Source of the DNA: Gnetum montanum
Taxonomy: Eukaryota; Plantae; Gnetophyta
Length of the DNA stretch: 64,000 nucleotides
Reading direction: 5' to 3'
Assembly: GCA_015680685.1 (NCBI GenBank)
Contig: MNCI01000751.1
Coordinates: forward strand, 483,314 to 547,313
The notes under the pieces are model-generated. The model saw only the letters and a program-made list of their open reading frames with translations, was not told the DNA's origin and ran no database searches. The stretch's first letter is position 1. Every line of letters starts with the position of its first letter. Shown piece by piece: positions 1 to 64,000 of this stretch. The position numbers and the translations under genes were made by a program.

Positions 1-2797
1 AGCCCAAATCTAGTTACAATATTATCTAAGATGAAATGGCAAACCTGTTGAGATGTGATCTTCCATAGGGGGATAGCTTCAACCCACTTTGTAAAATACT
101 CGATGGTGGTGATAATGAAGCTATGTCTTGCAGAAGATTTAAGAGCGATGGGACCTATGATATCTAGTCCCCATTGTTGGAATGACCAAGTAATCTGAGT
201 AGTATGTAATTCGGTTGGCGACACGTGTATTAGATTTGCATATCACTGGCACGTATCACACGTCTTGACTTTGGTAAGGCAGTCTCTTTCCATGTACGAC
301 CAATAGTACCCTAGGCATCTGATTTTAGTGGCCATGGCTCGTGGGGCTACGTGTCCTCCACACAGCCCCTCATGGACCTCACTAACTATTCGCCGTGCTT
401 GATCATTATCGATGCAAGTAAGCAATATCCCATTAAAGGAGCGTCTATAGAGAGTACTATCTCCAATGATTATGTATTTCCTGGCACGTTTGTGCACTGT
501 GTCCTTTTGTGCATGCGTTAGCTCGTGTGGTGGTTCACCATGCAGAAGGTAAGTCTTAATATTGTCATACCATTCTGGTGTTCCTCTTGCATTTAATGAA
601 GAAATATGCACCACTTGGATGAAAAAATCTGTACATTCCATCATCAAAGCGGGCCAAGTGGCAAACAAGCGTGGTGGCACGTTCAATGCCAGGGTGACCA
701 ATGCATCGGCCACAACGTTTTCATTACACGGCACATGCCAGGCATCAACTATCATAAATTGTTTTAGGAGATGTTTAGCCATATCGCAGTAGGGCTGTAG
801 ATGTACAGCTTTGTAGGCATAGACCCCCGTGATTTGATTGATGACCAGCATCGAATCACCTCAGATCGCCAGGTGTTGAACATTGAGTTCTCTGGCTACC
901 AATAATCCCCTGAAGAGTCCCTCATACTCTGCCACATTGTTCATACAAGGGAAGGTTAGGCGGTAAGCCAATGGACACACATATTCAGCTGTAAGCATAA
1001 TCAAAGCGGCAGCACTGCCGCCTCTAGTAGTTGAAGCTCCGTCGAAGTATAACATTGCTTTGAGGCCTGTTGATATAGAACTTAAACTATGTACATGCTC
1101 ATCTGGGAATTTTGGCTCTATCGTAGCTTGATCTTTAGTGGGCGATGTCGCTAGCTTGTCAGCTATGGCCTGACCTTTGGTGGACGATTGGCCGACATAA
1201 TGTAAATCAAATTCGGCTGTGATAGCCTTCCAACGAGCTATCCTGCTACTCTCATATAAGTTGTTTGAGATAGCTCGCAGAACATTACTTTTATAGATTA
1301 TGTTGACCTGACTACAGAAAAGATAATGCCTACATTTTTTAAGTGTGAAGACTAATGCCAAATAGTTACGCTCTACTTCATTGTACCTTGTCTCGTATGC
1401 AAATAGGGCATGACTGAGGTAATAGATAGGGGCTTCAGACCCATCATTACTTTTTTGGTATAGTAACGCAGCTATGGACATGTTTGAGCTAGCTAGATAG
1501 ATGTAAAAAGGTTGATCCCTTTGCGGCAGGAAAACCGTTGGCAAATGTTGTAGCTCCTTTTTTAAATTGTCAAATGTATGCTGGTAGTCATCGGTCCATT
1601 CGAAATTAACACCCTTCTTAAGAAGGTGTTGCATGGGATGTAATTTATTTGTTAATTTTGAAATGAACCACCTGATAAACTGTAGTCTGCCTTGTAACCC
1701 ACGTAGTTCTTTGAGGTTTGTAGGTGGCGTTAGATCGACAATGGCTTTAACTTTATTAGGGTCGACTCGGATTCCAGTCTCTGATACTACAAACCCCAAC
1801 ATGCATCCGATTTTGACTCTGAATACGCATTTCTTTGGGTTAAGCTGCAAGTCATGCTTAAGGCATCGTTTAAGGACTAACTCTAGGTCTTCTAAATGAT
1901 CTTCAAACTTTATAGACTTGACAGCTATGTCATCTACGTAGTCATTCAATCTCCCTAAAAGGTAGTCACTAAAGATGTATGTCATGGCTTGTTGATATGT
2001 TGCCCAGTGTTTTTTAGCCTGAAAGGCATCATATTGTAACAAAAGGTTCCCTAGGGTGTCATGAATGTTGTGGTCAACTGATGCTTCGGGTTGATGCGAA
2101 TTTGATTATAACCTGAGAAACAATCCATAAAGGATAGAAGCACGTGACCAGCTGTTGTGTCGATCAGTTGGTCGATACTTGGTAGTGGAAAATTTTCTTT
2201 AATCGTAGCTTTGTTCAGATCTCAGAAGTCTATGCAAATGTGTATACCTTCGGTTTTCTTAGAGACAACTACGATGTTGGACACCCAATCTGAGTAATCA
2301 ACCACGCGAATGAAACCAGCTTGATATAGCTTGGTGATTTCATTACACACTGCTAACACGATTTCTGGCTTGATCTTTCGTGCCTTCTGTCTAACTGCTT
2401 TGATGTGTGGGTCTAAAATTATGTTATGCTATATTAATCTCGCGTCTAATCCCGACATGTCTTCATATGATCATGCAAATACAACAACGTTGTTTTGGAG
2501 CACTTGTGTTATGCCACTCTGTGTTTGTTGTTCTAAAAGAGAACTAACTCTAAGAGTTTTATTCTCGCCTTTGTGCATAACCAGAGGGACCTTGTCGAGA
2601 GGATCCTCGGTCACATCACCAGCCTCCAGGTCTAGAGTTCGGGCCAAATGTTCTGGTCAATCTGGGGATATTTCCGATGTTGCTATGGTTGCGTCACAAG
2701 GGGTAGGTTCTATTTCTATCAGTGTGTAGTTAGACTATCTAATAGTTTCCCCGTATGGGCCTGTTAAGGCTAATGGTGCAGATAAAGCTGCATCCAT
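1..2797 (-). pseudogene. pol: pol (RT, RNase H, archaeal-type aRH, integrase N-terminus) of E1, with stops and a frameshift
   Basis: RT motifs WVSNIVVV, SFMDCFSGYNQI, YVDD and LNPKKC; RH LYLASS...YNEVE; aRH LYFDGAS...NNVAEYEGL...GDS; integrase HEGLCGGH...CDTCQ and WGLDIIGP. The frame opens at MDAALSAPL (2797). Confidence 0.95.
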
Positions 2798-3371
2798 TTG
2801 TGAATCGCCTTGCAAAAACATCAAAAAAGGAAGTTGTTACATTGTTTTTTTGCTAATCAGTTGAATGATAAGAGTTTGTTTTTGTCTTTTTAGCGTTAAA
2901 GATGCTTCCAGTTTAAGGTCTTAGTGGACTGTTACAAATATGTCCAGTTTGTAAGATAATAACAAGCTCAGCTTCCTAGATGCTGGCGTATGAAATGAAA
3001 TGAAAAGTGTAACGTGACGTGTCTAGCATGTTGTGAAATTTGAGTTTCTGTACAAACTGTAGTTAATGCGACCGGATTACGAGATGATAAATGTATTAGT
3101 TTAAGGTCATTTTGGACCACAATCTACATGATATCAACGAAATTAATGCCCCGATCTTCATGTTTCATGTGATGTTGACACCGGCATTTTGGGAAAGTTC
3201 TGCATCGATCGGATAGAAAGAAAAATTAGTTTCAAGAATTTTGTTTATAAACCAATGGTTCATACTCGAGATGGGTTACAGATATCGTGAATTTTGATTT
3301 TGGCTATAGTAGAAGAGGAGCAGAAGCAAGGTGTAAACTAGAGATTTACGAAAACTCATTCGATTGCAGCC

Positions 3372-6300
3372 ATGGCACCAAAGGTCAAGGGGAAAAACGC
3401 TAAACTGGCTGGGATTGAGGAAGTACAGGAGAGTCTGCAACGGGCTTCACTAGCTAGAGTTGAGGTGCAAGAAGCTATTCTACTTAACCGGTAAATGGTC
3501 GTTCGTCCTTTTGCACTATTGTCATATTTGTTGCAGTGTCATAGTTGTGTATTGTTTTCTTGAATGTATATGTTACGTTGAGCGTTAATATCTATTTACG
3601 TAGGCTGAGCTATTGTGATTTGTGGTATTACCTTCATCTTTGCTGTTGGAGATGAACCTCATATTGTTACGAGGGTTTAGGTAATGTTGGATAATACTGG
3701 ACAAACGTTGTGTATAATCGAAAGACCTCGGTATTATATTTTGTAGGTAGTGTAATCAGGGTTTTATTTTCCTTTTCTTTATTCCTGTAATAGTTGCATG
3801 TTACATTGGAATAATACGCAGCATTTCCTTCATTGCTGTTGTCAGAGACAGACCTTGAGCTGTTGCAAGGGTTTGGGCGATTCTGGCCATGCGTTTCTAG
3901 TGAAATCTGTAATTTTCTGGGAATCAGGTGAACCTTATTATAGCATGATGAATATTTATGTTCAAATGCTTTGTCTAATGGCAACAAGTTTTCATTGTAC
4001 AGTATCATGTTAAAGCCTGTCCTAATCATTTTGGACATCGTGGACGTTCTATGCTGCATGCATGTTCCCACGGCCAATGTTCCTCCTCCTCATGCTCATA
4101 TAAAGGGGGAGGTGGTATGGTTCCGAAGAGGTGTGCAGGGGTTCCTATAGTTTCTACTTCGTAACTACAGCGTAATCATCTATTTGCATCTACCAGGCGA
4201 TGTAGCTACTGCTATTTTGGAGATGTTATTGGTTGGTTCGACGCAGGGCATCTTGGGGTTCCTAACGGACGATAGGATTGAGATTGTGCAAGTGCAAGAC
4301 TGTGAACAAAGCACCAAAGGTTTGAGGCATTTGAGTTGGATCTAGGAGGTGCCGAGATTCAACTGCTATCACTCCTACAATACTCTATTCATGGCTCATC
4401 ACCTCACAACCTATTTCCAGAACCCACCTGGTACTGTGTATTACGCTAGCTGGTAAGAATCTAAATTTGTGTCGTTTCGATGTGTGTCAACGTGCTAACT
4501 ATTGTCTGGATTTACGTCGAGAGTAAAGAATTTGTCCATTTTATGTGATGTAGATTCTTTATCAATGACAGTGGTCTCCTAGGTGCTAATGATACCTTAT
4601 CATTGACCGAAAGGTCTATTAGTGAATTTACTGCTATTAGCAATGTATGGGCCGCTGTCATGGAACAACTAGCATTTGAAATTCCAGAGTACCTGACCCG
4701 CTATGCCAACTTCTTTGCTAGATGTAAAAATTTCAGATGGCTGGATAAGGAATGGACCTTGGATCCTCCCCTTACTGTCATCGACGTGCGAAGGAAAATC
4801 CCTCCATTTCCTTTGACATTCGGACCTGGTAAACTTTGTTACGATGATGAATTGTGTCAATGTTATCAGTTAGCGATGATGTGTTAAGTTGTCTTATTTT
4901 ACTTTTTAGAATCTTGGCTTAGCTATTGTTTTATGTCTGTAGTTAGGGAATCATGGGAAATCATGATCATGGCCTCCGGTCACGATGCGAGCAATATCTT
5001 TTTCCACTATGGTGACATGAAGGAGGCACAATGTTGGCTCGGCCATAGAGCGGCCCTTGCTGTTTTGACCAATAACCTTCAGGAGGCTAGACTAATGGAC
5101 CTGTTCTTGGCCATAACCCCTGATGTTACCGTGGGTGAAATGTTGACCTTAGTCAACTCCTTTAGTGAAGAAGTTGAGTGTCTCTGCGTATGCGTGCGTA
5201 ACGTGTGCATAAATTTTGACATTGACACTCAGCTGTTCCCTAATCTCTTCGAGGTCCCCTTTGATGGCTTTCCTATAGAGGAAAAGTTGAAGAGGAGTGA
5301 AAAATGCCAAGAAGGGATAAAGGAGTGGCTAGGGGTTAAGAAAGAGGCCAAAGGGATTCCTACTGATGGGATTGAGTTGGTGGTGGCCAACACCATTTAC
5401 CCCCTTTTCTGAGCTCGGGCCTTCCCCAAGACACTCTCCCAAGGGAGAATTCTCACTATAGAACAAGCTTGCATTATGCGAGAGGTCATGGAGGAGGGGA
5501 CATGATTCAATTAGACCAGCTATTTTGCTAAAGGCCTGTGCGTTGAAATGGTCAAGCTTCGCAAGAAGCTTGAGTTCCGTTTCAACGTGCATTTTGCATT
5601 TTGCATAGCTTGCTTCCAGTGCTTTGCCGAGTTTCTGGTTGTTCAACGGGATGGAGTCTAGATGTAGCAAGACCGTGACTAGATTTCTAAACCATGGATT
5701 TCCCATATGTTTGGTACTGTCCAGTCACAGGACCCTCCTGAAGGAATTGGGGAGTTGTTATTTTTAACGACTATGGACATGGCGACACCTCGAATGTGGG
5801 GTCCAGACAGCGTGGATGGGGCACTCCCTTCCTATACTAGTGATGCATCGAGGGGGAAGCACCTGGTGGCTGAGATAGTGGACTCGTCGGTGCCTCGGAA
5901 GAAGCCTCGTTTGATCGAGGAGTTTGTCGAGCCAACAAGTAGTGCAAGGCAGAAGATGCAGGTCAAATTTCGGAGGAGTAATCCTCCAGCAAGTAAGCAA
6001 AGGAATGTGCAAATGGTTACATCCATGTTGCGTATAGAAACTTTTATGTTGCGATTTATTGAACTAGAGAAGAATTTTATGTTAACTGAAAACATTATGT
6101 GATAGTGAAGGAGAGGGTTGTACAAAGGTTAACCCCTGAAACAGGGGCTATGATTTTGTGGCACGAGGAAGAGACCCCAGCCTTGGAAGAAGAGGCTGCA
6201 GCAATCAATCAAGTGAGTAGCACGTAGATTCCTGCACGCGAGAAGGGAGCAGTCATGGAAGATGCTGAAGTTCCTTCGGCCCAGACAAGAAGAGGTAAAT

Positions 6301-7795
6301 GATTTGTAACTCTATTAGGCTAAATTTTAGAGCATACTTGACTCTAGGAAATTGCTTCTAAAATTTATATTGATCATCATAATGTTTCAATTATGTCTTC
6401 ATATGGAACTTGTTCTGCATAATAGGTGACCAGGATGTGCACATGTCAACGGTGGCGACTCAATCCTGGGGCGAATTTCCTGATAAATTTGCCTTTATGA
6501 AAGGGGTCGTTCAAGATGTGATCGGTCACTTGGAGCAAATCGATCTTGAAGCAGGTACATCATGATCATTACACAGAAGTTGTTCCATTGTGGTATTGTG
6601 TTATCTAATTATGCCTAACCACCATGCTATGTTATTAGGAGCTCGACTCAGGTGGGATCCATTGGAGCCTATTAATCTAGACACCATCGAACCCTCCTCG
6701 GAAGAGGCTATCGTGCCACACATCATTCATGATGAAATGCATAAATGTGTGGTACGCTCGACTCACTCCTTGTGGGAATGCCAGAGTGTAAACGAAGATC
6801 TTTGGAAAAGATTGCAAAGGTTGGAGAAAGAGAGAGTGGCTCTAGGTGATGAAGTGGGGGACTTGAGATCTCAGAATGAATTCCTGTAGGCTTAGGGGAT
6901 AGGCAACGAGAACTAGTGGATGGCTATTGTAGACTACACCTATTATTGGATGGTCATCTAAAACAACATCCAGACTAGCCATGAACTGGTCGAGCAGCGG
7001 ATGCAAATGGACCTCCTAGCTCAAAAGAATCAAGACTGGAAGGACTATAGTGCAAGTGTGCAAGAATGGGGGCAGATGCAAAAAGATCATAAACATGTCT
7101 ATAAGCAGGACCGCACTACCTACCGTGAACAGTACAGAGACTCTACCATCAAGGCTCAGTCTCTTCAACTATTCCTTGACATTATTGGTGCTTCCTAGTA
7201 CATTTGAAAAGTTCCAGGAGCAAGTGTTGGTGAGCGCCTCTCCAGAAAGGGAAATGACTTTTCCTAGAGGAGAGAAAACTATCCCTTACTTCTTCCCTGA
7301 ACCACCTTGCTGGACTTCTATGGAAAAAGGGAAGAGGAAGGCAGGAACTAGTCTAGGAGATGGGGTTTGGTCTAGGATTACTGAGGACGAGATTATGCAA
7401 GGTCTGTGGATTGGCTTAAAACAAATTCTGTTTGCTACTGATGCAGGACCGTCACAGGTGAGTGTTTATTTTATTATGCCTTTTTTCATACCTAGTTTTG
7501 ATCGTGATGTCAGTATACGTGTTATGTATGATTATAGGAACGACCTGAGGAGGTTCCTCAATGAGGTGAGCATAATGTGGATGACGGCCCTCATGAAGGG
7601 GGTTTGTGAGGGACAGAGCTTAATGGTGGTGATCAATGCCATGGCAAACAACTTCATACAGAAGAGCCTGATAGGGAGGGCCACCTTCATGAAGAAATGC
7701 TACCTGAAAAAGGTGGCCCCTATGAGGACGATTTACTCGGGGTGGAGATTGAGCTGAGGGACACGGGTGACAGTGGGGACAAAGGAGACGCATAA
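3372..7795 (+). pseudogene. Antisense multi-exon accessory gene of E1: FCP1/NIF-like HAD domain, PMD/plant-transposon-protein-like domain, acidic linker, coiled coil
   Basis: ATG 3372 (MAPKVKGK) with donor at 3491. HAD-like exon 4003-4452 (KPVLIILDIVDVLC, WFRRGVQGFL, YHSYNTLFM, QNPPGT). GT-AG introns 4453-4553, 4829-4942, 6295-6425, 6555-6638 and 7458-7537. Stop at 7793-7795. A few in-frame stops. Exons are homologous to those in E2 and E6. Exon structure between 3491 and 4002 is uncertain. Confidence 0.8.
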
Positions 7796-8019
7796 CGTGG
7801 CTGTATTGGCCACAATCCATTTTTTTTATTTTTATGATGAGAAAGACAATATTTTTCTTGACATTTTAATGCAAATTTGATCTAAGTTGATGTTATTTTG
7901 TTGTTACTATTCTTACTTTATGTAAAGTGTAAATTAGGAGGTTTTGATGTTATGAGAAATGACAGATAGTTTTAGGCGTATAGTGTAAATGAAGTTACTA
8001 GTTTAAAGTCATTGCAGGC

Positions 8020-8400
8020 TACTGGATAAATCGGGTGCAAAGCGTAAATAAGGCAACTAGTCTTGGGCCATTTCGGCCCTTTGACTAGCTCAAGCGTAAA
8101 CTATGATTTAAATAGGTAGTTTAAGGCCATTGCGGGCCATGGGTAGTTTTAGGCCATTCTGGGCTGTGTATAGTTTTAGGCCATTCCGAGCCATGTATAG
8201 TTTTAGGCCATTTCAGGCCGTGTATAGTTTTAGGCCATTTCGGGTCGTGAGTATGTGGTGAAGGGATAGCGTAAATGTCACTAAGTTGCCAATTTTAAGC
8301 CTTGGTAGGCTGTGATTAGTTTAAGGCCATTTCAGGCCTTTTGATAGTTTTAGGCCATTCTAGGCCTTGTATAGTTTTAGGCCATTTTGGGCTGTGGGTA
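8020..8400. repeat. Tandem array of ~28-30 bp units, TAGTTT(T/A)AGGCCATT(T/C)NGGCC
   Basis: About ten visible copies, located just downstream of the gag-PR stop in element orientation. Confidence 0.9.
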
Positions 8401-8609
8401 GCATACATGATTAATTTTAGATAAAGTTAAAAGTGAAAAAGATAACTAGTAGGAGCGTAAAAACATAAGCATAAATGGAAACAGCTTGTGGAAGTGTAAA
8501 AATAAGCCTAAGCATAAAATGAGCATAGCTGGTGGATGCAAGGGTGGGATAGCATGATGAAATAAAACATGCATAAACTATACGGTAATCAGATGACCTG
8601 GTTTACTGG

Positions 8610-11600
8610 CTAGCCCTGTAATTGTTTCCTGATTGCTTTTATTTTTGGTGACACGTAAAGACAAGGTGATTTACCATCCTTTTCCTTCACATCACACTCC
8701 TCTTCTGGGAATGGTAGCTTGGCCCAAGTTAGGCTATCATTAGCCACTATTTCGGCTTGTTCAAGTATTCAGACAGGGGACTGATCTTTAGACATTTCGA
8801 TTTTCGACCCCAGCTCCGTTTCTATGTTATTAACAGCTTGAGGGGTTATTTCATCACCGTGGATAACCACCTCTCCTCCTGTGTAGGGTAGATGGATCTC
8901 CTGATGTATAAGTGATGAAACTACCCTTAGTTGAGCCAACCAAGACCTCCCCAGGATCAAGTTGAAGCCAGGCATCTCTTCGACAATAATGAAGGTTGCG
9001 TATGTGGGGAATTGCTCCCCCGCCATGAAGTTGATGTGCACAATGCCTTTGACATGAACTTGTGCCCTGTTGAATGACTTTAAACATGACGTGGTGGTAG
9101 CACTGATCTGATTGATTAGACCTAGCTTATCCACTATGGGGTAGGGGATGACATTAGTGGTCGTTCCATCATCCACATGTACCCTCTGAATTCGGTGTTG
9201 ACCAATCCAAATTGTGATGAACATGGGTGCTGTTGTCACATGATCCTTTTCTGGGTCACCCTTAATGGATTCATCGTGAAAGGTCAAGAGGGGAGGCCTT
9301 GGTTTCTCAGCCGCGAGAGGAAGCATAATGGAATGAATCGCTTCTTCATCCATGGGTAGGCCTTCATCCACAGGTATGGACGTTAGCATGTGAACCATAG
9401 CCTCACGATGTTTTGTGACGTCATGAGTAAGTCATAAAGGCTCAAAGTTGTATTTTTTTGTTTTAAGCTTGTTTGACTTACGTAAAGGCATTGAAGAGAT
9501 CCCGCCCACGATTTGGCTGCTTGTCACCCTTTTCCTCTTTCATTTTCCCTAGGAGATAAATTTCTTGGGGAGGAGTGATATTCAGTCGAAGGCTGTGCTT
9601 CTTTCTACCAAGAGTAGATGGTTGCGTTTGTGTAACTTCACCATCTTTAGAAAATGAGGCCAAGGGTATAGAGGTGAGGGGTTTAGGCTTGGGAAACCCC
9701 AACGTAAGACGATTCTTGGTCGTACCAGTTGTCATACCTCCTTCTCCTTTTCTATTAAATTAGGATCAAGAGTTTGACTTGGAGGTTTGCCCTTGTGTAG
9801 GAGGGATTGTTGATGGTTTTGGCACCCTGATGACAAAGGGGGCCTTAGGCATAGGTGTAGGCTAGACTGTGGCTTTACCGACAGTGGGTTGTCAAGAATT
9901 TGTTTGAGAAGGGGCTCAAAGGATAAAAGGTTGTCGTGGAGCACCTCTTGTCGATGCTATTGAATCCATTGTTTGGGGAGAACGAGGATGCATTTGTAGC
10001 ATGAAAGGTTGTTTCGGTTGTGCCTGATTATCGCCCTCTACTCCTACCACGTTAATTGTGTACCCTGCATTATTTGCATTTAACGAGTCTTGGTACACAT
10101 GCAAGGCTTGGTTTTTCAGGCAAGCTGGACTACTGCTATCCAAGATCAGGTTACCTTGATCAATCATGCATTGAATGTCATCTTTCAATGCCCAGCAGTA
10201 ATCCATGTCATGACTGCACAATTGATGGTAGTCGCAGAATCGATCTAGCCTAAAGTTCTTGGGAACCAGTGGTTCATTAGGTTGTGCCAAGGAGGGGTTC
10301 TTGAGTAACTCACAATGGCACCTGTGATATTTCAGGGCCTCCTCGAACACTAACTTGTGTTGGATGTAACTGGTTCCCAGTAATTGCTTTAAAATTTCTA
10401 AAGGCTTCATAGGTAGAGTCGCGTAATTTGAGTGGTCCTTACGCTCAAATTTTGGCCTTGGTTGTGGGGGTGTTTTAGGGGTGGAAGGAGCTTCTTGATT
10501 GGGGCTATTTGAGCTAGTTGTCAGCTTGGCAGGCTCTGTAGTTATTTTCTTGTTGTTGTTGTTTTTCTTCTTGGCCCCCTCAGCAACAGCCGCTACTTTT
10601 GTTGTCGTGGATTTTCCTTTGTCTTTACCCTTGCTGTGGGTGTTTTTGTAGACTACATACGCTAGATCTTTACTAGCCTCCACTGCATCTTGGATGCTCT
10701 TAGTCTGAGCAAAGGCTTGACTGAGGGAATGGGGAGCGAGGTAATACAGCTTAGACTTGATGAAGTCATTGATCGCTCCCTTGAAGATTGCCAGTAGATG
10801 GGCTTCTGCGATGGGTTTGCAGATTTCATTCAAGGTAGCGTTTCAGCGCTGTATAAACTTTTGGACTGACTCGAGTGGGTCTTGTTTAACTCCCATGAGC
10901 TTGTCCAGTGTGACTTCTGGCTTCAGGTTGTATTTGAAACGAGTCACAAATTGGGTTAACAGCTCTTCCAAGGTTGAGATGGAAGCGTGTGGAAGTGCTC
11001 GATACCAGTCCAAAGCTTTACCTGTTAAGGACATAGCAAAGACACGGATTATAGTATGTGGCCATTGTTGCAGCAATAAGGACTCTGACCTGAAAGTAAT
11101 GAGGTGGGCGTTGGGATCACCTTCCCCATTGTATTTTGTGAAATGGGGAAGGGGCATCCCAGGTGACAACGACAGGACTGGGACTACTGGGCTAATAGGA
11201 TCATCATGGTAGAAATCCATGACTTGTACCATGTTAGAGCCAGTAGCCTTGAGACGCTTAACCTCTTCTGTAAGGGTCTGGATGAGCTGGAAGGCTTGGT
11301 CCAGACCCGCAGATGACGAGGTCATTTGTGGAACAGAAGGAGGAGCCACACTGGGTGGCGACACAGAGCCAACAACTTGGCCAATGGTCGGTGCTATTGA
11401 GATAGTCCCTACAGGCAATGTTGCTTGTGGCATCTACCATCCGGTGGTTGGTGCGGATGGGGGAACCACCATCGGCTACGCCATTGTGTAACTGGGGGCA
11501 CGGACAGTGATCCTACAACTGGGTTTAGCACTTGTGGGACCTAGCCTTGAAGGTGGGGATGGTGGTGCATTTGCGCAGGATGCACAACAAGAGACATGTT

Positions 11601-12341
11601 GGGATCCCACCATGCTGTGGTGGCAGGCCTTGTCGTGTGAATTGGGAGCATAGTCGGCGTTGTAGGTATCGTGTGCACATGTGGTGGCACAGGCATAGGC
11701 ACATGATGAGGTGGGTTAGGTAATCATGCCTGCTGAGGAATGATCTGTGATGGACCGTCACCTGAGAAGATAGTCGGAGAGAGAAAATGTAAACATGGTG
11801 AATGCGGGACTCGATCGATGTTAGACAACGTCAAAGGTGTGGTGATCATGAACAATGGATTTACATGAGACACTGTGGAGGGAGGGGCCATGGTGAAATT
11901 AGCATGACTACCTCCCTTAGAGTGAGATTCTAGATCGTCTCTTCTATTGTAAAGCGTTTCATCATGGAACAAGGCCTCTAGTTGTTCTAGCGATGTCTTT
12001 GCCATCAACATTTGATCTAGGATCCACTTTTGTTGATCTATTAGGGGTATGAAAGTGCTAGGCGTAGGAATGAGTTCCTTCCCGTTGCAGTACATGAGCT
12101 TGTACTCTCGTTTTTCCTCGAGTTCTTGTGGATACATAGGCAGGTTTGCCGCTAACTTAACATACAGGAAATTTTAGCTTTCCCTGCACTGAGCTTGTCC
12201 CTTAGGCTCCTTGTTTTGTAGCCTGAGGGAGCGGTGTGGTCACACCAGACTAAGTGGTTGCTTGACCATGGGAGGCATGACTTGCATGGTCCAATGGTTC
12301 TCAAGGCTAGTAGTGTCAACGGAAGTAGTTGATGTAGTCAT
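8610..12341 (-). pseudogene. gag: gag-protease of E1
   Basis: Retrotrans_gag-like core (YNGEGDPNAHL, SLTGKALDWY), Tat-type knuckle FCDYHQLCSHDMDYC, aspartic protease RVHVDDGTTTNVIP...FNLILGRSWL. Ends IRKQLQG* at 8610-8612. Interrupted by several stops. Confidence 0.9.
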
Positions 12342-12428
12342 TTTTTACGCGATATGAAGATAATGATGATAAAATTAGAGATTGGAAGGACAAAGGAAAA
12401 CTAAGATAATAATCGGGGCTTTTTATCT

Positions 12429-13956
12429 TGTAGGATTTCAAAGGAATCGTCGAAGCAACCGATCTGCACCACATAATTTCGTAAACAACCTCGAAGGTAT
12501 TACGTTTACGTTGATTGATAATGGGGGCAGATAGCTTACAAGACTACATGTAAAATACGGATTGGATATCAAGGCCCTCCTTCTAGCACCAGAGAACTAT
12601 TAAGATGGAAAACGTCGGTCACTGGAAATACTGAACGAAAGTCCATGTACATAGTTTTAACTCCGGATCTGTGCAAGGACTGTGCTGGAGAAAGAAATGA
12701 ATCTGAGGTACCCTGAACGGTCTTGTCGATTAGACAGGGACTTACTTAATCAGTAAAATTTTTGTAATAATTTGATGACAAAATGACGACTCTTTATGAG
12801 GAGATGCAATATTGTTAATCCTAAAGAAAATAATTGAAAGCGATGTAAATGTAGAGGGATTGCCAAATCTGTATAAATGAGACGCAAGGAATTAGACTTA
12901 TAGAAAGTATGATCACAAGATCTGAGATTTAATTTATGAACACAATATGTCGGATGCAATGATTATAGAAAGGCTTCAGTTTGGATGAAGCACATGCTAA
13001 TAGTAGGAAAGGAGATGAAACAAGCAAGGGTCAATCTACCTTGTTCTAGCCAATTTGGGCACAAGGAAGTTAGACCCCGGGGGTAGAATATCTATCAGCC
13101 GATTGTTTCTGATCAAGGATTCTTGCCAATCAACTCTGATACTCTCACGATCATTGATCCTCTTTTGCTCTCTTTCCAACCTTGAAGGAGAAAAATTTTG
13201 CTAACCCTATTGATCTTCGTCAACTAGAGCATTTATAAGGTTAGGGTCAGGAGGAAAATGTGGTTTAAGTAATGCATGTCCTGAACTCATAAGATGCCGT
13301 TGACTCAATGTGTTGTTGTTGAAGCTTGCGACGCTATGCTGCGTAGCGTGTCGTAAACTACCCTCATGTGGGCTTTGGCAACAAACTATCCTTTGATTAG
13401 GCTGTAATATGCTAGAGAGCGTATTATGGCATATGAACTACTGATGTCTAAATTGTGCTTTTTGTTACTTGCATTACGCTGCATTACACTAAATTACACA
13501 TCATAGCCTAATTCAGCATAAAATAACAAAACCGCAAAATTTGAAGTATTGTTATGATGCTTCCTCTGTTTCTGATCAATCCCTTTTGGCGCTTTATTAA
13601 GCCGCACTACGTAACACAATGTAATGGCCCCCCCGTTAGCCATTTTTTGATGCTGTGGTAGACTGTCTTTGATATTATGCTGCGTATCGCGGCATTACGC
13701 TATGTTGTGTAATGCAGCATAATGTACTAAATGTTGAGATTTTGGAACATAGAAAACTCGCAAAGTGGAAGACTTGCTGTCGTGCACCCATTGTTTTGTC
13801 CTGTCTCCTGAAGTTCATCCGTATTGTGCTGTGCCTTGTCGCGACTCCCTGCTTGGGTCACTAGATTTTTCCAAACCGTTGAGGCTTCAGAAATTTTATG
13901 GTGTTTCAACAAGGTGGTGAAAAATTAAAAATTTTGACCAAGTATGGGTGACTACA
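12429..13956 (-). repeat. 5' LTR of E1 (~1.5 kb)
   Basis: Minus-strand termini TGTAG...CTACA, TATAAAT at ~13232-13238, and a 3' end similar to 23012-23050 of E2. The partner LTR is outside the window, so the ends are inferred. Confidence 0.65.
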
Positions 13957-14466
13957 CTCTCATCCAACTACGCTCTCCACTAGGCATCTAGTGTGGAGCA
14001 TAGTTTGATAAGTGTTTATAGAAATGCTTGCATTGTGAGTGTTCAAAAAAAAATTCTATTTTTTTGGGACTATGCTCTCCATGCATTGAGAGTGTAGTCA
14101 TGATGATCCTAAAGTAAGAAAAAATTCATCCTCTTTTCGGACTACGTTGTTCACTAAGGTAGCCTAGAGTTAGAAAATTTTTGCCAAAACGTTGTAAACT
14201 ATGCATGATGCTAAACTTGCAAAATATAATGCTAGGCCTATGAAAACATGCTATACACTAGTGCGTACGAGGTGTGTCAAATGGATTGGTTGATGCCCTA
14301 TACCCATGGAGCTCTAGAGGACATTTTCAAAATTAGGACTTTTTGTTAGTCCATGTCATATAATGTTAATTTTGCTAATTTTTGCTAGCTTATTTTATTA
14401 ATTTCATTTTAAAATTTACATCTACTTTTGTATACTAACATTTTGCTTATTGCTTGGTAGTTGCAA

Positions 14467-17400
14467 GGTGTTGCTAAAGCCTGTGTTGATCATCATGGAG
14501 CTCATGGGCATCCTATGTTGCATAAGTGAACCCATTCTAAACATGCCTATGCTAGATATGAGGGTGGGCCATCAGGTGGTGTGGTTTCAACTAGGGGCTC
14601 TTGAGTTCCTAAAATACTTTTTGTAGTAGTTTAGTATGATCATGTGGTCACACTTGGTAGTGGAGGCTGCTAATGCCATCACCGAGACCTTGCTGCCCAG
14701 GCTAATTAGGACATGTTGAGGTTCATGTCAAATGAACCTACTACTAGTGGTAATGGGGTAGGTGGTTCAAGTAGAGGTCTTAGGGATGCTTGGCACTTAT
14801 CTAGGATAGGGAACATGATGGGGTTTGGTTGCTACAATAAGAGAAACACCCTTTTTGTTGCATTATGAATGCATACCCTATTCTAGAACCCACCTAGAAT
14901 TGTCTACTATGTAAGAGGGTAAGTGCGTTCCTGATTTTCACAGTGTGTTTTTGTTACTTTCCCATGTTAGATTTCTAATGACTTGTGGTTAATTCTAGGT
15001 TTAGAGTTGACGAGGAGGGCCTACATGATGAGGCAGACACTCTAGCCTTGGCCAGTACTACCCTAAAGGTGTTCTCATCTAGCTTGAATGTTTGGGAAGC
15101 TGTGATTGAGTAGGTGGGGCCTGATCTGGAGGGCTATCCTATTCAATACCCAAAGGCATATGAGCAATGTAAGATCCATGGTTGGTGTGTTTTTGTTACT
15201 TTTCCATGTTTGATTGCTAATGACTTGTGGTTAATGCTAGGTTTAGAGTTGACGAGGAGGGCCTACATGATGAGGCAGACACTCTAGCTTTAACTTGTAC
15301 TACCTTAGAGGTGTTCTCATCTAGCTCAAATGTTTGGGTAGCTATGATCAAGTAGGTGGGGCTCGATTTGAAGGCCTACCCTACCTTATACCCAAAGGCA
15401 TATGAGCGATGTAGGATCCATGGTTGGTTAGATGAGGATGGGCTACTAACTAAGGAGATACTTGTAGTGCAACCTCCATCCTACATCTCATTTGTGCCAT
15501 GTATGCATCTAAGATTTATCTCATGTGCTTGCTTATGTATGCCTATTAGTTTGTCTTTTCATGATGCTAATATTATTTTTCCTTTCTTGTAGTGGCAGTT
15601 TCCTTAGGTGAGATGATGGTGCTCACCACAGGCCACATAGAGGTCACCCTCATCATGAAGTATGATGATGTAGAGGATGCACAACATTGGTTATGTCATA
15701 AAGCCTTAGATGCATTGATTTATTGGCTCATGTATGCAAGGTTGATAGACCTATTTTTGGCCCTGCCTGAGTATCCTGATGGCCAAAATGGTCACCATCC
15801 ATCAAATCTTTTAGTAGTGACTTAGGAAGTTTTTCCAAATGCACAGTATGATGATAGTGCTTGACCTTATCGAGGCCTTCTTTACTAACCTCTTTGGCCT
15901 CCCCATTGATGGCCTGACAATTATTGATAAGGCTAGTAAGGAGGTGGACCATAGAGAGAAGATTGAGGACTAGTTGGAGGCCACCCAATCTCACAAGGGC
16001 ATACCAATTAAAGATGTGCTTGTGCTTGAGGTGTGGGATCTCTACCCTCTTTTCCACACTCATGCCTTTCTGAAGTTGCTCTCCCAAGGAAAGATCCTTG
16101 GGGTGGAACATGCATGGATGATGAAGGAGGTGCTACTGGAGGGGGCAAGGTTCAATTGAGCTACCTATATAGCTACCGACTTGCATGCATAGATCTCTAG
16201 GTTGTGGTTTAACCTCTAGGTGAAGTTCCATGTCCACTTTGTGTTCTTCATAGGATACCTATGAAGGTTTGCGAAGCTCTTAGTTGTGCATGACGATGGA
16301 TGATGGGTTGTGTAGAATCATGAGCATCTCTCCAAGCCATGGATTAAGCACATGTTCATGACCACTTGCACATAGGACCCCCTAGAGGGGATCGATGAGT
16401 CATTATCTGTAACAACAAAGGGTCCTATGTGGTAGTCACATCATTCATATGATAGCGTAGGTGAGGGCCCTCTAGTTGGCATTGGGAATATGAGTAATGA
16501 AGATTGCTATATCTCGGAGATGATGGGACTATCTAAGGTAAAGATTAAGAGACTACATCCTATAGAGGAGGTTGCCTCTAAGGTTAGGAGGCTAAGTAGC
16601 AAGAGGATCTGTATTAGATTTCAAGGCTTACAGATAGAGGTTGCAAGTTAGTATTTGTAAATTTCTTAGATGGACTAATTGTACTTTTTTGTATATTTAT
16701 GTTTTTATATTTTTCTTTCATGTTATGTGGTTAACTAACTAATTATGTGCATAATTTGTACTGATGTGCTATGCATGTATGTGTGTTACTTGTAGAGATA
16801 GGAGAGAAGGCTATAGAAGCAGTGGAAAAAGCAGTAGTAAAAGAAGCACCTCCTCAAGCTAAGGAGGAGGATGCTCAAGGAGATGATCCTCATAAGGTAG
16901 TGGAAGTCCTTTAGCACTTGGAGGAGAAGGGGTTGCTCCATCCTAATGGGGGTGATTTTGATAGCCTGTTTGATGATGCGCAGCTGGGTGAGCCCCCTGC
17001 ACTCATGCTTGAGGACCTGCTAGGTAACTATCTTGGATTGCCATATGTTATTGCGTATTTTCTCTAGCATCTTTAGTTGTTCAATTATATGCTAATTGCA
17101 TTCTTGTGTTACAACATTATATCACCTTGCCAATGGTCCCACGTCTACCTACCACATGGAGCCATGGGTAGACATGCCTAATAAACTCACCTTCATGGAA
17201 GGCATTGTTGAGGACATAGTGGACCACTTGCAATAGGTGAATCTTGAGTGTGGTATGTGTGTTGTTGCTTTGCCTTATGTTACTTTACTACTTTCCTATT
17301 TAGTTATTGGCTAAGATTGATTGATTGTTGCATGCCTACAGGTCCTAAGTTTCAGTGGAATCTAAGTAAGGTGGCCAAGGTGGATGTCCTCCCTGACCTT

Positions 17401-18400
17401 CCTCTTGAAATTGATCAGGTGTCTCATTGCATGTATAAGACATTGAACAAGTGTGTGCTTTCTTGTGCAAAGGTGTTATCGGTTTGTAGGTGCTTATATG
17501 AGCACATGTGGAAATGCATGCGTGAGTTACAGAAGAGAGTGACTAGCCAAGATATGAAGATCAATGATCTTTAATCTAGATATGATTTCTTGGTAGCTAG
17601 ATCTTAGGGAAATAGCACCTGGTGTACCTCTCAAATAGAGTATGCTTGATACTAGATAACTCTTAGAGGCAAGAATGAGGCCACACTAGAGTTGATAGAG
17701 TAGTAGTTGCAGATGGACTTTCTTGCCCAAAAGAATTAAGATTTGAAAAATTATAGTAAAAAGGTGTATAGATGGGGGTAGACTCAGAAGAATCATAAGC
17801 ACCAATACAAGTGCTAGTGTGACACATACCTTTACTTGTACAAGGACAAGTCTACCAAAATTCTCTGCCTCAAGATATTTCTTGAGGTGATTGGAAGGAG
17901 GTAAGCATACGAGTTGTTTTCATGGCATACGATGATGAGTGGCTCTCTTGAGAGGAAGATTATCACCCCTTTAGGAGAGGTTTCTTTTACTACCTTCTTG
18001 ATGGAGCTACTCACATGGACTTCCATGGACAAAGGCAAGACCCTTGTAGGGATTAACTTTGGCTAGGAAGACTAGACACAACCTTTTCAGACCAAGATCC
18101 TCCAGCGCTTGGAGGTTGGCCTTGGAAAGTTACCTCTAGAACACACCGATGCAAGACCCTCTCAAGTTAATTCTTATTTTTTATGCTTTTCACATGTTTT
18201 GGGTTAGCTTGTATCATGTAGGTTTGCTTACTAATAACACCTATTTACTATGGTTTTTGTAGTATGTACTAAGAGATGCTACATGCCCCAACAATGTAGT
18301 GGAGGATGAAGAAGCTCCACCCCCACCTAGAGCCATCGATTGAGCATGACTTGATGTACCCTTGCTACTAGGAATTTTTGCTAAAGTTTTTCCGCATAGC
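14467..18400 (+). pseudogene. Antisense accessory gene of E2 (FCP1-like, PMD-like, coiled coil), degenerate
   Basis: LLKPVLIIMELMGILCC...VVWFQLGALEFLKYFL**FSMIMWSH...YNKRNTLFV...NPPR. Introns 14919-14998 and 15501-15592 match the E1 positions and phases. Also GARFN*ATYIA and QMDFLAQKN. Confidence 0.8.
14943..15426 (+). repeat. 242-bp direct tandem duplication (splice acceptor plus partial exon)
   Basis: 14943-15184 and 15185-15426 align closely. Confidence 0.9.
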
Positions 18401-18569
18401 GCTACTCATGCTATGTACTACTATTTATATGATATCTAATGAATATATTTGCTATGTAATGTGTAATGTGTAAATTTTTTTTAAAATAATTTTTATTTTC
18501 TATGCACTTGTTATGCTTATAATGTGATAAATTAATATGCTAAATTAGTATTATGCAACGATAGTGTAA

Positions 18570-18820
18570 CTAGGCCATTGTGAGCCCCATGCTAGTTTAA
18601 GGCCATAGTGGGAGGGTTGATTCTAGTTTAAGGCCATTTCAGGCTACGATGCTAGTTTAAGGTCATTTTAAGGCCATTTCAGGCCACAATGCTAGTTTAA
18701 GGCCATTTCAGGCCACGATGCTAGTTTAAGGCCATTTGAGGCCACATGTTGTCAATTTAAGGCCATGGTGGGCCATAAGGACAAAATTAAAAGTGGTAGT
18801 TTAAGGCCATTTTGGCCTCC
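18570..18820. repeat. Tandem array GCTAGTTTAAGGCCATTTCAGGCCACGAT
   Basis: About seven copies, at the same position in the element as the E1 array at 8020-8400. Confidence 0.9.
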
Positions 18821-19104
18821 AGTATGTTCCTATCTTTGTTTTTGTTTTTTTTTTTTTGTAATTTTATTTTTTTTATGGTTTTTATGCATTTTGATGTTTT
18901 CTTAATGCATAAAGGCAAGTGCACTAAAGAAATAATGGCAAAAATGTAGACTAAGCTTTTAGATGCGTAGGCAATGAAAATGGTAAACTAACTGTAAATA
19001 ATATGTTACAGTGCTAATGCAACATAAATGGGGAGTAGGATGCAGGGTGCGGGGAGGTGAATAGTGGGCAAGTTCCTAGCATGCTTTTGGACTAAGGGAA
19101 TACT

Positions 19105-22100
19105 TTAGTTATGTAGTTTCTTCCTAACTCAGTGTGAATTAGGTGGCACACATGGCTTAGAGGGAACTATTCGGTAGTCTTCTTGAACTTTGCTCACTAT
19201 GTTGAAGGGAAATTCTATCCACAAGGTGTCCTTCAGGAGGTTAATGGTTTCTACCACCTCTTTAGGTGGGTCTACCTCATGCGTTTCATCCTCGTCCTTT
19301 GCTACGGACATGTCATCAGGAAATTCCACCTCTAACCCTTTCTCCATATCTATGTTGTTAATGGCCAGAGGAGCTACATTATCATCATGGATGATAACTT
19401 CACCACCTTCATATGAAAGGTGGATTTCTTGATGAATCAAGTAGGAGATGGCCTATAGCTAGGCCAACCATGGCCTATCCAATATTAGGTTGAATCCTAG
19501 CAACTCTTCTATCATGATGAATTTGATGATGGTGAGGAATTACTCCCCTATTGCAAAGGCTATGGTTATAGTACCCTTAATAATGACATGTGACTTGCTA
19601 AAGGATTTTGGGAACATGATCTTTGTTGGCTTGATTTGGTCCATGAGGTCTAACTTATCAATGATACTATATGGGATAACATTCATCACTGCCCCTTCAT
19701 TGACATTCACCCTCCAAATCTTGCATTTCCCTACACATATGGTGATGAACATGGATGTTATTTTGACCTCACCCTTCTTAGGGTCAACCTTAATTACCTC
19801 ATCACAAAATGTGAGGGGTGTTGAGCTCGATTCTTATGGTGCAGGAGGTAACATCATAGCATGGATGGAATGCTCATCTACTGGGATGTCCTTTGTGATA
19901 GGAATGGAGGTCAACATCCATACTAGCACTTTGTAGTGGGCAGATGAGGTCATAATCAGGTCATAAAGGCTAAACATTGTGTTTTTCTACTTCAATGCTT
20001 ACTTAACTTGGGCTAATGCATCTATGAAGTCTTTGCCCTTAGTTACGTTCTTAGTTGCTTTAACTTCTTTCATATGGCCTAAAATATGGATTTCATGGGG
20101 AGGTGACTTGGGCTTTGTTAGTTTGGCCTATGTAGGGGCCCTAGTTCTTAGTTGTGAGCTATTGGTGGTGGCCGCCTTCATTGTTTTGACCATGGAAACC
20201 ACAGATAGAGGACTAGTTTTGGTGGACCAAGCACTCTTTACTCTTGATGTTTCCTGATAATCCTATTCATGTGATGCTTGTTGGATCTCCTAGGTTGCCA
20301 CCTAGAGGGTATATTGGCATTGCTAATAGGATTGGCTCTCAAACATGAAAGGAACCAATGCATTTGCCACTGCTAGACTTAAGCTAGGTAAGGGGTTAGC
20401 ATGTTATGGCACCCTGACCATGAAGGATGACTGGGTAGTTTTCATTGATGCAACATGGGATGGAACCCTAACCAAAAAGGATGTTTTAGGTGCTTGGGAT
20501 GGCACTCTAAAAATAAAAGAAGAACTCAAGCCTGTGGGGGCTGAGGGGGCCTTTGAGCTACCAAAGAGCTCTTGAACCATGAATGGTCGCTACATTGGTT
20601 CCGAGTTGTCATCAATACTAATAGTGTTGATGACATAGCCTACATTACCTACATTTAGAGGATCATTATACACTCCCATAGATTAGTTTTGAGGCTAGAC
20701 TAGGTTAGTAATATCAAGTACCAACTTTCCTTTGTTAATCATTCTTTGGAGGTCATCGTACAGGGCTATGCAAAAATTAATGTTGTGACTAGGCAATTGG
20801 TGATAGTGGTAGAACCTAACCAACCTCAAGTGCTTTGGGACTAAGGACTTATTTGGGGCTACTAATGTAGGATTCCTTAGGAGCTTGCAATATCTATCAT
20901 GTCTTGTGTAAGCATCTTCAGACATCTACTTGTATTGGATACGTCTAGCCTTCAGTAGTTGGTCCAATAGTTCATAGGGTTTTAGTGATGGCAAAGTGTA
21001 CCTTGAGTGATCTTTGCACTCAAACATGGGCCTTGGAGTGGCTTGTGTTGTGGCCACTGATGATGTAGGCTAGTTAGTTGATGTAGTGCTAGGGCTGGAA
21101 GTTTTGCTATTGGTTGAGGCCTTAGGTAGCTTGGCCATTAGCCTCAGGTTAGTTGTTTTGGCCTCTTTGGCCACAGTTGCTATGGTTGTAGTTTGCTTCC
21201 CCTTGTCTTTGTCCTTTTCAGCATGTAAGTTTTTATAGGCCATGTAGGCTAGGTCCTTGCTAGCTTCAACTACATCTGTATGCTCTTAGTTTGGGAAAAC
21301 ACTTGGCTTAGAGACTACAGGGCCAAGTAGTATAGTTTTGACTTGATGAAGTTGTTCATTGCACCCTTAAAGATGGCTAGGAGGTGCATTTCTACTATTG
21401 GCTCTCAAATTTTGTTTAGTGAGGTGCTCTAGCATTGGATAAATTTTTACATTAGCTTTAGATGGACCTACTTAATCTACATGAGTTGGTCCAGGGTAGT
21501 TTTAGGCTTCATGTTGTACTTGAAATTCATCACAAACTGGCTTAGAAGATCCTCCAAAGAGGAGATAGAGTTGTAGGGTAATGCGTGGTACTAGTTTAGT
21601 GCCTTTCTTGTGAGTGCTAGTGAGTGACATGGCAAAGACATGTATGATGGTATCTAGTCATGTATACAGTAGTAGGCACTTGGACCTAAATGTCACCAGG
21701 TGTGCATTGGAGTTCCCTTCACCAATGTACTTGGTGAAGTGGGGTGGCAGGATTTGATTTGGTAGAGTCAGCGGTGGGAAAATAAGACTTATGGGGTTGT
21801 CTTGGTAGAAGTCCACTACTTGAACTATTTTAGAGGAGGTGGCCTTGAGTCACTTCACCTCCTCTATCAAGGTTTGGATCAGTTGGAATGCCTGATCCAA
21901 GATTTGGGATGCTCGAGTGGGCTATGCTAGTTGTGTTGCTTGTGTGGTACATGACTTGGTTGTTGGTTGTAACACCATGTGAGGTGCTTGTTGTATTGGT
22001 TGTGCTATGGGCCCAATGATTAGGGGAAGCTAATCATGCATGGATTGAACCACTACTAAGGATGCTAGTGAAATAAGTAGGATGTAAGGTGCTTGAGTTA

Positions 22101-22774
22101 CTTGGGTTTGGAAGACATGCATGGTGTGAATGTAAGGCTGAGCAGGCATCATTTCTACTTGCAAGGATGACTGGGTAGGTTGTGACAATGCCACAAATGG
22201 TAAGTTAGTATGAGGTAGCAAATCTTGATGTGTATGTTGCATTTGGTGTGCCGCTACCATAGGTGTTGACTTGGAAGGGTGACACAAGGGCTATGAATGT
22301 CTCAAGAAAGACAGGTGGGTGGGATTGCGGTAGGGCTAGACCAAGGGTTGTCCATTGAAAGATAGTGTGGAAGGAGTTCTGCTCTTCTTGCAGGGGTTCC
22401 TCATAATCTATTCTCACTTCATGCTCATTTTTTCAAATGAGCTAGGCAAGTATCCAATAGTAATGCTCTGTGAGTGGGATGAAGTTGACTGAGAAGGAGA
22501 CATACTCCCATCTATTTTAGTGGACAAGATTGTAGCCCCATTTAGCTTCCATGTCCAAGTGATCTATGAATAGGCCTGCTTGGATCTTTATGTAGATGAA
22601 TTTATATTATTCATCATTTAGTGTAGTATACTTTGGATCTTGGCCACCTAGCCTAAGGAATTACGTTGGCTCTACCATGGTAGGACTAGCAAGGTGGTGA
22701 ATCATGTTTTGTTGTTGGATGGTCAAGATGGCTAGTGTGCTTGGGATTGATGTTGAAGGTTGTTTAGAATTCAT
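19105..22774 (-). pseudogene. gag: gag-protease of E2, degenerate
   Basis: Homologous to E1 (FYHYHQLPSHNINFC; RVNVNEGAVMNVIP; MIHQEIHL). Ends VRKKLHN* at 19105-19107. Confidence 0.85.
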
Positions 22775-23003
22775 GTGTGTAGATTAAAAGTTGCAAAAAA
22801 AAAAAAATGGCTAACTCTACTAGTTGTAAGAAAATGGCTATGTTTGAAAATTGCAGAAAAAATGCCTATGTCTAGTAATTGTAGAAAAATGGCTAACTCT
22901 AGAGACTATTCTTTCTATGATAAGAGCTAACTACACTCTCTATGTTGAGAGCTAACTATGCTTTCTACTAAGCACCTAGAATTTAGCTAATTGTGGGAAG
23001 GTG

Positions 23004-25000
23004 TGTTGCTACGTAGGGTTCCAAAGGAATCAACGACTGGGTCCAATCTACACTAACTGGTTAGTAGATGATGCCTACACCAACCTAAGATCTAGCTACT
23101 GCTACACATGCAATAGGTCCATAGGGGTGATGGGTCTATGCTAGCCTGAAGCTAGCAATGATGATGTAGAAAGCATGCAAGACAACTGCCATAGAGATCA
23201 AAGAGGAAAATGGTTCTACCCTCCATTTAGTGCTAGAAAATTGTAGTAACCAAAAACATCAATGGTTGGAACATTGAGGGGTTTGCGAGCACACAGTGCT
23301 CACCCTGAGTCCACATGAGGGCCTATTGGAGGTGAAGACAGGGTGCCTTGAATGGTTTTATCAATTGAACATGGACTTACCAAATGCAAATGGGGATGCA
23401 ACATAGTTAGCTACAATGCAAAGGTGAAATGATGCTAAGTGTTGAGCAACATTCACAATGTCAACAATGTCAACAGGGATGAGTGTAGTCAAGGGTTTTA
23501 ATGAAAAACAGAGGTGCAAACATGCAAGGACTACCACCCAGGTGTAGCTATTCATTAGAACAGCAAAAAGTAGGTAAAATGCTAAAAAATATGAGTAAAA
23601 ATGTTGAAAATGTAAAGAGAGACAGAGCGAGAGAATGGAACACCACCTCAAATGGGGTTGAATGTAGTTAAATCCACAAGGGGTGAGAAGGTATGTAGTG
23701 GACAATAGGCATAGTGGATAGCGTAGTCATATTCTTGGGGGTATTTGGCCGTAAATATTGACGTTCTGCCATGGTGTCTATGCTTGTCAGGTTGGCTGCC
23801 ATGGTGTATAGTGGCCTATGGTGGTGGAATACAATGAGCTGTAGTGGTCACAACTTTGCCTCTCTCTGGTTCATTGGAATGTATTTCTTGCTAGCCCAAA
23901 TGTGCCAATGCTTCAAATTTTTTCCAACCCCTAAAACATTAAGAGTTGGAGTATTTATAAGGCTAGATCTTGTGTGAAATGTGGAGAGACTACCATGTGG
24001 TAGAGGAGATGGTTGGGACTATGCTCTCCACTATGGATAGTAATGTTATGCTCTACTCTATTCTACTAGGCTCTATGAGACTACAAGACTGTGACTACAC
24101 TACCAACTACATGTGTGAGTGCCAAGAGAATTGCAATCTACTTGAAAAAATGCAAATTTAAAGACTATGCTTCGAGACTACACTCTTCACTATCTTGTGT
24201 GGGGTTGAGAATAGTTACAATCTGGGGACAAAAGGGGGTACAATAGAAATGTATTTTGCTAACTATGCTTGTCAGAGGTGAGTTAGAGCTAAGCTAAATA
24301 TTGGTGTTATGTTGTGAAGGTCTCTGGAGGCTACTCTAGTTGACTACGCTTGACTACACTCTAGACTAGAGGAGAGCATAGTCACAACACTTAGAAAAAT
24401 TTTGCAAAATGTGAATATGTGCTAACTACACTCTCCATGGGAGGCTAACTACACTCACAATTTGGGTTGAGCATAGTCCTAGCACTTGTCAAAACTTGTA
24501 AAAAATGACTTCCAACTAACTATGCTTGACTATGCTTTAGGCTAGTGGAGAGCATAGTCTCAAAACTTTGAAAAATATACTAAAAGTGGGCCTCCATGTT
24601 GACTACGCTTGACTACACTCTAGGGCAATGGAGAGCATAGTCTCAGCACTTAGAAATTTTTTTTATAATAGTTGGCTTAACACTTAGAAAAACTAGACTA
24701 AAAAACTAACCTTTATGTTGACTACACTTTGCATGAGGCTGAATACATTCTATGATAGTGGAGAGCATAGTTTCAAAACTTAGGAAAAATTTACAAAAAA
24801 TTATCTTATGCTGACTATGCTTGATTATGCTTTCGGGAAGTGGAGAGCTTAGTCTCAACACTTAGAAAATTCTGTAGAAACTATGTTTTGAGCTGACTAT
24901 GCTCTCCACTAGGCTAACTATGCTCTAAGGCAGTGAAGGGCATAGTCCCAACACTTAGAAAAATTTGCAAAAAGTGGCCTCATTCTAAGACTTAGACAAA
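23004..25000 (-). repeat. Probable 5' LTR of E2; the right end could lie at ~24242 or ~25000
   Basis: The 3' end resembles the E1 LTR end and finishes GCAACA on the minus strand. TATAAAT at ~23953-23959. Confidence 0.5.
24320..24980. repeat. ~120-bp tandem units with internal inverted repeat GACTAYRCTCTC...GAGAGCATAGTC
   Basis: Five to six units. The same motif occurs at 13950-14150 and 22810-22970. Confidence 0.85.
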
Positions 25001-28000
25001 TTTGTAGTTGAGATGTTGTAGTTGAAATTTAGTTGTGTTTTAGGGGGGAAGACCAAAATTACCTAAATATATTGCCTAGTAGTAATATTTCAAAGCCTAG
25101 TACCCCCTCATAGTCTTTAGTAGCCTAGAATGACCTTAGAATGAGTCAATTCCATAGCCTATTCCACACTAGTGAATCCTCCCTCCATGTTATCTAACAT
25201 GGAGCTAACATGAAAACCTAGAGGGTATGCAAAAAAAAAAAAAACCTAAGTTATGACTCTGGTGATACCTAGACCCTGTTGGAACTCTCTAGAGGTTTCA
25301 AAGACCTTCAAAGTGATCAAAACTAGCATAAAACTATCATCCCCCTCTCATCCACACTAAGGCCATCATGCCCAACATGAAAGAAAGGGAGGAGATTTCA
25401 TGAGGCACCTAGGAGCCTCCAAATTGGTGAATCTTGATACCAAGCATCAGTCATTGACATTTGTGACCTTTGAGGTTGACATGCATGGTTGATTGGCTAT
25501 CGAATTAGCCTAGATATGAATTTCATAGTTCTTCCATGCTAGGGGAGACCTCTTCGATTCTGGCTAGCCTAGAAACTAGATGGATAGAGCTAAGAATGTT
25601 AGTGAGGGATTCTTAGATGTAAGCAAATAATGTCAAACTATCTAGTACTAATACCAGAACCTTAATAGCCTCTTTAGAAGCCATTATATTGTAAGAAATT
25701 AGCAAAAATCAATCTCCTAAGGTTCTTCTATGTTGGGAAGGATCTCCTCCATGTTGAAAATTCTAGTCTCAATGTGGGTAGAAGGGGAAAAGCCAAACCC
25801 ATTGAAATTTGCATGTAGTTTAACTTTTGGAAGTAGGCCAACCCTTTTGGAAGCCATAAGACTTTTGGAAATCACTAAAATGATCAAAACTTGTCCCCCT
25901 TGGGTTCTCCATGCTAGGAATGATCTCATCTATGCTATGCATTCTAGTCCTAGAGTGGATAGAGGGAGGGGGAGCCGAAAAATGCATTCACAAGCCTCAA
26001 AGTTACCAAATTCTAACCCTGGTCATTAATAGTCAACATCAGAAACCTTGTGGACACATTCATAGATAAAACTAGAAAAAACTAGCAAAAATAATGGTTT
26101 TGTTGTTCCTTAATGCTAGGATCCACCTCTTCCATTCTACCCAACATGGAAGTATGGGGGAAAACTTTGGGGGTGGGGACTCCAAAATAGTGCTTAAACA
26201 CCCTAAATAAATGTCAAAAAGCCTTTTGTGTACCCTAGTGTCCTATTTGTATCCCATGACCATAAGATTCATCAAAATTGATCATGAATAGTCAAAGACC
26301 CTCTTCCCCTAATCTTCCATGTTGAGAGTAGGAATCCCAATGTGGAAGAAAATGGGAATATCAAAAAACCATTTAACAACCCTTGAAATGATCAAATTTT
26401 GACACTAGGTAGTAGTAATCAATACTAGCAATTTTGGAGACCTACATGCATGGCTAGAAATGATAAAAATAGCAAAAAATAGTACACCGTAATGCTTCCA
26501 TGTTGCGACCCACCTCTTCCATGTTAGCTAACATTGAAAAAAGAGGAGGAGCCCAAAAAACCATCTAGAAAGCCTCCAAGTTGGCTAGTTTTAACCTTAG
26601 ACACTACTCTTGACCCTAGCAATTTGAGTAGCACACATGCATGGTCGATTGAGGCCAAAATTGGTTTAGATCTAAGATTTGTGATGCTTCCACACTTCCA
26701 TGCTAGCTAGTGTAGAGTATAAGGGGGAGGGGGACTCATTTTATACTTATAGACACCTTAGAATGACATCAAATGACCTTCATACACCTTAGAACCCTAT
26801 CAACATTCACTAGAGCCTTCAACCTTAGGAAACTAATCCCAAATGGCCAAAAAGATATTCCCTCTAGTTTTCCATGCTGAGCATAGTATCCACAATGTGG
26901 AAGAAATGGAGGAAGCTTAAAAAACATTTAGAAACACTGAAAAATACCAACATTTGATCTCTAACCCTAGCTCTTGCCTCGATAGCTTCGGTAGCTAACT
27001 TGCGTAGTTGATTGTAATTCAAATTGGCCTAGATCTAGGATTCTTGTTCCATCCATGCTAGAGAAGGTCCCTTCTATGTTGGGTATTGTGAAAATAAAAG
27101 GGAAAAGCTTCTTTCCTACTTTTGGTTGTAAGATGACACTCTTGGAGACCAAGAATGTACACTAGAGAAGCCTAGGATCTCATAGCCTTGAAATTATGTT
27201 TAGTTTACTTTGTTTTGGTCCTCTAAACTCATTCTCCCTTGTCTTTCACATTGGATTAACTTCCTTAGCATGGAAATAGGGGAGGGGGTGAGACCTTAGA
27301 TACCCTTGCATGACCTCCAAATATAACCAAAATTACCCAAAAACTTGCAAATCATGATCTATAGCCCTAGGAGCCTAGGACCTTGGTCAATGTGATCCCA
27401 AATCATCCTAAATTCATGGAACAATGGCCCCCCCAGTCTTCCATGCTAAGGATGCTATGATCATTGTGGAAGAATGGGGGAAGCCTTTTCAACATGTTTT
27501 AACACCCAAAACTAGCTAAAATGGTCTCAAAATGAAGCTAGAGGATGCACAACTTCCAGATCTGGGTTTTAGTTGCCTATTTGACCATGTTTGATCCTAT
27601 TTTTTCCTGGATTTTGGTTTTCCATGTTGATCCCCCATTCTTCCATGCTAGCTAGTGTGGATACAAGGATGGGNTGACTTCTAGAGTGCCTAATTTTGAT
27701 AGATTTGGCCCTACATTGCCTTAGGAAGGCCCTAAAATCTTAATGGATCTTTGGATGTCCCAAAATCTAGTTTCCCTGGTTTCCCTATTGAGGGTTCCTT
27801 CTTCCACACTAGCTAGCATGGATATAAGGGGGGCCCAACGTGGAAGCCTCAAAACTCTTAATTTCTAGGTTTAAACAGGCCAGAAACAACCTTGACTAAT
27901 GCCCAAACTTATCTAACAGCCTTGTAGCCTCAAACTATGACCTACTAACACCTAAAACTAGCAAAATATAATCCCTTTTAACCTATACTAGCCAAGTTTG

Positions 28001-28550
28001 ACCATATGTAGCCTAATTCTCTTAATTTAGCCTTATTACATGATGTTTCGACTTGTTTTTAGCCTTGCGTTGCATTGTTGACCTTATTAATTGCCTTATT
28101 GCCTTTATATAGTCTTATATGTTCTTTATGTTTCTTATTGTAAACTTATTTTCCTTTATTTAGGATTTGATTTGTATCAAATAGTGGGGTTTGGCCTTCT
28201 CTAACCACCATTTGACACCATGTGACCATGGCCCACTATGACCTTAAACTAGCATCATGACTTGCTATGGTCTTAAACTAGCATCATGGCTTACTAAGGC
28301 CTAAAATTGGGAGAATTTTGATAATTATTGATCATTTCTAGCCTTATTTCTCATAGTTCCCTTTGTTTAACCTTTATTTGGCCCTTATTACACTTTGTTT
28401 GCTTGCTTTTACCCCATTTATAGCCTTGGATAACATTTTTTGCATTAGAATAGCATGTATTTGCATACTTTTATAGAATTTTAGCATTGTTTATGCACTT
28501 TTACCTAAGTGTCACTTAATATGATTTTGGTTGACATGCAAGATTAAAGT

Positions 28551-31500
28551 ATGAGTACCTGGGACTATATTAGTCTTCCTTTGAACTTGAGTGGGCCTCA
28601 TAGTAATGTAGAATGGTACAATGATCTTGATTGCCTAGATCTTGAGCTTGAGAGTCTTGTCGACTGCATAGCCTCAATAGAAAAACCTCTAGAATGGCCT
28701 GAAAACATAGTAAAACCCATTGACTTAGAGGTGGGTGACATAACTGAAGATTCTTTAGTTGAGGTTCCTATCACAACACAGAGTGGTGAGGAGAAAATTC
28801 TTAAACTAAGTTTCTCATTGAAACCTCAATAGGTTCATTAAGGTCTTTGCTTGGTCATATGAAGATATGCTAGGCCTAGACCTTTGTTTGATCTAGCATA
28901 ACATCATACTAGACCTTAGCATTAGACTGGTTAAGTAAAAAGTGCATAAGATTAGACCTGATTCGGCCTTGGTAGTTCATGTTAGATCTAAAATCTATAC
29001 CAAGATGGTTTCATTAGGGCTGTTAACTATGCATAATGGGTGTCCAACATAGTGGTCGTTCCTAAGAAAAATAGTAGTATCCATATTTTCATTGAATTTT
29101 GAGACCTAAATAAAGAAACTAGCAAGGATGACTTTTGTTTACCTTGTTTATAGTAATTATTGATACTATGGCTAGACATGCTTTGTTGTTCTTTATGAAT
29201 AGATTTTTGGGATATAACCAAATTCGGATAAACCAAGAACACTAACTTAGCATAAGCTCATGACCCTTTGGAGGATCTTTTGCTACACCATGATGTTCTT
29301 TGGCCTTAAGAACATGGGAGCAACCTATTAATGATCCATGACCTATATCTTTAGCAATTACATGTTAGGTGTGCTTAATGATTACATAGACAATATAGTC
29401 ATTAAGTCCAAAGTGGCTAGTGATCATGCTAATGAACTAGATCATATGCTTAAATGATGCCTCAAGTATGAACTTAGGTTCAATCCCAAGAAATGTATCT
29501 TCAATGTTAATACCAATAAGATGCTTGGATTTGTAGTGTCTAAAGTAGGGATATGTGTTAATCTTGATAAGGTTAAGGCCATATCCAAGTTAGTAGCACC
29601 CAAAAATCTTAAGGATCTTTGGGGATTATAAGGTAGTTTACAGTTTATTTGTAGGTTTATTGCTAGGCTTACAGATAAATTACAATCCATGCAACACTTG
29701 CTTAAGAAAGAGATTCACTATGAGTGGATGGCTCAATGCCAAGAGGCCTTTGAAAACCTTATGTAATAGTTGGCACAACTATTGATAATCTATCCTCTAC
29801 AAGAGGGTAAACCATTTTACATCTATCTTGCCATCTCTAACACACCCATTGCTTCTCTACTCTATCAAAAATCTGATGATGAAGTAGAGATGCTAGTACA
29901 TTACCATAGCATGCATTAGTGGCCCATGAGACCTAATACATTGAAGTGGAGAAGTATTGTCTAGCACTAGTCTTCTCATTAGAAGTAGAGACACTACCTC
30001 TTTAGAAGCCAAGTTAACATCATTTGCAAAGATAACATGCTCAAAGCCATAATGATCAATATATATGAGAGTAGCCTTATAGCCCGATGGAAAGCCATAA
30101 TCGCAAAGTTTGACATTCATTATATCTTTCAATCCTCAATGAAAGGTCAAGCTATAACCATACAACATAGAGCTTCATCTATTGATGACCAAGTAGCCAT
30201 AGATCCTAAATTACCTAATGAATACATTAACATTGTTAGCTAAGTGCCTAAGGGTTATGAGGTGGTTATGAACTTTGATGTAGCTTCAATTGCCCATGGG
30301 GCTAGTGCCACTGCCATCATAACATTCCCATATAATGAAATCCAATCCTTTGCCTATCATTTTTAGTTTCCATGCACCAACAACATAGCAGAGTATGAGG
30401 GTTTGATTAGAGGGATGATGGTAGCTTGTGACCTAGGAATTCGATGCTTAATGATTAAAGGAGATTCAAAACTTTTGGGTAACCAAGTAATTGAAGTCTA
30501 TGTATGTAAAGAAAAATAGTTACAACCTTATTATGACCTAGGGAAGAAACTATTACAACAATTCATAGACATTGATATCCAACACATACCCTGAAATGAG
30601 AATGCCATAGCTGATGCCATTGCAACATTAGTCCTCAATGTGACACTAGATGTGTTTAGTAAGTTACCCACCTTAACTGTTGACTATGCTATTCCCATCA
30701 TGTAAAATGCTGAGGATACTTTTGTGGTCGTAGTTCATACTACTCTTGGCATGGAGTGGTGTGATGATATCAAATTTTACCTTATGCATGAAGAATTCTC
30801 ATAATGCCTAACTACTACTCAAAAGGATGTTGTATGAAAATTCTCCAAGTAGCATGTCACCATAGGTGATAAAACATTATTTCAATAATCCTATGATGGC
30901 ATATTACTAAAGTGCTTAGGTATAACCAAAGCTAGAATAGTCCTAGAGGAGGTTCATGAAGGTCTTTATCGAGAACATATAGGACCTAGAGCTATGGCAA
31001 CTAAGATTAGATGGTTAGGTTACTACTAGTCCCATATGGAAAGTGACTACATGTAGAAGGTTAAGCAATGTGACATGTGCCAATGGCATAGTAACCTTAT
31101 ACATGTGTCATTAATTGAGTTGCATACAACTTAAATCACATGGTCATTTCATTGATGGGGGTTGGATATCATTGGACCTATAACACCCAAGTCTTCCGTA
31201 GGGCATAGCTTCATGATCACTATAATCAAATACTTCACCAAGTGGATTGAGGTTATTCTCCTAAGAAAGACTACATTTGACTAAGTCTAAAAATTTATCC
31301 TAGATAACATTGTAACCCATTTTAGCATACCCATGACCATAGTTATAGATAATAGACCATAATTTAGTAGCCATAAAGTGAAAGATTTTTGTCACAACCT
31401 AGGCATTAAGCATTCTTTTTCATCATCTTATTACCCTCAAGACAAGGGGCAAGCAGAAGCTAGTAATAAAGCCATCATCAACTTACTTAAGAAGATGCTT

Positions 31501-31998
31501 AACAATAGTACTCGCAAATGGCATGAGTGGCTTGTCCATGCACTATGGGCCTACAGAATGACCTATTTCATGAAAACTAATGTAACCCCTGATAGGCTGG
31601 TCTATGGTTTTGAAGTTGTTTTACCTCTTGAATTGTAGGTTCCATCACTTTGGGTAGCATTGAATAACTTCATTGGTGATGAATAGAACAAGGATTTGCA
31701 GATAGTAGCCCTAGACTTAGTGGAAGAGTAGCATATGCAAGCACTTGCTCATATCAAACACTATCAAGAGAGGCAGAGGTCGTAGTATCACCATAACTTA
31801 ACCAAGAGTAAGATCAAGGAGGGTAACTTGGTCTTCAAAGCCATTCATGAGCATGTAGACAAATTCTCAACCAACTGGAAAGGGCACTTTCTTTTCACCA
31901 GAGCCTATAGTAATGGAGAATTTAGGATAGACAATATGGATGGGAATGAGTTGGCTAATATAGTTAACCATTCCTATCTGAAACCATATTACACATAG
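28551..31998 (+). pseudogene. pol: pol (RT-RH-aRH-INT) of E3, heavily degenerate
   Basis: MSTWDYISLPLNLSGP start, RT FNPKKC, aRH TNNIAEYEGL, integrase SSSYYPQDKGQAEASNK, LWAYRMT and NWKG. Many stops. Confidence 0.93.
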
Positions 31999-32034
31999 CC
32001 AATGATCATCAAATAGTGGGCCTACTTACAATGA

Positions 32035-32172
32035 TCTTCTAGGGCCTAAAATTGGTGACACAAGGTGCCGAGGCCTGAAACTAGCACCATGGTCTACTAT
32101 GACCTTAAACTAGCACCATGACTTGCAAGGGCCTTAAACTAGTACTATGGCTTGCCATGGACTTAAACTAGA
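32035..32172. repeat. GGCCTTAAACTAGCACCAT array downstream of pol
   Basis: About five copies; reverse complement of the E1/E2 array motif. Confidence 0.85.
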
Positions 32173-33035
32173 AACATTGGTGACCTTGATAGCTTGGTTT
32201 TCTTATCCTCTTGGATTTTTGTTTGTAGGATAAAGCCTAAAGTCATCACAAGGGTGCAACTCATTATAGCAACAAGTCATCATGTGACCTCAATGTGTAA
32301 GATCTAGTGAATTTTTCCTACTTTGGAAAGAGTGCTTATACCATTTCCCTCAATCTAACACTTCTCCTTAAGCCCAACCTCGTAGCCTAGTTATAACCTT
32401 CCATACCTTGGAAAACAACATAACATATGTTCACCACTCATGCACTATAACCATATGATATTTGTTCATCATGCTCCATCCTCAAGTCCACTTGAATGTA
32501 ATAGAATTAATTTACTAGGAAGACATTCATTCCATTGAACATAACACATCTTGTTTAGTGGAAAAGCCATTAAGTCCATCAAGCATAATGCATCTCACTC
32601 AATGGGATAATACCCAAGTTTATTGAGTGTAACACAACTCAATCAACTGGAAAACTATGTCAAACTAGCCCTAGTAATGAGATTGAATGAAGGCCTCGCC
32701 CTATAAAAAATGAAAATAAAACAAGGGAAAGTAAATTGTGAGGAGATCAAATGGCCAAATGGAGCCTTAAAGCCCAATGGCCAAAGAAATGTTGGAGCAA
32801 AGTGATTGGATCCTCAAACACATTTGCCAGATGACCAATACTTCAAAACATGTTAATACCATCTTATAGCCATGATGTCAACATTTCAAATGCATTGTTA
32901 GCCCTCATAATCATTTTTTTGTAACCTCAACATCATTATCTCATCATGATAGCCTCATCCCATCATTACAAACACTCTTTGACATGTTTTGACATGCCTG
33001 GATCAAGCATGGAGAGGGAAGACCAGTGGTGGATT

Positions 33036-34519
33036 TGTAGTGGTGTTTTGTATTCTTTATCAGTACCTATAAGGTCAATTCTCTAGACATCAACAAAACA
33101 CCACAAAAATTTGCATGTTCTAATCAATTGTCATCATGTAGCCTTCACCCCATGAAACCCAAGGTAAAAATTTGTTGTAAATGTGAAGATTGTAATCCAT
33201 GATGGCTAATATCACATATTTAATACTTTTAGGGCTTGAAAAATGCCTCATTAGTGGTCAAAGCATCATTCTCCAAGTGAAAAAAGTTATCTAGTGTCTA
33301 TATTTGAGATTGGGGAGGTGGGGGGGAGGCGGGGTTGGGGGGTGTCAGGGGTTCAAAAACACATTTTGGGATGCCAAATATGGTAATTTGATGGGTTTTA
33401 TGTAGGGTATACACTTTTCTACATTGGAAATAACTATAGGGGATAAATCTCACCTACCCCTAGCATGTAGAGGTGGGGGTTTCCTCCTCAATGTGGAAGC
33501 TTCCCCCTAGCTTGGAAACTACATGCCCCTAGCATGGAAGCTACATGAGGAAGATTTTTGCACTCTAATGACCTCAAAGTTGACTAACCACTTCAACAAA
33601 GATGGTAGATGGCTCAGTGTGGAAGATCTACCTCCAACATAGAAGGTATCTCCCCATTACTATTTATGGTAAATGGAATGGCCATGGGGGGTTTAGCACT
33701 TACTATATATGATAACCGCCCAAATTTGGGCATCCATCTCACTTGTACAAGGTAGAAATTTACATCAATTTGCAACCAATATGTTATTTGATTTGTAGAA
33801 AAAAACATGAACTAAAACCTATAAAACCAAAACCCCAACACATCTTTTAGGTTCCACACTATTGTAGTTTCAAGCATATAGTAATTTTGGCTTCTAAGAG
33901 CTCTTGCAACCTTGTAGAAATGTAACTTCTTAGAGCCTCCCAGCATGGAACCCTTGAAACCCTATTACCTCCTTTGTAGCCCCACTAAGACTTGTGGATT
34001 TTTGGTGTCAACATTGCATTTTTGGGACTTCCAACCCCCAGCATGTAGCAATCTAGCAGCCAAATTTCTGACTTTTTTCACCCCCCAATAGTGACTCAAC
34101 TTGTGGATTTGAAGTTGTAGCAATAGAGATTCGAAAGGATCATGAGTGGCTTAGTACCTAGATTGTGGAGTAGATCACATAAGCTTTAATGAGATTTGAA
34201 CTCTTGCCCTAGTGAATTTCCTTTTGCTCTCTCACTGGCATTTCTTATACACATTTATGAAATTCATTTTTATTATTTCAATAAAGTTTTAAAATTTCAT
34301 TTTATGTGCAATCTACATTTTCTTTCTATTTTATAGATCTATAATTTTTGTACTATATTTTATCAATTCATTATTTTGCATTTCATATGTCCTTGTATGA
34401 TCTATTGGATTGTCTAGGGCATCTAGAATTCCATTTTTTAGAGGCCCTAGGGATTCTAGGTTTAGGCTACTACACTGAATCTTTCAATTTTTCAGCAATT
34501 TATTTTTCTAGTTGCAACA
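33036..34519 (+). repeat. 3' LTR of E3
   Basis: TGTAGTGGTG...TTGCAACA, with purine tract GGAGAGGGAAGA at ~33011. Homology to 56377-57934 starts and stops at these points. Confidence 0.75.
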
Positions 34520-35381
34520 ACCACCTAATCATTTAATGCCATCAATGCTCATGGAAGCATGTATGAAGGTTGAACTTGAAGTAGCTATTGATGACTATAG
34601 GATGGTTGATGAGATGTTCAAGTGCTATCAGTCTACTAAAGCCTAACTTTGCAAGGACCATTTCATGAAGGTATGCCATGAAGTAGCAAAGGGGACTACC
34701 ATCCCATTGGCATTACAGTATGAAAAGGACAGTTATTATCATTTAGGTAGATATAATCATCAAAAGTCTCCTCTTTTCAATGTAGATGTTATGAAAAATT
34801 CATGGCTATGTTTAGCATTGGAAAGCAACCTAGAAAAGAGGAGAGTAGAAACCAACATCAGGAGGGCCTCTAGGCCTAGGCCTTTTACCCATCTAGAGAT
34901 AAGCAAAGGGGTTATGGAAGGAGAGAAAGTTGACATGGCTCTCCTAGTTCTTCATCATCCTCATCATCATCATCGTCAAGCTCTAATGATGATAAGCATG
35001 GCCAAGGAAGAAGAGGTAATGATAGATGACCTAATAAAAATGATAGAAAAGACCATCACATAGGTGAAGGTAGAGATGGTAGATGACATCAAGAGATAGG
35101 GCATAGATAGGAGAGAAGGCATAGTAGGTATTGTCACATTTCATCATAATATAAAGTAGGATATAGAATTTTTAATTTTATATAATGATGGGAGACTCAA
35201 AATTAACAAATAAAATTAGTTGATTAGCTTGTTTTCCAAATACATTTCTATAAGGCTAAACCTTTTATAACTAAAGTATGCTTGAAGCCATAGAAGAGTG
35301 ATAGTATTGAAAGATCAAATTGAAGTTTTGATAAAATGCAACTAAAATTGGAGTTAAGTAATGGTTTTTTAAAAAAACATG

Positions 35382-35463
35382 TGATTCTTAGAAAGGTCCT
35401 TGGCATAATATGCTCAAGTTATAGGTGTGAGCCTTATTATGCCAAGGACCTTTCTAAGAATCA
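35382..35463. repeat. Perfect 29-bp inverted repeat with 24-nt spacer
   Basis: TGATTCTTAGAAAGGTCCTTGGCATAATA (35382-35410) and its exact reverse complement (35435-35463). Confidence 0.95.
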
Positions 35464-37344
35464 TAAGAGTAAGCTATATTATTAAGTTTTTATGAAGCTT
35501 AAAGTTACTAAACAAGGTGATGAGTTTGATCTTTAAAATAAAAAAATGCTATGGGTCACATTCATGAAGCTAAGCCTAATTTTTGAAGAAGCTCAAAGGT
35601 TGAAGTTTAAAGATTATTCCATAATAAAAGCATATACGTTAAGATCTTGGCTATTATTCATAAGAATTGGTTGTTGGAAGGTAGGTGTTTGAGAAATTAG
35701 CTTGAAATAATTTAAATCACTTTTGAAAAAGCAATTCTTCTATGAGTTAAGTCATGTATGATGTTATGTTGATAGTGGGCCTTTTCATCTAGATTCTTTA
35801 CAAACCATCTAGAAGAAAATGGACTTATACAAGAAGTAAAAGACATTTGCTTATCTTGGATCAACAAGAATGATATCTAGTAGAACCAGACAAAGATATC
35901 TCCTAAAAAACATATGATTTAAAATGCTACTATAATGAAAAGTGCCTGATGGGGTAAATATGATTCTTGAAAGCCATGACACATCAACACTGAGAAAACT
36001 ATCCACATGGTTTAGATGATGTTGAGAAGCTCATGATTCTAGAGGGCCACATAAGTAAGAGGATAAGCCTCATCTTTTTCAAAAGATAACATAATGCATA
36101 GCAAGCCAAAATCATCTAGATGGGTATTAGTTAATGCATATATAAAAATAAGATTTGAAGAAAGGATAAAAGAAATGTGATCAAAAAGGATTTTAATCCA
36201 TATCAGTGGCTTAAGAATAGGAATAGAAAAATTGGTATGAAAGAAATCAACTCATAAAAAGACATGTGATTTGTGACAACATACCTAGCCACATTAGTAG
36301 CAAAAGGCAAAGCCTAGCTTTTTTGTTATACATATGTTGGGTAGAATTCATCTAGATGATTTCAAAATATCTTGACAAAATTTACGAAATACATGATTAT
36401 AAAGCTTAGATTTTGATTATTAGGCAATTAACTACCATGTCACTGACCATGAAATCATCTAAATAAAACTTAAAGTATTTAGATGAATTAGATGCTTTAG
36501 AAATTTAAAAAGCTCAAGTGTAAGCTCATTTAAAAGCCATGCCATCATATATAAAGGATGAGCTATGTTGTTTCTATAAAAGAACATGCAATTTAATGAA
36601 GCCCTAATGAACAAAGGCATTTAGATAAAATTGGATTCATCTAGATGCTTTCTAAGACCACATCAACACTTAAGCTTATAGTGCTATACAAAGTGAAATT
36701 TGTCTAGATGATTGTGAATCATCTAGATACTATCACTCATAAGCTAGAGTAGGCATTTTAAGGTCAAAATTTCAAAGAAAAGCTAATATTAGCTTGTATG
36801 AAATGAAATCCTAATAAAAAAATGTGATTTAAAATCGAGCCCAATCTCCATGTTAGGATAGAGCCCATCTTGATTTTAGCACATAGCCTATGTAGATGAT
36901 ATCATAAACATCTAGATGAATTTGAAGGGCTACATATGATTAAAATATCTTGTTAAACATAAGATTAAAAGAACATAAAATTAAGCCATAACATCAATGC
37001 TAAAAAGAGGCCTTTTAAAACAAAAGCTTAAATCCAAGAGTTAATAGGAAATTAGATTTTTCCCTATAAAGCCATTAAAATCGTAGAGCTCAAGCATACA
37101 TTACACTAAAGGCCATTGAAAAATTAAGAAATGATCCAAAAAACCTAAACCAATGAGTTTAGTCACTCAAGTTAACCATCAAAAGTGATGTCAAAAAGCC
37201 ATTTTCAGATGAATCAAGATTCTAACTATGGAAAGAAAAGAATCAATGCTAAAATTTTAGGATGTAGATGCAATTTTTTAGAGTATGTACTAGAGAGAGG
37301 GGTACATAATTTTGATTTGTGGTGATGGGTAGAAACGATGGGAA

Positions 37345-37900
37345 GCTTAATTGAGGAGACTGAGGAAGGTGAACTCTTCCAAATTAATGAAGAACATCAG
37401 TATGTAGAAGATCTTAAGCTAAGTTTCTTTAAAGGTATGTTTCAATGGTGTTAATTCCCTAGAAAATTAGGGATACATAGAATTAGCTTTAGACCCATTG
37501 CAAACATCATCAAAGATACTATAAATTTGGTTATTGTGGAAATTGAGTTTGAAAAAGGTAAGCTTAAGTTGAAGAAAGCCTCATAATACTACATAGATCT
37601 AACTTTGAAGGGATGCTATGAAATTTATGGGCTTCCCAAAGTAGGGATGGGTCCTACAAAAATTAACACCATGCTTATGGTAATGCACCAAGGGAGATTT
37701 ATTCAACACTTAAAATCTAGAAAATTGATTAAGCTAGAGGCATCAAAATTGGCCAATTTTTTTGGGGTACAAGCAAACTATACTAGGTATTACAGAGCTA
37801 TGCATCCCTTATAGGATTTTTGCAAATGATTTAGCTTTCTATTTGAGTTGTAATATGGATGTTATCAAAGAATAGGACTTGTTTATAATGGACGTTGTAG
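37345..37900 (+). pseudogene. PMD/plant-transposon-protein-like ORF remnant
   Basis: YIDLTLKGCYEIYGLPKVG resembles the ITLxDVxxIxGLPxxG motif of plant mobile domains. Confidence 0.35.
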
Positions 37901-39109
37901 AAAATAGTATGAGCTTCTATACTATATAGTATATGTATAATAATTTGCATAGTAGTTTGTCTTTATTGGATAAGCCCAAATTTTCATTTTTAGTGAAGTT
38001 TTTTTTTGTTAGATTTGATTCTAGATAAAGTTTCTAGCCCCAAGAGATTAGTTTCATAATTTCTTGTTATGCTAAGATTCAACCAATAAGAGTTGATGAG
38101 CCTGTATATGATTTCTTCCTAGTCATTTATAGAATGGAATTTATGGAGCCTCAAGTATTAGAATTTTTGATGAATTGTATTTATCCTTACATATTTGAAT
38201 TCTTATTAGAACATTTCCAACAAGAATTGAGCTCAAAGTAATTAGGAAAATTTAGTAATAGTGTGGAGGAAGAATTCTCTTACATGTAAATTATACCATA
38301 TTTTAATAGGAGGAATAGATGAAAATGCTAGAAGGCTATCAAGGTTTGTTATACCATATTTGATAGCTTCAAAAATTGGTAGGTAGATGAAGTATAGTGC
38401 TTTAAAGAATGATTATCCTCTAAATATTGGCTACTCAAAGTTTACCAATGGTAGCCACATTATGGGGATAGCCTCAAAATACATGAATTATGTTCTACCA
38501 GTCCATCCTTATAGGTATTATAATATTTTGAAGTTCAAGAAGGTTCATCAAGTTGATGATACAAACCTTGCATGCTACTAGGAGACAAATAGGATTGTTA
38601 ATAAAACAAAGATTTAGTCTAAGCTAGAGCTCCCAAGAAGCTTATCACTACCTTTGAAAGAGGAGCTATGTGATTTCTATGGTCTTAGTACTTTTGGATG
38701 GCTAGTAGGTTGGGAAGATGTTTTAACCTAAGATTTTTAAAATTATCAAATTTCTATTATGGAGGAAAATTATTTTTCATTAAAATTTAATCAAGAATAT
38801 AAAGCCTTTAGATATCTCGAATACCATTACAACCATTCATAATACATAAGAATGAATGAAGCATGAGTAGCAAGGCTAGAACAATTAGGACACTCATTTC
38901 TTCAATAAGTATAGAATAGATAGCTTAGAACAATAGGAAAAATTAATGGCTATGAAAAGATTGATAGCTATGGTTAGTGCTAACTTTTCATCAAGCTATT
39001 TGATAAGAGGCTCATCAAAAAAAGTTAACATAAATAGGGAGGAAGGTCGAGTCAAAGAAATTCTATTGACTCCATTGTGCATATTGATGTCATCCTTCAA
39101 TATAATTAT

Positions 39110-40068
39110 TGATGAGATGCAGATTGCACAAGCTGTGATATCGCGTACGCGATATTGCGGCCGACGCGATATCGCATCTTTCCCTGCGATATTGCATACG
39201 CGATATCGCGGTCTGCCGCCATATCTATAAATAAGAGGCGACAATCCCCTCATTTATCATCCTAGGCATAAAGTAGTGAAGCTCTGGCAGATTGATCACC
39301 CTAGAGATAGAATATTTTCCATGTGCCCGCAGTAGGAGTCCCCCAAGTGAACGGTTCTTTATTCGAGTAGCTTTGTACCTGAACGCAAGTTGTGTACGAC
39401 AATAAAGACAAACTTTGTGGGTAAACCTTGCAGTGCATGGATAGGTTTAATTAATGTTATTTACTACTTTCCTAGTAACGCGGCATGAGTACAACTTGGT
39501 TACAAGTGTTGACGAACGTGTACGGCTAGCCAAGGAATCAGCTACTCATCGTGATTAGTCTCTCACCCTTAAACTCCTAGAACATGGGACAAGTACGACT
39601 TGATTATGAGCATCTACGGATGTGTATGGCTAGTCAAGGAATCGGTTGCTTGTCACATTTAGGTTAGTTAAGTGCCTCAGTACAACCACTTCGAGCATGT
39701 GCGTTATGTGTGGTGATCCCAGTAATGATTAGCGTTTGGTAGCCATAGTTGCATAGTTTAGGGTGTGTACGGCAAGTGGGAATGGATGTTGACGCTAGGA
39801 CTTAGTGTTGTAGTTAGAGTTAGTTAGTTTCTCAACCCTTCACCCTCATATCTTGGGAGATAAACCGAAAAATACCAAAAAAATCATATACCTCAGACTT
39901 GCTTAACCATACACCGTGACACATACAAGCAAGCCTGGGAAGACAACGAACGATTAACCCCAAGCATTCCTTGTGGCATTTAGGCATTTAGTTTGTAGAG
40001 TTCAACCGGATCGTGCATGCTACGCTCGTTTCGTATGGTTGAGTGTAGGGGTACCTCGCCACTCATCA
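39110..40068 (+). repeat. 5' LTR of E4
   Basis: TGATGAG...CTCATCA inverted termini; homologous to 44911-45977. Confidence 0.93.
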
Positions 40069-40069
40069 T

Positions 40070-40087
40070 TGGCACCGTTGCCAGGGA
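40070..40087 (+). promoter_or_regulatory. Primer binding site, tRNA-Asp type
   Basis: TGGCACCGTTGCCAGGGA versus the Athila consensus TGGCGCCGTTGCCGGGGA. Confidence 0.88.
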
Positions 40088-40853
40088 CTAAGTGTTTTTT
40101 ACGCCAATTAGAACATAAGGGATATCACTCACATCATTGTGAGCTTTAACGAACCTTAGGGTTAATTNNNNNNNNNNNNNNNNNNNNNNNNNNNNNNNNN
40201 NNNNNNNNNNNNNNNNNNNNNNNNNNNNNNNNNNNNNNNNNNNNNNNNNNNNNNNNNNNNNNNNNNNNNNNNNNNNNNNNNNNNNNNNNNNNNNNNNNNN
40301 NNNNNNNNNNNNNNNNNNNNNNNNNNNNNNNNNNNNNNNNNNNNNNNNNNNNNNNNNNNNNNNNNNNNNNNNNNNNNNNNNNNNNNNNNNNNNNNNNNNN
40401 NNNNNNNNNNNNNNNNNNNNNNNNNNNNNNNNNNNNNNNNNNNNNNNNNNNNNNNNNNNNNNNNNNNNNNNNNNNNNNNNNNNNNNNNNNNNNNNNNNNN
40501 NNNNNNNNNNNNNNNNNNNNNNNNNNNNNNNNNNNNNNNNNNNNNNNNNNNNNNNNNNNNNNNNNNNNNNNNNNNNNNNNNNNNNNNNNNNNNNNNNNNN
40601 NNNNNNNGGTGATGGATCCCCTTCCTCTTCTCCTTCATCTCACCATTCACACTCTCCTTCCATGTCTGGGCACAACCATTGTGAGCATAACAGAGAGGGT
40701 AAAAGTAAAAAGGAAGATGGAATACCTCGACAAGAAGGTTGAGAGGAGTTAGGACAAGGGCAAGGACATAGGGAAAGTAGGGAACCACTATGAAGACATC
40801 ACAGACGTCATGAAAGAGATGATCATGACGAACCCCTACTCATAACCCGAAGC

Positions 40854-41930
40854 ATGCTTGATATCACAGAGGCAGTTAGGATCCCCACAAGGCATCTAAA
40901 AGACAGCAGGATCAAGCGTTTGGACATAAATAATATCCCACGTTTTGAAGGGGGATACAACACTGATCCTCAACATCATTTACAGGCATTCCATGATTCC
41001 TGTACCTTGCAAAATTTAGATAATGAGTGGCAGAAGCTCAAGTTGTTCCCAAGGACACTCATCAAAGAAGCAGAGAGCTGGTACCAGTCCTTAGAACCAG
41101 AAACCATCAGGAGGTGGAGTACGATGCTTGAATTGTTCAACCACAAATATCAAATGTACTCCAGAGTGTCCAACTTGTGTAAGCAGATCCAAGGCTGGAA
41201 ACAAGGTGCTTATGAACCCTTGGATGCTACCATGGCCCGTTACTATACACTGCTACATTGTTGCCCAAGCCATGGGTATGCTAAGCGGGATCAACTTCGC
41301 CACATCGTGGATGGGCTAAGGAATGAAATGAGAAGAACTCTTGGGACTTACACCCAAGGGAGACTTTCCCAACTGAGAGCCCATGAAGTTGAAAGCTTGT
41401 TGGAACAAGTAGCGCAAGAAGAGGATGAGCTACGGAAGAGAGAAAGTGTAGAAGAATACAACCACGATCCCTCCCTTCGCAAGAAGGGAGTGAAATTCTA
41501 TGATGAGGAGGATGAGTCACCACTCAAAGAGTTGGTGAACCGGAAAACCATGCCGATCCAAAAGTTAACAACCGAGGTATCGGCTAAGGTAGACAAAATG
41601 TGGGATTCCTTAGACTCACGAATAGAAACAGTCTTAAAAATCATAGAAGAGTCTAAGGTAGAGCAAGGTAGTGACAAAGGCAAAACTAAGCGGAGAAACT
41701 TAAGCCCTGTACATAACAAGGGTAAGGGAAAAATTCCTATCTCTTATGAAGATGTAAATTCTAATTCAGACAATTATAGTGGATGTGAGGTCTACTACTA
41801 TGACCATCCTAAGGGATGTTGCCCAATTATCTCGCATCTGCAGGAGTCTGCGGTGTATGCATTAAATCTAAGACTTAATCAACGGCAAACACCCCGAAGG
41901 TTACCTTACCCACAAGGTAACCCTAGGTAG
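40854..41930 (+). CDS. gag: Athila-like Gag (open 358-aa stretch)
   Basis: FEGGYNTDPQHHLQAFHDSC, LKLFPRTLIKEAESWYQSL, LLHCCPSHGY. Confidence 0.88.
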   Translation: MLDITEAVRIPTRHLKDSRIKRLDINNIPRFEGGYNTDPQHHLQAFHDSCTLQNLDNEWQKLKLFPRTLIKEAESWYQSLEPETIRRWSTMLELFNHKYQMYSRVSNLCKQIQGWKQGAYEPLDATMARYYTLLHCCPSHGYAKRDQLRHIVDGLRNEMRRTLGTYTQGRLSQLRAHEVESLLEQVAQEEDELRKRESVEEYNHDPSLRKKGVKFYDEEDESPLKELVNRKTMPIQKLTTEVSAKVDKMWDSLDSRIETVLKIIEESKVEQGSDKGKTKRRNLSPVHNKGKGKIPISYEDVNSNSDNYSGCEVYYYDHPKGCCPIISHLQESAVYALNLRLNQRQTPRRLPYPQGNPR

Positions 41931-42529
41931 TTCCACCAACCCTTAACATATTATCCAAGTGGAACACCTCCACAACCCATTGGACAACACCAGCAGTGGC
42001 AATACCCATAGTCATGGGGGATGCCACCGCCAACACATCAATACCCTTACCTGCAGCCTGATCGTTACGGTTATTATGTGCAGCAGCCAATTTCTCCAGG
42101 TGACTCTATGGGTCACACTACCCCCCAACATCACTACCAAGCGTGGGAGTACTTCCGAAGGACTCCTCTCCTCCAGGAGACATCTCACATTCAGTCCATC
42201 CTCTAACTCCACCCGCACCTCTTCCACCTGTAGTTCCCATACAACCTGTTCCAAAAATGTAGGGGGAATTGCCTACCCAATCGCAGCAACGTAACGCCGC
42301 AAGAGCTATAAATATTCAGCATGTAAATATCCAATTGGGTGCTAGTTTTGGCAAAAACTGTACAAAGAAGAGACATTTTTTCAGAACTAGGAGCCTAGAC
42401 AAACTCTCACAACAACAGGCAGATGGGTACATGTATAGAACTCTAACCACTAATGCTTCGGAGAACCCTTCAGTCCAAAAGGGCGTAATGCATACGGTTA
42501 TGTTAACACATACCGTAATTGACTGGATG

Positions 42530-42791
42530 AAGGTAGGCCACCTTCCCAGGAAACTAACTGACCTTGGGAGTCCCTTTATTTATTTGCAGATCACTGGAAA
42601 TGCACCACATCGAGCTCTTCTTGACTCAGGTTCCAGAGTCAACTTACTTTCGCAAAGGATGTATCACGCCTGGAACCTACCACAACTTAAGAAGAGCAAT
42701 ATCCAACTAGAGCTGGAAGACCTGTCCATCACCATTCCCTTAGGATTGGTGGAGGATGTTATTACCACTGTGTGTGGTTGGTCCTACCCAG
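42530..42791 (+). pseudogene. Aspartic protease of E4 (runs into a gap)
   Basis: LPRKLTDLGSPFI...ALLDSGSRVNLL...PLGLVEDV, an Athila-type context. Confidence 0.85.
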
Positions 42792-44910
42792 NNNNNNNNN
42801 NNNNNNNNNNNNNNNNNNNNNNNNNNNNNNNNNNNNNNNNNNNNNNNNNNNNNNNNNNNNNNNNNNNNNNNNNNNNNNNNNNNNNNNNNNNNNNNNNNNN
42901 NNNNNNNNNNNNNNNNNNNNNNNNNNNNNNNNNNNNNNNNNNNNNNNNNNNNNNNNNNNNNNNNNNNNNNNNNNNNNNNNNNNNNNNNNNNNNNNNNNNN
43001 NNNNNNNNNNNNNNNNNNNNNNNNNNNNNNNNNNNNNNNNNNNNNNNNNNNNNNNNNNNNNNNNNNNNNNNNNNNNNNNNNNNNNNNNNNNNNNNNNNNN
43101 NNNNNNNNNNNNNNNNNNNNNNNNNNNNNNNNNNNNNNNNNNNNNNNNNNNNNNNNNNNNNNNNNNNNNNNNNNNNNNNNNNNNNNNNNNNNNNNNNNNN
43201 NNNNNNNNNNNNNNNNNNNNNNNNNNNNNNNNNNNNNNNNNNNNNNNNNNNNNNNNNNNNNNNNNNNNNNNNNNNNNNNNNNNNNNNNNNNNNNNNNNNN
43301 NNNNNNNNNNNNNNNNNNNNNNNNNNNNNNNNNNNNNNNNNNNNNNNNNNNNNNNNNNNNNNNNNNNNNNNNNNNNNNNNNNNNNNNNNNNNNNNNNNNN
43401 NNNNNNNNNNNNNNNNNNNNNNNNNNNNNNNNNNNNNNNNNNNNNNNNNNNNNNNNNNNNNNNNNNNNNNNNNNNNNNNNNNNNNNNNNNNNNNNNNNNN
43501 NNNNNNNNNNNNNNNNNNNNNNNNNNNNNNNNNNNNNNNNNNNNNNNNNNNNNNNNNNNNNNNNNNNNNNNNNNNNNNNNNNNNNNNNNNNNNNNNNNNN
43601 NNNNNNNNNNNNNNNNNNNNNNNNNNNNNNNNNNNNNNNNNNNNNNNNNNNNNNNNNNNNNNNNNNNNNNNNNNNNNNNNNNNNNNNNNNNNNNNNNNNN
43701 NNNNNNNNNNNNNNNNNNNNNNNNNNNNNNNNNNNNNNNNNNNNNNNNNNNNTCCCGATGTTACCCATTATTCAGAAGCTGAGACAATAAAAATAGGAAG
43801 TCTTTGCATGGTGTGTTCCCCACGCATAAAAACACAAAACACAAAAAAAAAACCAAAAAAACCAAAGTGAGGATTCAAAGCACACCCCTTAGGTGAAATA
43901 ACTTTGGGGCGACAAGCACTGGTTATGGAACCTAGGTGTTCCCTCTAACTAAGGCCCTTCTCGCTTCCCATTCTCTCCTTTGTTTCATCGGAATGGTGGT
44001 GACTCTTTGAAGATGCATCCTTGTTATCCACGTGGATGGTTTAACCGAATGCATTGATGTGAAAATCACTGGAAGTGGTTGGTTTGAGCCAGAGTTGGAA
44101 TGAGATTTGCCAAGTCACATTAATCATAAAACACATAAGGGGCTGTAAACCACCTTGTCCTTGGGATTCCATTCCGCTCCTCTTCTTTCCATCTTTCTCT
44201 CCATTGTTCACCTCATTGCCAGTTGTATCATTAGTGTATATATTTTGGTTGATGCATTTTTTTCTTTTTGATAAATTCTAGCGGTTAAGACTTTAAATCT
44301 TGTTCCAAAGGACATTCCCAAAGCCTACGGACCCTTTGAATGTGGGATTGTCAGGGCATTAAGGGCATGAGCCTACTTTGGGGAGGACCCACTGACATTC
44401 CTATTTGGAACATTAGTTAACTTCTTTTCCTTAACATTTTGCAATTAATTATTATTTTGTTCATTACCATTTTGACATCCCTTTCATCGATGCCATAGTT
44501 GCCCTTTTTACCTATCTTTCTTAATCCTTTTCTTTCTCCATTCTAACGCTACCGGAGGTTCGTGATTAGTCATGGGGGTACGGGGCCTAATTTTTTGATT
44601 TTTCTCCTAAGCCCCNNNNNNNNNNNNNNNNNNNNNNNNNNNNNNNNNNNNNNNNNNNNNNNNNAGCAAGACTCTTCTCTCTTCTTCTCTTCTCTTCTCT
44701 CTCCTCTTTTCTCTCAGCTGCCAAATGTGGCCTGATGTCATTGTAATAAGGTGTTCACCCTTGTTGTCATGAACACCAGTCTTGTCAAGTCTTGTAATAA
44801 TGAACCGTTCACATGTCATTCCATTAGTTCCATTCCCCTCAATAATCCCATACCTACCTGATATCATTGTAAGAAACTCGAGGATGAGTTTTCATTCAGT
44901 CATGGAGGTA

Positions 44911-45977
44911 TGATGAGACACAGATTGCACAAGCCGCGATATCGCGTACGCGATATCACATCCGACGTGATATCGCATCCCCTGTGATATCGCGTACGCA
45001 ATATCGCAGTCTGCCATCATATCTATAAATAAGAGGCGGCACTCCCCTCATTTCTCATCCTGGCTAGAAGTAGTGAAGCTCTAGTAGTTTGAACACTCCA
45101 GAGTTAGATTAATTTCCCTTGTGCCTGCAGTAGGAGTCCTAGAGTGAACGGCTCTTTATTCGAGCAACTTTGTAACCTAAACACAAGTTGTGTACGACAA
45201 TAAAGACGAACTTGATTTGATAAACCTTGTAGTACATGGTTTTGTTTATTGTTATTTATTACTTCTTGTTAGTGCGTACGGGTACGACTTGATTACGAGC
45301 ATCTACGGATGTGTACGGCTAGTCAAGGAATTGGCTACTCGTCGCAACGCGGGAGTACAACTTGATTATGAGCATTGTGACTACTTGGTAACATAGTAGT
45401 GTATTCCAGGATCTGCACTTGGTAATCCCAGTGATAGTCCAATGTGTACAGCTAGTCAAGGAATCAGCTACTCATCGCATTAGGCTAGAACATGGGATAA
45501 GTATGACTTGGCTACGAGCACCCACGGGTGTGTACGGCTAGCCAAGGAATCGGCTGCTTATCATACTTAGGCTAACTAGGTGCCTCAGTACGACCACTTC
45601 GAGCACATGCGTTACGTGTGGTAATCGCATTAACGATTAGTGTTTGATAGCCACAGTTGCACAGTTCAAGGTATGTATGACAAGTGGGAACAGATGTTGA
45701 TGCTAGGACTTAGTACTGTAGTTAGAGTTAGTTTTAGTTTCTCAACTCTTCACCGTTTAGCATAGGAGATAAATCATAAAATACCAAAAAAATCATATAC
45801 CTTGGACTTACTTAACCATACACTGTGACAACAAAAATTAAGTTTGGGAAGACAAAGAACGATTAACCCCAAGTGTTCCATGGGGCGTTTAGGCATTTAG
45901 TTTGCGAAGTTCGACCGGATCGTGCGTGCTATGCTCATTTTGTATGGTTGAGTGTAGGGGTACCTCGCCACTCATTA
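44911..45977 (+). repeat. 3' LTR of E4
   Basis: TGATGAG...CTCATTA; has one more internal repeat than the 5' LTR. Confidence 0.92.
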
Positions 45978-47039
45978 GGGATGAAATTCTTTTTTAACAT
46001 CAAAAGTGAAGGGATGGTGAATACAAGCTTGTGTAGAATAGGCCTTACTCACTCCCTAATCTTGCAAAGATTAGGAAGTATTTGCCCAAGTAAAGTTCAC
46101 TTTAACCTTTCCATTCCTCTACAACATATAGCCTTACTTTTCTTTTGTAGTTTATTATATCTTTGTTATTTTATGCACATAGCCTATGCATGTAGCCTAA
46201 GTTTGTTTGCAATTTTTTCTATTTACTAAAGCCTTTCTTATGATTGAAAATAGCATTATAAATATACATCTCTTTAATACCTTGTCCACTTAGATGTTAA
46301 ATTGGCATTATGATCTGCTAGGACATTAAAGTGGCATTATTCTCAACTAAGATGTTAAACTGCCATTATGGCCTACCATGGCCTTAAACTAGAAACATAG
46401 CCATAATTGTGTAAACCTGTGCTCATGATGGCCTAAAACTAGTAGACATCTTACTTATTATGACACTTCTTCTTGTTGATTAGCCATTAAATGTTATAAC
46501 CAAAAACATAAACATAGCTATTTTCAATGTTTATAACATTTACAATGTTTACTACTACTATAAATGCATATAGCCAAAATACAACCAAAATTTAAAATTA
46601 AAGCTAAAATGTCTATAACATACATAGCTATGGCCACACTATGTGATAAAAATGTCAAAGAATAACAACCATCTATAGCATAGTCTTGGCTAATCATAGC
46701 CATCAACATGAAAAGGAAAATAAAGAGCCCACAAGCTAAACTAAAGAAGGCTACTAAGTGGCATCCAAAGAAGGAAGTGGTGGGTCATTTCCACTCTCAC
46801 CGTTGGGGCCACCAATGTCTCCTAAGGCCTGAAATGCAACAACGTATAGCTAGTTAGTAACCTATAGCCAAAATCATGACATAAAAGAAAAACTAAAACA
46901 TAAAATGCATCAAACTTATGGGGTATTGATCTTAGGATGACCAATGTAGCACAAGATACCAACCAACTCCACTATGATAAGCATAGGCCTCAAAAATACT
47001 TTGTGTGAAGTAAAGCACAAAACCATTATAACTAATTAA

Positions 47040-47440
47040 AATTTCTTAACAAACTTAGACAAAACATCCTAGTCAGAGGTGACATTAGCTTATGTAAAAA
47101 GCTCTAAGGTGTTTATCTAAATTAACTTAAGAAATTCCACAAAAAGGGGGAATTATTATAACCTTTCAAAGCAAAAATAGTATGACCTATTAGAGTTAGC
47201 AAATTTAGATAAAACATCTAGTCGAAGGTGAAATTAGCCTATATAAAAAGCTTTAAGATGTTTATCTAAATCAATCTAAGTAATTCCACAAGAAAACATT
47301 ATTACAAGCTTGCATAACCTTACATCATGAACAATGGAAATTTCTTAACAAATTTAGAAAAAACTTCATAAGTTAGAGGTGAAATTAGTCCCCTTTAAAA
47401 GCTCCTAGATGTTTATCTAAATTAGCTTGAGAAATTTCAT
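47040..47440. repeat. Three ~150-bp-period units, each a ~95-nt hairpin with core TAGTCAGAGGTGAAATTAGC
   Basis: Arms AATTTCTTAA..TTAGAYAAAACATC / GRTGTTTATCTAA..TTAAGAAATT. A fourth copy is inverted at ~60411-60505. Confidence 0.85.
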
Positions 47441-47509
47441 AGAAGCATTGTTACCATATGTTATAGCATTTATAGCAAAAACATTATAGCTAAAACTAAG
47501 TCTTAGGCT

Positions 47510-47725
47510 AAGGTATGCATAAATTTAGAAACTAGCATCTACATTATGTATAAATATAGTAAAAGTAAGCATAAGTTGAGAAAAAACATCTAAATTATGC
47601 AAAGCATGCATGAATTTGGAAAAAAACATCTAAACTATGCATAAATCTTAGGAAAAAATATCTGAATTATGCAAAGCATGCATAAATTTTGAAAAATCAT
47701 CTAAGCTATGCACAAATTTAAACAA
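47510..47725. repeat. AT-rich minisatellite (AAAAACATCTAAATTATGCA...)
   Basis: Five to six degenerate 30-40 bp units. Confidence 0.7.
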
Positions 47726-50700
47726 TAATCCAAAAATGGCACAAACATCCTTATTACACACACTAAGTAAAAAATTCATAGAAAATTTGTTTAAGCCCAG
47801 TCAAAGTGATTCCACATTTTTTGGAAAGCTAAAGCCAATGCCTACATAGCCATGACCAGAAAAAACAGAAATTTTTTTTTGTTTCCTTAGAAAAAATTCA
47901 CAAATTACATTAGAACACAAAAAGAAACACAAATAACCTAATTGTGCAATGTTAGACAAACAATCACAACTTTCATTTCAAGGTTAAATTAAACAAAAAA
48001 AAAACCATTTGAAAGCTTTAAAAAAGGAGTATAAACCCAAAACCTAAAATTTTACAAATTTTTAGTTTTTCTACCAAGAAAATAATACACAACATTGCTT
48101 GGTTTTTTGTGTTAAAACTTCAAAAACCTCCAAACCTAGAATTCATATAGCCATGGAAATAGTTGAAATAGCCAAGAACATTGAAACCCATTAAAATTCA
48201 CATCAAAATAATGGGGAAATATTTTTTAAAAACTTAATTTTAGCATATCCTAAGGTCTAGATCTGAAAAAAATGGCCACACCCCAAAATTTTGGGAAAAA
48301 GGCATGAAACAGCAAACCCTATTTTCAAAATCAAATATATGAATGCTAAAGAAATGAAAAAACTATATATCTACATGGAAGTAGCCAAAATAGGAGGTGT
48401 AATTTCATCAAAATTTTATTTTAATCCCTCCACCAAAGTAGATCTAAAATAACAACCTCAACACATAGGAAGCAAATAGATAGGAAAACTACAAGAAACA
48501 ATGGCAAAAATAAGTAGAACTTCTTACATTGGAGAAATAATAGAAAATGTTTGGATAGATATGGGCATAGGTACTTCTTCTAGATCCTTATCCTATTCAT
48601 CCACCTTTTTCATTATATGGTTTTGGCTTTTTCCTCCTCATTGCTTTGGTGCCATGGCAGGCTCAATGCTGAGAATGGTTGAAAATTTAGAAGGATGAGA
48701 GATCAATGCTAGATGTGAGGAAGATGGGAGGCTTCCACTATGATAATGGATTTCTTATTCCATAATAACCTCTATTATAGCTCTCCTTAAATGTGCTATT
48801 TCTATAGAATGATTTTTGTGATCAAAACATGTAAAATTTAGCATATAAAACTCATCTAAAACCTAAATGCACACCTTGAAAACCCAGCTACCAATTCAAT
48901 GCACCATAATTACAAGTGCACTAAAGTGTAGAGAGGGAAAAATATAGTTCATGTTGGTTTTGGATGGGAGACAAATTCACTTTTTAAAATTTTAGCTGTT
49001 TGGATTATGGGCCCTGCCCTACACCTTCACTCTTAACCAAAACTTGGATCAACTATGAGATTTTTACCAATATTGACACTTAAAAAATTATGGCAACCTT
49101 AAGCCCATGCATAAATGTTGGGAATATCATGCCCAACATGGAAAAATGCCTATTATTTTATAAATTCATTATAATTACAAATATTTTTCTATTTTTGGTA
49201 ATCCAAACCTACCTTTCTCAACCCCAAGTTTTCAAAAGTGGGTAAGACATAAGTAAGGCTAAAAACCATGGATTTCCACACTAGTGTAGCAGTGCCCAGC
49301 ATGGAAGAAGGGGGGTAACACTTACTCTTCCCTCCCAACACTTATCTAGCATATTTTTGATGCCAAAGTGGGCCTCATGTGACCTAGAACCCCTCTAAGC
49401 ATCTCTAGTAGCGTTGGAATCCCACCAAACCTAGTCAAAACTAGGTCGAGATCTAGGATTTTGTGTCTTCAATGCTAGGGAAGGCTTCTTCCATATTGAG
49501 CCTCTCACCCTTAGCATGGATAGATTGGGGGAAGCTAAAAATGACCTAAATTAATTATCTAATGACCATTTCTTGATGCTTGGTGACCCCTAGACCCTAC
49601 TGGAACCCTCTAAAGCTTCTAAAAGCCTCAAAAGTGGTCAAATATGGCACAAAACTATCATCCCCATCTCATCCACACTAGGGCCATCATGACTAGCNTA
49701 CCCAACATTAACAGTTGACACTAGCAACACTGGAGTTTGACATACATGTCTATCGGCTGATGATTTGGCATAGATTTGACTTTCTTGATTAGGGGATACA
49801 TCTTCTATGATGAGCCTTCCATCCTCAATGTTAAAGAAAGGGGAAAAGCTTAAACCCCCCTCACAACATCCAAAATGACCAGATCTTAACCTTAAGCACT
49901 AGCGGCTAATGACAATAACTTTGTGGACACTCATGTATAGTTAGATTAATCATAAAAGTGTCAAAAATATTTCCCCCTAATTCTCCACATTGATAATGAA
50001 AGCTCCAATGTGGATAAAAGGGAAGAAGCCAAAAAATTACTTGATGACCCTCAAAACAACCAAATTTTAACATCAAGTATCAACAATTGATGCCAACAAC
50101 CTTAGAAGCCTACATGCATGATTGAAAGAAATCAAAAATGGAGAAAAATATTTTTCACCTCAATTTCCCATGCTAAGCACAAAAGTCTCTATGTTAAAAA
50201 ATGGGGAAAGCTCAAAAAATGCCTAGTGACCCTTGAAATAGCTAAATTTTGATAACAAATATTAGCAGCTAATACTAGAAATGTTGGAAGCTTACATGCA
50301 TGACCAAAAGTGATAAAAAAGGGACAAAATTCTTTTCCCCCCAATTTTCCACACTGAGCATGGAAGCCCTTATGTGGAAGAATGGGGTGAAAGTCCAAAA
50401 ATCACTCATCAACCTTCAAAATAGCAAAATTTTAACCCTAAGCATTGATGATCATCACTAGCAACCTCAAGGACCTACATGCATGACTAAAAATGATGCA
50501 AAAATATAAAAATCTATTTCCCCCAATTTTTCCACATTGGTCATGCTATTTCCAACATGGAAAAAGAGGGGGAAGCTCAAAAACAACTTGGAAAATGTAT
50601 ACACTAACTAATTTTGACTCCAAACACTTCAACCTTGGTAGTCCCTAAGGCAGACATGCATGGTTAATTGAAGTTAAAACTAGGCTAGATCTAAGTTTTA

Positions 50701-52726
50701 TGATGCCTCCATGCTAGGAATACCTCCCTCCATAATAGTAAACATGTAAATTAAAGGGAAAACCCATTTTGAATCCATTACTACCTCAGAACAACATTAA
50801 CTAAACTTGCATGTGCTCTAGGACCCTATCGACATCATTTGGAGCCTGTACACTTCAAGAAACTAATGATAGAAGGTCATAAAATTGATTTCTCATAATT
50901 TCCCATGCTGATATCTCTATCCCTAGTTTGGAACATGGGGAAAAGCTAAAAAAATGTTTAGATATATTCAAAATGACCAAAAATTGGCACCAAAGCCTAA
51001 ACCTCGACCCTGTAACATTAGAGGCTAACTTGCATAATTGATTGAGGTCAAAATTGGCCTAGATCTGAGTTGCATGGTTCTTCCATGCTGGGAATCCATT
51101 TTTCCATGCTAAGGATGGTATTGCCATCATGGAAACTCAATGGAAGAGTTTTTTGAAACTCATAAACACCTTAGAGTAACATTAGCTTCATGCACTCTAG
51201 AACTAAGGCATCAAACATTGGAGCACTTCAACTTTATGACACTGATTCTAGATGGCTAAAGAATGATTTCCCCTAATTATCCACAATAGGCTATCCATCT
51301 CTAGCATGGAAAAATTCGGGAAAGCATCTTTTCCACTTTTGGAGGCAAGATGACTTTTCCGAAAGCCAAAGATCTATGCTGGAGAATCCCAAGACCTCAT
51401 AGAGTCAAGATTTTGCATGTTTGATCTCATTTCAATCTCCAAAATTCATTTCCCATATTTTTCCATGCTACAGTAACTTCCCTAGTTTTGAAATAGAAGA
51501 GAAGACCTTAAGTACCCTTAAACAACCTTCAAACATGTTCGATATTAATCAAAAACTTGCAAAATTGAACTATATAGCCTTAGGGGCATGGAAACTTGGT
51601 CAAAGTGCCCCCAAATCATTTTGAATTCATAAAAAAAGTGTCCCCAAATTTTTCCATACTAACGATAGTATGCATAGTATGGAAAATGGGGGAAGCCATT
51701 TTGACATATCTTGACACTTAAAATTTCCTTGAATTGCCTCAAAATAAAGTTGGTAGATGCACAAGTTCCATATCTAGACTTCAATTACTTGTTTAATCAT
51801 GTTTGACCTTATTTTTACTTTCATTTTGGTTCTCCATGCTAAGCCCCCTCTTTTTCACATTGGCTAGTGTGGAAATAAACGGGAAAGGCTTCAGAACTTG
51901 TTTTTTGGCCTTTGTAGACCTTCAGAGTACTTAACTTTGAGGGATATGACATTGTGCTACATTGGGAAGGTCCTAGAACCTTAATTTTGAACCTTTGAGC
52001 ATCCCAAAACCTATTTTTCTTAGTATCCATACTAAAGGTCCTTGTTTCCATACTGAGCCTAGCATGGAAGCCTTAAAACACTTGATTCTTATGTCTAAAT
52101 AGCCCATAAATAGCCTTGATTAATGCCTAAACTTACTGAATAGCCTTGTAGCCTAAAAACATGTCCTACTAAGGCCTAAAACTAGAAAAACCTAACCATA
52201 TTTTACCTATAGTAGCCAAATTTTATCATATATAGCCTATTTTGCTTGATTTCTACCTTATTACATAATTTTTTGACTTGTTTTTGGACATATGTTACCT
52301 TGTTGACCTTGTTAACCTTCCATGACCTTTTTGCAACCTTATATTTTTGTTTTTTTTATCTTACTACAACTCTATTTACCTTTGTTGGCCTTTAAATACT
52401 ATCAAATAGTGGGGTTTAACCTTCCTTGACCACCATTCAACACCATATCATCATGGCCCACTAAGGCCTTAATTGCATCATGGCTTGCTAAGGCCTTAAA
52501 CTAGAAAAATTGTGGCCTTTATTAATCATTTGTAGCCTTGTAATTCCCCTTGAAATTTATGTGATCTTTGTTTGCCTCTATTGCACTTTTCCAAATTGAC
52601 GTTATCTCACTAATGACCTTGGATGGTCTTGATTGCATTAGATTTGCATATGTTTTATGACATTTTAACATTGTTTATTTACTTTTATCTAGGTGCCACT
52701 TAATATGCTTTTGGTTGACATGCAAG

Positions 52727-55700
52727 ATCAAAGTATAAGTACTTGGGAGTAAATTAGTATGCCTTTGTGTCTACATGAACCTCCTGATGATATTAAATGA
52801 TGTATTGACCCTAATTACCTAAATCTCAAGCTTGAGAGTCTTGTACACCACATAGCCTTAATAGAGAAAACCTCTAGAATGGCCTAAAAACCTAGTCAAA
52901 ACCCTTAAGTTAGAAGCAGGATACATAATCAAAGACTCTCTAGTTGATGTCCTTGTCACAAAACATAGTGGTGAGGAGAAAACCCTTAAACTAAGTTCCT
53001 CACTAGAGCCTCAGTGTGCCCAATACATCACCAAATTCTTATAGAACAACATTAAGGAATTTTCCTAGTCATATAAAGATATGCTAGGCCTAGACCCACG
53101 TCTAGTCTAGCACAACATCATATTGAACCCTAGCATTAGACTAGTAAAGAAGAAAGTGTGTAAGATTAGACCTAATTTGGCCTTGGTAGTTTGTGATGAA
53201 ATCTTAAAGCTCTACCAAGTAGGATTTATTAGGGTTGTCAATTATGCAAAATGGATATCCAACATAGTGGTAGTTCCTAAGAGAATGGGAGTATCCATAT
53301 TTACAATGATTTTTGAGACCTAAATAATGCAAATATCAAGGATGACTTCCCTTTGCCTAGTATTGATCAACTTATCAATACTACCGTCATACATGCCTTG
53401 TTGTCTTTTATGGATGGATTCTTGGGATATAACCAAATTACGATCAACCTAGAGCACCAACTTAGCATGACCTTTATGATCCCATGGGGTACTTTTTGAT
53501 ATACCATGATGCCCTTTGGTTTTAAGAATGTCAATGTGACATACCAGAGAGCCATGACCTATATCTTTAGTGATTACATGTTAGGTTTGCTTAATGATTA
53601 TGTAGATGACATAGTTGTAGTCTAAGATAGCCAATGATAATTCTAATGACATAGATATTGTGCTTAAATGATGCCTCAAATACAATCTTAGGCTTAATCC
53701 TAAGAAGTGTGTCTTTGATGTTAAGACCAATAAGATGCTTGGCTTTGTAGTCTTTGAAGTAGGGATACATGTAGATCCTAATAAGGTTATGTCCATATCC
53801 AAATTAGTAGCACCTACCAACCTTAAAAATATTCAAGGATTACAAGATATATTACAATTTATTTGTAGGTTTATCACTAGGTTTATAGATAAGTTATAGC
53901 ACATGCAATACTTTCTTAAGAAAGGAGTTCATTATGAGTGAATGGCTCAACACCAAGAAACCATTGAAAACCTTAAGAAAGAGTTAATAAAACTACCAAC
54001 AGTCTATTCTCCATAAGAGGGTAAACTGTTTTACATTTATCTCATCATCTCTAATATATCCATTGCCTCTCTATTCTATCAAAAATGTGATGATGAAGCA
54101 ACAATTCTTGTATACTACCTTAGCCATGTGTTAATAGCCCATGAGAGCTAATACATGGAGGTGGAGAAGAATTGTCTAGCACTACTCTTCTCTTTGAAGA
54201 AATGAAGATACTACCTCTTCAGAAGCCAATTCAATGTAATTTTCAAGGATAACATACTTAGAACCATAATGACCAACATCTAAAAAAGTAGCTATATAGC
54301 CAAATGGAAAGCCATAACCATGGAGATTGACCTTCATTACATCCCTTAATCCTCAACAAAAGGTTAAGCTATAATCATACAACTCATAGTTTTACCTATT
54401 GATGACTAAGCAAGCATAGAACTTGAGTTCCCTAATGAACAAATTAACACAGTTAGCCAAGTGCTTGAGGGTTATGAGGTAGTCATGAACTTCAATGGAA
54501 CTTCAACCACCAATGGAGCTAGTGCTGCTACCATCTTAACATTCCCATATGGTGAGATCTGATCCTTTGGCTATCCTTTTTGGTTTTGATGTACCAACAA
54601 CATAGTTGAATATGAGGGCTTGATCACAGGGATAATGGTAGCTCATGATCTAGGAATTAGATGCCTAGTTATCAAAGGTGATTCACAACTCACGGTTAAC
54701 TAAGTAACCAAAATCTATGCATGAAAAGCTAAGCACTTACAACCTTACTATGATCTAGGGAAGTAGTTGTTATCAAATTTTATAGATGTTGATATCTATC
54801 ACATACCTTGAAACAAAAATGCCATAGCTAATGTAATTGCAACATTATCCCTTATTATGACATTGGATGTGTTTAACAAGTTGTCCACCTTAATCATGGA
54901 CTATGCTACTCCCATCACATAGAACACTAAGGATACCTTTGTGGTTGATGTTCATATTGCTCCTTCCAAGGAGTGGTATGATGATCTCAAATTTTAGCTT
55001 ATGCATGATGAATCCTCACAAGAAAAGGTTATTACTTAGAAGGATGTCATACATAAGAGATCAAAGCAATATATCATCATGGGTAACAACACATTATGTT
55101 GACAATCTTTTGATGGCATACTCCTAAAGTGCTTAAGTAAAAGTGAAGCTAGAAAATTCCTAGAGAAGGTTCACAAGGGTATTTGTGGAGGACATATAGG
55201 ACCCAAAGCCATGACCACTAAGATTACATGGTTAGGCTACTATTAGCCTCATATGGAAATTGATTTTTTGTAAAATGTTAAGTGATGTGACATATGCCAA
55301 TGATGTATCACCAACTAAGTTACATATAACCAAGAAAACATGGTTGTTTCAATGATGGTGGTTGGATATCACTGGACTTATAATGTCTTAGTCTTCTATA
55401 GGACATAGCTTCATCATGACCACAATTGAATACTTTACCAAGTGGATTGAGGCTATTCCCCTAAGGAAGATCACATCTAAACAAGTTTCCAAATTTATCC
55501 TAGGTAACATTATAGCTCATTTTGGCATAACCATGATCAAAGTTGTAGACAATCGACCTTAATTTCATAGACAAGAAATCAAGGATTTCTATCACAACCT
55601 AGGAATTAAGCATTCTTTCTCATCACCTTACTGCCCTTAAGCCAATTGATAAGCAAAAGCAAGCAACAAGGCCATCATCCACTTTCTCAAGAAGATGCTC

Positions 55701-56190
55701 AACAATAGCAAGCAAAAGTGTCATGAGCTGCTTGTCCATGCACTATGGGCATACAAAACAACCTATCACATGGAAACTGGAATAACCCCCTATAGCCTTT
55801 TTTATGCTTCTAAAGTTGTTTTACCTCTTGAACTATAAGTTCCATCACTCTAAGTAGCCTTGATCAACTTCATTAATAATGAGTAGAATAAGGTGTTGCA
55901 AATGGTAGCCTTGGATTTAGTGGAGGAGTAGCATATGCAAGTTCTTGCTTACATCAAGCACTATCAAGAGAGGAAAAACTAACAACATTACCATGACTTG
56001 ACCATGGGCAAGGTCAAGGAGGTGGACCTAGTCCTCAAGGCCTTTTGTGAGCATGCAGACAAATTCTCAAATAATTGGGAAGGATCCTTCCTTGTCACCA
56101 GAGCCTATGGGAATGGAGCATTTAGAATAGTTAACATGGATGGGAATGAGATGGTTAATCTAGTTGATCATTTCTATGTAAAGGCATACT
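52727..56190 (+). pseudogene. pol: pol (RT-RH-aRH-INT) of E5, degenerate
   Basis: KWISNIVVVPK, SFMDGFLGYNQI, YVDD, TNNIVEYEGL, HKGICGGH, NWEGSF. Many stops. Confidence 0.93.
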
Positions 56191-56376
56191 AAATGTAGCA
56201 AAATATCATCAATAAGTGAGCCTACTTTTGATGATCCACTATGACCTTCAACTAGCAACATGGCCTACTTGGGCCTTAAACTAGTACAATGGCCCACCAC
56301 AACCTTAAACTAGCAACCTTGGTAACTTGGATAGCTTGATTCTCATATGACCTCTATGCATTGCAGGGTTATAATA

Positions 56377-57934
56377 TGCAGTGGTGTTTTTTATTCTTTG
56401 TTGATGTCTCTTGGGTCTATCCTCTAGGCACCATCAAAGAAGGGCCATTGAAACACCACAAAAATTTACATGTGATAGCCAATCTTCATCATGTAGCTTT
56501 CACCCCATGAAATATGAGGCAAAAATTCATTGTAAATATGAAAATTGTAATCCATAGTGGGAAATTTCACATAGTTCATACTTTTGAGAATGAAAAATGC
56601 TTCACAACTGATTAAATCCTCATTCCCCAAGCTTGAAACAAGTCATCTACTATCTATATTTAGGCTTGAGGGGGTCAAAATTACATTTTGGAATGCCAAA
56701 AAAAGTAAATTTGATGGGTTTTATGGGGGGTATACATTTTTCTATGCTGGAAACACATGCAAGGATGTAGGTCTTACCTACCCCCAACATGGAAGGATGA
56801 GGGTTTTCAAAACATTTCTCCCTCAATGTGGAGACCACATGCACATCTTGGAAACTTTTTTCCTTTAGCATGGAAGTTTCCCCCTGATGTGAAGGGTTCA
56901 TTCCCAGCATGGAAAATTCAATCCCCTAGCATGGAAGCCACAAAAGCAAAAATTAATCACTTCATGCACTTCAACATTGACCAGCCACTTCAGCAAACAT
57001 GATGAAGAGCTTAGTGTAGAAGAATCATCTCTAGCATGGAATTTGTGCCCTGGTTACAATTTATAGCAAATGGAATGGCCATGGGAGAAAGCACTTACTA
57101 TATATAGTAAGCCCCCAAATTTGGGCATCCATATCACTTGAATTTGGCAATAAATTTACAACAAATTGGTAGCCAATTTGTAGCCCCATTCATGGCCTAG
57201 AGAACCTATAAAATCCACCATTTACAAGTTTAGCAATTTTTAGCAAGTTCTAGCAATTTTTTTCATGGTTGAGCAGTTTTGACAAGATTCAACACTTTTC
57301 ATTATTAAGCAAATTTTCAATAAATTTTATCCATTTTTACAATTCCACAGTTGGGGAATTCTTAGGCACTCAAGAGCTTTTGCAAGTTTCCATACTTGCA
57401 TTCTCTTGAATCCCATAGTGAAACCATAATCACCTTGAGATTTGTGGATTTTTAGTGTTAGCACTACACTTTTTAGATTCCCAAACCCCAACATGGAGCA
57501 ATTTGACATCTAATTTTTCCACTTTTCTCACCCCCTAGTAGTGATCCAACTTGTAGATCTAAGGTTGCAATAGTAAAGAAAGGTTTGATAGCATCAAGAG
57601 TGGCTTAATACCTAGATCATGGAGTAGATCACATTGACTCTACTCATCTAGGCACCATTTGTACACATTTCCCTAACTTATCTTTTTATTCTTTCTCAAT
57701 AAAGTTTTAAGTTTTGAGTTTTTTGTTAAGAAAATAAATTTATTTTCTATGAATTATTTGGATTTGTTTGTATTTTCATGTTTTGCATCTCATAAGTTCC
57801 TGATTGATCTACTAGACTGGCCATGGCACCTCAAATTCTATTTCTCTCATGGAGACCCTAGGAATTTAGGGTTGGGGAACTATTGCACCGAGGATCCTTG
57901 GTTTTTCTAGCAATTGATGTTTTCAATTGCAACA
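56377..57934 (+). repeat. 3' LTR of E5
   Basis: TGCAGTGGTG...TTGCAACA; homologous to 33036-34519. Confidence 0.75.
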
Positions 57935-60900
57935 TCACTCAAGGTGAAAAATTATCAATTTTAATGTTTTTAAATAGGTTTTTGAAGTTAATCCTTTTTT
58001 TCCACATTGAGCCTTTCCTCTATGGGGGTATGTTAGTGTGGAGGATTTCAAGGGATTGATTTTTAACAAATTTTGATAGGCTTTTTGCATGCATGTGCAT
58101 TCTTAGGATTATTAGTGTTGCTAGACACTGAACAAGATTAAAAGTTGTTAGTTTTAAGGCTTTTAAGTTAATTTTTTGAAGTTACCTACTTATTTCCATG
58201 CTAAGCTAGTCCCCACCCCCTATCTAGGGGGATAAGCTAGGGGGTAAGAACCAAGGGGGTTACTGACTATCGGAGGTCATAGAGGGGTAACAAGGCTCTC
58301 AATGCAAGAACTATGGGTAATAGAGGTTGGGGAAGAGGTATTTTATGTTATAACCCCTTAAACCCCCATGTTGGCCCCACATTGGATACCATGGAGGGGG
58401 GATTCACCAACATGAGGTATGATACAAGGTTACAAGTTGTCTTGTTTGAATGCAAGAGATAGGCTATTGGAGGTTGTAGAAGAGTATAAAGGCCAAACAT
58501 GGTAACTAGGTGGTCAATTTGTTCAATTTTGTGTCACCTCCTCCTAGATGGTTAGTATAGATGAGGGTTACTCCTCCTTGTTCCATGCTAATTCCACCTC
58601 CCCCACTACCCACCCGCTCCCCCACACCCCCATTCCCTCCCCACACCNNNNNNNNNNNNNNNNNNNNNNNNNNNNNNNNNNNNNNNNNNNNNNNNNNNNN
58701 NNNNNNNNNNNNNNNNNNNNNNNNNNNNNNNNNNNNNNNNNNNNNNNNNNNNNNNNNNNNNNNNNNNNNNNNNNNNNNNNNNNNNNNNNNNNNNNNNNNN
58801 NNNNNNNNNNNNNNNNNNNNNNNNNNNNNNNNNNNNNNNNNNNNNNNNNNNNNNNNNNNNNNNNNNNNNNNNNNNNNNNNNNNNNNNNNNNNNNNNNNNN
58901 NNNNNNNNNNNNNNNNNNNNNNNNNNNNNNNNNNNNNNNNNNNNNNNNNNNNNNNNNNNNNNNNNNNNNNNNNNNNNNNNNNNNNNNNNNNNNNNNNNNN
59001 NNNNNNNNNNNNNNNNNNNNNNNNNNNNNNNNNNNNNNNNNNNNNNNNNNNNNNNNNNNNNNNNNNNNNNNNNNNNNNNNNNNNNNNNNNNNNNNNNNNN
59101 NNNNNNNNNNNNNNNNNNNNNNNNNNNNNNNNNNNNNNNNNNNNNNNNNNNNNNNNNNNNNNNNNNNNNNNNNNNNNNNNNNNNNNNNNNNNNNNNNNNN
59201 NNNNNNNNNNNNNNNNNNNNNNNNNNNNNNNNNNNNNNNNNNNNNNNNNNNNNNNNNNNNNNNNNNNNNNNNNNNNNNNNNNNNNNNNNNNNNNNNNNNN
59301 NNNNNNNNNNNNNNNNNNNNNNNNNNNNNNNNNNNNNNNNNNNNNNNNNNNNNNNNNNNNNNNNNNNNNNNNNNNATTTTTGAAATTAGGCTTGCTTTTT
59401 CAAGTGCTTTTTCCAAAAATTCTCATGTTGAGGCCATTTTTCTTAAGTATACGGCCAGGGACTCATTAAAATTAAATTATAATGGCATCCTAAGGCCTTA
59501 TTTTGTGCATTTTGTGATGGATTGATGTTAATTTTATGCTTTTTGTTTAAGAAAAAGCAAGTTATGTTGTGTATTTTTTTATTAGAAAAATGGATTAAGT
59601 TTTGAAAAATTTAATGTTTTTAGTTTTTAGTGTTGTATTTAAGATTTGAAATGGATGTGATCTTGTTTAATTTGGAGTTATAGTGATGATGTTATGGCTA
59701 TTTTAGTTTGGTTGTGCAATTAGGGATCTATGCCGTGTTTTAGATTTTTATCAAAATTAAAGAATTTTTTTTTTGAAGAAATGGATAAGTTTATGAATTT
59801 GTATAGAGTATGGGTGTGTAGGGATCAATCCAAGTTTTCAAATAGAGGTGGAATGAGACCAAATGAATTTTTTATGAATTTCTTCCTAACCTTGTGCAAA
59901 TGGGGGTTGATGGTGATGGCCACAGTTTTGTTATTTTTTGCTATGTTTTGTGTAAGAATGGCTAAATGTTTTTTGTTGCAACAATCATGGATAGAAATTT
60001 CATGATTTCAAGGTTCCTTTCATGGTGGAATCCCTATGATCAAGGCTAAGATGAATTTTGTAATAAGGTTGTGTTAATTGGTCTAAATTGGGCTATAGCA
60101 CTTTATTCCTTTGAGGATGGATGTGGTTGTCATGGTTAGGATTGTCAACCCCCATGCTTCTATGGATTTTACTTTTTATAAATTATGTTATAATTTTTTT
60201 GTGTGTTTGTTAAAGAGAAAAGATTTTTACTATTTTTAGTAAGCCTTTTTATCTATGTATATTATGGCCACTTTTCTATGTTTTGATTCTTTTTCTAAAT
60301 TAATGCATGTTTTGAGCTAAGGCGGAGTTTTGGTTGTGATGTTTTGGTTATAATAGTTTTGGCTATGATATAAGTCTAGGAGAGTTCATAATAATATATT
60401 TACTTTTTGTGAATTTTCTTAAGCAAATTTAAACCAACACCCTAAAGCTTTTATAGAAGCTAATTTCACCCCTGACTAGGATGTGTAAAAGTTTTTAAGA
60501 AGATTCTAAGTGTTGGAATGTTGTGCTAATGTTGTTGTTTTATACTTCCCCCCTATAGGGTCTTGGTCAAGTTGGTGCTCAGTGTGGTTGAGATGGCTAG
60601 CATTCTCTGCTATCTCGGTTAACATACATACGATACTCCTCTTCCTGACTTGGCATTGGAGAAGATGTTAGCATGGTTGCACCTAGGCACAAGGGATTTT
60701 TTTGCCTACCTTCTCCAATACTTTAGTGTGAGGATGTGGTCATACTTGTCTAAGGAGGTGGCCACAATCATCATGGAGACTTTGCTACTTGGTTCTACAT
60801 GCTTAATTGCTCAATTTATAATGGATGGACTAGAGACTTGAGTAGTAAGAGAGCTATTGTATTTCATCAGTCCATGGTACCTTTTAAATAATTGGAGCAA

Positions 60901-62991
60901 ATTTAGAGTATTCATGATACAACATGAATAATACTCTAATGGTGGTGTAAAGAGTCCACTCTTTGTTCTAGAATCCTCCAAGAACTATGCACTGATTACA
61001 AGGATAAGCACGACTATTATAGGTTTTAATATTTTGGTTTTATCTAGTTTAGTCTTCTCTCTTCTAACTTGTTGGTTTTACACATATCTTAAAGGTATAG
61101 GGTTAATAATCAAGGTTTGATCAAGAATGATCAAACCTTAATGGTAACCCATACCACATTGAATGAATTCACCAAGGGTCCCAAGATTAGATATGTTGTT
61201 TTCAAATAGCTAAACGGGGACTTGGATGAATATCCAAGTAGATTTGACCCTATTTACAAAAAGTGTGTGGTTGCCAAAACAACACACAACTGGTGGATGA
61301 TCCCTAAGGATATTAGAGATATGAGTATTATCATTGGGACCTCCAACAAAGAAGAAGAAGAGTGAGAAATCAAGTATATTGTTATGTTAAAGGTTTTATG
61401 GTTACTTAGGCTTTAATTTCTTATGGCTAAAACATAGTTGTATTAATGCCAAACACTTATCTTTTGCTTATAGGACCTTCCACTTTTGCAAATGTTATCA
61501 TACCCCTCATTGGACATTCTGTGGAGAATCTCATGCTAAAGTTTGGTGAGGTGGGACTAGCATAGGAATGGTTAAGAATGCATCTAAAGACATTCAAGCA
61601 AACATTGCGAATGTAGGTTTGCTTGAGATCTTCATCATTCCCAACCCTATCATTCATTCTACAAAGATGTTGAACAACATTGATTCTTTTGATGAAAAAG
61701 CTGATGTATTCTACACCATAGTACAAGGATTATCTATTACTATTTCCATTAGTGCATCTACCTTCCATGGCTTATTTGGTGTTTCTATTGATGGGATGTA
61801 GCTTTACAAACCTTGATGTAAAAGGGTCTTATCCCTTGTTTAGATCTAGGGTATTTCCTAAACTATTATCATAAAAGAAGGTTATTGGCATTGTACAAGG
61901 ATGGACCTTTAATAAAGTTGTGATAGAGGAAACTTGTTTTAACTTGATTGCTTCCTTAGTTACAAGTCTCAAAGAGGAAATCCTCAAAATTCATGTAGAA
62001 TCTTTTAGAGTAGTCCACATGCACCATGAATGTTTTGCAAGCTATTTGAAGAGGTTTCCAGAATTTTTGATGGTGAGGAGAGGTGGATTGTGGATGCACT
62101 AGGACCCACAGTAACTCTCTAGGCTTTAGATAAAGCATTTTATCCAATCATAAGGGCCCAAAATCCATTGAACGATATGAGAGATTTACTAGTCATGACC
62201 ATCAATGATCTTGATGTCAATTAGTGTGAATCCCTTGACAACATGGGGGAGGTACCTCTTACGTTTCCAACAAACATCAAGAGGGCCCAACGGTTGTGTG
62301 CTAAAGCTAGCAAAGAAGCCAAGGCTATTTCAATGAGGCCCATAGAGGAAGCACCACTAGTAGTAGAGCCACACTCAAAGAAAATAATTATCTTCAAGAT
62401 CACACACTTGGACTAAGCAATCACAAGTATACTTCTACTATATTTTATTTTTCCTTTTTAGGTAGGTTTTTGGTTATGTTTTGTTCTATGGCTATTCATG
62501 TTAATTTATCTAATGGTTTATGACTATAAATCAATGGTAGAACCTGGTAGCTCAAGTTTCTACTATAAAAGAAGAACAAAGGCAAGTAGAAGAGGCACAT
62601 AGGCATGTTGATGAAGAAGAGTAGAGGAACAAGGCCATGCTAGAGGAAGAATAGAGGCATGCAAAGAAAGCACTCTTGCAATAAGATATGGATGACTTGA
62701 TGCCTTTTTCAGTGGATCACTTCCTAGGGAGTCTCTGATTGAAATTCCCAATGATGATGAAGACAATCATGAGAAGGAAGTGAACAACACAGTTATACTT
62801 ATGCTCTACTTATTATTACCTATAGTTTAATGTTTGATTTTAGATTTCTCACTTATCCAACAATTGTTATGCTTATCGTAGTTCCTAAGGTAGCAGTAGA
62901 GGCCCATGTACCTAAGTTTTGCTTGAAACAATGGCTAGACATCTTGGACAAGATAAAATTCATGCACAAGATGGCAAAGGACATCGTTGGT
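57935..62991 (-). mobile_element. Spacer region of a further Tat-lineage copy E6, interrupted by E5 and an Athila-like element
   Basis: 59376-60550 resembles the reverse complement of 47000-48300, and the region carries the accessory gene on the plus strand. Confidence 0.7.
60559..62991 (+). pseudogene. Antisense accessory gene of E6 (FCP1-like, PMD-like), degenerate
   Basis: Acceptor TATAG at 60558, then VLVKLVLSVVEMASILCY...WLHLGTRDFFAYLLQYFSVRMWSY...YNMNNTLMV...NPPRT. Next exon YRVNNQGL; later EETCFNLIASL. Confidence 0.75.
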
Positions 62992-63786
62992 TGATGAGCT
63001 GCGATATCGTGTCTACCCCTACGATATCGCATATGTGATATCACAACCTACTGAAACATTTATAAATAAGAGGTGGCTTTCCTTGTTTTAGGAATCTAGA
63101 CTTAGAACTTAGCCAAACTATAGCAGTTTTACCATTCTAGAGTTAGAATAATTTCCATATGCCCGGAGTAGAAGTCTTAAAGTGAATGGATCTTTATTCG
63201 AGCAAATTATACCTGAGCACACATTTGTGTATGACAATAAAGCCAAACTTTCTGATAAACCTTGCAGCATGTGGACTAAGCTAAATAGGATTTAATTATT
63301 GTTAATTGTTTAAATGCTTTCCTAGATAATTAATCTCTCTCAACCCTTGACTCTCCTAGTTAAGTGCATTCAGTTGACCACTTTGATCACTTATGTAATG
63401 CTTGGTAACCCAGTAACAAGTAGCGTTTGCTAATCCCAGTAGCGTTGCACTGGTTTAGGGTGTGTGCAGCAAGTGGGAATGGATACTAGTGCTAGGACAT
63501 TAGAACTTAGTTAGTGAATAGTTAACGAAAGTTAGTCATTTAGTTCTCTTCACCTTTTTCCTATTAGCATAGACATTAAAAAGATAAAAGATATCAAAAT
63601 CATACACCTCAGGCTTACTTAACAATACAACCGTGACAATACAAGTAAGTCTGGGAAGACAATGATTGATTAACCTTAATTGTTCCATTAAGGCGCATAA
63701 GCACTTAGTCCTTGGAGTTCAACCAGATCACGCATGAGATGCTCGTATTCATATGGTTGAGTGTAGGGGTACCTTGCCACTCATCA
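62992..63786 (+). repeat. 5' LTR of a second Athila-like element (continues past the right edge)
   Basis: TGATGAG...CTCATCA; related to the E4 LTRs. Confidence 0.9.
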
Positions 63787-63787
63787 T

Positions 63788-63805
63788 TGGCGCCATTGCC
63801 AGGGA
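63788..63805 (+). promoter_or_regulatory. Primer binding site, tRNA-Asp type
   Basis: TGGCGCCATTGCCAGGGA directly after the LTR. Confidence 0.88.
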
Positions 63806-64000
63806 CTTAGTTGTTTGTGCACTACGTAGAACATAGTAGATCATTCACATTGTTGGGATGCTAGAACAAACCCTTAGGGTTGATCAAAAGGAAAAAATAA
63901 GATAACGGGAAATAGCACACTGAACAAGACTAAAATGTTTTCTTCTTCACACAAAAGCACTTCAGCACCTAGGAACAACACTAGAGACAGTTGACGACAA

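Follow-up and report, generated by a model that had tools for sequence, protein, structure and literature searches.

The closest described systems to the locus presented here are the extra open reading frames (ORFs) of Tat/Ogre and Retand retrotransposons, which, as far as the accessible text of the reports goes, encode PMD-CC or Transposase_28 proteins and lie 5' of gag or 3' of pol (PMC4408406, PMC6317226, PMC7264820, PMC11963269). The order of RNase H, archaeal-type RNase H and integrase (RH-aRH-INT) is stated to mark Ogre/Retand-like Tat elements, and REXdb recognises only a 5' and a 3' class of extra ORFs (PMC6317226). In the same partly available body of text, Tat extra ORFs are often composed of a PMD and a coiled coil, multi-intron genes with a PMD are called typical of MULEs (PMC4408406), and PF20167 is reported from an extra ORF of Athila (PMC11728184). 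Antisense ORFs 3' of pol have likewise been described (PMC7264820, PMC11963269); roles in import or regulation were proposed for them, and the function of the extra ORFs is referred to as an open question (PMC7264820).

Two further systems are of relevance. In orchids, a Gypsy element has fixed a captured AlkB demethylase domain in an extra ORF; the catalytic residues of this enzyme are intact, and it shows activity in vitro (PMC9289625). Among host genes, a PMD is paired with a phosphatase fold in MAIN/MAIL1-PP7L and in the MAIL3 PMD-PP7 fusion; PP7 and PP7L are PPP metallophosphatases that help to silence transposons, and PP7L is described as inactive (PMC7156037, PMC11180769). A report of a phosphatase in a retrotransposon extra ORF, or of a gene between gag and pol, was not found in the literature outside subscription papers. 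HAD/NIF is absent from the REXdb domain table (supplement 4, covering domains found in at least 5 elements; PMC6317226), and the accessible text of a 121-genome screen names no phosphatase (PMC9289625). Since both detect open ORFs or strong CDD matches, a spliced and divergent gene would be missed by them.

The window, i.e. the whole 64-kb stretch of DNA that was analysed, is a nest of plant LTR retrotransposons. In one of these, E1, a decayed gene of eight predicted exons and about 1,096 codons (3372-7795, plus strand) sits between gag-protease and the reverse transcriptase (RT), on the strand opposite to both. The element and its accessory gene comprise the following features:

4..2808, minus strand: pol of E1, with RT, RNase H, archaeal-type RNase H and the start of the integrase (Pfam RVT_1, RT_RNaseH, RVT_3; translation)
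8675..11433, minus strand: gag and protease of E1 (Pfam Retrotrans_gag, E=1e-6; gag-asp_proteas, E=0.17)
2809..8674, minus strand: candidate Ogre-like intron holding the antisense gene, with a fitting phase-1 GT donor and phase-1 AG acceptor
3372..3490, plus strand: predicted exon 1, with ATG, basic N-terminus, open frame and a GT donor whose phase 2 fits exon 2
4003..4452, plus strand: predicted exon 2, NIF/HAD-like domain with two in-frame stops (sub-threshold Pfam NIF match, DLNG-type NIF profile, hhalign)
4554..4828, plus strand: predicted exon 3, linker that belongs to no family, with phase 2/phase 1 introns also present in E2 and 33% identity to E2
4943..5992, plus strand: predicted exon 4, middle domain (PMD/PTTA-like candidate) and basic patch, with six stops and 40% identity to E2
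5893..5913, plus strand: PRKKPRL, candidate nuclear localisation signal, recognised by eye
6106-6294, 6426-6554, 6639-7457 (one frameshift) and 7538-7795, plus strand: predicted exons 5-8, from intron phases and 33-38% identity to E2
7990..8400, plus strand: tandem array of 27-29 bp units downstream of the gene, one unit of which also lies at 3097

As judged from its domain order, in which RVT_1, RT_RNaseH and RVT_3 are followed by an integrase zinc finger and the aRH thus lies between RH and INT, E1 is a Tat-type Ty3/gypsy element. Its gag extends from 11433 to 9916 and its protease starts at 9431 (both minus strand), with the RT following 5.9 kb further on. E1 hence shares with the Tat/Ogre and Retand elements the RH-aRH-INT order, a gag-protease separated from pol, an antisense accessory ORF, a likely coiled coil and tandem arrays. 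It differs from them in that its gene lies between protease and RT, a position that the accessible text of the published surveys does not list, is predicted to contain seven introns, encodes a NIF domain at the N-terminus, and has a PMD only as a candidate. Relatives of the RT were not found in a scan of viral sequences; a metagenome scan gave 8 loci with 28-61% over partial lengths.

The spacer invites comparison with the intron between protease and RT of Ogre (cited in the accessible text of PMC4408406), as in both cases the gag-protease frame ends before pol and a phase-compatible donor and acceptor are present; in E1, the phase-1 donor at 8674 and the phase-1 acceptor at 2809 would join protease to pol on the minus strand. 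Unlike the Ogre intron, however, the candidate intron of E1 is 5.9 kb long and holds a gene, its splicing is a prediction, and its donor is not conserved in E2; the acceptor TGCAAG is conserved in the related elements E3 and E4. Upstream of gag, a short conserved coding stretch (11724-12173 in E1 and 22448-22600 in E2, both minus strand; 35% over 51 aa) gave no Pfam match and is perhaps the true gag N-terminus. The probable 5' LTR of E1 lies at 12500-13520 (minus strand), with a TATA-like box near 13237 (by eye), and since it has no second copy in the window, E1 looks inserted into the spacer of E2.

Within the accessory gene, GT-AG borders are present at 7/7 introns, and the frame fits directly in six of them and in the seventh after the one frameshift in exon 7, near which 1-base indels also occur in relatives (read mapping). 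The region 4003-5760, to which the initial annotation refers, falls within exons 2-4, and the end of exon 4, formerly set at 6010, is more likely 5992 by phase fit. Besides the stops in exons 2 and 4, one is found at the exon 2-3 junction. For exon 1, no homologue was found in other copies when the frames of the window were searched. Exons 5-8 would encode an acidic, likely coiled-coil region and an acidic tail; matches to coiled-coil families are weak (Pfam, E 0.07-0.1). Three further copies of the gene occur in the window, and all four are decayed:

14468..18183, plus strand: E2 accessory gene copy (Glu type), adjoining the protease-gag of E2 at 19306-21918 (minus strand), with a 242-bp duplication of exon 3
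46913..47014, minus strand: E5 remnant limited to the initial ~30 codons of the HAD exon, lying 5.8 kb upstream of the pol at 52840 (plus strand) and antisense to it
60560..62168, plus strand: E6 copy, heavily decayed, recognised by homology to E1

The comparison of E1 with E2 demonstrates that the gene evolved under coding constraint. Seven aligned segments (734 codons; shuffle z of the exon alignments 17-90) show 33-51% amino acid identity and mismatches of 0.45/0.35/0.62 at codon positions 1/2/3, next to 0.36/0.24/0.61 in the protease, which served as control. A frame-blind DNA alignment of ~543 codons again gave 0.45/0.35/0.62, with a third-position excess of P=6e-19. The HAD exon, at 41-51% identity and likewise with a third-position excess, is as constrained as the other exons; among the 40 differences listed at >=45% in its wider family, the excess is mild (17/13/10). 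The family to which E1 belongs is very large, with relatives covering 30/30 bins over 2400-9000 in 36,538 and 37,537 contigs at >=80% in two DNA runs, and sequencing runs labelled with four organisms contain relatives. A small number of DNA contigs pass directly from the array unit at 3097 (~3115) to the array at ~8117-8317 and so omit the whole gene (3115-8317); given sides of only 20-22 bases, which makes them weak, they may be deletion derivatives or repeat artefacts.

RNA coverage of the gene is low (depth 0-9), and none of the 15 of 365 joints listed is a spliced read. Most of the 380 reads in run X11 are <90% alike to E1 and therefore derive from other copies, and 14 X11 reads cross the donor of exon 2 without a break and go on into sequence that does not resemble exon 3. 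In X11, the prevailing mate orientation over the gene is opposite to that over the pol side, a weak hint, subject to how strand-specific the library is, at antisense transcription of the gene; the 179 reads of X14 show no orientation bias. The phases of introns 2 and 3, which connect the HAD exon with the middle exon, are identical in E1 and E2. As such, the joining of HAD exon and middle domain proposed by the initial annotation agrees with the predicted in-frame splicing, and given that no spliced joint is among those listed, the fusion is predicted rather than seen.

For the ancestry of exon 2, the Pfam NIF family (PF03031) provides a first indication, being the sole Pfam match on the whole exon and occurring in E1 only among the copies, at 15.2 and 16.5 bits (E=0.018 and 0.0071), below the cut-off of 21.8 bits. 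For comparison, viral contigs were scanned with a motif-IV pattern, and 20/20 loci obtained (L009-L028) encode one family, of which 3/3 tested are NIF at E about 1e-16 (Pfam). All comparators with an N-terminus (18/18) read D-(L/I)-N-G, i.e. they have Asn at position +2 of motif I. These DLNG-type proteins, which are presumably 'C1271.03c-like', are small (160-190 aa), retain the DD of motif IV and reside on viral contigs of up to 204 kb, one of them named GVMAG. With a profile of five of them, pieces of E1, E2 and E6 were the top 4 of 852 six-frame chunks of the window, and E1 scored 9.7 bits, compared to 8.3 for the best of 1000 shuffles. Residues 7-143 of E1 exon 2 align to HMM positions 4-136 with motifs I-IV co-linear, and hhalign supports the relation over 123 columns (P=0.00026; probability 42%, with thin profiles). 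Because the comparators were chosen with a motif-IV pattern, the agreement in that half partly reflects how they were picked; the top chunks, however, match in the N-terminal half, which the pattern did not select. A word-index protein search with E1 exon 2 gave no match among 151 candidates, and an AlphaFold2 model of the HAD domain, built from a 6-row alignment only, reached pLDDT 50 and pTM 0.35. From these profile comparisons, exon 2 is of NIF ancestry, and it has the co-linear motifs I-IV and the NTL..xx.......NP spacing of the DLNG-type NIF/FCP1-homology proteins. Identity to them is ~20%, and the +2 Asn, the Lys of motif III and the DD of motif IV are all replaced in exon 2. The motifs in E1 are located as follows:

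4034..4048, plus strand: HAD motif I, D-I-V-D-V, nucleophile Asp (GAC) kept, +2 position Val
4181..4189, plus strand: motif II region, Ser here in E2, E6 and most E1 relatives
4325..4327, plus strand: motif III position, where the references have Lys, E1 has Arg and E2 has Trp
4394..4399, plus strand: position of the motif IV DD, replaced by Ala-His in E1 and without acidic residues in most relatives

We use the roles of the HAD motifs, including Mg binding by motif IV, as given in the accessible text of PMC8069645. The motif I strings of the initial annotation are all present (DIVDV at 4034(+), ELMGI at 14498(+), ELVGI at 46969(-), EMASI at 60590(+)), and alignment across copies and relatives gave a hydrophobic residue at motif I +2 (Val in E1, Met in E2, Val in E5, Ala in E6) and a non-acidic motif IV. 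The latter was correctly noted for three copies and reads Ala-His (E1), Ala-Leu (E2) and Val-stop (E6) when aligned to the DD of real NIF proteins. The Lys of motif III is absent from E1 and E2, with E5 and E6 not alignable there. In a survey of exon 2 over four runs (2,346-3,187 contigs per run; depth-weighted, restricted to relatives at >=80% and blind to variants below 45%), motif IV was in the majority non-acidic in 4/4 runs, motif II was mostly Ser as in E2/E6, and none of all 40 differences at >=45% falls within 4022-4065 or on motif III. As the residues of motifs III and IV are missing in the copies and most relatives, their loss is a family trait that predates the decay. The same was previously assumed for a shared change from Asp to Glu at motif I, which does not hold: Glu occurs in three of four copies (E2, E5 and E6) and hence marks a subfamily, while E1 and most of its relatives keep Asp. 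Neither is DxDx(T/V) the appropriate baseline, given that the nearest reference subfamily has D-x-N-G throughout. Taken together, the NIF domain is likely catalytically dead, judging from its residues, and the description as an apparent pseudophosphatase in a Gypsy element remains apt. E1 thereby resembles the orchid element in having fixed a captured enzyme domain, and differs from it in that catalytic residues, which AlkB has kept, are absent.

The relationship of the middle domain to PMDs proved more difficult to assess. Pfam matches to PF10536 or PF20167 were found in no copy or sub-piece, with a true PMD (L029) scoring E=1.9e-62 to PF10536 as control. Searches of NCBIfam (0/6 proteins) and of 1.84 billion representatives by HMMER (alignment A1) gave no match, nor did word-index protein searches with exon 4 (1626 candidates) and alignment A2 (306 candidates). 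Sequence searches of the PDB yielded chance matches only (best E 0.038 and 0.34) and nothing for the middle domain, 0 of 59 metagenome stretches obtained in a scan for exon 4 were related, and scans of viral contigs with PMD patterns returned 0. An AlphaFold2 model (pLDDT 36) led in a fold search to generic helices (best Z 4.2), which is uninformative.

Direct comparison therefore relied on the one PMD reference, L029 (CAYOJU010000329.1). This intron-containing PMD gene stems from a bacterial MAG labelled Sideroxydans and is likely part of a plant contig binned in error. The best alignment of A1 with it places the following motif opposite LWGLPIQG:

5224..5268, plus strand: LFxxPxDG motif, weakly aligned to LWGLPIQG of the true PMD L029

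It pairs LFGxPIDG and the next helix with LWGLPIQG (hhalign, 38 columns, P=0.0082, probability 4.8%), and the match of this pre-named motif at the predicted place was reached by 3/1000 shuffles; A1 showed no similarity to A2 or A3, which served as negative controls. In single-sequence comparisons with L029, 1/8 exon-4 pieces had p<0.01, compared to 1/6 controls at p=0.016. The PMD core ERWxPETHTF..GE.T.TL.DV and the later G.AVLA.LY helix, as present in L029, gave no significant alignment with the middle domain. The middle-exon strings of the initial annotation exist (DTQLFPNLF at 5224, SASTFHGLF at 61751); its 'G.RFNW..Y' does not, as a regex search found RFNW or FNW..Y in none of six frames. 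The site at 5497..5514 (plus strand) reads GT*FN* in E1, GARFN* in E2 and TCFNL in E6, so that 'G.RFNW' represents an interpolation across stops. Of the proposed PMD/PTTA resemblance, the short LxGLPIxG match to one true PMD thus persists, and family assignment by Pfam and alignment of the PMD core do not. In our estimation the match is suggestive of a PMD-related domain, with the chances lying slightly on the other side, and does not amount to membership.

From our point of view, and with somewhat more confidence than doubt, E1 represents a high-copy Tat-type family with a conserved antisense gene between protease and RT. In the predicted protein of ~1,100 residues, the NIF domain is likely dead and the helical domain possibly related to PMDs, and the protein likely helps the element from within the nucleus. 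With its basic patches, dead HAD fold, helical domain, likely coiled coil and acidic ends, such a product would be in keeping with a nuclear factor. The gene would be driven by a separate promoter on the opposite strand, its introns would stay intact through retrotransposition since the genomic RNA carries them in antisense, and the spacer that holds it would probably be removed from the gag-pol mRNA as an Ogre-like intron. The dead HAD fold may bind partners, a phosphorylated one for instance, or serve as a scaffold. The middle domain and the coiled coil may bind DNA of the element and keep it transcribed, with the 27-29 bp arrays as candidate target sites by analogy with VANC proteins. The same array follows the gene in E2 (18585-18819) and in E5 (46391, 46441), and arrays of this unit flank pol in E3/E4. 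That the protein is anti-silencing is, however, a guess by analogy which we regard as rather doubtful. The full model, in which a spliced antisense gene nested in a gag-pol intron encodes a HAD pseudophosphatase with a remote PMD that binds the arrays and blocks silencing, as a convergent counterpart of PMD-PP7L on the side of the element, and in which gag-pol splicing and accessory expression are coupled at one locus, appears unlikely to us. The parallel to MAIN/MAIL1-PP7L drawn by the initial annotation has to be narrowed accordingly: the MAIL3 fusion and the description of PP7L as inactive are confirmed in the accessible text (PMC7156037, PMC11180769), but PP7L is a PPP-family metallophosphatase of the host and not a HAD protein, and the parallel is hence analogy only. 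The E1 gene has no Metallophos match (Pfam), its domain being HAD-type. If the PMD link is true, the pairing of a PMD with a dead phosphatase would have arisen twice from unrelated folds, once in the host and once in an element. E1 presents a captured enzyme fold which lacks its active site and is yet under selection in a family of very high copy number.

The gene and its dead NIF domain could also be real while the middle domain is unrelated to PMDs or a helical domain of the Transposase_32/Athila-ORF1 type, with a role in particle assembly, nuclear import or integration targeting instead of anti-silencing. The unmatched PMD core and the missing PF10536 match speak for this, as do the PF20167 domain of the Athila extra ORF (PMC11728184) and the import or regulation roles proposed for antisense ORFs (PMC7264820). 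Against it stand the lack of a PF20167 match (hmmscan), the position of the LxGLPIxG match, where predicted, and the PMD plus coiled coil frequent in Tat extra ORFs (accessible text of PMC4408406). We rate this alternative as rather improbable. One could also imagine that an altered activity of the HAD domain persists in the Asp-type (E1) subfamily, which retains the nucleophile and mostly a motif-II Ser and descends from a subfamily that, with Asn at +2, tolerates non-canonical motifs, or that the domain is a decaying passenger from a host gene without present role, the difference in motif I between copies (D vs E) agreeing with either. A non-acidic Mg-binding motif IV in 3/3 window copies and most relatives is at odds with activity, however, and a HAD exon whose constraint between E1 and E2 equals that of the other exons is unlike a passenger, and we deem both quite improbable.

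Least probable, and indeed very improbable in our view, is that the gene belongs to a separate element, either Mutator/CACTA-like or a non-autonomous unit, nested between protease and RT. It would draw on the multi-intron PMD genes typical of MULEs (accessible text of PMC4408406), on the boundaries of E1, which are not fixed with the 3' LTR outside the window, on E3, which has no accessory gene nearby, and on the few gene-skipping contigs. Yet the orientation of the gene and its neighbours (array, then protease) are alike in E1 and E2, the spacer leads to the RT in E5/E6, the gene has diverged (33-51% aa) in step with protease and RT (50-52%), and no transposase was seen.

With regard to the favoured reading of an accessory gene belonging to the Tat-type element, its position upstream of the RT recurs in the window: E5 and E6 have 1.3 kb of upstream sequence in common, followed by a 181-bp repeat region, and this is co-linear with the sequence leading up to the RTs at 28667 and 52840. 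The latter belong to E3 and E4 (25260-34519 and 49581-57934, plus strand), two related pol-bearing elements (74% over 5 kb) in which tandem repeats of 181 bp lie ahead of the RT. No gag-protease was found near either, and no Pfam match in 9/12 flank frames scanned for E3. We considered E3/E4 as pol-only partners of a bipartite pair, but their co-linearity with E5/E6 suggests truncation instead.

Further repeats and elements are present in the window. An array of 82-93 bp units with a partly palindromic GGAGAGCATAGTC core occupies 24315-24962 and 14045-14100, the core thus recurring upstream of the E2 accessory gene. A different LTR element family is found at 39110-45975 and 63001-63884, with a gag (40794-41930) followed by a protease-like ORF and with LTR-like repeats in three places. 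Finally, an 82-bp near-perfect palindrome (88%) lies at 35382-35463.
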